Assembly (NCBI GenBank): GCA_050250895.1
Contig: JBFWNU010000001.1
Coordinates: 2,884,891 to 2,948,890 of the forward strand
DNA from: Vulcanimicrobiota bacterium
GTDB taxonomy: Bacteria > Vulcanimicrobiota > Xenobia > Xenobiales > JADMJV01
DNA: 64,000 nucleotides
Direction of reading: 5' to 3'
Both the position numbers and the translations under genes were made by a program. Under the pieces are notes generated by a model. That model was not told where the DNA came from. It searched no databases and saw only the letters and a list, made by a program, of their open reading frames with translations. Positions 1-64,000 of this stretch are shown here, in pieces (position 1 is the stretch's first letter; each line of letters begins with the position of its first letter).

Positions 1-2
1 AT

Positions 3-362
3 GCCGCCCTGCGAGCGAAGTTGCTGAGCCCAGAGGTGTATTCGCGATTTCGCAAGATCGCGGCGGGCAAGGTGGCGAAGATGATGCCCCAGATGATCGA
101 GGCCGTGCGGGTAGCGGTACCGAAGGCGTTGCGCGTGATGAGTACGGGCAGGTTGGCGCGACGGGCCGATGCTTGCACACGCTTGGCCGACGAGTTGCGA
201 CAAGAGATGGAATACTATCGGTGGCTCGGCGAACACGAACCGCAGCGGGCCCCGTTCGCCCGTGGCGAACTGGCCGACCGCCAGTTGCTGCTCGAGCGAG
301 TTCGCGACGAGCGCATCGAACTCGAGGGCCTGGCCCTCGTCATCGGGACGCAGAAAGATTGA
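3..362 (+). CDS. C-terminal part of a gene running in from the left edge; probably DpdE-like (SF2 helicase) by synteny
   Basis: The frame is open from position 3 to TGA at 360-362, and the stop overlaps the TTG start of the next gene (TTGA). It sits directly before dpdF-G-H-I homologs, where dpdE normally lies. The visible 113 aa contain no diagnostic motif. Confidence 0.45.
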   Translation, partial: AALRAKLLSPEVYSRFRKIAAGKVAKMMPQMIEAVRVAVPKALRVMSTGRLARRADACTRLADELRQEMEYYRWLGEHEPQRAPFARGELADRQLLLERVRDERIELEGLALVIGTQKD

Positions 363-2854
363 AGACACTCCTGCAAGAGGCCAAGTGCCTGACCGAAGCC
401 CTCGAGGCTGCCGAAGCGCTGGGAGCGCTCGACTGGCAGGGTCAGTCGGTGATGGCCTGCCTCCAGTGCTTTCTTCGGGCCACGGCACCCTCAGACCGGG
501 GGGCATTGCTGCGTGAATTGGTGCGACTTTGCGAAGGGATCGTGTCGCTGCCCTTCCGACCCGAGATCGAGAGCCTGGGGGCCGACATCCTCGCTCGCTA
601 CGGCTTGCGCTCGAACCTGCGCGACGAGCGCATCTATTTGAGTCTGGCTCCCGGCCGACCGGGCGTCGAGAGTGATTTTCTGAAGAGAGTGGCCTGGGCG
701 TGCCAACTCGACCGACTCACGCGTCGGCCCTATCCTCCCACCCTGGCCGACGGTTCGCTGCGGCGCTTGATGGGCCGGGACGGCTATCGCACTCCCACCC
801 AGAAGGCGGCCGCCCGCGCCGCCATGATGATGCCGGGCGACGGCAGTCTGCTGGTGACGATGCCGACGGGTGCCGGCAAGAGCCTCATCTTCCATCTGGC
901 CACTCTTTGGTGGATCGAGGGCACCGCTCCCGGTCGGGCTTGCTCGGTCGTGGTCGTGCCGACCGTTTCACTGGCCCTGGACCACGAGCGCACCGCCCGT
1001 GCCATTCCCGGCCTCGAAGGCAGTCGCGCCCTGCGAAGCGATCTCGCTCCCAGCCTCTATCAGGAGACACTCGAAGCCTTTCGTCGCGGCGAGGTGCCGA
1101 TTCTGTTCGTCTCGCCCGAGGCCGCCATGGGCCGGGCCCGAGACGCCCTGCTCGAAGCGGCCACATCGCTGGCCGAGAAGACCGAGCGGCTACAGGCGCG
1201 TTTGATGGGCTTCTTTGTCGATGAGGTCCACATCGTCGAGTCCTGGGGGCGCTCATTCCGCCCCGACTTCCAGCGCCTGCCCGCCCTGGCCGCCGAATTG
1301 CGCGAGCGCAACAGCAGCCTGCGCACCATCCTGCTCTCGGCCACCGTCAGCGATTCGGCCCTCGAGTTGTTGAAGGCCAGCTACGGCACCGACCAGTTCC
1401 TCTCGCTCTCGGCCGGCGTGGCCCGCTATGAGTTCGACTGGATGGTTAATCGCTGCCCCAACCGCGAGGAGCGTCACCAGCAGGCCTTGCAGGCCCTCGA
1501 CCTGTTGCCCCGGCCCTGCATCGTCTACACCACCACCCGCGACGACGCTGAGCACCTCTACCGCGACCTCGGTCAACGGGGCTACCAGCGGCTTCGCATG
1601 TTCACGGGGGACACCTCGGGCCTCGAGCGCCAGGACATCATTCAAGAGTGGGCCACCGATCAGGTCGATCTGGTGGTGGCCACCTCGGCCTTCGGTATGG
1701 GTATCAACAAGTCCAACGTGCGGGCCGTGCTGCACGCCTGTTTGCCCGAGAATGCCTCGCGTTACTACCAGGAGGTAGGGCGAGGTGGGCGCGATGGCCA
1801 TCAGTGTCTGGCCCTCTGTTTGTGGTGTCCTGAAGACCTTCGCACCGCCCGCGGGTTGTCGACTAGCGAGTGGCTGACGCCCGAGATGGCCGCCACGCGC
1901 TGGCAGGCCCTGCTCGACGACGCTCGGGGCAACGGCGGCTTGCGCTCCAACAAAGGCTCCCACGAGGTCACGGTGCGCCTCGACGCTGCTCACCAGGCTC
2001 TCGGTTCGAAGACCGGCGGACGCAACCGTGACTGGAATCGCCGACTCTTGAACTTGCTCCAGCGCGGCCGAGCTATCGAGTTGCTCACCGATGGCCAGGC
2101 TGACCACGACAGCCCGGTGTGGAGGTTTCGGGTGCTCAAGCCCGAGATCTTCGGCTCTGGGCCCGAGGCCCTGGCTAGCCTGAACGCCCTGCGCGATGCC
2201 GAGCAACACGAAGTCAACCGCCAGTTGCAGGTCCTTCAGGCGCTGGTCGAGCACCCCGAAAGTCAGTGCCTGTTGGCCGGCCTCTTCGAGTTCGTCGAGG
2301 CTGGCCAGCCGATGCCCCAGTATTGCGGCCACTGTGCCTGGTGCCATGCCCAGGGCATCACTCCCCCCGAGAAGCTGCATTTCGGCGGCCTGGATGAGGT
2401 CTGGCCGCTGCGCCCCCCGCGGCGTGAGGTCTTCCCCAGCGGCGTCAGCGCGCTCCAACACGGCGGCGACCTGATGGCCCTCATCCCGCGCTTGCAGCGG
2501 GCCGGCCTGCAACAGTTTCTCGTGCCCGATGGCGAAGGCGAGCAGGCCCTGCGAGTGGTGGGCGAACAGCCGGGCCTGGGACTGGTCCTCGAGTTCTCGA
2601 TGGTCTTGCGTCAGGACTGGGCGCCCGCCGAAATGCCCACCGCGGTCTTCTTCACCGACGAGCGACCCCAGAACGACTCGATGATGAGTTGGGTTCGCAA
2701 GCGGTCTAAGCGCCATCCCAACCACGTCTGGCTGCTGGTGGCTCCCCCGAACATCGGCTTCGAGGAGCGGGGCCTCAACGTGCTGGCCAGCCAGGCACCC
2801 TACGACGAAGCCCAACTAGAAGCCCTCATCAGAAAGGAACCCGTCACTCCGTGA
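359..2854 (+). CDS. dpdF: DpdF-like RecQ-family DEAD/DEAH helicase
   Basis: Motifs MPTGAGKS, DEVH, LSAT, ATSAFGMGINK and YYQEVGRGGRDG, plus C-terminal CGHCAWC. Start moved to TTG 359 (coupled to the upstream stop); the ORF-track extension from 173 is low-complexity. Followed by dpdG/H/I-sized genes. Confidence 0.75.
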   Translation: MKTLLQEAKCLTEALEAAEALGALDWQGQSVMACLQCFLRATAPSDRGALLRELVRLCEGIVSLPFRPEIESLGADILARYGLRSNLRDERIYLSLAPGRPGVESDFLKRVAWACQLDRLTRRPYPPTLADGSLRRLMGRDGYRTPTQKAAARAAMMMPGDGSLLVTMPTGAGKSLIFHLATLWWIEGTAPGRACSVVVVPTVSLALDHERTARAIPGLEGSRALRSDLAPSLYQETLEAFRRGEVPILFVSPEAAMGRARDALLEAATSLAEKTERLQARLMGFFVDEVHIVESWGRSFRPDFQRLPALAAELRERNSSLRTILLSATVSDSALELLKASYGTDQFLSLSAGVARYEFDWMVNRCPNREERHQQALQALDLLPRPCIVYTTTRDDAEHLYRDLGQRGYQRLRMFTGDTSGLERQDIIQEWATDQVDLVVATSAFGMGINKSNVRAVLHACLPENASRYYQEVGRGGRDGHQCLALCLWCPEDLRTARGLSTSEWLTPEMAATRWQALLDDARGNGGLRSNKGSHEVTVRLDAAHQALGSKTGGRNRDWNRRLLNLLQRGRAIELLTDGQADHDSPVWRFRVLKPEIFGSGPEALASLNALRDAEQHEVNRQLQVLQALVEHPESQCLLAGLFEFVEAGQPMPQYCGHCAWCHAQGITPPEKLHFGGLDEVWPLRPPRREVFPSGVSALQHGGDLMALIPRLQRAGLQQFLVPDGEGEQALRVVGEQPGLGLVLEFSMVLRQDWAPAEMPTAVFFTDERPQNDSMMSWVRKRSKRHPNHVWLLVAPPNIGFEERGLNVLASQAPYDEAQLEALIRKEPVTP

Positions 2855-3741
2855 GCGTTCTCAGTAGCACCCGAGGAGACCCAGAACTCCTCTACGCCGT
2901 CTTGCGCCTGCTCCAGGCGCGGGGCGAACCGCTGGCCACCACCGAGTTGCGCGACTGGCTGCAACCCGGCCTGGAGAGATACCCCGGTAGTCTGCTAGGA
3001 GACACCCTGGGGGTGGCCCGCAGCCTGGGTCTGGTGCAGTCGGTCGGCAAGAGCGTCGAGCTCACCTCAGAAGAGCCCCTTGACGCCATCGTGCAACTCG
3101 CCGATCGCGTCCACCTCAGACTTTGCACCTGTACCGCCGACGACCCGGACCTGGTGCTCTATCAGACTTTTGCCTGGTTCGTGGTGCAGTGCGAAAAGAA
3201 TGGCCAGACCACCCAGTGGATCGAGGGCTATTCGCGGCGTTCGGACCTGGCCGATGAGATCGACCAGGCCCTGCGCACCCTGCGACCCGACCAGGATGCC
3301 CGGGTGTTCAACGACTCGAAATATGCAAGTTGGAGCAACTGGCTGCACTTCACCGGCCTCGCCTGCGACCTGGGCAAGAGTTTTGGATTCTATCCGTTCG
3401 TCTACGAGCGGCTCAAACGGGAACTAGCCCGAGTGTCACACGACCTCGGTTTGAGAAAACAACTCGACCTGGAGATCGTGCTCCAGGAGGTGGCTCGCGC
3501 GATGCCTTATCTCGACGGCGGCAGAATTTTCGCAGACCTCTCGTCGGCGCTGAGGTGGCAGCAGCCACCTCGCAAGCTGACCCTGGTGCTTAGCACCGCC
3601 TTGCGCGAACTGCACGACCTCGAAGAGATCGAACTAGTCTCGAAGGGCGACATGGCCGACGCCTTCGCCCTGGCCGAAGACCGCTACTCGCGGGTCGGCT
3701 TCGCCCGCTGGATTGTTTTGAAGGAAGGTCTGTTTTCGTGA
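2851..3741 (+). CDS. dpdG: DpdG-like protein
   Basis: 296 aa, with GTGA overlaps on both sides. FNDSKYASWSNWLHFTGL, MPYLDGG and LSTALRELH resemble DpdG motifs, and it lies between dpdF- and dpdH-like genes. Confidence 0.65.
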   Translation: MSVLSSTRGDPELLYAVLRLLQARGEPLATTELRDWLQPGLERYPGSLLGDTLGVARSLGLVQSVGKSVELTSEEPLDAIVQLADRVHLRLCTCTADDPDLVLYQTFAWFVVQCEKNGQTTQWIEGYSRRSDLADEIDQALRTLRPDQDARVFNDSKYASWSNWLHFTGLACDLGKSFGFYPFVYERLKRELARVSHDLGLRKQLDLEIVLQEVARAMPYLDGGRIFADLSSALRWQQPPRKLTLVLSTALRELHDLEEIELVSKGDMADAFALAEDRYSRVGFARWIVLKEGLFS

Positions 3742-6700
3742 GCTTCGAGGGATTTGTTTGTTGGAAAGAGAGCGATGCCCGGGCCATCCTGGCCACCGAG
3801 GCTCTGGAAGGCAGTGAGGCCGCCTTCTTAGCCACCCATCTGCCCATCTCCGACTTCGAGGTGCAGGGCGTTCACGGGGCCGACATTCAGGAGGCCACCG
3901 AACAGGCTCTGCTCGACGTTCTCTCCACTCCCGAACGGCGCCACGCTTTTTGCGTGGTGGAGGGTGAGCCCGGTTCGGGGAAGTCGCATCTCATTCGCTG
4001 GCTTGGCGTCCGGTGGCCGCGAGGCGACGATCTCGTCCTGCTCATTCAGCGCGCCGATGGCAGCCTTGAGGGCACTCTCGAGCAACTGACCCGCAAGGTG
4101 CCCGAGCGTTACGCGCATCTCTTCGCGGGTCTCGGCAGTCGTCAAGAGGCCTCGTTGCGGGGACGGGCTCGCCTCTTCCTTTCGACTCTGGCCCGAACCC
4201 TCGAGGAGGATTACTTCGAAGAAGACGTTCCCCATGCCGAATGGTGTGCCAACTTTCAACTCTCTGACCTCTTCGACAACCCGGCCGTGCGCGACAATTG
4301 GCGAACCCCTGGCCGAATTCTCGACATCTATTCTGGTCGGACCAACTCAGAATTGGGCTTCTTTACCCTGAAGGATATCGCTGAACTGGCCGACCTCGAA
4401 AGCCGGATCCAGAACGAGAAGCCACCGCCAAAGGCTTTTCGCTTCATCCGCACGCTGGCAAAAGAGGGGCGGGAGCTGCGCAACTTTCTGGAGGCCGACT
4501 ATACCGAGTCGGAGATCAAAGCGGCCGCCGGCGACAAGCTCGTCAACACCTTCACCCTGGTCGACGCGCTGAACGTGCGTCTCAACCATGCCATTCAGAA
4601 CCTTATCGGCATCAGCTCGCACGGGCTGCGCGAACTCTTTCTGCGCTTGCGCCGCGAACTCAAGAAAGACAACCGTCGGCTGGTGCTGCTGCTGGAGGAC
4701 ATCACCAACTTTCAGGGCATCGACCAGCAGTTGATCGACGCCCTGGTCACCCAGAGCACCACCCGCACCGAAGACGACCTCTGCGACCTGGTCTCGGCGG
4801 TGGGCATTACGCCTGCCTACTTCGAGCGCTACCTCAGCACCATGGGCAACTACATCGAGCGCATTACCTATCACGTTCGCCTCGGGCGCGAGCAAGAGGG
4901 CAGTCACATGCAAGACGTGGCCAGCCTGCGCAACCCGGAAGCCCAGGTTCAATTTGCCGCCAACTACCTTCGAGCCACCCGGGCCGGGTTAGAACGCCTG
5001 GAACAGTGGGCCGGCAGCCAGGACCAGTCAGTTCCCAATGTCTGCTTGTCCTGTCAGCACCGGTCGGTGTGCCATGGTGCCTTCGGAGCCGCCGACGGAG
5101 TCGGTCTCTACCCCTTTACGGCCGGGGCCATCACGGGCATGTTCCATCGACTGGTCGACCCTCACGCGGCCACCCAGACCACACATCAGACTCCGCGCGG
5201 TATGCTCCAGGGAGTCTTGACCCCGACGCTGATGCACCCGCACGTCATCGAAGAGCAAGAATTTCCCTCACCCCACGCCGATGTGCCCTGGATCCCCGAG
5301 GAGCGACGGAGGTTGCGGGGCGACCACAAGCAGTTTCTGGCCGTCCAGGTGCAAGACCTCGACACGCGCCAACGCCTCGAGCGCCTCATCGAACTGTGGG
5401 GCACCCGCGACCACGTCGAGACCACCAAAGACGAAGCGGGTGAATTGCTTTTTGCCGGGCTCTCACGGGGGGTCTACGAAGCCTTTTCATTGCCGTGGTT
5501 GGGCGATGCCCAGCGGGCGCTCGAGACCCCCGCGCCGCCGCCCCCGCCTGTGGCGGTGGAACAGCCGAGAGTGCACCGAGTCCAGCCATCGGCGCCCTCG
5601 CCCAAGAAGAGTCGGACCGAGGTCATCCCGTCCGAGAAGCGCGCCACACCGAAGAAGGTGCGAGTCGACCTCGACATACGACGCGACCAGCTAGCGAATT
5701 GGCTAAAAGACGGGGGTCGTCTTGAAGATGCGGAGTTCTGGGCAGCGCAGGTTCAGAAGCTCCTGGACCTTTTGCCCTGGGCCCATTTGGACGTATCCCC
5801 GGCAATTCGAAGAGGCTTCTTCACGTCGAACCTCATCCACATCGAACGAAGTGGCACCGCACGCCGCGCCTACCACTTCGTCATTCCGGCCGAGAAGTGG
5901 TTGGCTGACGGACTCGAGGTCTTCATTGCTATCGAGGCGGGCACCGCAGAGGTCAGCGAGTTCCAGCGGCGCTGTCTGGCTCGGGCTCTGTCTCAACTGA
6001 AGAGGCTCGTCCTGCGACGTGTGGCCGAGGTGATTCCCTCGGTCGAGGGTCGACCCTGGTCGGTTGCCGGGTCAGCAACCCAGCTGCTGGTGGCGATGGA
6101 GTGGTTGGGCAAAGGAGCTTCGCCCGAGCAACCGCTGGTGGAGCAGTGGATACGGGTGCGCGACGACCAGGCACCCGGGGCGCCATCGAAGGAGAGAACA
6201 CAAAGGTGGCGGCGCGTGGCCGAGTTGAGCAGGCACCGGAGCGTGCTTCGTAACCTGCTGGCGAGTTTCATCACCTTACGAGACGGCACAGTCTTCTTGG
6301 ACGCAGCCGATGCGTGCACCGCGCTCGAGCGCCTGCGCCGAACGTTTTCGTTCGACGCAACCCCCGATCTGCCCGACCTTCAGCATTGGGCGGACATGAA
6401 GAAACTTGGGCAGCGGGCGCAAGACTCGCGCGCAGATTTTCAGTTGGCGGCAAGAGACGAGATTCGTCGTTTGCGAGACGGCTGCCAGGAGTTGGACGAG
6501 TACTTGCGCCAGAACTCGCTTTCGGAGCACGTGAAACGCATAGACTCGGTTCTCGAGGGAGTGCAGCGAGTGGATGTTCTTACCACCAATCGGCCCCGCG
6601 AATGGCATGACCAGCGAGGGGCGCTCGAGGACGCGGGGCTGATTGGGCCTTCGCCGGCTCTCGACATCTGCGGCTTCTTGGACGAGACACTTGAGCGCGA

Positions 6701-6950
6701 CGGCGAGTTCTCATCGCCTCTCGATGCTTTCCTCTGGTGTAGGGGGGCGCCGGCTGAAGCTCTGCAGCTGGTCCTTTCGGCCTGTCGCTCGGGAGAAGCC
6801 CTGGTGGCCGACCTCTTCACCCACGTACAGACCTATGGAGATGTGCGTGGCGGGGAAGCGAGTCTATCGAAGGTTCACGAGCGGGGCGAGTGGTTGAAAT
6901 CGGTGGGCGACGCCCTTCGGGCGCAGTTGGAGGTGAAGAGTGAAGTCTAA
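3738..6950 (+). CDS. dpdH: DpdH-like large P-loop ATPase
   Basis: 1070 aa. Walker A GEPGSGKSHLIRW, Walker B LVLLLEDIT, Cys cluster CLSCQHRSVCH, and GLYPF and TPR motifs. Size and position match DpdH. Confidence 0.7.
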   Translation: MSFEGFVCWKESDARAILATEALEGSEAAFLATHLPISDFEVQGVHGADIQEATEQALLDVLSTPERRHAFCVVEGEPGSGKSHLIRWLGVRWPRGDDLVLLIQRADGSLEGTLEQLTRKVPERYAHLFAGLGSRQEASLRGRARLFLSTLARTLEEDYFEEDVPHAEWCANFQLSDLFDNPAVRDNWRTPGRILDIYSGRTNSELGFFTLKDIAELADLESRIQNEKPPPKAFRFIRTLAKEGRELRNFLEADYTESEIKAAAGDKLVNTFTLVDALNVRLNHAIQNLIGISSHGLRELFLRLRRELKKDNRRLVLLLEDITNFQGIDQQLIDALVTQSTTRTEDDLCDLVSAVGITPAYFERYLSTMGNYIERITYHVRLGREQEGSHMQDVASLRNPEAQVQFAANYLRATRAGLERLEQWAGSQDQSVPNVCLSCQHRSVCHGAFGAADGVGLYPFTAGAITGMFHRLVDPHAATQTTHQTPRGMLQGVLTPTLMHPHVIEEQEFPSPHADVPWIPEERRRLRGDHKQFLAVQVQDLDTRQRLERLIELWGTRDHVETTKDEAGELLFAGLSRGVYEAFSLPWLGDAQRALETPAPPPPPVAVEQPRVHRVQPSAPSPKKSRTEVIPSEKRATPKKVRVDLDIRRDQLANWLKDGGRLEDAEFWAAQVQKLLDLLPWAHLDVSPAIRRGFFTSNLIHIERSGTARRAYHFVIPAEKWLADGLEVFIAIEAGTAEVSEFQRRCLARALSQLKRLVLRRVAEVIPSVEGRPWSVAGSATQLLVAMEWLGKGASPEQPLVEQWIRVRDDQAPGAPSKERTQRWRRVAELSRHRSVLRNLLASFITLRDGTVFLDAADACTALERLRRTFSFDATPDLPDLQHWADMKKLGQRAQDSRADFQLAARDEIRRLRDGCQELDEYLRQNSLSEHVKRIDSVLEGVQRVDVLTTNRPREWHDQRGALEDAGLIGPSPALDICGFLDETLERDGEFSSPLDAFLWCRGAPAEALQLVLSACRSGEALVADLFTHVQTYGDVRGGEASLSKVHERGEWLKSVGDALRAQLEVKSEV

Positions 6951-7653
6951 GTTGGCGCCACTGGAGGAACTCGAAGCTGCTTTACCCGGCCTGGGCGGGG
7001 CCGTTCAACGACACCACCTGGGCCAGAAGCTGGACTTTGCCTGTTCTCGCCTCGATAAGATCGCCGGAAGAGCGCAGGAGTTGGCGACCTATCCCGAGGT
7101 TCTGCCCCTGGTAATTGAGCAGCTCGAGGCCGTTGTTCGAGAGAATCTAGCTGGCAAGGCGCGAGGAGTTTGGGCCATCGGGGACAGGGCGTGCAAAGCG
7201 GACACCGCCGACGCTCTCGACGAGTTGGCTCGGGAGTTGAGCAAGATTGGCGAGTGGGCTAAGGAGATGCAGAGCTATCTCTTGGCGGCCTGGCAGCGAC
7301 GGGTCAAGACGGAGTTCGGCCCGGCCGGCCACTTGGGCCGGGTCCTCCAAGAACTCGCCGATGCGCCAGACCTGCGCGAAGTCGCCGAAATGATGACTGA
7401 GGTCGGTGCCGAGGGGGCGAAGTGCGGTGCCCGCTTGCCAGTGAACGAGGAACAGCGGAGGAGGTTCGCCCGCTTACGGGCTGAGCGCGACGAGGCCTAT
7501 GCGCTGTTGGCTGCTTCAGGGGCAGCGGATGATGTGGTGGAGTTTCTCCAGGCTGTGGCCGAGGATAGAGCGACGCTGGAGCAGGTCACTCCGGGAGTTT
7601 TTGGTTGGTTGCGGGAGAAGGGCGCTGGGGGAAGGTTTAGGGTGGGGTTATGA
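6940..7653 (+). CDS. DpdI-like alpha-helical protein
   Basis: 237-aa helical protein overlapping the dpdH stop, with C-terminal FLQAV...ATLEQVTPGVFGWL. Called from size and position. Confidence 0.5.
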   Translation: MKSKLAPLEELEAALPGLGGAVQRHHLGQKLDFACSRLDKIAGRAQELATYPEVLPLVIEQLEAVVRENLAGKARGVWAIGDRACKADTADALDELARELSKIGEWAKEMQSYLLAAWQRRVKTEFGPAGHLGRVLQELADAPDLREVAEMMTEVGAEGAKCGARLPVNEEQRRRFARLRAERDEAYALLAASGAADDVVEFLQAVAEDRATLEQVTPGVFGWLREKGAGGRFRVGL

Positions 7654-7686
7654 AGCACTCCGTGATAAGGGGTGTTTTCGGCTGCT

Positions 7687-10600
7687 CTAGAGGTCAAATT
7701 CCCGGAGTCGCCTCGCAACCAACCGCCTTAGTTCTGGTAGCCGTGAAAAAAGTTGGTTACCGGGGCACTCTGTTGGCACCAGGTCACGATGGCCAACGAT
7801 CGAGTCTGGACTTATTTTGCTTGCGTAACATATTGACGCACAAAGCTCGACCAATCTCTCCCATTGCTCGGGTGGCATCTCGGTTTTGCGAAAATCACCA
7901 AAGTTTTCAATGCCAATAGAATTTGAGTTGTCCTCCTTGGTCCCGGCGTGGGCGCCCTGGACAGTAAAGCCTTTTCGCGCGGCCGCCAACGAGCCTTCCC
8001 GCCCCTCAAAGACAACACCATCTGATGATATCACGAACTGAACGCCAACATCGTCCCACGCGCGCTCAAAATCTATTCTCTGGAGGGATCTCATGTTCGC
8101 TCGCGCAGTTCCTTCGGCGTCATTCCTGGCTAACACTGGCAAGCTCCCAGTGTGATGAATCACAATAGATTTAGCCTCCCCGAGCTTAAACTCCCGCTTC
8201 GCGCGCAGGGCCCCCCATTCCGATCTGGTCACGACCTCATCCAGAGTCTTGAAAGGATTGGGCGGGGCGACAGCCATACTCTGAATCGGCCACGCGCGAA
8301 CCTTCGGCTTTGGTGGAGGAAAGCCCGGAGGTGGGCCCCAAGCCAAGACTAAGAGAAGACCCAAGCCAAGGCCAAACGCGGTGAGTCGCTCTATCATCTG
8401 GTCGAGGAGCCCGATCAGAGCGAACCCTTGACCAATTAGGTAGACAGTACAGGCCAGCACGGGAAGCCACTCTTGGGCACCAACCAAATTCAAGGCAACC
8501 GCCAGCATCAATCCAGAAAGGGCCAGACGCCATCGTGGAGCCGAGTTGCCAGGAAGTTGGCCGATTTCCCAAATCCAATAGAGGGTCAGCAACAACCAGC
8601 CAAACCGCCCCGTGGAGGTGGAATATAAGATTGCGAGCACCGCTCGACCTGGAAGAGGAGTATTGAGATCCAGGCATCGCTCTGGGGCTACTCGATCCCA
8701 TAATCTGGCAACTTTCTGTCTCCAGATTGCCATCGCCAATACGAACGCGATAAGGAGCACCTCCGAAACGGGCTTGGCGCGGCCGGCCAGTTCAGCCAGA
8801 TAGAGGTCCAAAAGGAAGAGTGAGGTCAAGAAGCAGGCAAGTAGAAAGATGACTTCCAAAAATGACTGACGACAGGCAAGACGAGTGAACACAATCCGTC
8901 GAATTCCGTAGAGTGAAAAGACCAGAAACGCGATGAAGGGAAACGCGATGAAGGCTCCCGATGGCCAAGGAAAACTAAAGATGATCGCTGGCCACACGAG
9001 TAGTCCTGCGAATAGCCCACCCCGCGGCATCTCGTTGAAGGAGCCCTTTACCACCAGTTGGAGAGCCCGCTCCGGGTCGATTCGGTCCACCGCGCTCAGC
9101 GGGCGCCTGATTTGGAATGGGGCCCGGTGTTGCCACAGAATTCCCAGACATCCGCAACACATCATCAAGACAGCCCCGACGGGCTCGACAGCGAAACCGA
9201 AGGGAATCGAAAAAAGTAGCGCTCGATAGAGGCGCCCCTTCCGTTCTCCGTTGCCGAAGAGCAAAATGGCGCTTAACAAGGCCGCGAAGAGAATACCCAC
9301 GGGTCGCGGCCACCACAGAGCCGCAACCGTGCCCAGAACCACTGATCCTATCGTAGTCGGGATGGCCGAATGATGCTGCCCTATCTCGAGTGAGGCTCGG
9401 AGTTCCTTCAGAGCAGTCCACAAACGAAGCCGGACCCGTTGACGCTCGCCATCGTCCAGGGTAATTGAGCCCTCCGCACCATCTTCCGTTTCAGGCACAC
9501 TGGTGTCGTGCAAATGTCTGACGAGGTCGGCGACTTGTTCGCTTTGGGCTCGCGCCTCTTCGCGCGGGAGGCTTGCCAGCAACCAATCCCTCAGCCACGT
9601 TGGTATGGATCCGGTGCGAAACCAGGGGAGTCGGAAAAGTTTGAGCAGAGAGGCAGTGCCCCGTTCACCAGTGGGTCGCCCGGCTAGAAGTGCGAGCGTC
9701 AGATCGAAATGAAGACTCCTGTAGGTAGCGCAACTCTGAAGCACCCGAAAGTGGTCGTGCCCCAGGTATGCTTCCAACTGATTCAGGAACTCTTCGATTT
9801 TCTGCGGACTAGGAGGGCGCGGCGCCGTCCACGTCCGCTCGTCAAGTTGGAGAGCCAAAGGATATCCCTCTTCCGCTGGGTAAAGTTGCTCCTTCGCTCC
9901 ACTCGTTAAAGCATCCAAGCCCTCGTAGCTGAATGGAGAAATCAAAATCCCCGACTGCTTCAACCTGTTAAGCAACTCAGGGAACTCCAAAACGTCGGGT
10001 AGCGCCATCACTCGAACAATGCGCTCGCGCGAGAGTTGGAGCAACCATTTGAGTGGTTGAAAGGAGAATGCCTGGTGGAGACTCCTCGGTGCGGCGAATA
10101 CCCACACCTCGCTCGGGTTGAGTCGACCGAACAACTCCTCCCGGTGAAGCCACTGACCTCTGTAGCGCACAAACCTGGGTTCGCCCTCAAAATAGGCCCA
10201 ATGGACGGGGAGACTAGCGTCTAGGAGTTGTTGGGCGAAGCCTTCGAACAACCGAGCTTGGTGGTCAAGATGGGACCGCCGCTCTATTAGGAAGAAGTAG
10301 ACCTTCAACCTGGTTGTCTGATGGTACACTGGCGTGAAAAGCCCAGCATGGCGGACAGTGGCTTTCACCGACCGGCCAATGCTCAGCACCGGTTCTGCCG
10401 AGGCCTTCTTAAGTGCCAGACTCCGGACAAGCCGAGCGAGCAGATTGTGGTCAAACCAGCGTGACCCCGTCAGTTTGCGCTGAGAGTGACGTCTGAGAGA
10501 CACTTCCCACGCTTTTCTTACCAGGACTGGTTCAATGCGGGATAGCTTCGTCATGGCGACGAGGAGACAGGCAAGTCCGAGGCTCGCCAAAGTGGCGGTA

Positions 10601-12099
10601 AGAACCCAATCCGGCAGGAGCGGGGGCCTAGAAACAATTGAGGCACCAAGGTTCCATACCTTGAAGTTCCTTTCCAAATCCACAAGTCTTAGTTCTGGGC
10701 AGGAGGTGAACAACCAACGTCCATCTGCGCTGGTCAGTAGAGAGATAATCGACCCCTCCAGCTTGATACTGGAGACCTCACTACGCTTGGCCAAATCCCA
10801 TATTCTAACACGACCGTCCTCTTGTCCGAGAAGGAGCCGCTTATCCGGCGACCAGGTGAGCGTGGTAATTGGGCTCTCGGCTCTAGGAATGGTGGCGAGC
10901 AGTCGGTCGTATTCCCAGACTTGAACGGACCCATCCACTAGGAGGAGCCCGGCTTCCCCATCGGGGTGGCAAACCGCTTTCGCAACCGCCCGGCTAAGGG
11001 TCGCGCGCCGTGAAGCCTCGCCCTTGCTCATCCAATCGATCTCATTCTCACCAACCGCCGTTACAGCACGGTCGCCAGCCACTGCCAAAACTCGGTGCCC
11101 GATCGATCCCAACCGAAACGGGATGGGTGGGAGCATTTTGCCATCGCCATCGGCTCGTCCATCGATTCCGGCCACTAATGCCACTTCTCCATCGGCCAAG
11201 CCGCAGGTCAACGTCGGCCACTCGGACCCCCTCCCGGCCATCAGTGCTGTCACCGGTGCGGATCCGATCTCAATTTGAAAGCTGCGGATTGTCGGATCTT
11301 CAGCCGGCCGAAATGACCTGACATCAAAAACCCAGACACTCCCGTTTCCGTCACCTACGGCTAGGACTCGACCTGCCGCCACCAACTTCGTTATTGGACC
11401 GCCCCTCCACGGCGTCTCCGTTCGCCGCCCGTCGATCCAGAGGTCCAGTTTCTCACCTGATGCGACCGCAAGATAACCAGCCCCTGCGACAATCGGGGTT
11501 GTGATGGACGAATCGATTTGACCGAGGTCTTCGTAACCGTTAGTCTTTTCAAGATAGCGCTCAGAGAGTGTCCACATCCGCAGACTGCCGTCCGCGCCCA
11601 ATGCAAAGAGCGAAGAACCGCCGTGAGACTTACTAAAATTTGAAGAGTTCGGTGTCGGAATGACCGAAGGTTGGGGGGGAGCTTGAGGAACCATGTTCGT
11701 GCGACTGACATCCGACAGAAGGTCAGCGGGTGCGGTTGTGCGCGGCGGGCAGAACTTATAGGTCAGTATGAGAACTGTGCTAAGAAGGAGCGCGACTATC
11801 CACCACCTGGACTTTGGCACGGTTGGCGGCTCAACAACTGGCTCTGGCCCAGAACCAGCACTCTCAAGCCGGAGCCACTGAGCGAAGTCTCGCGAAAAGG
11901 TCTCCTGCTCCGGGGCACTTTTGACCAGAATTGGTCTCAGAAAGTCGCGTGCATCAGCGAGTCTGAACTCAGGGTTTCCTCTAACCAAGTTCTTTAGGAG
12001 TGCGTGGCCCCTTAGCCTCTCTCGAACTCCAACGCTATATCCTCGCCCCTCAAGAAATTCAAACAGCCGATCCAGCGTCGTCGGACTAGGAATCAACAA
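7687..12099 (-). CDS. Ternary-system vWA-like membrane protein: N-terminal helical domain, TM, WD40 propeller, TM, vWA-like domain, multi-TM block, C-terminal Amidase_2/PGRP-like domain
   Basis: WD-like repeats (GADGSLRMW, GDGNGSVWVFD, DGSVQVWE, GQEDGRVRIWD). ATVRHAGLFTPVY and FLIERRSHLDHQ (degenerate MIDAS) are typical of MoxR-associated vWA proteins. Amidase motifs IVIHHT, GAHA, SIGIE and GHRD...TECPG. Overlaps the MoxR gene. Confidence 0.75.
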   Translation of the reverse strand: MLIPSPTTLDRLFEFLEGRGYSVGVRERLRGHALLKNLVRGNPEFRLADARDFLRPILVKSAPEQETFSRDFAQWLRLESAGSGPEPVVEPPTVPKSRWWIVALLLSTVLILTYKFCPPRTTAPADLLSDVSRTNMVPQAPPQPSVIPTPNSSNFSKSHGGSSLFALGADGSLRMWTLSERYLEKTNGYEDLGQIDSSITTPIVAGAGYLAVASGEKLDLWIDGRRTETPWRGGPITKLVAAGRVLAVGDGNGSVWVFDVRSFRPAEDPTIRSFQIEIGSAPVTALMAGRGSEWPTLTCGLADGEVALVAGIDGRADGDGKMLPPIPFRLGSIGHRVLAVAGDRAVTAVGENEIDWMSKGEASRRATLSRAVAKAVCHPDGEAGLLLVDGSVQVWEYDRLLATIPRAESPITTLTWSPDKRLLLGQEDGRVRIWDLAKRSEVSSIKLEGSIISLLTSADGRWLFTSCPELRLVDLERNFKVWNLGASIVSRPPLLPDWVLTATLASLGLACLLVAMTKLSRIEPVLVRKAWEVSLRRHSQRKLTGSRWFDHNLLARLVRSLALKKASAEPVLSIGRSVKATVRHAGLFTPVYHQTTRLKVYFFLIERRSHLDHQARLFEGFAQQLLDASLPVHWAYFEGEPRFVRYRGQWLHREELFGRLNPSEVWVFAAPRSLHQAFSFQPLKWLLQLSRERIVRVMALPDVLEFPELLNRLKQSGILISPFSYEGLDALTSGAKEQLYPAEEGYPLALQLDERTWTAPRPPSPQKIEEFLNQLEAYLGHDHFRVLQSCATYRSLHFDLTLALLAGRPTGERGTASLLKLFRLPWFRTGSIPTWLRDWLLASLPREEARAQSEQVADLVRHLHDTSVPETEDGAEGSITLDDGERQRVRLRLWTALKELRASLEIGQHHSAIPTTIGSVVLGTVAALWWPRPVGILFAALLSAILLFGNGERKGRLYRALLFSIPFGFAVEPVGAVLMMCCGCLGILWQHRAPFQIRRPLSAVDRIDPERALQLVVKGSFNEMPRGGLFAGLLVWPAIIFSFPWPSGAFIAFPFIAFLVFSLYGIRRIVFTRLACRQSFLEVIFLLACFLTSLFLLDLYLAELAGRAKPVSEVLLIAFVLAMAIWRQKVARLWDRVAPERCLDLNTPLPGRAVLAILYSTSTGRFGWLLLTLYWIWEIGQLPGNSAPRWRLALSGLMLAVALNLVGAQEWLPVLACTVYLIGQGFALIGLLDQMIERLTAFGLGLGLLLVLAWGPPPGFPPPKPKVRAWPIQSMAVAPPNPFKTLDEVVTRSEWGALRAKREFKLGEAKSIVIHHTGSLPVLARNDAEGTARANMRSLQRIDFERAWDDVGVQFVISSDGVVFEGREGSLAAARKGFTVQGAHAGTKEDNSNSIGIENFGDFRKTEMPPEQWERLVELCASICYASKISPDSIVGHRDLVPTECPGNQLFSRLPELRRLVARRLREFDL

Positions 12100-13024
12100 A
12101 CTCTCTGACCCACTCTAACGAAGGTGGCATATCCTCCTTGGCCTTTACCAAAAGGCCGAGGCTAGCGCTAAGGCGCTCGACTGCCCAAGACCAGTCGGGA
12201 CTATCGACCTCGTGAAGCCAGACCATGAACTCCCCCGTGCTCGGGATCCGGACCAGTCCACGCTCGCGCAGCCCAATAAAGAAGTCTAAAGCTTTGTCCA
12301 ATCGGTCTAGTCGCTCAAGACGCGTTGAAACCATCGCCTTTAGCTCTTCTTTCTCTGGAAGCGGAATATGGAAGTAGGCGCAGCGGCGGAGGAAGGGGCT
12401 CGGAAGAAGCGATTCCGCATTGCTTGTCAAGAAAATGATGGGACTGCAGGCTGGGTTCGCTTCTAGTTTCACTCTGTGCGGCAATTCTGTCATTTCGAAA
12501 GATGGAGCGTCCTCGAAGGCTGCAAGCAAATCGTTGGGGAAATCTCTCGGAGCCTTATCAATTTCGTCGATGAGGACCAAGCTTCGCACAGGCTCGGTGC
12601 CACACTCTGAGTTCCATAGGCTGAGCTCACGCGGCCGACCCTCGCCGTCCCTTCCCCAGGACCTAAGAATTGCCTTGCCTAGGGCGTTAAAGGTGACAAA
12701 AGATGTCGGCTCGATCGTCTCTCCCTCAGCGCGTAGCTGAGCAGCCCTGAAGTGCCCGATGTGGTCGAAGCTATAGAAAAGATCCTGGTAGCAGGTTGAA
12801 GATCTGGCATTAAACCGATATACAGGCACGCGGAGCTCATTTCCCACATAATAGGCCAGTTGTGTCTTTCCGACTCCTGGATCGCCGGTGACCAAAAACG
12901 GGAGGCCGAGCGTTAGGGCACTCTGTACAGCCTTCTTTAACTCGGGAGAAGCTATATATTCTTGAGGTCGAAATTTCGGTGGTAGGGTTGCTGGAAGGAT
13001 AAAATCCCCTGCCTTCTTGGTCAT
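12086..13024 (-). CDS. MoxR-family AAA+ ATPase
   Basis: Walker A GDPGVGKT, Walker B LVLIDEIDKA, DFPNDLL, and Arg-finger FLRRC. ATG 13024 overlaps the upstream TGA. Confidence 0.9.
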   Translation of the reverse strand: MTKKAGDFILPATLPPKFRPQEYIASPELKKAVQSALTLGLPFLVTGDPGVGKTQLAYYVGNELRVPVYRFNARSSTCYQDLFYSFDHIGHFRAAQLRAEGETIEPTSFVTFNALGKAILRSWGRDGEGRPRELSLWNSECGTEPVRSLVLIDEIDKAPRDFPNDLLAAFEDAPSFEMTELPHRVKLEANPACSPIIFLTSNAESLLPSPFLRRCAYFHIPLPEKEELKAMVSTRLERLDRLDKALDFFIGLRERGLVRIPSTGEFMVWLHEVDSPDWSWAVERLSASLGLLVKAKEDMPPSLEWVREFVDS

Positions 13025-14340
13025 TTGGCGTCTCCAAAAAAATGCGGCTTGAGAATGTCGCCAATGCGCTCTACCCAAATCTCCATGGTCAACGGCTCTT
13101 CGAGTATTTTTCTGGCTTGTGATTCTATTTGCTTTAGTTGGTAGGCTCCACACCACCGCGGAAGGTGCTCTAGATTGATCTTCTCGAAGCCGTCGATTCG
13201 AATACATTCGGCGCCGGGTCCGTTCAACCACGACTCCACGTCCCGCTGCGAGAGTGTGCTTTGAGCGGATGGGTTGAACCAGGTAGCCAACTTTGCCAAC
13301 AGCCCAGGTTCGCGGTATTCTAGAAAAAAGATCACAGAAGCCTGGGGATTTCTGCCGAGACTCTTTTTGAGCAGTCGAAGATATTCACCGAAACGGGGCT
13401 GCATCATTTTCCTTAGAGTCTCTTTCTGGCAGACATATTGATAAAGGAGTCGGGGGCCCCTTCCTACCTGTGAAATCAACTCTCTCTCCACTTCATCCGG
13501 TTCCCAACTCTCCAAGGGCGGGATGTCCAAGCTACGGGGTTCCTGGGGATGTGCGGCGAGATGATCGGTGAAGCGAGAGATGACGTGGCCTGCTAACCCA
13601 AACGCTGCGAACATTTGGCTGCGTTCTCTTTGTCCGGCCCTAAAGAGCTCTCTCTGCGAGTGCCGATTGACCAGGTATTCAACTACTCCCAGTCCCGGCC
13701 GAGAGGGTCCGCACGTAGGGCTCCCATTCCTCCCACCCGCTTCTAGTTCGAACGTGAAATCCCCACACACACTGCGATAACTGTCCAACTTTGGGTCTTT
13801 TCGAACCTCTCGTAGCAACTCTTCTTGCCGCCAACGACCAACCCACAAGATGTCTTTGACATCAATATCGCGACCAAACGGGTGATTCGTTTTTGGTTTG
13901 GTATCGGAGGCTTCCCAACGCTCGTCAAACTGTTTGAAGAACTGCTGTCGGAGTTCATCTTCCCTTTGGCTTTGACCCTCGTCGCTGTCCGCCAAAAAGT
14001 AGAGGGCGCAGTTTGCCGTATTTGTCATCTTGCCAATGAAGAACTCAAGTTCAAGGTATACCCAGCTCTTCTTTCTCGTCAGATTATTGATTGTGTTTTC
14101 AGAGACAAAGACTACCAAGCCTGCCGAGCTCCTCAAACCAGCAGCGAGTTTGGGCGTGATGCCGTCGCCGGGCTTGATAACCGCTTCGTCCAGGAAGACG
14201 GAGAGAGCGTGTTTACCTACTTCGCGAACCTTGAGCGAATCATAAACACTACGCACCCAGCCGCGCTCATGATGGTCTTGACCCTTGTCCCGGCTGTCGT
14301 GCGAAAGGAACAAATCGTAATGTTGATTATCGTCAGCCAT
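13021..14340 (-). CDS. TIR domain fused to a probable inactive STAND (iSTAND) domain
   Basis: N-terminal TIR (YDLFLSHDSRDK, VFLDE...PGD, SWVYLELE). The C-terminal half starts EYLVNRHSQ and lacks an intact Walker A, resembling iSTAND. It is the first gene before MoxR and vWA. Confidence 0.65.
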   Translation of the reverse strand: MADDNQHYDLFLSHDSRDKGQDHHERGWVRSVYDSLKVREVGKHALSVFLDEAVIKPGDGITPKLAAGLRSSAGLVVFVSENTINNLTRKKSWVYLELEFFIGKMTNTANCALYFLADSDEGQSQREDELRQQFFKQFDERWEASDTKPKTNHPFGRDIDVKDILWVGRWRQEELLREVRKDPKLDSYRSVCGDFTFELEAGGRNGSPTCGPSRPGLGVVEYLVNRHSQRELFRAGQRERSQMFAAFGLAGHVISRFTDHLAAHPQEPRSLDIPPLESWEPDEVERELISQVGRGPRLLYQYVCQKETLRKMMQPRFGEYLRLLKKSLGRNPQASVIFFLEYREPGLLAKLATWFNPSAQSTLSQRDVESWLNGPGAECIRIDGFEKINLEHLPRWCGAYQLKQIESQARKILEEPLTMEIWVERIGDILKPHFFGDAK

Positions 14341-14410
14341 GTAACGGAGTGGAACTGCGAAACGAATTCGCAGTCCAGCCGCCCTTATCCTGTCAACCTA
14401 TCTGCGATGC

Positions 14411-15145
14411 CTAGCCAAAGAAGGCGTCGAAAATGTGCGGGGAAAGGAGGAGGACGAGAAAAAAAAGCCAGGCGATGTTGACCTCGAGTTTACCCAACGG
14501 GGTTTCCCTCTCCGGGTCTTGCTTCAGGCCACCGAGGCCTGCGTCGTTTTGGCCGCTCTCAGGAAACTCATCAATTGATGGGGCCTTCTTTTGTATGTCA
14601 TTGATTGAAGGCGATTCCTCTCGCCATGATCCGGCCGGGGTTCCCCCCTCGAAAGGCCGGGATAGGGTGAAGCTGATTCCTTCGGCGAGAAGCTCGGCTT
14701 GTTGTAGCCACTCCGGTTGACCCGGGTGGAGTAACGCCTCGCGACCGTCTGTGTGGAGGAAGAAGCGAATCTGCTTAAACCTGGATAGAAGGTCCCAAAT
14801 CTCCTCAGCCGCCCGACTACGAGGTATTTCTGATTGGAGCAGGATGGGAACGACCTTTGACATACCGTGATTACCAAGAAACGCGGATAGCTCATATCGA
14901 CACCATTCGGACTCGAAGTAGGCCCGAGAAACAATGCAGAGTAACAGCCGGCTGCGCCCAAGCACCCTCTCTGCTTCAAATTCGACACCCGCTGAGAGAC
15001 CGGTGTCATTGAAGATTTTGGTGGGGCGGCCGATGTGCGCCGTAATCCTTTGCTGGAGGAACACCATTAGGGACTCCACCCACTCGGCATCTTCCCCTGT
15101 GTAGCTTATGTATAGGTCGTAGTCAGGGTCGTCTCGGATATTCAT
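14411..15145 (-). CDS. TIR-domain protein with hydrophobic C-terminal tail
   Basis: YDLYISYTGED, LLLCIVSRAYFESEWCRYEL (Glu retained) and VVPILL. The C-terminus IAWLFFLVLLLSP is a possible membrane anchor. Confidence 0.8.
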   Translation of the reverse strand: MNIRDDPDYDLYISYTGEDAEWVESLMVFLQQRITAHIGRPTKIFNDTGLSAGVEFEAERVLGRSRLLLCIVSRAYFESEWCRYELSAFLGNHGMSKVVPILLQSEIPRSRAAEEIWDLLSRFKQIRFFLHTDGREALLHPGQPEWLQQAELLAEGISFTLSRPFEGGTPAGSWREESPSINDIQKKAPSIDEFPESGQNDAGLGGLKQDPERETPLGKLEVNIAWLFFLVLLLSPHIFDAFFG

Positions 15146-15150
15146 GAAAT

Positions 15151-18100
15151 TTAGTCCTCGCCGCTGCCCCTCGCTGGAAGTGCGTCAAGCACCCGCCGGT
15201 CCCAACCCTTCGGTCGGACATCGGGGCACTTGGCAAGGGCCTTGCCGGTCGGCGGGGTTTCGGGTTTTAGACAAGCGAGGTCGGCGGGCTCCATCAAGGC
15301 TCTTCGACTCAAAGCCGCCCTCGCCTGCGTCCCTGACATCAAATCACTGCTCCCAAACAGACAAGCCTCACAGCCATCCGGGCACAGTCGTCCCGCGAAG
15401 CGAAAGACTTGCTCGGCCAGTCGCTCTTCGGGGCTCATCCCGGCCTCATGCGAGACGCCCTCCAGTCCCCGATAGGCGGCAAGTAGGCCCGCCAACTGTG
15501 GCGAGCGGCCGTCCTGAGCTGCTTTCACCGCTCCCGTTACCAGTTCCCAGGTCGACGGGGCCCTGGGCATCGACTGGGCCAGTTCGGCCTCGACCGCTCG
15601 CACTTCGCGAACCAGGTCGAAGAAGTCGAACTGCTCCACGCCGACCGTCTCGCGACCGTGCAACAACTGCACCAGGCGTCCAAGGTCACCATCCACGCTC
15701 AATTCGGTCCGTAGCGCCTCGACGAGAGCTGCCCGGTCGAGCGAGCGCCACCGCTCGTGCTGCTCGCTCATGGCCAGCATCCGGTCCACCGCCGCGTCCT
15801 CGCGAGCGTTCGGACAGTCCACCAGGCCATGGTCCCGAACCTCGTCGAGGGCCTCTTCGAAGCTCTCCAAAAAGGTCCGGGTGGTCCCGTCCCCGTGGTC
15901 ACCGTTCTCCACCACCGAGATGATGTCGTGAGACTCGGCCCCAAATTGCAGAGGCAGCCGAGCGTGAAAGAGCACCCGGCGCTCGTCCCCCCGCCCATAG
16001 AGCACGAAGAGGTCCCGCAGACGCATCGCCAACCCATGCAGAAAGAGCGACCGAAGGTAACCCCGAAAGACCTCCGCGTCGCTGACATCGGTGACGATCT
16101 TGCGAAAGGTGTCGGCGAAGCCGGCCCGCTCCAGCACCTTTTCCAGCTTGTCGATGCGCCGCTCGGTCAGCAACGGGTGATAGCGCAAGACGTTGCGATA
16201 GGTCTCTCGCAGCAGGTTCATCATCCTGGTCTGGTCCCACCGCCCCCGCAACACTTTCTTCCCTTCGTCACTGGCGGCCGCGCTCACGAACAACTCGGCC
16301 AGGCGGTTGGCTTCGAAGCTATTCACGCCGAGGCCCGATAGCCTGCTCTCCATCAAATAGGCCAGTAACTTGCCCCGATAGTGGCGCTCCTCGCCCGGAT
16401 TGGCCTGGAGATGCTCCAGCATGGCATCGACCCGAGCATCGAGCTTGGCGCTGTCGACGTGAAACCGCACTCCCTCGGTCTCGACCTGATAGCCGTGCAG
16501 CAGGGTCTTGTCGGTCTTGGGATAGACGAAGGTCTGGGTGAACTCGGCGTCCTGGGTCTTGGTGTCTTTGAGCTTCAGCGACACGTCGGCCCCCCAGTAT
16601 AGGCGGGTGACCCGCAGCCCCGTGCCCGGCCGGTCGGATGAGCCGACAAAGGCCTCGACTTTCTCGAACAGGTCAGATAGGTCGGTGGGGGTGATGTCGC
16701 TGCCGCGGCCGTCTTCAGCCGCCACCACCAGAAAGCCCCGTAGGAATGAGCGACTCTTTTCGGTGGCCGGCAGGCCCGGCTCTTGCTGTTGCTTGTCTCG
16801 CTTGATGAGACCGTGGCCCTCGCGATAGAGCCAACCCGAGGTGAAGCTGGCGCCAGACATTTTCCCGCCGAGGTCGAGGTCGAGGGTCTTCGGACGGCAG
16901 ATCTTGGGGTAGATCTCGGCCCCAAGGCCATCCCGCACCTCGACGGGCAGCTCGCGACGAAAGTCTTCTCCGCTCTGTTCCTGACCGGTGAGCGTGAAGC
17001 CGGTGCTGTCGCGATAGTCGCTCAAGAAGGGGCTGCGACCGGGCGTGGGGGGCACCCAGTGGACCGTCCCCATGCCGTAGCGGCGGGTCATATTGCCCGG
17101 GGCGCACTCGGTAAAGGCCAGGGTGATATCGACAGGCACCGGGTCTCGCGCATCGGGATGGCGCACCATCAGCAGCGGCAGGTTGATCGAGTCAAACAGC
17201 CGCTGGGGCACCCAGGCCAGACTGCCACGCCACGTCGAGGGCTCTGCGGTCACGTCCAGTCCTTCCTCTTCCAGCAGCTGCTGAAACAAGGGAAGCGAGC
17301 TCTCGAGGCCGAGAATGGCGAACACCGTTGGCCCGCAGGCGGCCACGACCATCTCATCCGCCATGGTCACCAGTTGAGGCGCCACCTCGAGCTTGCCAGA
17401 GGTTCTTCTCAAGCCGTACTTTCCGGGATGCAGGGTTCGAAAGCGGGCCACGGCGTCGAGAGCGGTGGCGGCCGCCTGACCACGCACGACGAAATAGTTG
17501 CTGATGTTGAGCGGCACCGCGAAGTTGCGGGCATCGAGCATCCGCCGAGGCGAGCGAAAGTACCACGAGTCTCGCGAGGAATAGACCGACAACGTCACTC
17601 CCGTCACGGGACGGTCATCGGCTCCGCGGCCCCCTCGACCCTTGCGTTGGATGAAACTGGCTAGATTGCCCGGAGCATAGTGCTGATAGACGAGCGTCAT
17701 GTCGGGGTCGTCATAGCCCACCTCGAGAGTCGAGGTGGCAAAAATGAGGTCACTGTTCTGCAGCAGTTCTTCGGTGCGACCGCTGGTGCCTGAAAAGATG
17801 GGGCGGTGGGCTACCGTGAGAGGGTCGCCGGGGCGATAGCGTTTGCCGGCCATCCACTGAGCCTGGTCGGTGGCCGCGAAGAACCAACACTCGCCCTCAC
17901 GAAAGCGGTCACAAGAGAGCGGCTCCCTGCAGCAGGCGCGGCACGGCTCGCCGGTGGCCGGGTCGTCGTCAAGTAGTTCGGTGCGTAGCGCCGCCAGTTT
18001 GTTGGCCTCCGCATCCGAGTAATCGCTGTGCAGGCGCTTGAGTTTGTCGATCGAGTCGAGAAAGACCACGCCTCGAAAGCCGCCTTCTTTGCCGGTACGG

Positions 18101-21100
18101 CGGCGCATTCCGTGGGCCAAACACATCAGGCACTGGATGGTGGTCGAAGCGCCGGCGATGTCCTGGCCTCGCGATTCGACCTCTGGCTGGACGAAGTAGA
18201 AATACTCCCGACCGCGCGGATTGACCAGTCGTTCCTCCTCGGTCGGCCCCAGGGCCACCACCTGCTGGCGGCCACAAAGGTCACCCCACACCCGGTCGGG
18301 GCGGCTCAGGGTGGCGCTCATCCCAATGGCCAGAGGACTTTCGTCGCCGTTGACGGTCAGGCGCGCCAACAACCGCCGCAGGGCATAGCCAACCTGGGCC
18401 CCGTGCACATGCGAGTAGAGATGGATCTCGTCGGCCATCACCGCCCGAGCGGGAGCAAACTCCGTATCGCCAAAGATCGCACCATATCTGGAGTCGTGTT
18501 GCCACTGGTGGAGCGACTCGGTGACCGGCAAGAAGAAGTGAGGCGGGTTTTGGCGCAGGCCCTCCTTCGAGCCAATCCACCCCAAGAAGCACCAACCGCA
18601 AGCACACTCCAGTCGGTCGGCCCCTCCTCGGCCCTCACCCTCGAGCAAAGATAGATCCTGCGAACATTCAGGACAAGAGAAGAAAGGAAACTGCAAGGCT
18701 CCGCCAGGCAGCGCCCGCCATTCTTCGAACTTGTCGGGGTTGGACCGCAGATAGCCAAAGGCCGAGGGTACGCTGCCGTTCTGCAAGCCGATGGTGAGAG
18801 GAGCGACCCCGGGGTGCTGGTTGAACGCGGCCAGGTAGCGCACCAACCGCTGCGCCTGGTTGGCCCCCAGGCGAATGCGGGGATAGACCAGGATGGCCCG
18901 GCAGCCGCGCACCCCCCGCAGTGCGTCGACGGCTGCTCCCACCAGCATCGGCAGGCAAGCCGCTTCGGTCTTGCCCGAGCCGGTGTCGGCTGTTACCACG
19001 AAGGCCTCCTCCTTGCCAACCCCCAGCCAGGCCGAGAGGATGCTCAAAAGAGCGCGCTGCTGAAAGCCGGCGATGGTCGGGTTGTCGACGCCCCAGCAGA
19101 CCGAGAGCATGTGAGCGCAGGCCTCCAGGGCCAACTCAAGATTGGGATCGTCGGCCAGCAGGCCCCGGGCCTGCTCCAGAGTGGCCCGCAGAGAAACGTC
19201 ACGAATCGGCTTCTGGCGGTCGATGGTCTCGAGCTTGAGTGAGCGCACCAGATAGGGGCGCCGGTGGGCGTCGCCCTTGCGAAAGCGCTGCTTCACGTAG
19301 CGCAACTCGCGGGCCAACTCGGCCATGCGACTGCGAACGCCGCCTTGCTCGTCGGGCATCAGATGGCCATGTTGCTCAAGCCGGTTAATGGGTTCTAAAA
19401 GCGCGTCGCGGGCCACACCCAGTCTTTCGGCCAGCGTGGAGAGCATCACCCACGATTCGGTCACGCCGAAATTGATGCGACCTCGCTCGATATCCTCAAG
19501 AGCGTTCAATACCTCGAAGTCACCGTCGGTGAGTTGCACTTCTGGCGGTGGCAGGGGCTGCTCGTTCACTTCCGTCGCGCTAGTCAGATCGAAGGTTGGT
19601 TCGTCGTTATGGCTGGTCTCCACCAAAAGGCCCTCTTTGACCAGGTCTCTCAGCAAGGGCAGTAAGACATCCTGCTCCTGGGCATTGACCCATACAAAGC
19701 TGTTGCGCAGGTGGCGGTATTGGGGCGCGAATCGGCCTCGGCGGCGAGAGTGGATCACCTCGTCGATGCGGCTGCGCACGGTCACCTCATCGGCGGTAAA
19801 TGGCAACGACGGCGGCTCGATCGGTTTGAAGCACCAGAACCTTCCGTGGGGCCCCGTCTGTTCGGCGAACTCGATCATGCCCAGGGTTAGCAACTGATGA
19901 AAGAGGGCGAAGGGCGGTTGGTAGGCAAGCTTCTTGCGGACTGCGCTCACGGTGGCGTTGCCGTAGCGGCTCTCGAGGGCGCAAGCTTTGATGGCTCCGA
20001 AGAGTTCCTCGAGTTCCCTCGTCAGCTCTGGGGGATCTTCGACGGCAGAGACCTCGACTGGCTGTAGCTCTTCTGGCGCCTGACCGAAGGTCTTGACGCG
20101 GATGGTGACCTCGACCCCTCTTCCGTCGCACTGACGTTCGACTGCGCCGATTTTGTGTGTGTCGAAGAGGAACTCGCGCAGCAGTTGGGCGTGTTCAAAG
20201 AGTTCCTCGTCGGGTGGCACCACCTCGAGCAGACGATTGCTGGCGATCACCACCAGTTTGGTCTTAGCTCGCGTGATCATCACGTTGAGGCGCTGGGGAT
20301 TGAAGAGAAACTCGGCCTCTGACAGAGCGAATTCTGGGTCTGAGACGGTGTAGCAGGCCAGAATGGTATCGCGCTCTTTGCCCTGGATGCGCTCCACCGT
20401 CTCGACCACACAGCCCTCACTCAGCGTCGAGTTCTCGAAGCTCCGTCGAATAGCGGCGTTCTGGGCACGATGCGGCGTGATGATGGCGAACCGGTCCTGC
20501 CAGAACTGGTCGTGGTCGAGATAGCGGTGGAACAGCCTGGCCAGGTGGCCGGCTAGATCGACCTCGAATGGGTTGAGCGTGCCGTTCGGCGGGCCATCGT
20601 GCAGCAGCACCACGATCGGATGCTCGGGGTCGAGCACGGCGCACTCCCAGGGGGCTAGAGCCTCCCTCCAGTCGCCTCGCAGTTCCAGGCGCTGCTGCCC
20701 TGACTGCTCGGACGCTTTGTAGTTGCTCTGGTAGAAGCTCTGCGCCGGAAAAGCGGCCAGGGGGGCATTGAGCCGAAAAGTCTCGTCGAGGGGAAACTCC
20801 GGAATCTCGGCCTTCTTCAAGAAGGCATAGAGCGAGCCCGTGAGGCGCCGCTCATCGAGTTCTTCATCCTGGCTGGCCCGGATGGGAGCTAACTGGCGGT
20901 CGTCGCCCACCACCAGCACGCGCCCGTCGTTGGCCAACCCACCTAGCCCCAGCAGGCCGTGCGAGAGCAGCATTTGCGAGGCTTCGTCGACACAGACCAG
21001 GTCGAACCTGGGAGCGTCGCCCCGTTTGAGCCTCTTGAAGAGCGACCACACGGTACCGCCGGCCACAAACCACTCGGCCTCGAGCGGCTTGACCGTCTTG

Positions 21101-21522
21101 TGGTCGAGGGCCTCCACATCGCCAGCCAGATCCTCCGGAGCCTGCTTGCCCAGGAAGAATACCGGCCCCGGGCCCGTGCGGCGCACGACCGCGTTCAGCA
21201 CGTTGACCACCGCGTTGCGCGTGAAGGCCGTCACGAAGACTCGGCAGGGCCGATTCTGGGCTTGCCGAGCCCTCAGATAGCCCACTGTCATGGCCGAGAG
21301 CACGAAGGTCTTGCCGGTGCCTGGAGGGCCTAGCAACAGTGCCGCCCTGTGGTTGGCGATCCCCTGCCAGGCCCGCTGTTGGCCGTCCAGGAGTTTGGTC
21401 ACCCCGCTCAGTTCCTGGCCCTCGAGCCAGGCTTGTCGGGAGTGCTCGGCCACCTGGGCCGCAAATTCGGCAGGCTTGGCCAGAAAGTGGTTGATTTGTT
21501 GGCGCACGCCGCTGTCGATCAC
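15151..21522 (-). CDS. Fusion of an SF1 (Dna2/Upf1-like) helicase, wHTH-like linkers and a DpdJ-like DEAH helicase (2123 aa)
   Basis: SF1 motifs GPPGTGKT, DEASQ, GDDRQL, IITPHRAQ, TVERIQGKERD and RLNVMITRAK. SF2 motifs ADTGSGKTEA, DEIH, MSAT, ATSTLEVGYD and QRKGRGGR. RSRMAE...QRF and terminal CPDGCEAC resemble DpdJ. Confidence 0.8.
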   Translation of the reverse strand: MIDSGVRQQINHFLAKPAEFAAQVAEHSRQAWLEGQELSGVTKLLDGQQRAWQGIANHRAALLLGPPGTGKTFVLSAMTVGYLRARQAQNRPCRVFVTAFTRNAVVNVLNAVVRRTGPGPVFFLGKQAPEDLAGDVEALDHKTVKPLEAEWFVAGGTVWSLFKRLKRGDAPRFDLVCVDEASQMLLSHGLLGLGGLANDGRVLVVGDDRQLAPIRASQDEELDERRLTGSLYAFLKKAEIPEFPLDETFRLNAPLAAFPAQSFYQSNYKASEQSGQQRLELRGDWREALAPWECAVLDPEHPIVVLLHDGPPNGTLNPFEVDLAGHLARLFHRYLDHDQFWQDRFAIITPHRAQNAAIRRSFENSTLSEGCVVETVERIQGKERDTILACYTVSDPEFALSEAEFLFNPQRLNVMITRAKTKLVVIASNRLLEVVPPDEELFEHAQLLREFLFDTHKIGAVERQCDGRGVEVTIRVKTFGQAPEELQPVEVSAVEDPPELTRELEELFGAIKACALESRYGNATVSAVRKKLAYQPPFALFHQLLTLGMIEFAEQTGPHGRFWCFKPIEPPSLPFTADEVTVRSRIDEVIHSRRRGRFAPQYRHLRNSFVWVNAQEQDVLLPLLRDLVKEGLLVETSHNDEPTFDLTSATEVNEQPLPPPEVQLTDGDFEVLNALEDIERGRINFGVTESWVMLSTLAERLGVARDALLEPINRLEQHGHLMPDEQGGVRSRMAELARELRYVKQRFRKGDAHRRPYLVRSLKLETIDRQKPIRDVSLRATLEQARGLLADDPNLELALEACAHMLSVCWGVDNPTIAGFQQRALLSILSAWLGVGKEEAFVVTADTGSGKTEAACLPMLVGAAVDALRGVRGCRAILVYPRIRLGANQAQRLVRYLAAFNQHPGVAPLTIGLQNGSVPSAFGYLRSNPDKFEEWRALPGGALQFPFFSCPECSQDLSLLEGEGRGGADRLECACGWCFLGWIGSKEGLRQNPPHFFLPVTESLHQWQHDSRYGAIFGDTEFAPARAVMADEIHLYSHVHGAQVGYALRRLLARLTVNGDESPLAIGMSATLSRPDRVWGDLCGRQQVVALGPTEEERLVNPRGREYFYFVQPEVESRGQDIAGASTTIQCLMCLAHGMRRRTGKEGGFRGVVFLDSIDKLKRLHSDYSDAEANKLAALRTELLDDDPATGEPCRACCREPLSCDRFREGECWFFAATDQAQWMAGKRYRPGDPLTVAHRPIFSGTSGRTEELLQNSDLIFATSTLEVGYDDPDMTLVYQHYAPGNLASFIQRKGRGGRGADDRPVTGVTLSVYSSRDSWYFRSPRRMLDARNFAVPLNISNYFVVRGQAAATALDAVARFRTLHPGKYGLRRTSGKLEVAPQLVTMADEMVVAACGPTVFAILGLESSLPLFQQLLEEEGLDVTAEPSTWRGSLAWVPQRLFDSINLPLLMVRHPDARDPVPVDITLAFTECAPGNMTRRYGMGTVHWVPPTPGRSPFLSDYRDSTGFTLTGQEQSGEDFRRELPVEVRDGLGAEIYPKICRPKTLDLDLGGKMSGASFTSGWLYREGHGLIKRDKQQQEPGLPATEKSRSFLRGFLVVAAEDGRGSDITPTDLSDLFEKVEAFVGSSDRPGTGLRVTRLYWGADVSLKLKDTKTQDAEFTQTFVYPKTDKTLLHGYQVETEGVRFHVDSAKLDARVDAMLEHLQANPGEERHYRGKLLAYLMESRLSGLGVNSFEANRLAELFVSAAASDEGKKVLRGRWDQTRMMNLLRETYRNVLRYHPLLTERRIDKLEKVLERAGFADTFRKIVTDVSDAEVFRGYLRSLFLHGLAMRLRDLFVLYGRGDERRVLFHARLPLQFGAESHDIISVVENGDHGDGTTRTFLESFEEALDEVRDHGLVDCPNAREDAAVDRMLAMSEQHERWRSLDRAALVEALRTELSVDGDLGRLVQLLHGRETVGVEQFDFFDLVREVRAVEAELAQSMPRAPSTWELVTGAVKAAQDGRSPQLAGLLAAYRGLEGVSHEAGMSPEERLAEQVFRFAGRLCPDGCEACLFGSSDLMSGTQARAALSRRALMEPADLACLKPETPPTGKALAKCPDVRPKGWDRRVLDALPARGSGED

Positions 21523-23753
21523 GCCTGGTCTCCCAGCATCTCGAGAAACTCGACCACCCTCTCGGTATTGAAGTCGCGGAAGGAGCGGTCAATAAACCAC
21601 TGATCCTCGGGGTTGTCCAGCAAAAGGTGCTGCATCTCGGCGGACCCGTACTTCGCGGCCCACATCCGGGCCCGCACCTGCGTGTTGCTGTCGACAGGGT
21701 CTAGTTGGATCTGAAAAGGTTCCCAGCGGGTGGGGTCGAGCAGGATGTCGGGGTCGTTGTTGGTCAGCACCAGGTTGATGTCATCCGGCCCCAACTCCGC
21801 GTCGCGGCTTTCGGTTGGCACCCTGAACCTGAACCTGGCCCACGGCTTGCCCTCGCGATGACTCTCGAGTCGCAGCTGGGCGAAGCACTTCATCGCATCG
21901 CGGCGCGCCTCCCAAGGTTGGGCCAGGCTGATGAGGGCGTTGAGCATCCCAGACTTCTCGGCCAGCAACTCGTAGGCTCGCAAGATCTCGAGGTCTTCTC
22001 TACCCAGCGGATTGAATTCGGCCTGGAACGCGAAAGGCTGTTTTCTCAGCCGCAGGAACGGAGAAGCAGCGGCAGCGTTCTGTTCGAGCACCCACCGGGC
22101 CAGGTGGCGCAACGAGGCCAGACGAATGCGCAGGTCGTCTTCGATGTCGCGCATACCCCGGTGACCATCTCGAAGCTTGCGCAAGACCTCGATGGAGAGT
22201 CGGGTGGAGAAGTCTCGCTTGAAAGCTTGCGACGGTTCGTAGGCCTCGCTCAGTCCGACAGCGGTGAGAGCCTGGGTGACCTGGCGCAGGTCGTAGGACA
22301 CTGTCACCGGCAGCAGATAGAGCTGCTCCATCACCGTCCTCAGGGCGGTGGCGGGAAGGTGGTGATAGCCGCGATAGCCTGGTTCGGGGATGACTTCTTC
22401 GGGCGGGAATAGTCGCACCAGGTCAAGCAGTCCGGTGCGGATGTCGGGGTCGTTCAGGTGGCGACCCACTGCCCGTTGCAAGTCTTTGGCTTCGGATGGC
22501 TCATAGAGCAAGATGTGGGCGTAGAGGCGCTGGGCTTCGGGCAGCCGCTGGTTGTGCTCGTGCAGCCGTCGCAGGTCGAGGACCAGTTTGCCCAGCACTT
22601 GCTTTAGCGCGCGTATCTCCTCGGCGGGCTGGCCCTTCGGCAAGAGGGCTGTGGCGTATTGCACCTCACCCTGCCAGTCGAGGAGATAGCCGAGAGTGAC
22701 CAGGTTGCCCTGCATCGGGTCGGAGTCGACCACCAGATACAGGCCTACGTCGATGCGAGGTGGCATCAGGTAGGTATAGCGCTCTTCGAGTATCTTCGGC
22801 TGCCCATTCACCAGCGTCTCGGCTCGGAGCCGGAGCAACTCGGCCTGGCGCTTGAGCGACCAGCTGTCGAGCTTCTGGTTGCGGATACCCTGGGCGCGGG
22901 CCAGGCCACCCACTGTGTGGATGCCCAGCTTCTCCAGGGCCCGCTTGGCCTCGTGGCTCATGCCCGGCACGGCCGATACGTCATTCTTGGCGGCTTCTCG
23001 CTCGATGGCGCGACGGCAATGGGGGAGATAGCCACACTGCTCGCATTTGTAGTAGAGGTGGAAGAAGGTTTCGTCTCGTCCGGGTTCTACGACCTGTTCT
23101 TGCAGCCGAGGCACGGTTCTTTCGAAGAAGTCTCTGACCAGGTTCTCATAGCTCTTGAGCTTGAACTCGAGCCTGTCATAGAGCCCGTCGGCTCCGTCTT
23201 CACCGCGGCGCAGGTGCCAGATTTCGCCCACTTCGTCCACTCTCGCCTCGACGCCCATGTCTTTGAGCATGCCCTGGAGCAGGTGGGAGTAGAAAGCCAC
23301 CTGCGCTTTGTGGAAGTAGGTGGCCACCTGGGTTGCTTTGACGTCGATGATGCGAATGGCGCCGTCGACCCACTGGAGTAGGTCGGGGTAGCAATGCCTG
23401 AAGATGATCTGGTCGTCGCTGCTGAGTTGCTGCCTCAGGCTCGGGCCGCCGAAGAGGACGGCCTGGTGGGCGAACTCGCAGTCGTTCTGACCGCGCAGGA
23501 AGGCCGCCGTGATGCGCTGGCCGAGGTTCTGCTCGCCCGCCTTTGGGGTGAGGACCTTGCTCTCGCGCGCCAGGCGGCGGACGACGGCCAGTTCGAAGTC
23601 GTTGCCCAGTTCGGCCCAGCTGTCCTTCTGGTCGTCTTTGAGGATAGGGATGGCCTCGCGCTCGTCGCGACTCATCGTCTCGTAGCGCGTCTTGCGGTCA
23701 CATCGATATTGAAACCACGATTTGATGGTCGTGGCACTGAAGCTTAGTGGCAT
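21519..23753 (-). CDS. PD-(D/E)XK (Cas4/RecB/Dna2-like) nuclease with probable Fe-S cysteines
   Basis: YPDLL...IIDVK...QVAFY catalytic motifs, N-terminal YRC plus CEQC-x5-C, and an HhH-like VPGMS segment. GTGA overlap with the helicase fusion. Confidence 0.8.
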   Translation of the reverse strand: MPLSFSATTIKSWFQYRCDRKTRYETMSRDEREAIPILKDDQKDSWAELGNDFELAVVRRLARESKVLTPKAGEQNLGQRITAAFLRGQNDCEFAHQAVLFGGPSLRQQLSSDDQIIFRHCYPDLLQWVDGAIRIIDVKATQVATYFHKAQVAFYSHLLQGMLKDMGVEARVDEVGEIWHLRRGEDGADGLYDRLEFKLKSYENLVRDFFERTVPRLQEQVVEPGRDETFFHLYYKCEQCGYLPHCRRAIEREAAKNDVSAVPGMSHEAKRALEKLGIHTVGGLARAQGIRNQKLDSWSLKRQAELLRLRAETLVNGQPKILEERYTYLMPPRIDVGLYLVVDSDPMQGNLVTLGYLLDWQGEVQYATALLPKGQPAEEIRALKQVLGKLVLDLRRLHEHNQRLPEAQRLYAHILLYEPSEAKDLQRAVGRHLNDPDIRTGLLDLVRLFPPEEVIPEPGYRGYHHLPATALRTVMEQLYLLPVTVSYDLRQVTQALTAVGLSEAYEPSQAFKRDFSTRLSIEVLRKLRDGHRGMRDIEDDLRIRLASLRHLARWVLEQNAAAASPFLRLRKQPFAFQAEFNPLGREDLEILRAYELLAEKSGMLNALISLAQPWEARRDAMKCFAQLRLESHREGKPWARFRFRVPTESRDAELGPDDINLVLTNNDPDILLDPTRWEPFQIQLDPVDSNTQVRARMWAAKYGSAEMQHLLLDNPEDQWFIDRSFRDFNTERVVEFLEMLGDQA

Positions 23754-23810
23754 CGAACCCCCGATTCGTTCAGGGCCGTTCGTCGCCAGTGCTGGTTCGC
23801 CTTCGATGAC

Positions 23811-25538
23811 CTAACGATCATCCCTCAACCGGTGCAGAACCTGGAGGAGCGGGCCGAGCTGCTCCCTCTCCCACGCACCCAGGGGGCTCTGGACATCAGA
23901 GCCAGCGTTGTTAGCGACCGACGAGGCTACTTGGGCGGTGCGGGCCCCTTCCGAGACGCTGTCTTTTTGGACCGTTTCGCTCTTGGACCGCAAATCCACA
24001 AACATAATGGATTTTACATCTTTTGCGTGTGGCAAGTCCTCTAGTTTTGCACCGGGCAACAACAAGGGAAACAACTTGAAGGCGGGTTCGGTCCTCAGTC
24101 GATGGAGTGCCACCGCAAGCTCAGGCAGTTGGCCATGCTGCGATTCTGGCGTCCGCTCGTTGATGGCAAAAAGGACCGAGCGAGATAACCAAAAACCTGT
24201 AGTGAGTTCTCTTGCATAGTCGGTTCCAGGCGGGATGTCTCGACACCAGAATACCTTCAAACCTTCCTCTCTGAGGAGATTGACGATCGGGTGAATCGCC
24301 TCACTCGCGCTAAAGGGGTAACTCACAAAGATGTCGTACGAGTCAACCACTGCGCGGACCAGATCGTCAAACGGGCTGGGGTCTCGCTCGAAGTCGATGT
24401 AGTTGGGGACTACCATCTCCGACCCGCTGGTCTCCGAACCATCGAATAGATGATCTGTGGTGGCATCATGTAATAGAACTGGAATGACACGGCGATTCCC
24501 CGATCGTCTCGAGCGCTCCCGAAATGTGTTGGCGGGCGAGCCTTCACGGTCAGCTTTGCCACACAGGATCACCTCGACATTCCTTTGGCGGTCGTGGTGC
24601 AAGCGGGATTTCAGGTCGCCGGTTGGGACCGGGGCATCTCTCGCGAGGGCTACGCTGAGGCCCACGCCTTGGAGCATTGCTTTTAGAGATTTGGCGTCCT
24701 CAAGTAATTCTTCCTGATGCCAGATAACGACCTCGCCGCCGCCAGCCTCTTCCAGCACGGCCTTGTCGAGCTTCTCAGCGATACTCTCTGCCAGTAGCCT
24801 CGGGCCGAGGGACCATTTGGTGTAGTATAGCCAGTGCGAGGCGCCTTTGGGCAGGTTTTCGTCGATCTGAATCGCAAGGATGAAGTCCCTCTGAAGCCGT
24901 TGTTGATCCCGGGCCACGGTCCACTCTGCCTCGCAATGGACCGAGGTCAAGTAATCGTCGGAAATCAGCACCACCGTGTAGCGAGACGCCCAGTATCGAC
25001 CGGGAATGGTGCGCTGCGTCCCCCAGATGTCGATATGTTCGTTTTCGTCATAGAAGACCCGTATGCCCCGACGTTCTAGCTCATGACGAAGTTGGTTTGC
25101 CTTTGCTCGTTGAGTGCCCCGGAAAGACAGCGCGACATCGTAACGATACTTGTGGCGGTAATACCGCCAAGACGCGGCAGCCGCGAGGGCCTTTTCTATG
25201 TCTGGTTGGCCATTCGGTGTTGTGCCCATCTCTACGACGCCCGTGTATAGCTTGTGATGTTGAAGGCTGGTGTCGTCCTTTCCAAAAGTTATGAATGCTG
25301 GGTGAGGTCGTCTCTGGTCATCGCAATGCATCCATATGCTCTCGACGAGTTTGGAATGGCGAATCACCCCCGCGCGCAAATCCGCCAACAAGATGAGATC
25401 TTGTTCTAGAGCCTGACTGCAGGACGGGATTTCACTGCACTGAGACACTTCCAGCGAGATGGCACGCTTTTCAGCTAGTTCTCTCAGTTCGCCTGCAAGA
25501 AGGTCGCGGGTATCTTGTGCTAGGATTAGGATCTTCAT
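23811..25538 (-). CDS. Multi-TIR protein: receiver-like N-terminus, two clear TIR domains and a possible degenerate third
   Basis: TIR1 YDVALSFRG...VFYDE...ISDDYLTSVHCEAEW. Last TIR YDIFVSY...VFWCRDIPPG...QLPEL...LFPLLLPG. A middle segment ending RRVIPVLL...YIDF looks TIR-like. Confidence 0.75.
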   Translation of the reverse strand: MKILILAQDTRDLLAGELRELAEKRAISLEVSQCSEIPSCSQALEQDLILLADLRAGVIRHSKLVESIWMHCDDQRRPHPAFITFGKDDTSLQHHKLYTGVVEMGTTPNGQPDIEKALAAAASWRYYRHKYRYDVALSFRGTQRAKANQLRHELERRGIRVFYDENEHIDIWGTQRTIPGRYWASRYTVVLISDDYLTSVHCEAEWTVARDQQRLQRDFILAIQIDENLPKGASHWLYYTKWSLGPRLLAESIAEKLDKAVLEEAGGGEVVIWHQEELLEDAKSLKAMLQGVGLSVALARDAPVPTGDLKSRLHHDRQRNVEVILCGKADREGSPANTFRERSRRSGNRRVIPVLLHDATTDHLFDGSETSGSEMVVPNYIDFERDPSPFDDLVRAVVDSYDIFVSYPFSASEAIHPIVNLLREEGLKVFWCRDIPPGTDYARELTTGFWLSRSVLFAINERTPESQHGQLPELAVALHRLRTEPAFKLFPLLLPGAKLEDLPHAKDVKSIMFVDLRSKSETVQKDSVSEGARTAQVASSVANNAGSDVQSPLGAWEREQLGPLLQVLHRLRDDR

Positions 25539-25757
25539 CCTGGGCCTCGGAATTTGGACCTGGCGACTCGATTTTGCTGGGGCTTGTCGTTGTAAAGTCC
25601 AGGGGATTTACATTTGGGCATGGATTGCGATCCTTCTTCCTGTCGGCCAGGGTGCCTCACTCGGAATGCAATGGCGCCCAGATGTGTCTGGGGGACTGTT
25701 CTGCTACGGATCTTGTCCCTCTCAGCACTGCTTTCGGCGGTCGCCCGTAGCGGGCCT

Positions 25758-26252
25758 TCACTGGGACCGATGAGGCATCCAACACCATGCGCCGCACCGT
25801 CCTCCAATATAGTTGGGTGTTTTGCTACAATCAATCACAGGCTTGGAGGCCATGTCCCTTGCTCTTCTAGAGGATCGGGTCTCGGCGGGCTTACCAAGGA
25901 ATCGCATCAGCACCCAGATGAGGTTCGCGGACTTGGCCGGCACCAGGGCCCGATTGTAGCCCGAGCGGGAGCCGACCGAGCGCACGATGTTGGTCGAGTA
26001 GGGCGCGTGGTCGAACTCACAGGTCAACTGCAACTCGAACTCATTTGTTGGCCTGCGCAGCAGCCCGCGCGGGCCCTCGATGCCCGGGTCAGGGTGCCGC
26101 GAACTCACCTGGTCTTTCCATCGCCGGCCTCGAAAGGGCGGCAGGGCGGCGAACTGGTGACGGATACGGGCCCGCCAGTCGGGTGCGGCCAGGCGCCGGT
26201 GGCCTGGCGAGAACAGGGTATGATTGAGTGTGATCTCGGTCCGGGGCTTCAC
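25758..26252 (-). pseudogene. Chimeric ORF containing an in-frame fragment of a PilX-like gene
   Basis: GTG start overlaps the upstream stop. Contains APYSTNIVRSVGSRSGYNRALVPAK versus APYSTNNVRSAGSRSGFNRALVPAK in the 503-aa protein. Confidence 0.4.
25932..26008. repeat. 77-bp direct copy of 31748-31824 (inside PilX-like gene 1)
   Basis: Manual alignment: 7 mismatches in 77 bp, no gaps. Confidence 0.9.
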
Positions 26253-27460
26253 GAGGGGAACTTGTGGCCCAGGAAGCGCTGGACCAGGCCGCCACGAGCC
26301 TCGCGAGCGAGAATGGCCCGGATGCGCTCCTCGACCTCCTGCACCCGCCCGGCCTTGCCTGCCGCTTCCATCGTGTAAGAGTAGGCCAGCGACACATCCT
26401 CGCCGGTCACCTCATAGCCATACCCGGCCGCCAGCCAGGTCAGAGCCGCCAGGCCCGCCTCGAGAGCAAAATCGGGTCGCTTCTCGGCGAAGTCCCGAGC
26501 GGCCCGGGTGAGGGTCTGGGGCGCGCAGGGGGCGGACTGGGCCAGGGCGATGGCCTGGTCGAAGAGCTTGGCATCCTTGGCGGCCGCGAACCACTTGCCC
26601 TCATCGCCCGGATTGGCCTCGACCAGGTCGGCCAGGATCTGCTCGGGCGAGCGGTGGGGATACTTCTTGGCCACCGCCCGAAACCAGGCCAGGTAGGTTC
26701 CCGCCCGGTTGGCCTCCAGGCCGTAGCGCTGGTAGGCCTCCTCGACCAGGCCCGAAGAGAGCAGAAGCTCCTCGCAGGCGCGGTCGACCAAAACGGGGCT
26801 GTAGCCATCGCGGCTGGCCTCGGCGTAGCGAAGGGCCTCGGCCTTCCTGCCCAGGGCGGCCAGCGCCTTCACCCCGTACTGCCGATAGTGCCACATTTTG
26901 TAGGGGCATATCTCGAGCAATTCCATGAGTTCCTCGTAGCGCTCGGCGGCCAGCAACGCATTCAAGCAGCAGCTCGTGCCCTTGAAATAGGCACCCTTCT
27001 CGGGACCCCAGACGAGTTTCACGAGGGGCATCAGGCGGTCGGCCCATTCCGCGGCGAGCTTTTGGTTGGCACACATGGCGCCCCAATGGTCCGCCAGGCT
27101 CTCGACCCAGGGCATCTCGTCTTCCTGATAGGCTTCCCAGAGCCGCTCCAGCCACTGGTCTCGAGTCTTGTCATCGGCGGGGGCGGCCGCGATGATATCA
27201 GACAGCGTGGCCAAGGCTCCGTTGACGGTCGAGCCCATCGCGCCCGAGGAACCGTCCACCCGTTCGAGGGCCGGGGCCACCCGCTCGATGAACAGCACAG
27301 CTCCTTCGGCCGCCAGCAACGGGTCGGTCTTGGCCACCTTCTTGATCTCGGCAACCGCCTCTTTCACCCGCTTCATCGCCGGCTGCGACTGCCAGCCGAA
27401 GGCGTTACGGCGGAACCGGGCTCTGAATTGCCAGGCGTGCTTTTTGCTCTTCTCGGCCAT
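26249..27460 (-). CDS. Conserved hypothetical alpha-helical (TPR-like) protein
   Basis: 403 aa from ATG 27460 (MAEKSKKHAWQFRARFRRNAFGW), with host-like codon use and helical repeats. The ORF extension to 27574 runs through a repeat remnant. Confidence 0.75.
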   Translation of the reverse strand: MAEKSKKHAWQFRARFRRNAFGWQSQPAMKRVKEAVAEIKKVAKTDPLLAAEGAVLFIERVAPALERVDGSSGAMGSTVNGALATLSDIIAAAPADDKTRDQWLERLWEAYQEDEMPWVESLADHWGAMCANQKLAAEWADRLMPLVKLVWGPEKGAYFKGTSCCLNALLAAERYEELMELLEICPYKMWHYRQYGVKALAALGRKAEALRYAEASRDGYSPVLVDRACEELLLSSGLVEEAYQRYGLEANRAGTYLAWFRAVAKKYPHRSPEQILADLVEANPGDEGKWFAAAKDAKLFDQAIALAQSAPCAPQTLTRAARDFAEKRPDFALEAGLAALTWLAAGYGYEVTGEDVSLAYSYTMEAAGKAGRVQEVEERIRAILAREARGGLVQRFLGHKFPS

Positions 27461-27515
27461 CGTAGGTGCTCGTTCGCCGGCAAGACTCGACCTCCTTGCC
27501 CGACTTGACTCCGAG

Positions 27516-27580
27516 CGACGGCTGCACAGTCCAGGGCGTCCCCATCGGCGGCTTCGCGGGGGACGGCATCCCATCGAACG
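27516..27580. repeat. 65-bp direct copy of 30008-30072 (inside lipoprotein gene 1)
   Basis: Manual alignment: 7 mismatches in 65 bp. Encodes DGCTVQGVPIGGFAGDGIPSN versus DGCTVQGLHIGGFAGDGITSN. Confidence 0.9.
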
Positions 27581-29218
27581 CTACCGAAGGATGTGACGGG
27601 TTTCTCCATAGGACTCTGCAGCCATTCGCGGCAGAGCTTGCATCGTCTGAATGACCTTCTTCGAGCCCAGCACGAAGAGTTGCGAGCGGGCGCGACTGAC
27701 TCCGATGGCGGCCAACCGAAAGTCTCGCAACTTGGTCAGCCGGTCTTGCAACAGGAGCACGACATCAGACTCGAGTCCTTTGAAGCGGTGGACGGTTTCC
27801 ACCGTGACAGCATCCCTCGCTTCCATTCTACTCAACGGCCAACGGTGGACCGTCCGACCGACCAGAAAATCTCTAAGCGCGCGGGTCTGACAGAGTATGG
27901 CGACCTGATTAGCTGAAATCTCGTGCTCTTGGAGTTGCTGGAAGCGCGTTTCCAGTTGGGCCAGAAGGGCAGCATCGTCTTCGATGACAGAGAACTCGGG
28001 CTCCGGCCCCTCAACAGGCAGGGAGTCGTAGGCCCGCCGCTGCAGGGCCCCAACCAACCCGGCGACAGGACGGGTATTCCGACAGTTCACGGTGAGTTCG
28101 TAGGTAAACCCTTCGACCGGCGGTCGCCAGTCGTCGTCACGATAAATATTCTGATCGGTGTCGCCGAAGATGTAGAAGCGATCTTGTTTGAGTAGTTTCT
28201 CAAGGACCTCCCACCACAGGGGTAAGAAGTCCTGCGCCTCGTCGGCCACGATGGCGTCCACTTTGAACCCGTTCTGAGCTGCAGCGTGAGCGAGCAGCCT
28301 GGGGCATTCATCATTCCAAAAGGCGCTGTCGTTCGCCGCAGGGGTTGGCAGCCCAGCCTTCTTCATTTGCTCCACGGCCAGTCCGTGAAAGTGGACAGCC
28401 TGCACGCCTTTGAGGTGACGGGTGCGCTCGGCCAGATGACTTCCGAGCGGCTCGTTGTAACAGGTCAGGAGCACTTCGAGGCCTTCCTGTGCCAGGCGGC
28501 GCGCTTGCTCGATGGCCAGCACGGTCTTGCCGGTGCCCGCGCCACCAGTGACAAAGAATCGCCTATTGCGACGCAGACCATTCAGGACAAAGAATTGTTG
28601 CTCGGTCAGTACCATCTGTTGTCGGCCCACATCTTCGACCTGGACGGCGAGCAGTGGCGCGACAGAGCGACGGGGGGCCAGCAGATCGACCATGACATCG
28701 ACATGTTCCAGGGCCCGGCATCGACCCATCATCGCTATCAACTTCGGCTGGGGGTGTAGTAGATCGTCGCGAAGCCATACGACCTCGGACTTTTCCCGCG
28801 GGCCGAGTCGAGGCAGCGAAGACATGTCGGGAAACACCACGGCGTAGCAGCTCGGAAGCCTCGAGAGGTTGACGTGATTGCAGAGATGTCTGCGTAGCGT
28901 CTTCGACGCTACCATGGCCTGCTCGAACGGGTTCTTGATGGAGTGCCTCTGCTTATTGCGATTGACGCTGTACCATTGGCCCCGGTCTACCTCGATGCCA
29001 CCACCCTTCACCTCGAGCACGGCTAGACCGTGTTCAGGGTGGAGGATGACGAAGTCGGCCTCTCCGTCCTGTCCTTCGTCGAACCAGGCAACCGAGTGAA
29101 AGACGTGCCAGCCTGTGGGAAGCGCGCCCAACGCATCCCACACTTTACGCTCGGAATAGGGCCAATCGTTGCTGGTGGAAAGTGAGTTTCGAGTCGCCAC
29201 AACGAGTCTCTTCGGCAT
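27581..29218 (-). CDS. NERD nuclease fused to an SF1 (UvrD-like) helicase
   Basis: SE...GEADFVILHP...VLEVKGG...NPFEQA (NERD). GGAGTGKT, DEAQD, GDTDQ, NCRNT, TVHRFKGLE and GVSRAR (helicase). Confidence 0.9.
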   Translation of the reverse strand: MPKRLVVATRNSLSTSNDWPYSERKVWDALGALPTGWHVFHSVAWFDEGQDGEADFVILHPEHGLAVLEVKGGGIEVDRGQWYSVNRNKQRHSIKNPFEQAMVASKTLRRHLCNHVNLSRLPSCYAVVFPDMSSLPRLGPREKSEVVWLRDDLLHPQPKLIAMMGRCRALEHVDVMVDLLAPRRSVAPLLAVQVEDVGRQQMVLTEQQFFVLNGLRRNRRFFVTGGAGTGKTVLAIEQARRLAQEGLEVLLTCYNEPLGSHLAERTRHLKGVQAVHFHGLAVEQMKKAGLPTPAANDSAFWNDECPRLLAHAAAQNGFKVDAIVADEAQDFLPLWWEVLEKLLKQDRFYIFGDTDQNIYRDDDWRPPVEGFTYELTVNCRNTRPVAGLVGALQRRAYDSLPVEGPEPEFSVIEDDAALLAQLETRFQQLQEHEISANQVAILCQTRALRDFLVGRTVHRWPLSRMEARDAVTVETVHRFKGLESDVVLLLQDRLTKLRDFRLAAIGVSRARSQLFVLGSKKVIQTMQALPRMAAESYGETRHILR

Positions 29219-29354
29219 CGGGGACCAGGTTCCTTAGCTCGCAATCGTTGCGGTGGGCGGTTCACGCCTCCCAGTTGCTGCACTCGCTCCTCCAAAAGGA
29301 AGCTCGGGCCCGTCCCAGAAACCCCGAACAATCCATTCGAGGGGGTCCTCAATC

Positions 29355-30584
29355 GTGAAACGCTTTCTACTCCTCATCTTGCTCGCCGCTTGCCTGGCGG
29401 GCTGCGACAATAGTAGCGATGACTTCTTCGGCACACCGAGCAATCCGGTGTCAGCCCCGCAAGCCGTCAACGACGCTTACAACGGGCTCGGCAACGCTCC
29501 CCTCAGCGTGGCCCTCGCCCAGGGAGTCCTGGTCAACGACACCGTCCCAGCGCCCGTCACGGCCTTCCAGAACCCCAGCGCCCAGGGAGCCACCGTAGCC
29601 GTCAACGCCGACGGCTCGTTCACGTACACCCCGGTCAACGGCTTTCAGGGTGCGGACACGTTTACTTACACGACGACCAACTCCAGCGGTCAATCCACCG
29701 CCACGGTGACGCTCAATGTCGCCAACACGGCTCGCTTCGTCAATAACACCGCCGCCCCCGGCAATCCGGGCACCTTCGCCGCCCCCTTCAGCAGCTTGGC
29801 TGAAGCTCAAGCTAACTCCGTCCCTGGCGACACCATCTTCGTCTTTCGCGGCAATGGCAACCCCTACACCGGCATCACCCTTCAGAACAATCAGCGCCTC
29901 ATCGGTGAAGGCTCGGGCCTGGTGGTGGCTCGCCAGGACGTTCTGGCTCAGGGCACGGTCGTTCCCCAGGGCCCCTTCCCCATCATCGGCGGCACGGTCA
30001 TCATGGCCGACGGCTGCACCGTCCAGGGCCTCCATATCGGCGGATTCGCGGGGGACGGCATCACGTCGAACGGCGTGGATGGGACGATTGTGGGCAACGA
30101 GTTTGCCGATATCACGAACCCTGGGAACGTTGGGAACCAGGCTATGGACTTCGATCTCACTTCGGGAGCTTGGACGATTCAGGGGAACAATTTCGTAGAT
30201 ATTCAGGCCGGCGCCATCGTGGTTTCTGGGGCCCTTCTGTCAGGCACGGCAACCTATGTTTTTACAGACAATATTGCCAATAATACAGGCGCGATGGTCT
30301 TCTTCGGGGCAGCGGGTACGTCACAAATCCGGGCACAGGTGTCGCGGAATTCCATAGTTGGTGCAGTGGCCGTTGATTCCTTTAGCTTTGTGGCGGGCGA
30401 CCAGGCGACCTTGTGTTTGGACTTAGAGGGCAATTCAACCGACCAGATGTATAGCTTTGGAAACTCCGCGACATCGACGCTCAATGTTGAGCAGTTTGCA
30501 AGTTTGAATTCACTCAACAATGGGACCGGCAACATCGTTACCGGGACCATCACGGAGGTCGCCAATGGCTTTTGCAATTTCTAA
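29355..30584 (+). CDS. Lipoprotein with Ig-like (Big_9/cadherin-like) and beta-helix domains, copy 1
   Basis: GTG 29355, lipobox LAGC, PQAVNDAY...GVLVND...VNADGSFTYTP...DTFTYT, then a beta-helix cap GTFAAPFSSL...GDTIFV. Confidence 0.8.
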   Translation: MKRFLLLILLAACLAGCDNSSDDFFGTPSNPVSAPQAVNDAYNGLGNAPLSVALAQGVLVNDTVPAPVTAFQNPSAQGATVAVNADGSFTYTPVNGFQGADTFTYTTTNSSGQSTATVTLNVANTARFVNNTAAPGNPGTFAAPFSSLAEAQANSVPGDTIFVFRGNGNPYTGITLQNNQRLIGEGSGLVVARQDVLAQGTVVPQGPFPIIGGTVIMADGCTVQGLHIGGFAGDGITSNGVDGTIVGNEFADITNPGNVGNQAMDFDLTSGAWTIQGNNFVDIQAGAIVVSGALLSGTATYVFTDNIANNTGAMVFFGAAGTSQIRAQVSRNSIVGAVAVDSFSFVAGDQATLCLDLEGNSTDQMYSFGNSATSTLNVEQFASLNSLNNGTGNIVTGTITEVANGFCNF

Positions 30585-32092
30585 TTGGTGCCCTTCCACG
30601 TTAGCACGGCCGAACCATCCAGCATTTGGGCGTATCGATCCGTCCGGTTGAGGCTTAGGCTAAACACGTCAATCTGCGTAGCGTCGCCGGGCGTATGTTG
30701 GGCGAGTTGGCTCAAGAAGATGGCCCGCACACGCGCCAGTTCTTGCTGTCCTCTTAGCCTTTGAGTTAGGGGCAGATCCTGTGCTCGTCGGTAGAGGACG
30801 CCTTGATACTGTATATTCAGCAAAGACTCGTCCAGAACGTAGGTGGCCGCATCACCTCGCATCGATCCTGGCTCCACGGGAAAGAGACTAAGTGGAACTG
30901 ATGGAATCACGATTCCAACAATTCCGGATTGAGTGTGGTCGTCTTCCCCAATCATCACCTGACTAACCACCTCCATCTCGGTCAACTCCGGAGCGAGCAC
31001 CATGCGCACATCTCGCAACTCCATCGGGCGGGTGGTCTCCTTCGAGACCACCGCGCCGACGACCGTGACATCCGAAGCGGCGAAGCGGCCGCCGGAGTAG
31101 ACGAGGCCCTGAAAGCGCGAACTCACGCGGCCCTCGCCCTGAATGGTCACATCACCATCAGCCACCAGAGCGGTCATCGCCGACTCGGTCCGCATCGAGC
31201 CACGCACGACCACGTTGCCGGTGCACACGATGGCGCCGTGGCCGGTGATGTCGCCGTTGATGGTCAGGTCGCCATCGACCCACAGCAAGCCGTCGTCGAG
31301 GGCCAGGTCGCCGAGGCTCAGCGAGCCGAGATTGTAGCAGCGACCGGACACCTCGGAGTCACCCTGGTAGGCGTAGGCATAGTCGAGGGCGCGCGGGTCG
31401 AACTGGCCGGCACTGACCGACGGCAGCTCTTCGGGAGCGTGGTTCGCCAGCACCCTCCCAGCCGTCGACCGGGTCAGGGTGATCGAGCCCACCGCCTGGG
31501 CGTCTCCCAGCACTTCGCTGTCGCTGAGCACGGCACTGCCATTGGTGACCAGGTTGCCGGGGCGGCGGTCGTCTTCGTCGAGCCCGTCCTCGAGAGCGGC
31601 CAGACTATCCACCGAGAAGACCTCGAGGTTCGAGCCGTTCAGGGGCCCGGCGGCGGCCAGCGAGTAGGGGAAGGGCGGGAAGTGGATGTAGGCCTCGCGC
31701 ACGACCGTCTTGTTATTACAGCGTCCCACGGCTACCAGGTGGACGGTCTTGGCCGGCACCAGGGCTCGGTTGAAGCCCGAGCGTGAGCCGGCCGAGCGCA
31801 CGTTGTTGGTGGAGTAGGGCGCGTCACCCTCGGCGAAGGTGAGCGTGCCCAGCGCCTCGCGCGAGGGAGCGTAGTGTAGCTCGCCGGCGAAGTCGGCATC
31901 GGCCTTGAGTTCGCCGATGGCCTGGTAGATGACCGAGTCGGCGCACAGGCTCGCCTGGGCCCGATTTGCCTCGGCAGTGGTTACCTGCAGTTGGGTGGTC
32001 ATTCCGGCGGTGAGGGTGAAGATGAGCGTGGCCATCACCAGGGTGAACAGGATGACTCCGAGCAAAGTGTTTCCGGCGTGGTGTCTTTTCAT
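30581..32092 (-). CDS. PilX/GspK-like minor (pseudo)pilin with beta-solenoid body, copy 1
   Basis: Class III-like leader KRHHAG|NTLLGVILF without E5, and A..CADS..YQA. G-rich beta repeats. The stop overlaps the lipoprotein stop. Confidence 0.65.
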   Translation of the reverse strand: MKRHHAGNTLLGVILFTLVMATLIFTLTAGMTTQLQVTTAEANRAQASLCADSVIYQAIGELKADADFAGELHYAPSREALGTLTFAEGDAPYSTNNVRSAGSRSGFNRALVPAKTVHLVAVGRCNNKTVVREAYIHFPPFPYSLAAAGPLNGSNLEVFSVDSLAALEDGLDEDDRRPGNLVTNGSAVLSDSEVLGDAQAVGSITLTRSTAGRVLANHAPEELPSVSAGQFDPRALDYAYAYQGDSEVSGRCYNLGSLSLGDLALDDGLLWVDGDLTINGDITGHGAIVCTGNVVVRGSMRTESAMTALVADGDVTIQGEGRVSSRFQGLVYSGGRFAASDVTVVGAVVSKETTRPMELRDVRMVLAPELTEMEVVSQVMIGEDDHTQSGIVGIVIPSVPLSLFPVEPGSMRGDAATYVLDESLLNIQYQGVLYRRAQDLPLTQRLRGQQELARVRAIFLSQLAQHTPGDATQIDVFSLSLNRTDRYAQMLDGSAVLTWKGTN

Positions 32093-32131
32093 AGGTCCTA
32101 TCCTAGCGAGAAGTGAGCGGGCGTTCGGTGA

Positions 32132-33160
32132 TCATGGGCAAACTTGCGAGAGATTGGTCAGGGGCAGGGCCAGCTGGATGGCTAGAAAGCCCACGAACAG
32201 GCCCATTCCGGCCATGGCCACCGGCTCGATGGCGGCCATCAGGGTGGCGATGCGATAGTCGAGCTCTTCTTCGAGCAAGCGGGCGCAGCGCTCGAGCATG
32301 GCCTCGAGCTTGCCGCAGCGTTCGCCCGAGTCGACCATGGTCAACACCATCTTGGGCAGCTCGATGCGGGAGAGGGTCCGCGACAGGCTGGCTCCCTGGC
32401 CGATGGCCCGAAGGGCGGGCCGGGCGTGCGCCTCTAGCAGGGGGTCGGTCGTGGAACGAAGTGACGACCCCACTGCCTTATCGAGGCGCACGCCCACCCG
32501 GACCTGTAAGACCAGCCCTCGCACGAAGCGAAGGGCTCCCGCGGTGGCCAGCAGCTTGTTGAGATAGGGGACCCGATTGGCCAGTTGGCGCAGTCGGGTC
32601 CGCTGCTGGGTCAGGGTCTCGCGCAGGAAGTGGCGGGCCGGCCAGGCGATCAGCAGAGCCAGGGGCAGCAGCCAGGCGGCCCATTGCGACAGGGCCACCA
32701 GGTGCAGCATCGAGGCGGGCGGATTGGGCAGGCTCTGGGCCAGGCCCGAGAACAGCTGGCCGATGGAGAGAAAGATGAGCAGGGCCAGGGACATCACCAC
32801 CAGCGGATAGGCGAGCACTCCGAGCAGTCGGCGGCGCAGCTGGTCCTGGCTCTCTTCGTGGTCGGCCAGTTCATGCAGCACGCGCACCAGGCTGCCGGTC
32901 TCTTCGCCCATCATGAGCAGGCGCAGGTGAAAGTTGGAAAAGCAGCTCCGGTAACGGGCCAGAGCGTGGGACAGCGGCTGGCCGCAACGCACCAGCGCGG
33001 CCGAGCCCAGGCACACGGCCGAGAGCTGCTCGTCACCACTGGGCACGATGCCTTCCAGAGCCCGGTCGATGCGGACTCCCGAGTCGAGCATGGTGGCCAG
33101 CGAGCGAAAGAAGAGCGCCCGGGATTGGTGAGCGAGGTGGAGCTTGGTTTCGTTTGCCAT
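32132..33160 (-). CDS. Type II secretion system F / PilC family protein
   Basis: FFRSLATMLDSGV, GEETGSL, LAYP, GERCGKL and IEP: two GspF domains. Confidence 0.9.
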   Translation of the reverse strand: MANETKLHLAHQSRALFFRSLATMLDSGVRIDRALEGIVPSGDEQLSAVCLGSAALVRCGQPLSHALARYRSCFSNFHLRLLMMGEETGSLVRVLHELADHEESQDQLRRRLLGVLAYPLVVMSLALLIFLSIGQLFSGLAQSLPNPPASMLHLVALSQWAAWLLPLALLIAWPARHFLRETLTQQRTRLRQLANRVPYLNKLLATAGALRFVRGLVLQVRVGVRLDKAVGSSLRSTTDPLLEAHARPALRAIGQGASLSRTLSRIELPKMVLTMVDSGERCGKLEAMLERCARLLEEELDYRIATLMAAIEPVAMAGMGLFVGFLAIQLALPLTNLSQVCP

Positions 33161-33166
33161 AGCCAC

Positions 33167-33283
33167 ACTCTAGTCGAGGTGGCGCGAGTCGCTCAGTGAC
33201 TCCCCTGACCGTCGTCTTGTGAACTAGATCACAATTTGGCTCCGATGTCGATCACGGAAAGTCCGACGGCCGCAAGCTAGACT
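33167..33283. promoter_or_regulatory. Divergent promoter pair with central CRP-type palindrome TTGTGA-ACTAGA-TCACAA (33217-33234) and flanking half-sites
   Basis: Perfect TGTGA-N6-TCACA. Half-sites GTGA 33196 and TCAC 33252. -10 hexamers TAGAGT (minus, 33172) and TAGACT (plus, 33278). Confidence 0.75.
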
Positions 33284-33289
33284 GGGGCT

Positions 33290-33640
33290 ATGAAACGCAA
33301 TCGAGGATTTTCCACCCTGAACGAGGTTTTCGCGATGGCCGTGCTGGGGCTGACCTTATTCACCTTCTTGGCGATGTCGGGACGCATCTTCGCGGCCAGT
33401 CGAGAAGCCCGCCATCGGCAGGCGGCCCAGAGCATCCTGGACAAGGTGGTGGCCGAGGTCCGGGCCCAGCCAGCCGCCTATGCCGACGGGTCCACTCGAC
33501 TCGACCCGGTGACCCTGGATGGGACGGAGTATCGTCCCCGTCTGACCGTCTCGGGCGGGCCGCTCCGTGATGTGACGGTCACAGTGGAATGGGGCCAGGG
33601 AACCAGCCAAACTCGCTACTTTCGAGTGCTGGAGCCCTAG
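33290..33640 (+). CDS. Prepilin-like small protein
   Basis: KRNRG|FSTLNEVFAMAVLGL hydrophobic leader and a C-terminal VTVTVEW typical of PilV-like pilins. Confidence 0.75.
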   Translation: MKRNRGFSTLNEVFAMAVLGLTLFTFLAMSGRIFAASREARHRQAAQSILDKVVAEVRAQPAAYADGSTRLDPVTLDGTEYRPRLTVSGGPLRDVTVTVEWGQGTSQTRYFRVLEP

Positions 33641-33862
33641 AGTTGGGCTAGAAAGGCCTCGAGCGTCGGAGCAGCCGCGGCCGCTTCGGCCAGAGCGGAA
33701 AGGCGTTTCGGATCCGACAACTCGTCCAGGCGTTGCAGAGCCTCCTCGCCAACCTCAGGGAACCGGAGTTGGCGCACCAGCCGCTGCTTGGCCCGGCGAC
33801 GGCGGTTGCTATCGGGACCGCCGGTGCGCGTGTGGAGATGGGCGACGACGACCGGACCGAAG
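33637..33862 (-). pseudogene. Internally deleted third Rpn paralog
   Basis: The minus frame reads FGPVVVAHLHTRTGGPDSNRRRRAKQRLVRQL|RFPEVGEEALQRLDELSDPKRLSALAEAAAAAPTLEAFLAQL*, i.e. two non-adjacent Rpn segments joined in frame. Confidence 0.8.
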
Positions 33863-33992
33863 AGATTGTTAACTCTGGCGGAGCCCCCATGAAGGTTCCC
33901 CCGGTAGAGCGACGCGGCTGCGGCGTGCGGGTTCGGGGAACCTCAAGACCAAGAATACCAGCCGGACGGCCGGGCGTCGGTGAAATTTTCCC
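33858..33992. repeat. 135-bp repeat, copy 1 (Rpn upstream region)
   Basis: Near-identical to 35009-35143 and 36148-36282. Contains an AGGTTCCCC...GGGGAACCT inverted repeat and TGGTATTCT (extended -10-like) on the minus strand. Confidence 0.95.
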
Positions 33993-34952
33993 TCAGAGTT
34001 CGGCCAGAAAGGCGTCTATCGTCGGGGCGGTGGCAGCCTTTAGCGCCAGGGAGGATAGGCGCTCCCGGTCCGTCAATTCGTCGAGGCAGGACAGGGTCTC
34101 TTCGGCTACCTCGGGGAACCGGCCCATGAGGACTGTCCTGACGGCCTCTCTCAGACCCTCCGTCCGACCCTCGACCCGGCCCTGTTCCAGACCCTGTTCC
34201 AGGCCCTGCTGCAGGCCCTTCTTGATCCCGATTCTCTCGACGCTGGTGATGTAAGGCATGTTGTTCTTCCTCTCATAGATTTCTAGATTGTGCCAGAAGA
34301 CTCCCGCCTGGCGTTCTGACAGACGCAAGAACCAATCGATGAGCCGAAAGAGTTGGCGGATGTCCTTGCGGCTGAAGCCTGATTTGTGGAGCTGGCGCAC
34401 CAGCCGCTGCTTGGCCCGTTGTCGACGATCGCTATCCGGGCCACCGGTGCGCGTGTGAAGATGAGCGGCCACGACTGGGCCGAAGGGGTTCTTGCTCTGC
34501 TCAAGAGCCGGCAGGTCAGCGCGAAACTCCTCGAGTTTGACCACTGGAAAGTCGAGGCGGTGGCGGCAACCGAGCAACTCTTCCTGGTAGCTGTCGGGAC
34601 GCCAGGTCGGGCTAGGATCGCCCAGCACCACCAGGGTGCAGACGGGCAGACCAAGGCCCAGCCGGATGCGATAGTGGTAGTCAAAGAGGCGTTCGGGAAA
34701 ATCTTGCTTGGTCTGGTTTTGCACCTCGATGTGGATCAGGATGAGAGTGGCCATGCCGCCCGTCATCGTGACCTGCATCAGGACATCAACCCGGCGGGGG
34801 CCGGCCGCCGGACTGAGCAGCTCGGTCTCTTTCACCTGCCAACCGAGGCTCCAGTCGATGGCCAGGTACACCTCGGGAAAGAGCAGTTCGAGGAACTGGG
34901 GAAAGTAGACGTGCAGCGCCTCTTTCCAGGGGGAGTCGTATTCCTGTGCCAC
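33993..34952 (-). CDS. Rpn family recombination-promoting nuclease / putative transposase, copy A
   Basis: YDSPWKEAL, RRVDVL, LIHIEVQ (PD-(D/E)XK), MPYITSVERIG and GLEQ repeats. GGAGG before the GTG start. Confidence 0.9.
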   Translation of the reverse strand: MAQEYDSPWKEALHVYFPQFLELLFPEVYLAIDWSLGWQVKETELLSPAAGPRRVDVLMQVTMTGGMATLILIHIEVQNQTKQDFPERLFDYHYRIRLGLGLPVCTLVVLGDPSPTWRPDSYQEELLGCRHRLDFPVVKLEEFRADLPALEQSKNPFGPVVAAHLHTRTGGPDSDRRQRAKQRLVRQLHKSGFSRKDIRQLFRLIDWFLRLSERQAGVFWHNLEIYERKNNMPYITSVERIGIKKGLQQGLEQGLEQGRVEGRTEGLREAVRTVLMGRFPEVAEETLSCLDELTDRERLSSLALKAATAPTIDAFLAEL

Positions 34953-35008
34953 GCAGACCTCCAGTGAGCGGATCTGGGTGGCTTCTACGACCTCCGGGCG
35001 GCTCCCGT

Positions 35009-35143
35009 CGAAGAGATTGTTAACTCTGGCGGAGCCCCCATGAAGGTTCCCCCGGTAGAGCGACGCGGCTGCGGCGTGCGGGTTCGGGGAACCTCAAGAC
35101 CAAGAATACCAGCCGGACGGCGGGGCGTCGGTGAAATTTTCCC
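35009..35143. repeat. 135-bp repeat, copy 2
   Basis: Direct repeat of 33858-33992. Confidence 0.95.
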
Positions 35144-36091
35144 CTACAGTTCGGTCAGGAAGTCATCAACCGTTGGCGCTGTAGCGGCTTTGAGAGCTAG
35201 GGCGGACAGACGCTCTTGGTCGGTTAGCTCGTCGAGGCAGGACAGGGTCTCTTCGGCTACCTCGGGGAACCGGCCGATGAGGACTGTCCTGACGGCCTCT
35301 CTCAGACCCTCCGTCCGACCCTCGACCCGGCCCTGTTCCAGGCCCTGCTGCAGGCCCTTCTTGATCCCGATTTTCTCGACGCTGGTGATGTAAGGCATGT
35401 TGTTCTTCCTCTCATAGATTTCTAGATTGTGCCAGAAGACTCCCGCCTGGCGTTCTGACAGACGCAAGAACCAATCGATGAGCCGAAAGAGTTGGCGGAT
35501 GTCCTTGCGGCTGAAGCCTGATTTGTGGAGCTGGCGCACCAGCCGCTGCTTGGCCCGTTGTCGACGATCGCTATCCGGGCCACCGGTGCGCGTGTGAAGA
35601 TGAGCGGCCACGACTGGGCCGAAGGGGTTCTTGCTCTGCTCAAGAGCCGGCAGGTCAGCGCGAAACTCCTCGAGTTTGACCACTGGAAAGTCGAGGCGGT
35701 GGCGGCAACCGAGCAACTCTTCCTGGTAGCTGTCGGGACGCCAGGTCGGGCTAGGATCGCCCAGCACCACCAGGGTGCAGACGGGCAGACCAAGGCCCAG
35801 CCGGATGCGATAGTGGTAGTCAAAGAGGCGTTCGGGAAAATCTTGCTTGGTCTGGTTTTGCACCTCGATGTGGATCAGGATGAGAGTGGCCATGCCGCCC
35901 GTCATCGTGACCTGCATCAGGACATCAACCCGGCGGGGGCCGGCCGCCGGACTGAGCAGCTCGGTCTCTTTCACCTGCCAACCGAGGCTCCAGTCGATGG
36001 CCAGGTACACCTCGGGAAAGAGCAGTTCGAGGAACTGGGGAAAGTAGACGTGCAGCGCCTCTTTCCAGGGGGAGTCGTATTCCTGTGCCAC
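35144..36091 (-). CDS. Rpn family nuclease, copy B (tandem duplicate)
   Basis: Essentially identical to copy A except for one fewer GLEQ repeat, two substitutions and a diverged last ~85 nt. Confidence 0.9.
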   Translation of the reverse strand: MAQEYDSPWKEALHVYFPQFLELLFPEVYLAIDWSLGWQVKETELLSPAAGPRRVDVLMQVTMTGGMATLILIHIEVQNQTKQDFPERLFDYHYRIRLGLGLPVCTLVVLGDPSPTWRPDSYQEELLGCRHRLDFPVVKLEEFRADLPALEQSKNPFGPVVAAHLHTRTGGPDSDRRQRAKQRLVRQLHKSGFSRKDIRQLFRLIDWFLRLSERQAGVFWHNLEIYERKNNMPYITSVEKIGIKKGLQQGLEQGRVEGRTEGLREAVRTVLIGRFPEVAEETLSCLDELTDQERLSALALKAATAPTVDDFLTEL

Positions 36092-36147
36092 GCAGACCTC
36101 CAGTGAGCGGATCTGGGTGGCTTCTACGACCTCCGGGCGGCTCCCGT

Positions 36148-36282
36148 CGAAGAGATTGTTAACTCTGGCGGAGCCCCCATGAAGGTTCCCCCGGTAGAGC
36201 GACGCGGCTGCGGCGTGCGGGTTCGGGGAACCTCAAGACCAAGAATACCAGCCTGACGGCTGGGCGTCGGTGAAATTTTCCC
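36148..36282. repeat. 135-bp repeat, copy 3
   Basis: Direct repeat of 33858-33992. Confidence 0.95.
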
Positions 36283-36289
36283 CCGCCGG

Positions 36290-37042
36290 CTAGTAGAGCC
36301 GATAGAAGCGAAAGGCCTTGGGCCACTCTACCCGGGGGCAGAAGGCGAGGGCGACGGGCTGGTCGCCTAAGGCCGATTCGCGGATCACGATGTGGTGCTC
36401 GAAGGCTTGGGCCTGCTCGAATTCGCGCTGACTGACCCGGCACACGACCTTGTGAAAGCGGCTGTAAAGCCAGCACCGCAGCTGCCAGGCCTGCGAGAAG
36501 CGCTCGATGCAAGCCACGGCCGCGTGGGCGGCGGCTACGATGGCCCGGCCGGGGGCGAGGTCTTCTTGGACCAGGATGTACATCTTGAGCTGGTCTTCGT
36601 AGAAGTCGTCCAGGCGTTCGTATTCGGCCGCCTGGTCGCTGACCCAAGCGACCGCCTCGTCGACACCCGCATGAAGCTGGGCCCCGGGCAAGAGGCTGTC
36701 GAGGTGGCAGTCGGGGCCGGCCACGACGGCGATGGGGAAAGCCGGTAAGACGGGGTCAGGGTCGAGGCAGAACAGGCGCAACAGGCTGTCGCCCCACGAG
36801 TAGGCGAGCCGAGAGAAGTCGAGCACCAGGCCGTGGGGGTGGCAGAGGTGGTAGTAGCGATGAAACTCCGACTCCATGAAGGCGGCGTCGGCGTTGCCGG
36901 GCGAGCCGGGGCGATACTCGCCGTGAAAGGCCAAAACCAGAACGGGCCTGGCGAACTCGGCGCGACAGCTAAGCGAGCTGAAGTCGGCGGGGTTGATCAC
37001 ACCGCGTGGGACACATAGGACAATGATAGCCAATATTGCCAT
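36290..37042 (-). CDS. Protein with C-terminal peptidyl-tRNA hydrolase 2 (PTH2)-like domain
   Basis: KMYILV...GRAIVAAAHAAV...W...FHKVVCRV...VALAFCP. The N-terminal ~140 aa are unrecognised and the start is uncertain. Confidence 0.7.
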   Translation of the reverse strand: MAILAIIVLCVPRGVINPADFSSLSCRAEFARPVLVLAFHGEYRPGSPGNADAAFMESEFHRYYHLCHPHGLVLDFSRLAYSWGDSLLRLFCLDPDPVLPAFPIAVVAGPDCHLDSLLPGAQLHAGVDEAVAWVSDQAAEYERLDDFYEDQLKMYILVQEDLAPGRAIVAAAHAAVACIERFSQAWQLRCWLYSRFHKVVCRVSQREFEQAQAFEHHIVIRESALGDQPVALAFCPRVEWPKAFRFYRLY

Positions 37043-37102
37043 CTTGTCAAGGGGGCGGGCCGGGCAAGATGACCTGGCGTCTCCCGACAGCTACAATAGA
37101 GG

Positions 37103-37186
37103 GACCGGCTTCGGTGGTCGTGTTGTCGTGGAGGCAGCACTCGGCGAGGGCTACTCGTGCAGCGCGCTCGGCCATCAGCAGAGCCT
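37103..37186. repeat. Degenerate copy of 42305-42384 (5' part of a PilX-like gene)
   Basis: Shared TTCGGTGGTCGTGTTGTC and CTCGGCCATCAGCAGAGCCT blocks with indels between them. Confidence 0.8.
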
Positions 37187-37237
37187 CCGTATGGGGGGCG
37201 GGACAGGGCAGTTACGGGCGGTGACGAAGCCCAGACC

Positions 37238-38476
37238 ATGGATAGGAAGATGTTACTCCTGGCTGTGCTGCTCTTGTTGGCCTTTGGTTGTGATTCCGAA
37301 GACGTCAACTTCCCGAGCGGAAGCACTCCCGTGATCGGCCCGGCAGCGGCCAACGACACCTATAACGCGGTGGTCAACGCGCCGCTCACTGCGACTGCGG
37401 CTCAGGGGGTGCTGCTCAACGACCCGGTCCCGGCCCCCGTGACCGCCTTCGACAACCCCAGTGCCCAGGGCGGCACGGTAGCGGTCAATGCCGACGGCTC
37501 CTTCACCTACACGCCGGCCAACAACTTCCAGGGCACGGACACCTTCACCTATACCACCGCCAACGGCAGCGGTCAGGCCTCCGCAACGGTTACCGTGACA
37601 GTCGCCGGTGGGGTCATCTTCGTGAATAACCAGTCCGGTGGAGGCACGGGCGGCTTCAACGACCCCTTCCCGACCCTGGCCCAGGCAGTGGCCGCTTCGG
37701 TCCCCGGTGACACCATCTTCCTGTTCCGCGGCAACGGCACAACCAACGGCTACAACACTCCCGTGCAACTCAAAGCCAACCAGCGCCTGGTCGGCGAGGG
37801 CACCGGCCTCATCACCGCCCGCCAGGACATCCTGGCTCAAGGCACCGTCGTGCCCTCTGGAGCCTTCCCTGTCCTGACCGGCCCGGTCACGATGGCCGAC
37901 GGCTGCACCGTTCAGGGTTTGCGCTTTGAAAACCCCAGCAATATGATGGCGAATGTGTTCGCCGTAACGGTTCCGGTGACACCCGTGGTCACAGATGGGA
38001 CCGTCAGCAACAACCAGTTCATTGGTTATGGCGCGGGAGTGGAAGTATCAAGTGCCGTAGGCACCTGGACCATCCGCGAGAACTTATTTCAGAATGGCAT
38101 AGTGGCCATCGTCATAAACGGAGCCCTCCTCAGTGGACAGACCACTTACTTCATCACGGACAACCGGGCGCAAGGCTTCGGTCAGTTTCTGTTTCTCTCC
38201 GCCGCCAACAATGCCAATGTGAGAGCCCAGTTGCTGAACAACGTTGTCGTGAACCCGACCGGCACCCGTAGCTTCGTCTTCGACGCTCGCGACAACGGCG
38301 TCTTGTGTCTCGACTTGGTCAGCAATGATGGGGCCGGAGATTTCGAATTTGGCCAATTCGACTTGAGCGTTCTCAGCGTTGAGCAATTCTTACAGCTGGG
38401 CACGCTGAACACGGGCTCAGTGACTGTGCCGTTCGGGACCGTCACGGAGGTGGTCGATGGATTTTGCGGCTTCTAG
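37238..38476 (+). CDS. Ig-like/beta-helix lipoprotein, copy 2
   Basis: ATG 37238, lipobox AFGC, same domain motifs as copy 1, ends DGFCGF. Confidence 0.85.
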   Translation: MDRKMLLLAVLLLLAFGCDSEDVNFPSGSTPVIGPAAANDTYNAVVNAPLTATAAQGVLLNDPVPAPVTAFDNPSAQGGTVAVNADGSFTYTPANNFQGTDTFTYTTANGSGQASATVTVTVAGGVIFVNNQSGGGTGGFNDPFPTLAQAVAASVPGDTIFLFRGNGTTNGYNTPVQLKANQRLVGEGTGLITARQDILAQGTVVPSGAFPVLTGPVTMADGCTVQGLRFENPSNMMANVFAVTVPVTPVVTDGTVSNNQFIGYGAGVEVSSAVGTWTIRENLFQNGIVAIVINGALLSGQTTYFITDNRAQGFGQFLFLSAANNANVRAQLLNNVVVNPTGTRSFVFDARDNGVLCLDLVSNDGAGDFEFGQFDLSVLSVEQFLQLGTLNTGSVTVPFGTVTEVVDGFCGF

Positions 38477-39706
38477 CGAGTCCGCCAGACGACCACACGG
38501 AGGCGATCTCCCTCGGAGAGGAGTTGGTCGAGATCCAGCCGGAAGAACACACCCGAGTGTCCTATGTTGGCCTCCGCGATCCGCGTTCGCCAGGCCGATT
38601 CCACACGCGGCCAATATCTTGCAGCTGCGCTGCGGACGGGGCCTGGGGGCAGTTGCTGCCAATCCGAGAATGTCTCGGTAACTGACCGGCCTTCTTCGTC
38701 CGGATGGGTCCATTGAAGCGACAACTTGGAGGGATCCCACGCGTAACCACCCCTTCCGTCTGCGAAATCGCTAATTTGCAGTGGGGAGACTTGCAGCCCA
38801 TAGAGGCGAGCTGTGTCATCTGCGAGGTTCAACCGATCCTCCAGTTCAATATGCCCGGCCTCCGGCGCGTAGTAGAGGCGAGTGTCCTCGAGGTGCATGT
38901 CGCCCTGGGCGAGCAGCACGCCACGCACCTCGAGGTTATCGGCGGAGAAGCCGCCCTGGGTGGCCACCAGGCCGGTGAACACCGAGCCCTCACCGTGCAG
39001 CGTCACATCGCCGCCGGCCACCAGGGCGGTCAGGCCGGTGCTGGTCAACTGCGAGCCGCCGTGGACTTCCAGGCGACCGGTGCAGACCACGGCCCCCTGG
39101 CCGCGGATACCTCCGTGGACCACCAGGTCGCCGTCGACGTAGAGCAAGCCGCCGTCGAGGTCGAGGCCGTCACCGACGATCAAATCGCCCTGGCGGCGGG
39201 CGGGGCCGGCGACCGAGAGACGGTTCTCGAAGCTCGAGTCGAGCGAGCGCAGGTTGAGCTGGCCACGCGGGTCATAGGTGGTGGGGTCGATGGTGGCGAT
39301 GGCCTGGGCTTCGGAGAAGGGGCGCAGCTGGCCGCGCACCAGGCCGTGATTGTCCACCGAGCCGACCGCGCGCGCGTCGCCCAGCACCTCGCACTGTTGG
39401 CCCAGCACCAGAGCGGGACCGTTGCTATCGGTGGCGTTGCTCAGGATGTGGCCAGGAAAGAGCTCGTCCGGGTTGAGGCCATTCTCGAAGGCGGCCAGGT
39501 TCTCGACCGAGCCGACCAGCACGCGATCGGCCTCGATGCGCCCGTTCGAGGCGATCGAGTAGGGAAAGGGCGGGATGTGCAAGATGGCCTCGCGCACCAC
39601 CTGGCGGCCGCGACAGCTGCCGACAGCTACCAGGTGAATGGCGTGGGCCGGGACCATCGTGTGGCCGTAGCCCTCGCGCGGAGTCGACGAGGCCAGGTTG
39701 TTGAGA
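38473..39706 (-). pseudogene. 5'-truncated PilX-like gene, copy 2 (394-aa ORF lacking the prepilin leader)
   Basis: Homology to copy 3 stops abruptly at 39706; the first ~100 codons, including the leader, are missing. The remaining frame is intact. Confidence 0.75.
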
Positions 39707-39767
39707 AATCCCGCCTGCTCACCGAGCCCCGAACAGGGCAGTTCCGGGCGGTGACGAAGCCCAGACC

Positions 39768-41009
39768 ATGGATAAGAAGATGTTACTCCTGGCTGTGCTG
39801 CTCTTGTTGGCCTTTGGTTGTGATTCCGAAGACGTCAACTTCCCGAGCGGAAGCACTCCCGTGATCGGCCCAGCAGCGGCCAACGACACCTATAACGCGG
39901 TGGTCAACGCGCCGCTCACCGCCACTGCGGCTCAGGGGGTGCTGCTCAACGACCCGGTCCCGGCCCCCGTGACCGCTTTCGACAACCCCAGCGCCCAGGG
40001 CGGCACGGTAGCGGTGAATGCCGACGGCTCCTTCACCTACACGCCGGCCAACAACTTCCAGGGCACGGACACCTTCACCTATACCACCGCCAACGGCAGC
40101 GGTCAGGCCTCCGCAACGGTTACCGTGACAGTCGCCGGTGGGGTCATCTTCGTGAATAACCAGTCCGGTGGAGGCACGGGCGGCTTCAACGACCCCTTCC
40201 CGACCCTGGCCCAGGCAGTGGCCGCTTCGGTCCCCGGTGACACCATCTTCCTGTTCCGCGGCAACGGCACAACCAACGGCTACAACACTCCCGTGCAACT
40301 CAAAGCCAACCAGCGCCTGGTCGGCGAGGGCATCGGCCTCATCACCGCCCGCCAGGACATCCTGGCTCAGGGCACCGTCGTGCCCTCTGGAGCCTTCCCC
40401 GTCTTGACCGGCCCGGTCACGATGGCCGACGGCTGCACGGTCCAGGGTTTGCGCTTTGAAAACCCCAGCAATATGATGGTCAACACCTTCGCTGTCCTGG
40501 TCCCGGTCGTGCCCGTGGTGACTGACGGCACGATCAGCAACAACCAGTTCGTCGGCTACGGCGGCGGAGTGGACATCTCCAGCGGCGTGGGCACGTGGAA
40601 CCTGAGGAACAACTTATTCCAGAATGGGTTGGCCGCGATTTCTGTTAACGGCGCCCTGCAGAGTGGACAATCCACGTTTCTCATCACTGGTAACCGGGCC
40701 GAGGACTACGGCCAACTCCTGTTCATTTCCGCCGCTAACCTGGCTCAGGTGAGAGCCCAGGTGCGCAACAATGTAGTTGTCAACCCCACTAGTATACTCA
40801 TCTTTGTCTTCGATGCGGCGGACAACGGAGTTCTATGTCTCGACCTGGTTGGCAACGACGCGGCGAGCGGTTTGTTCGAGTTTGGTCAGTTCGATACAAG
40901 CACTCTGAATGTCGAGCAGTTCTCTCAAGTGAGTACACTGAATTCAGGGCAGGTCTCGGCGCTTACCGGGACCGTGACGGAGGTCGCGGACGGATTCTGT
41001 GGGTTCTAG
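39768..41009 (+). CDS. Ig-like/beta-helix lipoprotein, copy 3
   Basis: Near-identical to copy 2 up to ENPSNMM and diverged after it. Confidence 0.85.
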   Translation: MDKKMLLLAVLLLLAFGCDSEDVNFPSGSTPVIGPAAANDTYNAVVNAPLTATAAQGVLLNDPVPAPVTAFDNPSAQGGTVAVNADGSFTYTPANNFQGTDTFTYTTANGSGQASATVTVTVAGGVIFVNNQSGGGTGGFNDPFPTLAQAVAASVPGDTIFLFRGNGTTNGYNTPVQLKANQRLVGEGIGLITARQDILAQGTVVPSGAFPVLTGPVTMADGCTVQGLRFENPSNMMVNTFAVLVPVVPVVTDGTISNNQFVGYGGGVDISSGVGTWNLRNNLFQNGLAAISVNGALQSGQSTFLITGNRAEDYGQLLFISAANLAQVRAQVRNNVVVNPTSILIFVFDAADNGVLCLDLVGNDAASGLFEFGQFDTSTLNVEQFSQVSTLNSGQVSALTGTVTEVADGFCGF

Positions 41010-42532
41010 CGGCTTCGCCAAAGGACGATGCGCAAACGATCTGCTGCTGACAGTAGTTGATCGAGGTCCAGCCGGAATAGGAGTCTGGAATGCCCCTGGT
41101 TGGCTCTATCGATAGCTGATCGCCAGTCCGACTCCACACGCGACCAAAATCTTCCACCGTCTCTGCGGATCGGTCCCGGAGGCAGGAGTCGCCAATCCGA
41201 AAACGTCTCGGTTATCATGCTGCCTGCTCCGTCTGGATGGCTCCACTGGATCGACAACTTGGAAGGGTCCCAGGCGTAACCACCCTGTCCGTCCGCGAAG
41301 TCGCTAAGCTGGAGGCGGGGTAGACTCAGTCCTCTCAGTTCTGCCTGGGGGTCCTCCTCCACTTCCAACGTCCCTCCCAATTCAATGTGCCCGGCCTCAG
41401 GCACGTAGTAGAGGCGTGTGTCCTCCAGGTGCATGTCGCCCTGGGCGAGCAGCACGCCACGCACCTCGAGGTTGTCGGCGGAGAAGCCGCCCTGAGTGGC
41501 CACCAGGCCGGTGAACACCGAGCCCTCGCCGTGGAGCGTCACATCGCCGCCGGCCACCAGAGCCGTTAGGCCGGTGCTGGTCAACTGCGAGCCGCCGTTG
41601 ACTTCGAGGCGACCCGTGCAGACCACGGCACCCTGGCCGCGGATACCGCCGTGGACCACCAGGTCGCCGTCGACGTAGAGCAAGCCGCCGTCGAGGTCGA
41701 GGCCGTCACCGACGATCATGTCGCCCTGGCGCCGGGCGGGGCCGGCTACCGAGAGGCGGTTCTCGAAGCTCGAGTCGAGCGAGCGCAGGTTGAGCTGGCC
41801 GCGCGGGTCATAGGTGGTGGGGTCGATGGTGGCGATCGCCTGGGCTTCGGAGAAGGGGCGCAACTGGCCGCGCACCAGGCCGTGATTGTCCACCGAGCCG
41901 ACCGCCCGAGCGTCGCCCAGCACCTCGCACTGTGCGCCCAGCACCAGAGCGGGACCGTTGCTGTCGGTAGCGTTGCTCAGGATGTGCCCGGGGAAGAGCT
42001 CGTCCGGGTTGAGGCCATTCTCGAAGGCGGCCAGATTCTCGACCGAGCCGACCAGCACCCGGTCGGCCTCGATGCGGCCGTTCGAGGCGATCGAGTAGGG
42101 AAAGGGCGGGATGTGCAAGATGGCCTCGCGCACCACCTGGCGGCCGCGACAGCTGCCGATAGCTACCAGGTGAATGGCGTGGGCCGGGACCATCGTGTGG
42201 CCGTAGCCCTCGCGCGGAGTCGACGAGGCCAGGTTGTTGAGAGAGTATGGTGCATCACCCGCGGTGAAGCTGAGATGGGCCTCGCACTCGCCCGAGAGTA
42301 GAGTGACGGGTTCGGTGGTCGTGTTGTCCGAGAGTACGCGGCGAGCGGCTACCCGCAGGGCGCTCTCGGCCATCAGCAGAGCCTGCTCGCGGCCCTCGGC
42401 GTTGCGAGCCCGGGCCAGGTGCCCGCAGACCAGGTTGGCCAGGGTCAACAGCAGCATCGAGGCCAGTGCCGTCAACACCAGCACTCCCGCCAACCCCATG
42501 CCTTTACGTTTGTTGCTTGGTTGCGTGTTCAT
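41006..42532 (-). CDS. PilX/GspK-like minor pilin, copy 3
   Basis: KRKG|MGLAGVLVL leader, A..MAESA, and EAILHIPPFPYSIA shared with copy 1. ATG at 42532. Confidence 0.7.
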   Translation of the reverse strand: MNTQPSNKRKGMGLAGVLVLTALASMLLLTLANLVCGHLARARNAEGREQALLMAESALRVAARRVLSDNTTTEPVTLLSGECEAHLSFTAGDAPYSLNNLASSTPREGYGHTMVPAHAIHLVAIGSCRGRQVVREAILHIPPFPYSIASNGRIEADRVLVGSVENLAAFENGLNPDELFPGHILSNATDSNGPALVLGAQCEVLGDARAVGSVDNHGLVRGQLRPFSEAQAIATIDPTTYDPRGQLNLRSLDSSFENRLSVAGPARRQGDMIVGDGLDLDGGLLYVDGDLVVHGGIRGQGAVVCTGRLEVNGGSQLTSTGLTALVAGGDVTLHGEGSVFTGLVATQGGFSADNLEVRGVLLAQGDMHLEDTRLYYVPEAGHIELGGTLEVEEDPQAELRGLSLPRLQLSDFADGQGGYAWDPSKLSIQWSHPDGAGSMITETFSDWRLLPPGPIRRDGGRFWSRVESDWRSAIDRANQGHSRLLFRLDLDQLLSAADRLRIVLWRSR

Positions 42533-42539
42533 TGGCCCG

Positions 42540-42655
42540 AGTATAGACCGGGTCAAGGCGCGCTTGCAGTGACCATGCCCGAACTGTCTCGGTGATGCCC
42601 GTCACGCCCGCGGCGGACCGTCATCACTGTCGCGGTCCCCAGACTGCGCTAGGCT
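42540..42655. promoter_or_regulatory. Divergent promoter pair with GGTGA-N6-TCACG (42591-42606) and flanking half-sites
   Basis: Half-sites GTGA 42569 and TCAC 42624. -10 TATACT (minus, 42545) and TAGGCT (plus, 42650). Same spacing as at 33.2 kb. Confidence 0.65.
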
Positions 42656-42674
42656 GGGGCCAATGGAGGTGCTT

Positions 42675-43013
42675 ATGCACAAGCGAAGAGGGTTCTCCCT
42701 GCTGGAGATGACCACGGCGGTCGGGGTGGCCGCAGTCATGGTGATGACTTTTCTCTCGACCGTGTTTCCCACGGTGGTCGCCAATCGGCGCGCCGAGATC
42801 AGGCTGCAGGCCCAGGATATCGCCCTGGCGTGTCTGGTCGACAGTGAGGAGCTGCCGGCCGGCGAAGCGACCTTGGAGCCGGTCGCCCGCAATGGCAAAA
42901 GCTTTCAGCGCAAGGTGTCCAAGGTGGCGGGACCGGACGGGATGTTCCAGGTCGTCGCTACCGTCGTTTGCGATGGCGTCGAGGTTCGACGCAGTCTGGT
43001 GGTGGCCCGATGA
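42675..43013 (+). CDS. Prepilin-type N-terminal cleavage/methylation protein
   Basis: KRRG|FSLLEM with E5; GGAGG SD. Confidence 0.85.
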   Translation: MHKRRGFSLLEMTTAVGVAAVMVMTFLSTVFPTVVANRRAEIRLQAQDIALACLVDSEELPAGEATLEPVARNGKSFQRKVSKVAGPDGMFQVVATVVCDGVEVRRSLVVAR

Positions 43014-43540
43014 ACCGCCGTCGAGGAATGAGTCTGCCCGAGCTTCTCATTGCCATCGCGATCATGGCCCTGGTCGCACCGATCGTTCTCAGAGGGCTGA
43101 GCCTGGCGGCCAGTGTCTATCGATCCGAGTCGCACCGCGTGGCGGTGAGCCAGCAGGCGCAAACCGTCTTTGACATCCTTCAGTTGGATCTCGACCGTTC
43201 GGCCCCCGAAGGAGTGCAGGTGGATGGCGATCGATTGGCCGTCCAGTTCATCGACGGGTTTACTCCCTCGGGTCAGCGCCATTGGGGCTCGCAGCTGGCG
43301 GTGTATTGGCTGCACGACGGCGAGTTGCGGCGCGAGGTGGTCCAGGTCGAGGCGGATCCGGGCCTGCCCAGGCGCGGCATTCCCGAGGTCGGTGGCGGAC
43401 GGCGACTGGCGCTCGAGGTCGAGCGATTCGAGCTTTCGCTGGGTGGCGACAGGGCGAGCTGTCAGCTCACCCTGGCCGGACTCGAGCGGGGGCGCACCCT
43501 GCTGATGATGAGTGGCTTTGACCTGGCCTCGCTACGGTGA
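43010..43540 (+). CDS. Prepilin-type protein (PilW/GspJ-like)
   Basis: RRRG|MSLPELLIAIAI; ATGA overlap with the previous gene. Confidence 0.85.
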   Translation: MNRRRGMSLPELLIAIAIMALVAPIVLRGLSLAASVYRSESHRVAVSQQAQTVFDILQLDLDRSAPEGVQVDGDRLAVQFIDGFTPSGQRHWGSQLAVYWLHDGELRREVVQVEADPGLPRRGIPEVGGGRRLALEVERFELSLGGDRASCQLTLAGLERGRTLLMMSGFDLASLR

Positions 43541-43602
43541 CCGGGATCACCCGGGCGCACCGGGGTCTGTCACTGAGAGGCGGTTCGTTGGCGGGCTACA
43601 AT
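43536..43602 (+). promoter_or_regulatory. GGTGA-N6-TCACC site, TCAC half-site and -10 TACAAT
   Basis: Sites at 43536-43551, 43570 and 43597, with spacing matching the other pilus promoters. Confidence 0.6.
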
Positions 43603-43626
43603 CTGAGAAACTCTAGGAGGCAAACC

Positions 43627-44946
43627 ATGCGAAAGATTCTCTTGTTCTTGCTACTCTTCTTGCCGGCGGCCGGCCAGGATATGCGCCAGGTGGTGGTGCG
43701 CACCAATCCTCCCGGAGCCGAGGTTTATCGAGTCGATGTCAGCGAGCCCGGCGACGGCTATCTGGGTGTCAGCGGCGAGCAGCCGATTCTGCTCCCGGTG
43801 GGCGACTTCGAGGTGGTCATCAGCCTCGACGGACACGCTCCCTATAAGGGCTTCGTCAAGAGCTATCACACTCAGAATGGCGTCTGGCCCGAGCCTCCCC
43901 AGCCGGCCATCGAACTGAGTGCCCAGAGTCCGCTGGTGGCCCTGCGCGATGCCTGGCAGCTGCGGCCGGGGCTGGTCCTCACGGTGGCTCTGGGCGTACT
44001 CGGCGTGCTGGCCGGAGGGCTGGGACTGGTGGTGTCTCGGCGCGAGCGCCAGCGCCAGGCCCGCACCATCGAAGAACTGGAGTCGGTTCAGGAGGCTGGT
44101 GGAGACAATCTGCTCGGGCGCCTTCTGCCCACCGGGCATCGGCTGACCACCCTGCTGGGGGTAGGCGGGTTTGGCAAAGTTTATCTGGCCGACGGACCCG
44201 ACGAGCAGGCTGCGGTGAAGATTCCGTTCTTCGACTGGATTACCGATCCTCGCGATTTGCGCGAGGCCCAGGGGCGCTTTGACCGCGAGATCGCCATCTG
44301 CGCTCGCATGAGTCACCCCAACATCGTGCGCATCTACGACTGGGGACAAGAGGAGAACTTCCACTACTTCGTGATGGAATACCTCGAGGGCAAGACCCTC
44401 AAAGCCAGCCTCGAGGAGTGGGAGCAAACGGGCCGCCCCCAGCTGGGCAGCCTCTATCGCCTGGCCGAGCAGCTCTTCGCTGGGCTCTGCTACGCTCACC
44501 ATAAGGGCGTCGCCCATCGCGACATCAAGCCCGAGAACATCATGCTGCGAGACTCCGGCCGGCTCAAGCTGATGGATTTCGGAGCCGCCTGGGGAGACAA
44601 GTTCGTCGAGGTCACCCGCACCGGTGGTGGGGTCTGCAGCCTGCTCTACGCTGCTCCCGAGTGCATCAATCCGGCCGCCGCCAAAGGCAAACGCGACTTC
44701 CGCGCTTTCGACCAGTTCTCGCTGGGAGTCGTGCTTTATGAGATGCTGGCCGGAGTGCGTCCCTTCGCCGACCATGACCTGCTCAAGATGACGCCGGCGC
44801 GTCCCGTTCGCCAACACAACCCCGAGGTTCCCGAGCAACTCGAGCGGGTGCTGGCACGAATGCTGGCCTTCCGTCCCGAGCAACGGTTCGACGACCTTCA
44901 CGAGGCTCGTCGGGCCTTCGAGGCGGCCGTTTCCCAACTGGTGTGA
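43627..44946 (+). CDS. Membrane Ser/Thr protein kinase with extracytoplasmic PEGA domain
   Basis: Signal peptide, VRTNPPGAEV (PEGA), TM, GVGGFGKV, AAVK, HRDIKPEN, DFG and YAAPE. AGGAGG SD. Confidence 0.9.
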   Translation: MRKILLFLLLFLPAAGQDMRQVVVRTNPPGAEVYRVDVSEPGDGYLGVSGEQPILLPVGDFEVVISLDGHAPYKGFVKSYHTQNGVWPEPPQPAIELSAQSPLVALRDAWQLRPGLVLTVALGVLGVLAGGLGLVVSRRERQRQARTIEELESVQEAGGDNLLGRLLPTGHRLTTLLGVGGFGKVYLADGPDEQAAVKIPFFDWITDPRDLREAQGRFDREIAICARMSHPNIVRIYDWGQEENFHYFVMEYLEGKTLKASLEEWEQTGRPQLGSLYRLAEQLFAGLCYAHHKGVAHRDIKPENIMLRDSGRLKLMDFGAAWGDKFVEVTRTGGGVCSLLYAAPECINPAAAKGKRDFRAFDQFSLGVVLYEMLAGVRPFADHDLLKMTPARPVRQHNPEVPEQLERVLARMLAFRPEQRFDDLHEARRAFEAAVSQLV

Positions 44947-45008
44947 CGACCATCACTCTCGACCCTCGACGCCAATCACTGCCTCGCCCGCGCCGCTACG
45001 ACTAGACT
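44942..45008 (+). promoter_or_regulatory. TGTGA-N6-TCACT site, TCAC half-site and -10 TAGACT
   Basis: Sites at 44942-44957, 44976 and 45003. Confidence 0.65.
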
Positions 45009-45029
45009 GAAGGCAGATTGGAGGCTAAC

Positions 45030-46040
45030 ATGTCAGGCAAGAAAGAAATGGTCGCTTTCTATCGCGCCCTCACCACCCTGCTCTCAGCGGGGGTCAATCT
45101 CCACAACGCCCTCGCTCATCTGCGCGAGCCGTCCTTCGGACTGGCCGAAGAGGCCGAGGGAATGCGCCGCAGGCTGCTGGCCGGTCACACACTGTCCCAG
45201 GCCATGATGGACTATCCCAAGACGTTCCCCCTGATGGTCCGAGAACTCGTGCATCTGGGCGAAGAGACCGGCGCCTTGCGAGAGGTGCTGCAGCGGCTGG
45301 CCGACCACGAAGAGAGAGCCAGAGCCCTGGCCGCTCGGGTGCGCTCGGCTCTAGTCTATCCAATCTGTGTGCTGCTCGTCGGTCTGTTGATGCTGGTGTG
45401 GCTGCCCATCGCCCTGGGCCGCTCTTTGTCGGATTCGTTCGGCGCTTTGGGGTTGCATCACACGCTGGTGGGACAACTCTTGTCGGTCATGGGCAGCCCC
45501 TATTTCGTGGTGGGTGGACTGGCCTCCGTGCTCGCTCTGGTTTGGATGGCTCGGCCCGTCTACAAGCGCCATGCGGCAGCAATTGGGCAAGGCTTGCAGG
45601 CGGTGCCTGGTCTGGGTCGTGTTCTAAGGCTGGTCATTCAGCTGCGCTTCACTCGAGCCCTGGCCTTGTGCACTCGAGTAGGGATTTATCTCCCCCACGG
45701 TCTGCGTCTGGCAGCTGCCGTGGGAGGTTGCCCGAAGTTGCGACTGGAGGCGGCCGGGGCGGCCCGAGCCCTGACTCACGGCATCGACTTGAGCCGCGGC
45801 CTGGCTGGCTCTCTTGAACCGACCCTGCGCTCGATGTTGGAAGTCGGGGAAGAGACAGGCAAGGTCCCCGAGTTGCTCGAGAGTGCCTGCGATTTGCTGG
45901 AACTCGAACTCCAACACTCGGTGGAAGTGGCCCTGGCCATGTTAGAGCCCGTCATGCTGGCCGGCGTCGGCTTGATGGTAGGCCTGTTCGCGATGGCGAT
46001 GCTGGGCCCGCTCACGCAGTTGCTTGGAAGCCTGAGCTAA
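45030..46040 (+). CDS. Type II secretion system F / PilC family protein
   Basis: FYRALTTLLSAGV, GEETGAL, ALVYP, GEETGKV and MLEP. Confidence 0.9.
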   Translation: MSGKKEMVAFYRALTTLLSAGVNLHNALAHLREPSFGLAEEAEGMRRRLLAGHTLSQAMMDYPKTFPLMVRELVHLGEETGALREVLQRLADHEERARALAARVRSALVYPICVLLVGLLMLVWLPIALGRSLSDSFGALGLHHTLVGQLLSVMGSPYFVVGGLASVLALVWMARPVYKRHAAAIGQGLQAVPGLGRVLRLVIQLRFTRALALCTRVGIYLPHGLRLAAAVGGCPKLRLEAAGAARALTHGIDLSRGLAGSLEPTLRSMLEVGEETGKVPELLESACDLLELELQHSVEVALAMLEPVMLAGVGLMVGLFAMAMLGPLTQLLGSLS

Positions 46041-46044
46041 GATA

Positions 46045-46180
46045 GAGAGGGGCGGCGACCCTCGACCGCCGCCCAGGATTATCCCCCGTTACCTCGTTTG
46101 TTTTTCCTCCGGCTCTTACCGGAGGCCCTGACCGAAGTCAGGAAAGGGTTCCACGGCGTTCCTCGTGGAGAAGGGCCTTC
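46045..46180 (-). ncRNA. Candidate structured small RNA
   Basis: -10 TAAAAT (46192-46187) followed by four hairpins, including CCTGAC-TTCG-GTCAGG and a terminal GGGCGGCG/CGCCGCCC stem. Confidence 0.4.
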
Positions 46181-46300
46181 AAGTCCATTTTAGGCGGTCG
46201 ATAGCGAACGAGTCCGCAAGAAAGCGTTAACCCCGCTCCAGCCTGCCACTCTACTTCGGGCGCACTACCAGGGCCGGAGGAGCCGCCGGAACGAACGACC

Positions 46301-46897
46301 TCACTCGGGCCGAGTGCGTTGGAACGCGTCGCGCGAGCAGAAGCGAGCGTGCCACTCGTAGAGCGAAGGAAAGCGCTCCGGCCAGTTGTGCTCGCCAAAG
46401 CGAAAGAGCAGATAGTCGAGCGCGCAGGCCAGCGAGATGTTGCCGATATCGATGGTGTCGAGCTCCGGCTCGAGGGTCATTAGGAAGGCCAACGTGGCCG
46501 TGATTTGGTGCTTGCGCCGCGAGAGCAGATCCTGGGAGGGACCTTCGGTGCGCAGCAATTCTTGCCGCCAGGGCACGGCCGAATCCATGATGCCATCGCC
46601 CAGGGCTTGTCGTCGCAAGGCGCTCCAACGGCGGGGGCCGGGGGTGGGGAAGAGCGGGTGGGGGGCGGCCGAGAGGTGGTCGAGGTACTCGCAGATCACT
46701 GGACTGTCGACCAGGACCCAGCCCTCGGCGGTGACCAGGGCGGGCACACGACCCAGGGGATTGATCTGGTGGAGGTGGTCGTCGGCGTCATGGGGAGTGG
46801 CCAGCACCAGCTCGAGTTGCTCTTCAAGTCCGCACTCGATAGCGCATACGCGCACCTTGCGGGCATAGGGGCTGGCCGGCGAATGATAGAGCTTCAT
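46301..46897 (-). CDS. Glutathione S-transferase family protein
   Basis: KLYHSPASPYARKV, NPLGRVPAL and DSPVICEYL. Confidence 0.92.
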   Translation of the reverse strand: MKLYHSPASPYARKVRVCAIECGLEEQLELVLATPHDADDHLHQINPLGRVPALVTAEGWVLVDSPVICEYLDHLSAAPHPLFPTPGPRRWSALRRQALGDGIMDSAVPWRQELLRTEGPSQDLLSRRKHQITATLAFLMTLEPELDTIDIGNISLACALDYLLFRFGEHNWPERFPSLYEWHARFCSRDAFQRTRPE

Positions 46898-46916
46898 GGG
46901 CCTGCCCTTCGACAGG

Positions 46917-47945
46917 TCAGCGGAAATTTACTTGAGGCTTGATGCGGCCGTATTCGCTCGACGTCGTGTCGTGGTTGGTGGCCGTCAGCACACTGGTGTC
47001 GGCCCGCAGGCTAGAGACGTAGTCGAGCACGAGAAAGCGGCCGGCCTCGAGGCGCGGCAGGTTGCGCAGGTCGGTGGCGACTACCTGGCCGTTGGCGGCT
47101 TTCCACTCGATGACGATCTTGGCCTCGCTGGTGGGTGTGCCGCCGCGGTTGGCCACTTTCACGCGAGCGCAAATCATGCCGTCGCCATCGGTGTAGCCAT
47201 CGATGTCTTCGGCGGTGAGGCGAGCGGGCGTGTCGGGGATATACGAGATCTTGCCTTCGCGAGTGACGCCAGAATTGAGCGATTGGGAGCGGCTGCGGCG
47301 AATCATCTCGTCCACCGAGACCGGGGTCCTATCGGTCGTCTCGGAGTGGAGTTCGGTGGCGCGAACCGGGCCGGTCTCGTCGCGTTGGGTGTCGGGGGTG
47401 AAGGCCTCACTGGGACTCATGATCTTGCCGGAGTTGGTGGAAGACGTTTCTTGGTAGCGGTTCGACAGGGGAGTCGACAGGCGAGAGCTTTTCAGGTGAG
47501 ACTCTTGAGCAGCGCTGGGGCCGCGCTCTTCGCTGCTCGACAGGCCTTTGGTGGCTCCGTGCTTATAGGCAGCGTTGGGGTCGGACTGGGATTGACCGGC
47601 CAGCGAACTGGGCCGGATGCCTTGCACGTAGAGAGCGTCCCCCGCTACCGGCATGGAGCCCTGGCTTTCGATGACCTCGACCAGGGCGTTACCCGACTCG
47701 ATCTCGACCACCCTGACCAGGATACCCTTGGCCCACGCCTCCTGAGACGACAGGGTCTGGTTGCTGGGCAGAATCTTGGCCACGGCCTTCTTGTCGATGG
47801 CTGATTCTAGCTCGATGACGTATTGGGTGGTCTGACCCGGGACTCGGGTCACCACCTTGCCGGCCTGATAACTGGTCTGGCACCACCCGATTCGGGTGAG
47901 GCAGGTTAGGCAGATAAGGACGAGCACTCCGGGCGCGAATTTCAT
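46917..47945 (-). CDS. Exported hypothetical protein
   Basis: Signal peptide, Ser/Thr-rich linker and a C-terminal beta-sandwich (CARDB-like VKVANRG). Confidence 0.65.
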   Translation of the reverse strand: MKFAPGVLVLICLTCLTRIGWCQTSYQAGKVVTRVPGQTTQYVIELESAIDKKAVAKILPSNQTLSSQEAWAKGILVRVVEIESGNALVEVIESQGSMPVAGDALYVQGIRPSSLAGQSQSDPNAAYKHGATKGLSSSEERGPSAAQESHLKSSRLSTPLSNRYQETSSTNSGKIMSPSEAFTPDTQRDETGPVRATELHSETTDRTPVSVDEMIRRSRSQSLNSGVTREGKISYIPDTPARLTAEDIDGYTDGDGMICARVKVANRGGTPTSEAKIVIEWKAANGQVVATDLRNLPRLEAGRFLVLDYVSSLRADTSVLTATNHDTTSSEYGRIKPQVNFR

Positions 47946-47991
47946 ATTGTGGAATTCCGCGGCCCGCGAGGAACTCCTTCGCGCTCGGGCC

Positions 47992-48315
47992 CTAGGGCTT
48001 GGTGCGATCGACCAGGAACTGGTCGCGGCCGCGGGTGGCCACGGCGTTCTCGACTTCCATCAACAAGCGGGTGATTTCGAGGCGGACCTGGGGCTCGGCC
48101 GAGCGCTCGGCCAGCTTCTCGATCTGGGCCAGGTTGGCTGACGAGACGCCCAGTTCGCCGCATTCCTCGTGCAGAATCTCGAGGCGATGGTCGAGCCAGG
48201 CCCGGTAGCGGGCGTCGGGCACAGCGTTGATCTGCTCTTCGACATGGTCGAGCGGGCAAGCCGAGCCGGCTAGAGTCAGCAGAAAGAGCAGGGCCAAAGT
48301 GAGATAGCGAGCCAT
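47992..48315 (-). CDS. Small exported hypothetical protein
   Basis: Signal peptide MARYLTLALLFLLTLAGSA and host-like codons. Confidence 0.6.
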   Translation of the reverse strand: MARYLTLALLFLLTLAGSACPLDHVEEQINAVPDARYRAWLDHRLEILHEECGELGVSSANLAQIEKLAERSAEPQVRLEITRLLMEVENAVATRGRDQFLVDRTKP

Positions 48316-48370
48316 GCCCAGATGTTAAAACAAAGTAAACCCGCCGGGCAGCCACCAGGGCATCCCGGAG

Positions 48371-48390
48371 GGGCATCCCATCGGATGCCC
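48371..48390. terminator. Hairpin after the CHAT gene
   Basis: GGGCATCC-CATC-GGATGCCC, 6 nt from the stop; no U-tract. Confidence 0.4.
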
Positions 48391-48396
48391 GCTAGC

Positions 48397-51015
48397 TTAG
48401 TGCCAGTCGCCGATCAGCTCGAAGGAACTCCAGAAGTAGGGGTGCGCCCAACGCGCTTCGGAGCGCACGGCCAACTGGGCCTGGCGCAGCGCTTCGGCTT
48501 TGTTCTGGCCGGCCAGCAGGCCTTTGTAGAACTCGACCATCAGGCGGGCGGTGGCCTCGTCGTCGACCCGCCACAGGCTGGCCACCATACTGCGGCTACC
48601 GGCCACCGAGAAGGCCTGGGCCAGGGTGGCCACTTCCGAGCCGGGGTTGCGCTCGCCCAGGGCGGTCTCGCAGGCCGAGAGCGTGACCAGGCTGACCTTG
48701 GAGAGGTCGAGTCCGTAGATCTCGCCGGTGGTCAGCTTGCCGCCCGCTACCAGCAGATAGCTCTCGTTGACGTTGCGCGGGTTGAGCACGCCGTGGGTGG
48801 CCAGATGGACCACGTCGCTGGCTCCGTCGAGTTTGTCGGCAGTGGCGGCCGGGCCCACGAAGGTGCGCGGGCTGGTGAACAGGCCCGCCAGCTCTTCGAC
48901 CTCATGGGTGGCTCCGGGCAGGCTGCCGTCGGGGTTCGCCAGAGCCAATAGGGTGGCCGGTGGTTTGGCGGCGCCAAAGCCGGTCACCTCGGGCATCTCG
49001 GTGGCCGTCACCAGATTGATGGCCAGCCGCGCGGCCAGAGGCTGGCCTCCTTTGGGTGCCAGGGCCGAGAAAGGAAGGTAATAGAGCATCCCGCTGGGGA
49101 TGATGGTGAGCACCTGGTGATCGGCCAGCATCGGTTCGAGGGGAGCGACCAGGCCCTGGTAGAGCTGGTCGAGAGCCGCCTCGTCGAGCGGACTGCGGCT
49201 GACCATCTGGCGCCGCAGGGTGGCTACGGCGGTGGCGGTCTGTTGGCGGCCCAGCGGGGTCGAGAAGATGCGCAGTTGGTCGTGGGTGACGGTGAACAGC
49301 AGTGTCTTGTCGGCAGCCGGATAGTAGGCCACCAACACCACCTCGGGGGGCAGCGAGGCCTGCAGCTTGGAAAAACTCGAAGGGCGGACCGACAGCAGGC
49401 GTTCGAAGTCGGGGTCGTCCTGGCGCAGCCGATTGATGGTCTTTTGAAAGTCGGCCCGGTTGTTGGCCAGTTCGCCTTCCAGGCGAGTGGCCGCGGTCTG
49501 GTCTCCGTTGGCCTGGGCCGATTGTAGTTGGGCCTGAAGCTGGCCGCGCTCTCGTTGGCCTTGGGCCAGGCTGCGCAGGGCTTGATCGGTGCCCGGGCTC
49601 CGCGAGACGCGACTCAGGTCGAGCCCGGCCGACTCGACCTCGGCGCTCAGGCGATGGGTCCACTCCAGCGCCTCCGAGGCCCGTTTCTGCTGGACCAGCA
49701 CCTCGACCAGGGTATCGGCGAAAAGGCGCAGTTCGGGCTTCTCCATGAGCTGGGCCCGGGCCTCGGGGCTGACTGCGCGAGCCCACTCCATACTCTGGGA
49801 CAGCGCCTCGACCAGCAGCTTTTCGGCTCCGGGCAGGTCGCCGGCGCGGGCCTTCATCGTGCCTAGAAAACCCAGCCCAAAGTAGCGTCCGAAGGGGTAG
49901 TAAACCTGCTCCGAGAGGGTCACCAGTTGCTTGAGGTTGGCCTCGACAGGCTCGCCCCATCCGGGCTTTGGGATGTCGTCGAGCAGATAGACGTAGGCGG
50001 TCTCGGCCCAGATGTCCATCTGGTCGACATGGTGACCGGCTTTGGCGAACCAGGCGGCGGCCTGGTCATAGTGCCCCAGGGCGGCCGCCGCGTCCCGGGC
50101 CGCGAACAGGGCATAGCGGGCGCGGGAACGCTGGAAACGGCCTCGGATGTAGTGGCCCTCCTGGGTCTCGGGAAAGGCCTTGACGGCGGGCTCGAGCTGG
50201 GTCAGCAAGGTAGGCGTGCCGGTGGATAGAGGAAAGGCCTCGGTCAGTTCCAGGGCGATATGGATGGCGCCGATGAGGAACTCGGGGTCGTTGAGTTTCT
50301 GATAGCCGGCGAAGAAGGCTTTGAACGAGGCTTCTCCCAGGCCCAGCGAGGTCTGGAACCAGGCTGCCGACAGGGGGTGGTCGCCGCGGCGAAAGGCCAG
50401 AAAGTGGTATTCGAAGGCCTGCCAGATCCACAATCTCGACCAATAGGTGGCTCGCACCACGTCAAGCGGCCACAGGGGTTGCTCGGCGGTGGCCTGATGC
50501 TGAAAAGAGGGAACATAGGCCAGCTGGCAGGCCTGGGCATAGGCGGCCGGTTCGGGTCGGCCCTGGACCAGCAGGCTAGCGAGATAGGCGGCGCTGTTGC
50601 ATTCGCTTAGCCCCAGCGCTCCGCCGGGGTCGCCCGCGGCGGTCAGCTTTTCGGCCAGCGGGCGCGCTTTGGTGAAGGCCTCGGCCGCCTTCTCGGGGTC
50701 GACGGTGCGGCTGGCGACGGCCCCCTGGATGAGGTAAAGACGCATGGCCACCTGCGGGTCGTCGACACCTTTGAGGGCCGTCTCGAGCTGTTGCCCGAGG
50801 GTGGCCGCCGAGGCCACGTCGTTGCGGGCCTGGGCGATGGCCAGACGGCGCAGGAGCAAGCGCCGGCCGTCGGCCGCATCGGTGGGCTGGGCGGCTCTGT
50901 AGAGGGCCTCAGCCTTCTCGTAGTCGCCTTGTTTGGCGGCGAGATCGGCCTCGGGCGGCACGGCCCAGGCCAGGCTCGAGAGAACGAAGAGCAGAGCGAG
51001 CAGGCGGGTTTTCAT
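48397..51015 (-). CDS. Exported TPR-CHAT (caspase-like) protease
   Basis: Signal peptide, helical repeats, IIPSGMLYYLPF, HLATHG (His), LSACET (Cys), SLWRVDD and HPYFW. Confidence 0.9.
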   Translation of the reverse strand: MKTRLLALLFVLSSLAWAVPPEADLAAKQGDYEKAEALYRAAQPTDAADGRRLLLRRLAIAQARNDVASAATLGQQLETALKGVDDPQVAMRLYLIQGAVASRTVDPEKAAEAFTKARPLAEKLTAAGDPGGALGLSECNSAAYLASLLVQGRPEPAAYAQACQLAYVPSFQHQATAEQPLWPLDVVRATYWSRLWIWQAFEYHFLAFRRGDHPLSAAWFQTSLGLGEASFKAFFAGYQKLNDPEFLIGAIHIALELTEAFPLSTGTPTLLTQLEPAVKAFPETQEGHYIRGRFQRSRARYALFAARDAAAALGHYDQAAAWFAKAGHHVDQMDIWAETAYVYLLDDIPKPGWGEPVEANLKQLVTLSEQVYYPFGRYFGLGFLGTMKARAGDLPGAEKLLVEALSQSMEWARAVSPEARAQLMEKPELRLFADTLVEVLVQQKRASEALEWTHRLSAEVESAGLDLSRVSRSPGTDQALRSLAQGQRERGQLQAQLQSAQANGDQTAATRLEGELANNRADFQKTINRLRQDDPDFERLLSVRPSSFSKLQASLPPEVVLVAYYPAADKTLLFTVTHDQLRIFSTPLGRQQTATAVATLRRQMVSRSPLDEAALDQLYQGLVAPLEPMLADHQVLTIIPSGMLYYLPFSALAPKGGQPLAARLAINLVTATEMPEVTGFGAAKPPATLLALANPDGSLPGATHEVEELAGLFTSPRTFVGPAATADKLDGASDVVHLATHGVLNPRNVNESYLLVAGGKLTTGEIYGLDLSKVSLVTLSACETALGERNPGSEVATLAQAFSVAGSRSMVASLWRVDDEATARLMVEFYKGLLAGQNKAEALRQAQLAVRSEARWAHPYFWSSFELIGDWH

Positions 51016-51020
51016 TGACC

Positions 51021-52385
51021 CTACTTCTGAGTTGTGGAGGTTTCATCCTCGAACGGTTTGACCATGGCCGCCCAGTCGGTGCGCAACGCCTTGAGGTCGC
51101 CCATGGCTCCCTCCACCACCTGGCGCGGCTCCTGGCCCGCAGTCTTATAGGCCTGGTGGGCTGCCCACCAGAACAGAAGGCTGGCCGGCAAGGCCACCAC
51201 CGTCAGCAGGCCCATGCCGGCAAAGAGCACGGCCGAAGCGATGTCACCCCGGGTATGCGAGGTGAGCAGGTCGTCAAAATCGGGGTCGTTTTGCAAATCG
51301 AGTTGTCGAGCCAGGGCCCTCACCGCCCGACCGTAACGTTGGCTGCGTTCTGGACCGTCGATCAACCTGAGGGTGGTAAGATCGGTGGGCAGGCCATCGG
51401 CGCTCGCGAACAGGGCCACGGTGACAGCCCGGGGATCGATGGGGAAATTCTCGATGTGGCTGGCCACGCCGTCGGCGATCCAATGGCACTGCGAGGGTAG
51501 CCGCAGATGGCGCAGGTAACGGCTCTTGCCCTGGGTGACGTAGTGAAGATGCAAGCTGAGTAGATAAGCGACCCAGGTTTGCGGCTCGCTGTCGCGGATT
51601 TGATTGGAGTCCTGGCTCAGTTCCCTCAGGTGGCTGCTGAGCAGCCAGGCCTGACGGTAGCGCAGATTCTCGAGGGTGCCAGGGGGTAGACGCCAACGCG
51701 GCTCGCCCTCATCGAGACGGCCGATCACCAGCGGCTGAGAGGAGGGGCCGAAGCCGTGCATGGGAGCGAAGTGGAGAGCGTCCAGACGACGACCGTCGAC
51801 GATGAGGGGAAGGGGGCAGGTGAAAGCGCGAGCACTCAGACTGCTGTGCACCACGCTATTGGCCTGGCGCCAAAGCTTGAGCGAGGCCCAGAAACCGAGC
51901 TTTTCACCCAGCCGCTGATGGGCTATGGTGAGACGCATTCGAGGGGGCGGTTGCTCGAGTTCGACCGTTTCAAAGCCGTCGCCGAGCCAGACCAGTGCCT
52001 GGCTTTGCCCGGGCAAGGCCAATTCCACCGGCCGCTGGAAGTGAATGCCCACATTCCAGAAGGCCGCCTTGAGATGGGCGAAGGCACGCTCCGGTTCGGG
52101 GTTGGGGTCGAGCAGGTCGGTGCGCAGGCGCTCCAGGGTCCAGGCCGCGGGAGCGGCGAAACTGAACTCGGCTTGCTTGCGGCCCAGTCTCACCGCGATA
52201 GCCTCGGCGGCGCCCCCGGCTACGGCTGCCTGGATGAGCTTGAGGGCCCAGTCGCCGGGCCGCGGCAATTGGAAGCTGGCTAGCTTCTCTAGAGCGCGCT
52301 TTTGGTCAAGGCTGAATTGGCCGGCCGACTCCAGGCGTCCCTGGCCTTCTAGTCGGCGAAGATAGTGCTCGAGCTGGGAGTGCAC
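51021..52385 (-). CDS. Hypothetical protein with GHKL-like N-terminus and C-terminal TM
   Basis: SAGQFSLD..RALEKLA.FQL...LKLIQAAV; hydrophobic segment near the C-terminus. Confidence 0.65.
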   Translation of the reverse strand: MHSQLEHYLRRLEGQGRLESAGQFSLDQKRALEKLASFQLPRPGDWALKLIQAAVAGGAAEAIAVRLGRKQAEFSFAAPAAWTLERLRTDLLDPNPEPERAFAHLKAAFWNVGIHFQRPVELALPGQSQALVWLGDGFETVELEQPPPRMRLTIAHQRLGEKLGFWASLKLWRQANSVVHSSLSARAFTCPLPLIVDGRRLDALHFAPMHGFGPSSQPLVIGRLDEGEPRWRLPPGTLENLRYRQAWLLSSHLRELSQDSNQIRDSEPQTWVAYLLSLHLHYVTQGKSRYLRHLRLPSQCHWIADGVASHIENFPIDPRAVTVALFASADGLPTDLTTLRLIDGPERSQRYGRAVRALARQLDLQNDPDFDDLLTSHTRGDIASAVLFAGMGLLTVVALPASLLFWWAAHQAYKTAGQEPRQVVEGAMGDLKALRTDWAAMVKPFEDETSTTQK

Positions 52386-52395
52386 CCGGGCGGCG

Positions 52396-54462
52396 TTAGC
52401 CGCTGGGCGTGTCGTTTCCTACCGGGTCGGGCGCGATCGCTCCCAGGGCGTGGCTGAGTTCGCCCATTCCAAACGGTTTGCTCAGACAAGCGCGAAAGCC
52501 GTAAGTCTTGAAATCGGCCATCACCGGGTCGTTACTGTAGCCGCTGGCCACCACCACCCTCGCTTTGGGGTCGAGTTCTAGCAATTGGCGAGTCGCCTCC
52601 TGTCCTCCCATGCCTCCGGGCACGGTCAGGTCCATCACGACCACGTCGAACGGTTGGTTGGAGTAGGCCTGCAAGGCCTGGTCGCCGTCGGCCACGGCCG
52701 TGGCCGTATAGCCTAACCGCTCGAGCATCTTGACGGTCACTCGCCGCACCGACTCCTCGTCGTCCATCACCAGCACCCGCCCCTGACCACGCCGAGGGAT
52801 GCGGCTCAGGCTATCGTCGGCCGATGAGTCCTGAGCCAGCAAGGGTAACCACAGTTCAAAGCGGGCCCCGGCCGGTGAACTGACCGTCAGCAGACCACCG
52901 TGGCGGCGGGCCACCGAGAAGGTGGTGGCCAGCCCCAATCCGCTGCCGGTGCCTTTGGTGGTGAAATAGGGGTCGAAGATCTTCCCCAGCAGTTCCTTAG
53001 CAATGCCGGGGCCCTGGTCTTCAAAGGTCAGGCGGGCGAATCGGCCCGGGCCAAGCGAAGGGTGGCCCTCGACCTGATCGAGGCTGACCTTGAACAGGCC
53101 CCCCTCCGGCATCGCCTCGAGGGCGTTAATGGTGAGGTTTTGGATGGCCTGATCGAGCTGGCCGGGATCGACCAACGCCATCAAGCGTTCGCTCTGGTTG
53201 AACTCAGCCTTGACCTTGGAACCGGTCAATACGAAGTTGACCGAACGTTTCACCAGGCGACCCAGGTCGGCCGCCCGCTTGACCGGATCGCCGCCTTTGG
53301 AGAAAGTCAGCAATTGGCGCGCCAGGTCGCGGGCTCGCTTGCAGCCATAGGTCGCTTCGCGCAGACCCTCGTGAGCCGGGTGGTCGGGGCCGAGGTCTTC
53401 CTCTGACAGCGAGAGGTTGCCCAGGATGGCAGTCAGCAGGTTGTTAAAGTCATGGGCGATTCCGCCCGCCAGCACCCCGAGCGACTCGAGCTTGGAGAGG
53501 CGCAGGCGCTCGTCTTCTTGTTCGCGCAGCTGGGTGAGGTCTTGCAGGATGAAGACAGTGCCGGTGGCTTCGTTGGAGTCGAGGCGGGCCCCGGCCAGGC
53601 GCACGGAGGGCGAACTCTGTCCGGCCAGCAGTCGCACCCCTGGGGGAGACTCCCAAAATGGCTCGTCTAACTCGACCTTGACCCGGCGGTTGTCGGAGTC
53701 GAGCAAGACCAGCACCTCGTCGAGCGAGGCTCCTCGGGCGCGTTCCACCGAAAGTCCCAACTGTCTGGCCGCGGCCGCGTTGCAGATCTCGATGCGGCCC
53801 TGCGAATCGACGGTAATCACTCCGTCGCGGATGTTGTCGACGGTCACCTCCAAACGCTGGGTGCCGGCTCTCAAAGCGCGGTTTGACTCGAAGGTCTCGC
53901 GCAAAGCCTGATCCAGGCGTAAAGAGCCGTAGAAAGCGGTGGAAGGACCGGTCAAGGCGGTCAGGCCGGCCACCCACAATCCGGGGCGCCAACCGTCCGA
54001 GGTGGCCGCGTAGACGAGAAAGAAGAGAAGGGCGAGACTGAGGGGGTGCCACAGCGCCCGCGGTGCTCGCATGGGGTATTGGGCGCCGGCCGCCGCGATA
54101 CCGTAAGCAGCCGTAGCGTAGAACGGAATCCCCAGACGGGCGTCGAGCACCGCTCCGATCCAGGCCACGAGGATGGCGAAGGCGGCGAAATTGAGCCAGA
54201 TGTAGACGAGCTGGTCGACCTGCCGCCAGCGGATGCGGATGTAATAGACCAGCGCCAACTCGGCCACCACGGCCAGGCGGGCCAGGAAGAAATTGCCGAG
54301 GGGGAGGGGGGTCACCCAGTAGCTCAGGGCCGCCTCGATGACAAAAGTGAGAACGAGGGCCGCCAGGCCGGCCCGCAAGGCTTCGTGGCGCGTATCAAAA
54401 AGATATTGCTGGCGGTAGGTCTCGTAGTCGACCGGCCGCCCGGTCTCCAAATCCCCATTCAT
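52396..54462 (-). CDS. Membrane hybrid sensor kinase (TM-PAS-HisKA-HATPase-REC, CckA-like)
   Basis: GGIAHDFNNLL, NLTINA, DQGPGI, FDPYFTTK, GSGLGL, VLVMDD and DLTVPG. Confidence 0.92.
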   Translation of the reverse strand: MNGDLETGRPVDYETYRQQYLFDTRHEALRAGLAALVLTFVIEAALSYWVTPLPLGNFFLARLAVVAELALVYYIRIRWRQVDQLVYIWLNFAAFAILVAWIGAVLDARLGIPFYATAAYGIAAAGAQYPMRAPRALWHPLSLALLFFLVYAATSDGWRPGLWVAGLTALTGPSTAFYGSLRLDQALRETFESNRALRAGTQRLEVTVDNIRDGVITVDSQGRIEICNAAAARQLGLSVERARGASLDEVLVLLDSDNRRVKVELDEPFWESPPGVRLLAGQSSPSVRLAGARLDSNEATGTVFILQDLTQLREQEDERLRLSKLESLGVLAGGIAHDFNNLLTAILGNLSLSEEDLGPDHPAHEGLREATYGCKRARDLARQLLTFSKGGDPVKRAADLGRLVKRSVNFVLTGSKVKAEFNQSERLMALVDPGQLDQAIQNLTINALEAMPEGGLFKVSLDQVEGHPSLGPGRFARLTFEDQGPGIAKELLGKIFDPYFTTKGTGSGLGLATTFSVARRHGGLLTVSSPAGARFELWLPLLAQDSSADDSLSRIPRRGQGRVLVMDDEESVRRVTVKMLERLGYTATAVADGDQALQAYSNQPFDVVVMDLTVPGGMGGQEATRQLLELDPKARVVVASGYSNDPVMADFKTYGFRACLSKPFGMGELSHALGAIAPDPVGNDTPSG

Positions 54463-54513
54463 CCCATGGAGGAGTTATCCGTCGAGAGCGATTCCTCCCG
54501 TGGTATATTCCCC

Positions 54514-56295
54514 CTATTTATCGGGACCTTTCCCGTCGAGCAGGGCCGCGATGGTGCGGTGCAAGGTGGCTCGGTCTACGGGTTTGGTCAAGAACCCGTC
54601 CATTCCGGCATCCAAGCATCGTTCCCGCTCGCCGATCATGCAATGCGCCGTTAACGCCACCACGGGAATGGGTTTGCGACCCTCGAGCTGCTCTCGCTGG
54701 CGCAGTTTCGAAAAGACTTCGAAGCCGTTCATTCCCGGCATCTGAATATCGAGCAGCACGGCATCGTGGTGGCCTTGCGCGAGCCGTTCGAGGGCCCCCT
54801 CGCCGTTGATGGCAGTGTCCACCTCGTAGCCGCAGTTTTCGAGCATGAGGGTGGCTACCCGCAGACTGATCGGATTGTCTTCGACCAGCAGAATGCTCAG
54901 CGCGCGCGAGGGTGGCTGTAGCTCGCCTTCTTCCTCCGCCGCCTCGGCCTCCGGCAGGTCCAGACTGAAGCGAAAGTGGCTGCCCTGCCCGGGACGGCTG
55001 GTGAGTTCAAGCTGCCCACCCATGCGGGCTACCAGGGCAGCGGCGATGGCCAGCCCCAGGCCGGTCCCTTCGTGTTGGCGCGACAAGGAAGTGTCGGCCT
55101 GGACGAAAGGCTGGAAAATCCTTTCCTGGTCTTCTGGAGCCACTCCGACTCCGTTGTCCCAGACGGTGAACTGAAAACGCTCCCCCTCGCGCTCTACTTT
55201 CAGGCCGCAACGCCCTTTGGCGAACTTGATGGCGTTGCCCACCAGGTTGAGCAACACCTGACGCAGGCGCCCCCAGTCGCCCAGCAGCGTTTCCGGCAAG
55301 TCGTCGGGGTGCTCGAGTTCAAGCTTACATTGGCGCCTTTCGGCCTCGACCTCGAGCACTCCGACCAGTCGCTCGAGCGCTCGCGGCAGCGAGAACGGCC
55401 GGGGACGAATCTTGACGTGGCCAGCCTCCACTTTCGAGATGTCGAGGATGTCGTCGAGTACTCCCAGCAACTCACGAGCACCGCCATCGGCCAGGCGAAC
55501 GTAGTCTCGTTGCTGCTCTTCGAGTTCACTTTCGAGCAGCAGCTCGAGCATGCCCAGTACGGCCGTCATGGGAGTGCGCAACTCGTGGCTCATCATGGCC
55601 AGAAAGTCGGTCTTGGCGCGGCTGCCTGCCTCGGCCTGGTGGCGGGCCTCTTCGAGTTCGGCGTTCTTCTTCTCCAGCAATTCGCGAGCACGGTGGCGCT
55701 CGGAGATATCGTAACCGGTGCAGATGAGGTGGTCGCCGAAAGTGGTCAGACGCCAGGCGATGGTCAATTCATCCCACTCTGTCTCGCATTCGGGCGGCGG
55801 GGGCTCTTCGCTGAGACACTCGGCCAGATCGGGGAGCGTCTCTTCGAGAGGACGGTCGACGATGGCGTCCTGGCTCAGGGAAACGGCCTCGAGGAAGGTC
55901 CGGTTGACCCGCTCCACCCGCAGATCGCGGTCGGTGATCAGCACCAGAGCGCCTAAATTCTCCATCAGGGCCGAGAAGAAATCTCGCTCTTCGCGCAACT
56001 GCAGACGGGTGCGTTCGCGCTCGGTCACATCGCGCAGACAGGCCAGGACGGCCGGCTCGTTCTTCCACAGCAACGGGGTCAGGCGCATCTCGGCCAGGCC
56101 ACGCTGAGGACCCAGAATATCGACCTCGACGCATCCACTGGGTGCCAGGGGCAGGCCGAGCTGGGTGCCCTCGAGGTCGCGACCGAACATTCTCTGCGCG
56201 GCCGGGTTCGAAAAGCGGATCACTCCGTCCTCACCCAGGACCAGCATGCCGTCCACGGTGCTCTCGACGATACCCCACAGGTCTGAGGGAACCAC
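54514..56295 (-). CDS. Cytoplasmic PAS-PAS hybrid histidine kinase
   Basis: MSHELRTPM, QVLLNLVGNAIKF, DNGVG, GTGLGL, LLVEDN and DIQMP. The start overlaps the kaiC stop. Confidence 0.92.
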   Translation of the reverse strand: MVPSDLWGIVESTVDGMLVLGEDGVIRFSNPAAQRMFGRDLEGTQLGLPLAPSGCVEVDILGPQRGLAEMRLTPLLWKNEPAVLACLRDVTERERTRLQLREERDFFSALMENLGALVLITDRDLRVERVNRTFLEAVSLSQDAIVDRPLEETLPDLAECLSEEPPPPECETEWDELTIAWRLTTFGDHLICTGYDISERHRARELLEKKNAELEEARHQAEAGSRAKTDFLAMMSHELRTPMTAVLGMLELLLESELEEQQRDYVRLADGGARELLGVLDDILDISKVEAGHVKIRPRPFSLPRALERLVGVLEVEAERRQCKLELEHPDDLPETLLGDWGRLRQVLLNLVGNAIKFAKGRCGLKVEREGERFQFTVWDNGVGVAPEDQERIFQPFVQADTSLSRQHEGTGLGLAIAAALVARMGGQLELTSRPGQGSHFRFSLDLPEAEAAEEEGELQPPSRALSILLVEDNPISLRVATLMLENCGYEVDTAINGEGALERLAQGHHDAVLLDIQMPGMNGFEVFSKLRQREQLEGRKPIPVVALTAHCMIGERERCLDAGMDGFLTKPVDRATLHRTIAALLDGKGPDK

Positions 56296-57779
56296 TACAG
56301 TCTCTCTCCGCTGCTCAGGGCTTGCGAGAGATTGCCCGACAAGATTCCGAACACACCCTCGAAGGGCTGTTCGATCCGCATGCCATGCGTGGTGATCGTA
56401 TACTCGTGGATCACCTTGTCATGGGCCGAACCGCGCATCTTGAGCACGGCCAGACCGCGCCGCATCTTGCCGCAGATCTCCACATAGCGCAGCAGGATAA
56501 TGGTGTCGGTCAGGCTCGAGATATGCTCTTCGGTCACCGAGGTCGCGCCCGTCAACAGCGGAGTGGTCGAGGTAAAGAGCGCTGGCACGCCGCGCTCTTT
56601 GACGAACGAGGAGAGGGCCAACACGAATTCCCGAAACCCCTTCATCGACGAGACCCGTTCCAGGGCCGACAGGCTGTCGATGGCGATCCGGCGGGGGCCG
56701 AAGTCCTCGATTTCGTTGCGCATATAGAGCAACTGGTCTTCCAGGCTCGCCGTCTCGGGAAAGCGGCAACAGAGCTTGATGAGCCCCTTCTTTTCCAGCG
56801 ACCTGAAGTCGAAGCCCCAGCCCCGGGCGTTGCGCAGCAACTGTTCCCGGCTCTCTTCGAAGGCGAAGACCATCACTTTGTCGCCTTGCTGGGCGGCACG
56901 GCCCAAGAAATGAGTGGAGAGCAAGGTCTTACCGGTGCCCGTGGCGCCCGACACGAGGATGATCGAATCGCGGAAGAAGCCTCCGCCACACATCTCGTCC
57001 AAGCGCTCGACCCCACTCGAAACCCGCTCGTCGCTGGAACTTTGGGTGAGTTCTAGCGATGACAAAGGGATCACCATGACGCCGCGGTCGGGCAGTACCG
57101 AGAAGGGATACTCCCCTTTGTGGTGGGTGGTGCCGCGAAACTTCAGGATCTCGATGGTGCGGCGGCGCTTTTCTTCGGAGCGAAGGTTGCGCAGCACCAC
57201 CACATTGTCGGTGACGAACTCCTCGGCGCCGCTGGGGCGCTGGAGTTCGTTCTCGGGCCACTCCTGGGTGAGCAGAGAGGTGATGCCCCACTCGCGCAAC
57301 TGGCTGACGATGCGAAAGAGTTCGGCCCGGATCATGGCGGGATTCTTTAGCCGCATGAGAACGGCCGCGGCCGAGTCCATGACCAGGCGCTTGGCGCCGA
57401 CCTTGTTGACGGCGTGCTCGAGTCTGGCCAGCAGGCCACCCAGGTCATACTCACCCGTCACGGCTGCGTCATGATCGGCGTGATAGGACGCGTTCACGAA
57501 GCAGAACTTGCCTTCGCGTTCCCACTGCTCGATATCCCAACCGAAGCTCTCGACATTGCGCCGAATATCCTCGGGACGCTCTTCGAAGGTCACCATCACG
57601 CCCGACTGCTGGAACTGTTGGATTCCCTCGGCCAGAAACTGGAGAGCAAACGTGGTCTTGGCACTGCCGGTACTGCCGCACAGAAGGGTGCTGCGACCCT
57701 GGGGCAATCCACCCTCCGAGATGTTGTCAAAACCGGGGATGCCGGTCGGTAGTTTCTCGATGCATTTTCGCCTGCTCAC
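56295..57779 (-). CDS. kaiC: Circadian clock protein KaiC
   Basis: Two RecA-like domains: KLPTGIPGFD, GSTGSAKT, EEFVTDNV, GATGTGKT, HISSLTDTIILLRY and KMRGS.HDK. Confidence 0.93.
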   Translation of the reverse strand: MSRRKCIEKLPTGIPGFDNISEGGLPQGRSTLLCGSTGSAKTTFALQFLAEGIQQFQQSGVMVTFEERPEDIRRNVESFGWDIEQWEREGKFCFVNASYHADHDAAVTGEYDLGGLLARLEHAVNKVGAKRLVMDSAAAVLMRLKNPAMIRAELFRIVSQLREWGITSLLTQEWPENELQRPSGAEEFVTDNVVVLRNLRSEEKRRRTIEILKFRGTTHHKGEYPFSVLPDRGVMVIPLSSLELTQSSSDERVSSGVERLDEMCGGGFFRDSIILVSGATGTGKTLLSTHFLGRAAQQGDKVMVFAFEESREQLLRNARGWGFDFRSLEKKGLIKLCCRFPETASLEDQLLYMRNEIEDFGPRRIAIDSLSALERVSSMKGFREFVLALSSFVKERGVPALFTSTTPLLTGATSVTEEHISSLTDTIILLRYVEICGKMRRGLAVLKMRGSAHDKVIHEYTITTHGMRIEQPFEGVFGILSGNLSQALSSGERL

Positions 57780-58081
57780 GATGGTGTCTCTCCTTTCCGC
57801 GACGAGCTGCTAAGATCCAGGCCGAAGAGCACGGCCTCCGTGTCGGACAAATCCCCCACGACCCGTCTCTGGGGGCCGGGGGATTGGCGGACCAGTGTAG
57901 GCGTCATCAGCACCATCTCGTCTTCGGCCCGCTGAGGATTCTCGCGAACGTCCACCACCTCGAGCTGGTGCCTGTCGAGGTGTTGCTCGCAGATGCGCCG
58001 CAGATTGGCTATGGTCTTGGAGGAACGCGCTCCAGACCCGGCCACGTACAGTGTCAAGACCACCTCTGCCTCAGTCTCCAT
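57776..58081 (-). CDS. kaiB: Circadian clock protein KaiB
   Basis: LTLYVAG, LEVVDV..NPQRAE, TPTLVR..P.P.RRVVGDLS. Confidence 0.92.
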   Translation of the reverse strand: METEAEVVLTLYVAGSGARSSKTIANLRRICEQHLDRHQLEVVDVRENPQRAEDEMVLMTPTLVRQSPGPQRRVVGDLSDTEAVLFGLDLSSSSRKGETPS

Positions 58082-58251
58082 GGCATGCTCGATAGAAAAT
58101 CAACATAAATAAGAAAAACCCCCAGGGTCCAGCCGGTCTGCGCCGGCCTGCAGCCATGGTAGATCAGACGGAACCGAGGGTAATTATCCGGCCAGATTTT
58201 TTGGGGGTATCCCCTGGGATGCCCCGCCGTATAGCCAATGCGCGCCTAAGA

Positions 58252-58279
58252 CGAAGAGGCGCCCCGGGGCGCCTCTTCG
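58252..58279. terminator. 28-bp perfect palindrome downstream of the hemerythrin-like gene
   Basis: CGAAGAGGCGCCCCGGGGCGCCTCTTCG. Confidence 0.5.
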
Positions 58280-58284
58280 AGCAT

Positions 58285-58638
58285 TTAGGATGGGCGAGGT
58301 CGTGGCGGTAGGGGGATCTTCCAGTAGGATTCGAGCAGCTCGTCAAGGGACCAGCCGAGCGACTCGGCGCGGTCGTTGAGGAAGGCATAGACGACCATGT
58401 GTTTGTGGCGCCGGTTGGCCTGCAGGAGCTTGTCGAAGTGTTCCCATTCGCCTTTTGAGGCGAGCCATTCCATCTGGCCGTGTTCACGGCTCAGAGCGCT
58501 GGTAAAGCAGCCAGCGTCGCGGCCGGCCAGTTGGTCGAAAACGGGAAAGAGCACTTCTTCTTCCCATTCACACAGGTCACGCCAGCGGCAAAGCTGGGCG
58601 TCGAAGGCGGGGGGACGGATTGTCGTGGCGAGCGTCAT
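58285..58638 (-). CDS. Degenerate hemerythrin (HHE)-like protein
   Basis: EEEVLFP...L.REH motif; GGAGG SD before ATG 58638. Several His ligands are absent. Confidence 0.55.
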   Translation of the reverse strand: MTLATTIRPPAFDAQLCRWRDLCEWEEEVLFPVFDQLAGRDAGCFTSALSREHGQMEWLASKGEWEHFDKLLQANRRHKHMVVYAFLNDRAESLGWSLDELLESYWKIPLPPRPRPS

Positions 58639-58663
58639 ATTTTCCACCTCCTTACTCTTCCTT

Positions 58664-58705
58664 AGTATACCCCCTTTACAAATCTTTAACATTGATCAGG
58701 ATCAG
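58664..58705 (-). promoter_or_regulatory. FNR-type box TTGAT-CAGG-ATCAG with -10 TATACT
   Basis: Box 58692-58705 has a 9/10 match to TTGAT-N4-ATCAA and is centred 29.5 bp from the -10 (class II position). Confidence 0.6.
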
Positions 58706-58731
58706 GAGGCCGTCAAAGCGAAGGTCCCGCC

Positions 58732-60750
58732 GTGCATCAGCCCGGAAAGAGCTATCCCCTCGGCGCTACCCCCTCGGGGCAGGGGGTCAACTTCAGCGTC
58801 TACGCCCGCCACGCCGTCAAGGTCGAATTGCTGCTGTTCGACACGATCGAGCAACGCCAGCCAGCCCGCACCCTGCCGCTGTTTCGCACCTTCGACTACT
58901 GGCACGCTTTCGTGCCGGGCATCGAGCCGGGCCAACTCTATGCCTATCGGGCCAGCGGTCCGCATGCCCCGTCAGAGGGGCATCGCTACGACCATCAAAA
59001 GATCTTGCTCGACCCCTACGCGCGAGCGGTGGCGGTGCCTGAAGACTACGACCGGGAGGTGGCCAAGCGACCTGGCCTTTGTTCGGCCCGCAAGGGCGTG
59101 GTGGTCGACCGGCGCGGCTATGACTGGGAGGGTGACGAGCCGCCGCGTCACCCCTTCGACCGGACCATCCTCTACGAAGTGCACCTGGCCGGATTTACCA
59201 AGCATCCGTCTTCGGGAGTCTCGCAACCGGGAACGTTCTCCGGGCTGGTCGAGAAGATTCCCTATCTGCAAGAGTTGGGGATCACCGCGGTCGAGTTGCT
59301 GCCGGTCTTTCACTTCGACGAGCAAGACGCCCCGGCTGGCTTGACCAACTTTTGGGGCTACAGCCCGGTGTCGTTCTTTGCAGTCCACCCCGCCTTTAGC
59401 GCCGCCAGTGACCCCTTACGAGTGCTCGACGAGTTTCGCGACATGGTGAAGGCTCTGCATCGAGCCGGCATCGAGGTGATTCTGGATGTGGTCTACAACC
59501 ACACCGCCGAAGGTGACGAGACCGGGCCGACCCTCTCTCTGCGAGGGTTAGACAACGAAGTCTATTACACTCTCGGTGAAGAGCCGGGGACTTTCGCCAA
59601 CTATAGCGGCTGTGGCAATACGCTCAACGCCAATCGCTCGGTGGTGCGTCGCCTGATTGTCGATAGCCTGCGTTACTGGGTGACCGAGATGCATGTCGAC
59701 GGTTTTCGTTTTGACCTGGCCTCGATTCTGGCCCGCGACGAAGATGGTGAGCCCCTTTCGAATCCGCCGGTTTTGTGGGAGATCGAGACCGATCCGATGC
59801 TGGCGGGAGCCAAGCTCATTGCGGAAGCCTGGGATGCCGGCGGGCTCTATCAGGTTGGCAGCTTCATCGGCGACCGTTGGGCGGAATGGAACGGCCGTTT
59901 TCGCGACGATGTGCGGCGCTTTCTCAAGGCCGACCCTGGCTCGCTCAAGGTGCTGCCCGAGCGACTGCTGGCCAGTCCCGACATCTTCGCCCACGAAGAG
60001 CGTGAGCCCGAGCAAAGCATCAACTTCGTCACCTGTCACGACGGCTTCACCCTCAACGATGTGGTCAGCTACAACGACAAGCATAACCAGGCCAATCTCG
60101 AGCAGAGTCGCGATGGAACACCGACCAATTTCAGCTGGAACTGCGGGGTCGAAGGCCCCAGTGACGACCCCGAGGTCGAGGCTTTGCGCAACCGTCAGGT
60201 CAAGAATTTCTTCACCATCAACCTGCTCTCGGTGGGTGTGCCGATGTTGTTGGCCGGTGACGAGTTTCGGCGCACCCAGTGGGGCAACAACAACGCCTAC
60301 TGCCAGGACAGCGAGCTGAGCTGGGTCGACTGGCGTCTACTCGAGCGCCATCGGTCGTTGCAGCGTTTCGTAAGCCGCTTGATCGCCTTGCGACAAAGCC
60401 TCGAGCTCTATCGGCGCGAGCGCAATCTCACCCTTAACCAGTTTCTCGAAGAGGCCGCCATCCGTTGGCATGGCACCCGTCTGGACGAGCCCGACTGGAG
60501 CGAGCATTCGCACAGCCTGGCCCTCACTATCGAAGGTGAGCGCGAGCACATGCACTTTATCTTCAACAGCTACTGGAAGCCGCTGGAGTTCGAATTGCCG
60601 GCCCCGCCCACCGTGTGGTGGCGGGTGCTCGATACCTCTCTCGAGAGCCCCGAGGACATCACCGACCGCGGCCAATCAATGCATCAACCACCGACCTATT
60701 CCTGCGCGGCCCGCTCCTGCGTGGTTCTGCTGAGTTCGACCTCGCGATAG
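58732..60750 (+). CDS. glgX: Glycogen debranching enzyme
   Basis: YPLGAT, LLDPYA, NFWGYSP, DVVYNHTAE, DGFRFDLAS, IAEAWD, NFVTCHDGFTL and GNNNAYCQD. Confidence 0.96.
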   Translation: MHQPGKSYPLGATPSGQGVNFSVYARHAVKVELLLFDTIEQRQPARTLPLFRTFDYWHAFVPGIEPGQLYAYRASGPHAPSEGHRYDHQKILLDPYARAVAVPEDYDREVAKRPGLCSARKGVVVDRRGYDWEGDEPPRHPFDRTILYEVHLAGFTKHPSSGVSQPGTFSGLVEKIPYLQELGITAVELLPVFHFDEQDAPAGLTNFWGYSPVSFFAVHPAFSAASDPLRVLDEFRDMVKALHRAGIEVILDVVYNHTAEGDETGPTLSLRGLDNEVYYTLGEEPGTFANYSGCGNTLNANRSVVRRLIVDSLRYWVTEMHVDGFRFDLASILARDEDGEPLSNPPVLWEIETDPMLAGAKLIAEAWDAGGLYQVGSFIGDRWAEWNGRFRDDVRRFLKADPGSLKVLPERLLASPDIFAHEEREPEQSINFVTCHDGFTLNDVVSYNDKHNQANLEQSRDGTPTNFSWNCGVEGPSDDPEVEALRNRQVKNFFTINLLSVGVPMLLAGDEFRRTQWGNNNAYCQDSELSWVDWRLLERHRSLQRFVSRLIALRQSLELYRRERNLTLNQFLEEAAIRWHGTRLDEPDWSEHSHSLALTIEGEREHMHFIFNSYWKPLEFELPAPPTVWWRVLDTSLESPEDITDRGQSMHQPPTYSCAARSCVVLLSSTSR

Positions 60751-61298
60751 ATGTCGGCCAGCTTCAAGGTCACTCCGACCGAGGCGAGTTCGAGGCTCTG
60801 GTCAAGCTGCTGGAAGAGACTCGTGTGCCATTCACCGGGGCCAGTCCGAGTTCGTCGCTCGACCCGAGGTTGCTGGCTTACCAGCAGATACTCGGCCAGC
60901 GACGGCAAGCTTTGATAGAAGAGAAACTTCTCGCCCCGGTCATAGACCTCGGTCGAGGGCGAAAGAACCTCGACCACCAGGGTCGCGTCGGTCAGCGTGT
61001 CGCTTCGTCCCTCCAGGCGGGCGAGCGGTCCGCATACCACAAATAGGTCGGGGTAGGTGAACAAGTCGTGAGTAGCGATGAAAAGCCTCAGGTCCGTGAC
61101 GAAGACCTGGCATGGACCCCCTCGCAGAGCCAGACCCAGTTCGAGGGTCAGATTGCGGACGATCTGGTTGTGCTCCACCGTGCCACCCGTCATAGCGAAG
61201 ATCTGACCTTGATAGTATTCGCTGCGGGTCTCTGAGGCTTGTTCGAGAGCCAGATACTCGCGATGTTTGAAAAGACGCGGTTGCCGGTGGGCTAGCAT
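60696..61298 (-). CDS. Uma2 family endonuclease
   Basis: EY..GQIFAMTGG...H, YPDLFVVC, VEVLSPST..YDRGEK and EYLLVSQ. Confidence 0.92.
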   Translation of the reverse strand: MLAHRQPRLFKHREYLALEQASETRSEYYQGQIFAMTGGTVEHNQIVRNLTLELGLALRGGPCQVFVTDLRLFIATHDLFTYPDLFVVCGPLARLEGRSDTLTDATLVVEVLSPSTEVYDRGEKFLFYQSLPSLAEYLLVSQQPRVERRTRTGPGEWHTSLFQQLDQSLELASVGVTLKLADIYREVELSRTTQERAAQE

Positions 61299-61314
61299 GG
61301 GCTCATTCTAGCAT

Positions 61315-61340
61315 AAAAACGACCCGCCGCGACGGGTCGA
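61315..61340 (-). terminator. Rho-independent terminator
   Basis: Minus strand CGACCCG-TCGCGG-CGGGTCG followed by TTTTT. Confidence 0.65.
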
Positions 61341-61366
61341 TGTTCCCCCGACAATCCCGGTGTGGG

Positions 61367-61693
61367 TCAGGGCGAGGCGGCTACGGGCGTGTCCACCAGT
61401 AGCGCGCGGTTCTCGAGGTGGGCGTGGCCTTCGCCGGTGGCCAGCAAGCGGGCTTCGGCAGTCTCGAAATACAGCTTCCACAGGCCTTCGGGGGCGGGCG
61501 TGAAGAGGGGGTTTTTACCTTTGCGGGCTCGTTGCAGGTGGACGGCCATCAGCTCTTCAAGCGAGTCGAGAGCATCTTCGGGGGTCGACGCCGTGGCGGT
61601 CAGGTTGAAGTCGAGGCAGTGGGCGCTAAAGCTCGAGCCATCACCCACTACCAGGGTGCGAATCGGGATGTCGTGGTGATTGTCGGTGCACAT
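61367..61693 (-). CDS. HicB-like (RNase H-fold) protein
   Basis: FSAHCLDFNLTATASTPEDALDSLEELMAVHL matches the HicB N-domain pattern. Confidence 0.6.
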   Translation of the reverse strand: MCTDNHHDIPIRTLVVGDGSSFSAHCLDFNLTATASTPEDALDSLEELMAVHLQRARKGKNPLFTPAPEGLWKLYFETAEARLLATGEGHAHLENRALLVDTPVAASP

Positions 61694-61803
61694 CCTTACT
61701 TTTTCCCTAACGGATTGGGGAATGTCCTTCTTGGGAATGACTGTTCGAGAGGTGGCTTCGGGCGATTCCCGAAGCTTTGCTCACTGCGAAGCCGATCATC
61801 CTT

Positions 61804-62169
61804 GTGCACGAACTGTCCATCGCGCATAGTATCGTCGAGATGGTCAGTGAAGTGGCCGACCGCGAAGGAGCGACCCGAATCCTGGCCATCCACCTTCGTA
61901 TTGGAGCCCTGTCGGCGGTGGTCGAAGAAGCGCTGCGGTTCGCCTTCGAGATTGCGGCAGTGGGCACCCCGGCCGCCGAAGCGCGCCTCGAGATCGAGGC
62001 CGTGCCCGTGACCATCTTCTGCCAGGCCTGCCAGGCCGAGCATCAGCTCGCGTCGGTGCAGCGCTTCTTCTGCCCTGTCTGCCAGCAGCCCAGCGCCAAA
62101 ATCGTGGCCGGAAACGAACTTGAAGTGGTGCGTCTGGAAGTGGAGGACGCGTGCGAATTGTCGAGCTAA
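61804..62169 (+). CDS. hypA: Hydrogenase nickel metallochaperone HypA
   Basis: GTG-HELSIA, CQAC, CPVC and GNEL. Confidence 0.93.
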   Translation: MHELSIAHSIVEMVSEVADREGATRILAIHLRIGALSAVVEEALRFAFEIAAVGTPAAEARLEIEAVPVTIFCQACQAEHQLASVQRFFCPVCQQPSAKIVAGNELEVVRLEVEDACELSS

Positions 62170-62801
62170 AACAGGGCATTCTCAGCAAGAACGATCGACT
62201 GGCTCGCCACTTGCGCGAGCGCTTTCAAGAGGCGGGCGTCTTCGTGCTCAACCTGGTCTCGAGCCCCGGCACCGGCAAGACCGAGCTACTCGAGCGCACC
62301 CTGGCCGGCCTGCGCGAGCGCGGCCATCGCGTGGCCGCCCTGGTGGGTGACCTTCGCACCGACAACGATGCCGCCCGCCTGGCCCGCAGCGGGGCCCCGG
62401 TGCGCCAGATCGAGACCTCGGGCCTGTGTCATCTCGAAGCCAGGATGGTGAGCGACCATCTGGCCGACTGGAATCTCGACGAGTTGGATTTTCTCTTCCT
62501 CGAGAACGTCGGCAATCTGGTCTGCCCTTCGTCTTACGATCTGGGCGAGAGCCTTCGGGTGGTGCTACTGTCGGTCACCGAGGGCGAGGACAAGCCGCTC
62601 AAGTATCCTCCCATTTTCGCCTCGGCCGATCTCGCCGTCATCACCAAGTGGGATCTGGCCGGCCCCTGCGAGTTCGACCAGGCCACCGCCCTGGCCAACC
62701 TCGAATCAGTCCATCCAGGCCTGAAAGTGCTGACCACTTCGGCCCGCAAAGGCCACGGCATGGAAGGCTGGCTCGACTATCTCGAAGAGGCCCGCCCATG
62801 A
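62151..62801 (+). CDS. hypB: Hydrogenase nickel incorporation GTPase HypB
   Basis: NLVSSPGTGKT, CHL, ENVGNLVCP and EGEDKPLKYP. Confidence 0.95.
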   Translation: MRIVELKQGILSKNDRLARHLRERFQEAGVFVLNLVSSPGTGKTELLERTLAGLRERGHRVAALVGDLRTDNDAARLARSGAPVRQIETSGLCHLEARMVSDHLADWNLDELDFLFLENVGNLVCPSSYDLGESLRVVLLSVTEGEDKPLKYPPIFASADLAVITKWDLAGPCEFDQATALANLESVHPGLKVLTTSARKGHGMEGWLDYLEEARP

Positions 62802-64000
62802 GTCTGCGCCAGCATCTGCGGGTGGAGGGAGTGGTCCAGGGAGTGGGCTTTCGCCCCCACGTCTATCGCCTGGCCCGCAGCCTATCGCTGAGCGGTTTTG
62901 TGGGCAACGACAGCCAGGGCGTGTTCATCGAGGTCGAAGGCGAGCCGGCCTCGCTTGAGGCCTTTCGCCGCCAGCTGATCGAATCAGCCCCCCCGGCCGC
63001 CTACATCGAACGCCTCACGCACCGCGACAAGCCGGCCACCGGAGAAACCGACTTCACCATCGTGCCCTCGCAAGCTCAAGAGAACATCGAGGTGCTGGTC
63101 TCGCCCGACCTCGATTGCTGCCCGGACTGTCTGGCCGAACTCGACAATCCGGCTGACCGACGTTATGGCTATCCTTTCATCAACTGCACCAACTGCGGGC
63201 CGCGCTTTACCATCATTCGCTCGCTGCCCTACGACCGGCCCAGGACGACCATGGCCGAATTCACCATGTGTAAGGCCTGTCATACCGAGTATGACGACCC
63301 CGGCGACCGGCGTTTTCACGCCCAGCCCAACGCCTGCCCGGAGTGCGGACCGAGCCTGTCCTTGCCCCTGCCCGAGGTGCTCGCGGCCCTGGCCGCCGGC
63401 CAGCTGGTAGCGATCAAAGGCGTGGGCGGCTATCATCTGGCCTGCGACGCCTTCAACGCCCATCCCATCCGCCGCCTGCGCGCTCGCAAAGGCCGCTTCT
63501 CGAAGCCCTTCGCGGTGATGGTGGCCGACCTCGAGACAGCCCGCCAACTGGCCTACGTCAGTCCGGCCGAAGAGGCTCTCTTGAGCAGCCGTCACAAGCC
63601 TATCGTACTGCTTTCATCGCGCCACCTCCTCCCCGATGAAGTGGCCCCCGGAGTCGACACCCTGGGCTTGATGCTGCCCTACACCCCCCTCCACCACTTG
63701 CTTTTGCAGCAGCAGCGGGCCCTGGTGATGACCTCGGCCAATCTCTCGAGCGAGCCCATCATCAGCACCGCCGAGCCGGCGCTCGACCAGTTGGCCGACC
63801 TGGTAGTGCACCACGACCGGCCCATCGAGATGGCTTGCGATGATTCGGTGGTCAGGGTCTATCGCGAGCAAGCCTTGCCCCTGCGCCGCTCGCGGGGATA
63901 TGCTCCCTTTCCAGTCGAGCTGCCCTTCGAGGTGCCGCCCAGTCTGGCGGTGGGAGCCCAGATGAAATCGACGTTCTGCCTGGGCCGGGGGCGTCACGCT
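62798..64000 (+). CDS. hypF: Carbamoyltransferase HypF (runs off the right edge)
   Basis: Translated from ATG 62798: GVVQGVGFRP (acylphosphatase), CPDC, YPFINCTNCGPRF, RRFHAQPNACPECGP and KGVGGYHLAC. Confidence 0.95.
   Translation, partial: MSLRQHLRVEGVVQGVGFRPHVYRLARSLSLSGFVGNDSQGVFIEVEGEPASLEAFRRQLIESAPPAAYIERLTHRDKPATGETDFTIVPSQAQENIEVLVSPDLDCCPDCLAELDNPADRRYGYPFINCTNCGPRFTIIRSLPYDRPRTTMAEFTMCKACHTEYDDPGDRRFHAQPNACPECGPSLSLPLPEVLAALAAGQLVAIKGVGGYHLACDAFNAHPIRRLRARKGRFSKPFAVMVADLETARQLAYVSPAEEALLSSRHKPIVLLSSRHLLPDEVAPGVDTLGLMLPYTPLHHLLLQQQRALVMTSANLSSEPIISTAEPALDQLADLVVHHDRPIEMACDDSVVRVYREQALPLRRSRGYAPFPVELPFEVPPSLAVGAQMKSTFCLGRGRHA

Follow-up and report, generated by a model that had tools for sequence, protein, structure and literature searches.

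Organization of the locus

We analyzed a 64-kb window of contig JBFWNU010000001.1 (itself 3.95 Mb) from a Vulcanimicrobiota bacterium. The window contains three units, arranged as direct repeats, in each of which a lipoprotein gene (L) lies tail-to-tail with a gene for a ComZ/GspK-like tip pilin (X). Each of the three pairs has a 4-bp overlap at its stop codons (CTAA at 30581–30584, CTAG at 38473–38476 and at 41006–41009), as a sequence-only reading of this DNA had noted. A correction to that reading concerns the middle pair, whose pilin gene, X2, lacks the first 97 codons and is an orphan rather than an intact gene. The features are as follows.

25928–26008, minus strand: scar, X1-like gene fragment (about codons 90–116; nucleotide identity, 90%)
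27516–27580, plus strand: scar, L1-like gene fragment from the conserved-arm end (89% nucleotide identity with 30008–30072)
29355–30584, plus strand: L1, lipoprotein gene (lipobox, Big_9 Ig domain, right-handed beta-helix; 54% identity to L3)
30075–30967: low-GC3 block of pair 1, across both 3′ ends (GC3 change points at 30102 in L1 and 30967 in X1)
30581–32092, minus strand: X1, full-length ComZ/GspK-like tip pilin (36% identity to X3)
32132–33166, minus strand: PilC/GspF-like platform gene, upstream of X1 and co-oriented with it
33290–33640, plus strand: PilV/GspI-like minor pilin of locus 1 (30% identity to the pilin at 42663)
37097–37186, minus strand: scar, degenerate X3-like N-terminal fragment just upstream of L2 (about codons 48–78; 81% nucleotide identity)
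37203–37947: unit 2, L arm (L codons 1–237 with the preceding 35 bp)
37238–38476, plus strand: L2, lipoprotein gene, intact
37948–38844: variable block V2 (C-terminal portion of the beta-helix in L and, in X, the post-solenoid domain with the last strand)
38473–39706, minus strand: X2, orphan; frame open from X3 codon 98 on, without signal or pilin helix
39707–39732: junction of 26 bp linking truncated X2 to the sequence upstream of L3
39768–41009, plus strand: L3, lipoprotein gene, intact
40478–41380: variable block V3 (positions aligned to V2)
41006–42532, minus strand: X3, full-length ComZ/GspK-like tip pilin (pilin helix, beta-solenoid at 142–379, variable domain, returning strand)
42663–43540, plus strand: two prepilin-motif genes, PilV/GspI-like and PilW/GspJ-like, divergent from X3
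43537–46040, plus strand: membrane Ser/Thr kinase and second PilC/GspF-like gene of locus 2

The scars at 25928–26008 and 27516–27580 lie outside the range covered by the sequence-only reading (29355–42532). No second close copy of the 26-bp junction was found in the window (best match, 19/26).

The tip pilin and the lipoprotein

X belongs to the ComZ/GspK type of tip pilins and is encoded in a type IV filament locus. X3 has a hydrophobic N-terminal helix (residues 14–68), and its structural model matches XcpVWX, with a beta-solenoid at residues 142–379 inserted before the last pilin strand and pilin matches that reach residue 508 (model pTM of 0.53, with a low-confidence variable domain). The model aligns with 6qvi over residues 44–508 (Z of 14.4, rmsd of 6.4, 300 aligned) and with 6utu (Z of 8.0, rmsd of 2.2, 82 aligned). 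Sequence-based matches are sparser: the GspK profile hit is weak (E of 2e-5, below the cutoff), none of the three X tips matches Pfam, a search against solved structures returned nothing below an E of 0.01 for X3, its tip, or L3, and a profile search for further X relatives recovered only four proteins, all already known. The genomic setting agrees with the assignment: neighbors in the window include a PilC/GspF platform gene and pilins resembling I/J (PilV/W), and a prepilin gene lies upstream of X at one related locus (L007; see below). Like Thermus ComZ and GspK/XcpX (PMC6561018), X is predicted to join a pilin fold to an ice-binding-protein-like beta-solenoid, with the last strand returning to the pilin domain; it differs from Thermus ComZ in sequence (about 10% identity) and in carrying an extra variable domain after the solenoid, and the available text of that study describes neither a paired lipoprotein nor an orphan array.

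L consists of a lipobox, an Ig domain (Big_9), and a pectate-lyase-like right-handed parallel beta-helix, whose C-terminal turns form the variable part of the protein. A lipobox-like motif is present by pattern match in all seven L genes examined. Family-wide, the L tip is less conserved than the arm (0.32 versus 0.47 over 658 pairs), such that divergence of the protein is partly intrinsic. The L3 domain was not found in a phage collection, and three partial matches lie on Deinococcus plasmids.

A divergent block spanning both 3′ ends

Tail-to-tail placement puts both variable ends in a single 0.9-kb block between two conserved arms. The arms of units 2 and 3 are nearly identical, as the sequence-only reading had reported (733/747 positions for 37203–37949 versus 39733–40479, and 826/867 for 38840–39706 versus 41376–42242), and a two-breakpoint likelihood scan places the divergent block at 37948–38844, with 279 of 895 sites differing inside and 53 of 1,607 outside (log-likelihood gain of 191, versus 6.4 to 7.3 in five of five shuffles). 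The center is strongly diverged but is not an unrelated cassette: the two versions are colinear and homologous (70% and 62% amino acid identity, the latter for the X2 and X3 tips). Collapse of the assembly, raised earlier as a possible source of the identical arms, is unlikely, given the 14 and 41 differences between the arms, the 3.95-Mb length of the contig, and the occurrence of the same layout in another assembly.

The divergence of the block is far older than that of the arms. Between units 2 and 3, pS is 0.06 and 0.15 in the arms but 0.75 and 0.60 in the center, and codons for identical residues differ in nucleotide sequence at 11/230 and 34/281 positions in the arms, as opposed to 68/122 and 31/70 in the center. 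The step extends into the protein-conserved termini, where 6/12 and 9/17 amino-acid-identical codons differ; even at conserved positions of the protein, synonymous sites in the center approach saturation. With a dN of 0.20 to 0.28, the dN/dS ratio of the center is far below 1, which lends no support to the receptor escape proposed earlier and led us to reject positive selection on point mutations as the main cause.

Base composition follows the same outline. GC content is 0.58 in both V2 and V3, versus 0.64 to 0.69 in the arms, and the shift that had been noticed in pair 1 is equally evident (0.53 across 30075–30960, with flanks of 0.64 and 0.66). GC3 over the last 130 codons falls below that of the gene body in five of the six pair genes (P < 1e-4 in each); in the remaining one, L2, the drop has a P value of 0.07, or 0.012 with a 150-codon window. 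Among 22 other long ORFs of the window, there was one drop (P = 0.004) and one rise (P = 0.014). GC3 changes on the X side at the end of the solenoid (residues 142–379), namely, at codons 375, 381, and 382 of X1, X2, and X3, whereas the L-side boundary lies at codon 238 here but is graded over codons 160–280 at a related locus (L004; see below), variation between genomes that is expected from ordinary homologous recombination. Near-saturated synonymous sites together with the GC3 drop point to old alleles inherited as a single block rather than to rapid point mutation.

Pilus proteins are varied from silent or partial copies in the Neisseria pilE/pilS system and by the R64 PilV shufflon. The present locus departs from both: two genes co-vary, the pilin concerned is a minor tip pilin and not the major one, recombination-site repeats are lacking at the breakpoints, and the alleles are deeply divergent rather than patched by short conversions. 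No shufflon-type repeat pair occurs at the two breakpoints and no recombinase family was found among the 47 window ORFs scanned, which, with the units being directly repeated, argues against a shufflon or other site-specific inversion. A diversity-generating retroelement was likewise rejected, as the same 47 ORFs include no reverse transcriptase and the fraction of differing sites is 0.27, 0.30, 0.28, and 0.36 at A, C, G, and T.

Could the array have arisen by tandem duplication in place, with gene conversion keeping the arms alike while loosely constrained C termini drift, and with no exchange between strains? A 316-bp tract of the L arm (37487–37802) that is identical in units 2 and 3 suggests conversion (P of about 0.003 at the arm-wide rate, for a tract picked post hoc), a tandem Rpn duplication is also present in the window, and tips are less conserved family-wide. 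But synonymous saturation in place would require X2 to have survived as an orphan over a very long period, which its intact frame and a dN far below dS speak against; relaxed protein constraint neither raises synonymous divergence nor lowers GC3; and the same anatomy recurs in a second genome. We consider this explanation very improbable. X2 could not be assembled into a pilus, and from its open frame and the purifying selection on its center, we infer that it diverged while functional. As to the Rpn duplication itself, its 135-bp spacer repeats fold no better than shuffled sequences, and Rfam yields no matches over 24000–47000.

Related loci

Seven related loci carrying L were available for comparison (locus names used here are L001, L002, L004, L005, and L007, which are not gene names). 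L and X are paired in relatives also, being convergent at four of the seven, two of which share the identical 4-bp stop overlap; the three loci with L but not X all belong to one clade, and at one of these (L001) only 392 bp remain to the contig end. The genome of L004 repeats the whole anatomy of an intact L, a truncated X, a mosaic center, and a GC3 trough: its two lipoprotein genes, La and Lb, are 97 to 100% identical up to codon 240 and 43 to 65% identical beyond codon 280, their GC3 falls from 0.80 to 0.52 and from 0.83 to 0.53, respectively, and the X between them is truncated and frameshifted. Other relatives speak against the block reading, in that the trough is absent at paired loci L002 and L005 and modest at L007, and the X tips of L005 and L007 are no more diverged than the arms (0.59 versus 0.63).

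Both tandem arrays (two of two) combine an intact L with a truncated X, and remnants of X are found upstream of L at 37097, at 25928, and at L002. L is not always kept intact, as seen from the L fragment at 27516–27580 and from L005, where L is split across two frames. Identities of L tips and X tips are correlated (rho of 0.50 over 21 pairs), but the pairs are not independent and we leave the correlation out of the evidence.

The sequence-only reading had suggested receptor escape next to a defense island as a plausible purpose; on such a view, phages or predators would drive the divergence of two surface proteins that are independent of each other and hitchhike along as neighbors. Phages commonly use pili and surface lipoproteins as receptors, and a Dpd/TIR/NERD island does adjoin pair 1. 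Around the four paired relatives, however, no such island is evident: PADLOC matched only 3 of 46 flanking ORFs of at least 180 aa (two neighboring ORFs in L004, one of them also of the Uma2 family, and a subtilase in L005), with flanks that are of limited length or interrupted by contig ends. If the two proteins escaped independently, free reassortment would be favored over one block, and retaining an old L would mean retaining an old receptor. The island is present, but we regard receptor escape as very improbable.

Probable exchange and displacement, and possible matching, of the two ends

Block alleles are probably maintained in the population and exchanged whole through homologous recombination in the arms, an exchange that we infer from two genomes. 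The earlier proposal of recombinase-free exchange of both ends fits this picture, in that the two 3′ ends act as one inherited block between conserved arms (as seen from the synonymous step and its repetition in L004). The double crossover put forward as its mechanism accounts for block replacement but cannot create a tandem array, for which the truncated X2 and the scars indicate displacement. An incoming unit would occasionally be added rather than replace the resident, either via one homologous end and one illegitimate end just upstream of L or via a circular intermediate, leaving an intact L opposite a 5′-truncated X, much as in rhs tip displacement. From such an array, one deletion crossover between the X arms would produce an X of full length that bears tip 2 and faces L2, and one between L arms would leave pair 3. 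Either would leave a matched pair, and a single crossover within the array would be enough for a type switch.

As the best explanation, we tentatively favor a two-gene polymorphic module encoding a matched L-X pair, and the gene pair itself hints at matched recognition. More specifically, the block is perhaps kept together because the two ends must match, the likeliest form of this being that L recognizes its cognate X tip as self and, for example, blocks pilus-mediated attack or attachment among kin. If L recognizes X in this manner, a displaced L would still be useful and a displaced X would not. Co-folding of X3 (residues 40–508) with the L3 beta-helix gave a score of 0.00 (mark, 0.32), which, for the cognate pair only, counts neither for nor against recognition. 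A broader possibility, to which we assign a lower probability, is a self-recognition locus built like a plant self-incompatibility haplotype, in which a pilus-tip ligand and its cognate surface lipoprotein share one nonrecombining, anciently polymorphic block and displaced receptors are stored as an array; the stored receptors would then let more strains be treated as self, and identity would be switched by single crossovers.

The same block inheritance might hold without mutual recognition, both proteins being adapted to a common external target, such as the capsule or another surface glycan of prey or host, with X as the tip adhesin, L as a binder or depolymerase, and orphan L genes broadening the target range. 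The L beta-helix matches tailspikes and polysaccharide lyases (Z of 20 to 22, rmsd of 2.4 to 3.3, 228 to 244 aligned), its variable part is formed by the C-terminal turns, and its resemblance to glycan-binding and -degrading proteins fits an external target equally well. Predation has also been suggested as the lifestyle of one family in this phylum (PMC9259500). However, the fold is generic and shows no function, and in an alignment of 37 L sequences, the invariant columns are L, G, W, and N, a single acidic residue (a C-terminal Glu) reaches 90%, and no invariant acidic or basic set of catalytic candidates is evident. We hold this alternative to be doubtful.

In a further alternative, X and L work in the same cell, with L serving X as cargo or as an assembly partner (for instance, a secreted substrate that the pseudopilus tip engages or a tip-associated adhesin subunit), and co-variation preserves their interface with no self/nonself distinction. 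Tip pilins are paired with cargo in CofB-CofJ and TcpB-TcpF, and some type II secretion substrates are lipoproteins; X, with its weak GspK matches, lies beside GspI/J/F-like genes. This alternative leaves the intact L beside a truncated X unexplained, and L is convergent to X, not co-transcribed with it, and also exists as a solo gene; the alternative appears unlikely. Promoter and terminator scans of the sequence were uninformative (3 promoter-like sites with 1.2 expected, 12 terminator-like sites with 9.7 expected).

Comparison with known systems

Literature searches returned no description of this L/X arrangement. The closest parallels to the displacement and matching that we favor come from the following systems. 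As in Rhs C-terminal displacement and orphan arrays (PMC2935791; PMC3967940), a high-GC conserved core is joined to a low-GC variable end, and 5′-truncated core fragments of variable length, some frameshifted, lie downstream (here, X2, the scars at 37097 and 25928, L004, and L002); Rhs orphans may be reactivated by recombination (PMC2935791; PMC3967940). The carrier here, by contrast, is a tip pilin with a pilin and solenoid fold, for which neither Pfam nor NCBIfam yields an RHS/YD core or other known toxin carrier. Its tips are homologous alleles (62 to 70% amino acid identity), whereas Rhs tips are described as unrelated toxin domains, and in place of a co-oriented downstream immunity gene, there is a convergent partner of about 410 aa that supplies the second conserved arm.

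Vibrio T6SS effector-immunity arrays resemble this locus in that the partner gene stays while the carrier is displaced; displacement there is reported to be sequential, with replacement by homologous recombination and addition by homology-facilitated illegitimate recombination (PMC5361080). The present locus differs in having no T6SS gene, no recognizable toxin domain, a convergent layout, and homologous variable parts. In IncC Sfx/TraN surface exclusion, a lipoprotein gene likewise adjoins an adhesin gene, and Sfx/TraN pairing is group-specific (PMC11493245); by analogy, Sfx/TraN may offer a functional model for self-exclusion by L and X, although it belongs to a conjugative plasmid system, for which the accessible text describes no orphan arrays.

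Displacement and orphan arrays have been described for toxin-immunity loci, and the present locus would add to them the tip protein of a type IV filament. Its design would be a simple one, the orientation of the genes being enough by itself to keep both variable proteins matched when recombination occurs. The locus also supplies a natural two-by-two allele set (X2 and X3 by L2 and L3), with a second set in L004, for testing how, in a phylum that is mostly uncultured, a pilus discriminates self from target. As a sequence signature, the sharp GC3 trough could reveal further locked blocks from single genomes.

Paired genes with a shared divergent block

Three convergent gene pairs lie in the window, each joining a lipoprotein gene (L) tail to tail with a gene for a ComZ/GspK-like tip pilin (X), and the two genes of each pair overlap by 4 bp, as the sequence-only reading had described:

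29355..30584 (+), L1, and 30581..32092 (-), X1: pair 1
37238..38476 (+), L2, and 38473..39706 (-), X2: unit 2
39768..41009 (+), L3, and 41006..42532 (-), X3: unit 3

Units 2 and 3 are tandem direct repeats (~2.53 kb), and their outer arms match at 733/747 (L side) and 826/867 (X side) sites. A two-breakpoint scan of unit 2 against unit 3 delimits a divergent block at 37948-38844, with differences at 279/895 sites inside versus 53/1607 outside and a gain of 191 log units (five shuffles give ≤7.3). GC3 falls from 0.81-0.89 in the arms to 0.61-0.73 in the block, and pair 1 shows a similar decrease; among the window's 22 other long ORFs, just 1 has a significant 3′ drop. Of the pair genes, L2 shows the drop least clearly (p = 0.07 or 0.012, depending on window size). 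The near-identical arms, the diverged, lower-GC center and the compositional shift in pair 1 noted from sequence alone are all borne out. The low GC3 may reflect a lower-GC donor pool or escape from GC-biased conversion. Within the L arms, a 316-bp tract (37487-37802 versus 40017-40332) has zero differences between the units, which suggests recent conversion.

Nature and age of the divergence

From arms to block, pS rises from 0.06 and 0.15 (L and X sides, respectively) to 0.75 and 0.60, and dN in the block is no higher than 0.20-0.28. Codons for identical amino acids differ at 11/230 and 34/281 positions in the arms versus 68/122 and 31/70 in the block; at the protein-conserved last residues of L and X the figures are 6/12 and 9/17. 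This synonymous step, extending to the conserved termini, indicates that the common ancestor of the block is much older than that of the arms and that the block is continuous across both stop codons. Because a nonfunctional X2 could not gather such divergence in place with an open frame, the blocks are most plausibly alleles whose evolution took place in working L/X pairs. A diversity-generating retroelement (DGR) pattern is excluded, since all four bases are equally affected.

The L and X proteins

L carries a lipobox-like motif, a Big_9 domain and, in the structure model (pLDDT 75.6), a right-handed beta-helix at residues 123-413; this fold is generic, and tailspikes and polysaccharide lyases align to it at Z 20-22. 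The model of X (pLDDT 71.8, pTM 0.53) shows a pilin helix, then a solenoid, then a C-terminal domain predicted with low confidence. Its top Foldseek match is Thermus ComZ (VIA-align Z 14.4, rmsd 6.4, 300 aligned, residues 44-508), which PMC6561018 describes as a tip pilin with a solenoid inserted ahead of the last pilin strand. By VIA-align, X residues 142-379 also match ice-binding-protein solenoids (Z 15-17), and a match to an Xcp minor-pseudopilin chain (Z 8.0) extends to residue 508. The solenoid end coincides with the start of the X variable block in all three window copies, and the block of X at L004, a related locus in another genome, begins at the aligned position. Named homologues come from Vulcanimicrobiota and Ca. 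Xenobia, which suggests the same taxonomy for the window itself.

Truncated copies and the proposed genetics

Relative to X3, X2 is missing everything before codon 98, including the prepilin helix; a 26-bp junction lies between X2 and the 35 bp upstream of L3. Further remnants are as follows:

37097-37186, degenerate X fragment preceding L2
25928-26008, X1 fragment among defense-island genes
27516-27580, L1 fragment among defense-island genes

In all, the window has a pair of paralogous pilin loci, both with PilC/GspF-like and minor-pilin genes; each has a single full-length X at the pilin-operon end, with displaced material trailing behind.

The block structure, pairing, truncation and recurrence observed here probably reflect replacement, displacement and switching. 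Crossovers in both arms would exchange the block; addition by displacement would leave L intact but X truncated; and a single deletion crossover between like arms would switch units, with a matched pair always surviving. X truncation points vary (codons about 48, 98 and 290), and each new unit begins some tens of bases ahead of L. On the L side, the block boundary is graded, and no repeated sites were found at block boundaries, as homologous recombination predicts. The double-crossover swap of both C-termini envisaged by the sequence-only reading fits a block spanning both 3′ ends and is kept as the replacement step, to which displacement has to be added to explain the array; within the array, one crossover would suffice for switching.

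Related loci

In a single scan of GTDB, one peptide pattern hit 20 stretches, of which 8 were confirmed; the sample of relatives is narrow (seven loci, L001-L007, in five genomes). L and X are convergent at four (L002, L004, L005 and L007), with the same 4-bp overlap at L005 and L007. X is absent at L001 (where the sequence stops 392 bp past L), L003 and L006, whose solo L genes form a single clade and show no GC3 drop; the expected pairing is seen at four of seven loci. L004 reads intact La, truncated and frameshifted X, intact Lb, IS66 and an X cut by the contig end. La and Lb share 97-100% identity to codon 240 versus 43-65% past codon 280, and their GC3 drops to ~0.52; the solo L in that genome holds 0.84-0.89. 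At L002, an N-terminal X remnant lies upstream of L. The GC3 drop is not significant at L002 and L005 and is modest at L007, and tip divergence between the L005 and L007 X genes does not exceed arm divergence; given these exceptions, the diversifying state may be confined to some lineages.

Both L004 (7689-9302) and L007 (6660-8609) have an HNH-domain gene upstream of L and antisense to it. In the L004 stretch 12921-15540, which includes the IS66 element between Lb and X, Lb is followed by a hairpin with A and T runs on its flanks, and a comparable hairpin separates L and X at L002. At L005, the L gene (103-1403) changes reading frame near position 615, by frameshift or assembly error. Of the three solo L genes, those at L003 (5119-7533) and L006 (10830-12761) face an unrelated convergent gene (an ankyrin-like protein and a sulfatase, respectively).

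Function and known systems

The L/X array is real and recurrent: a displacement array whose carrier is a pilus-tip protein, with a convergent partner that supplies a second arm. In both arrays L is intact and X truncated, which resembles the retention of immunity genes and favors a role for L in self-recognition or exclusion, with cognate X tips as its target, a tentative reading that falls somewhat short of even odds. The single L scar and the frame-split L of L005 make this asymmetry less clear-cut. The main rival is that L and X are jointly tuned to an external glycan. PMC9259500 suggests that one family of the phylum lives as predators. Receptor escape beside a defense island, as first proposed, lacks support: the island (Dpd, TIR and NERD-helicase genes) is real, yet PADLOC matches only 3/46 ORFs near paired relatives.

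L/X anatomy resembles rhs tip displacement (PMC2935791), including the GC trough and variable-length core fragments, as well as Vibrio immunity arrays (PMC5361080) and orphan reactivation in rhs (PMC3967940); its carrier protein, the lack of a recognizable toxin tip and the orientation of the partner gene set it apart. Sfx/TraN (PMC11493245) is an analogue in function only. A literature search at the level of titles and abstract openings, mostly of openly available papers, found no description of the L/X pair.

Other features of the window

The defense island (173-29218) contains DpdF, DpdH and DpdJ-like genes broken up by lower-GC3 TIR, AAA and WD40-amidase genes, plus the NERD helicase, and its right end is interspersed with L and X scars. 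Adjoining the X scar that precedes L2, a gene with a C-terminal Pth2-like domain (36290-37050) has a sigma-70-like promoter match (11/12) at 37050-37023; a weaker plus-strand match at 37069-37097 is directed into L2. Tandem Rpn-like genes (33993-34952 and 35144-36091; weak TIGR01784 match) are near-identical save for their C-terminal tails, with three 135-bp repeats between them and a third, deleted copy at 33635-33870; this stretch (33635-36282) forms another small array whose members vary at their ends. The stretch 52396-58081 carries kaiB-kaiC and, after them, two PAS hybrid histidine kinases.
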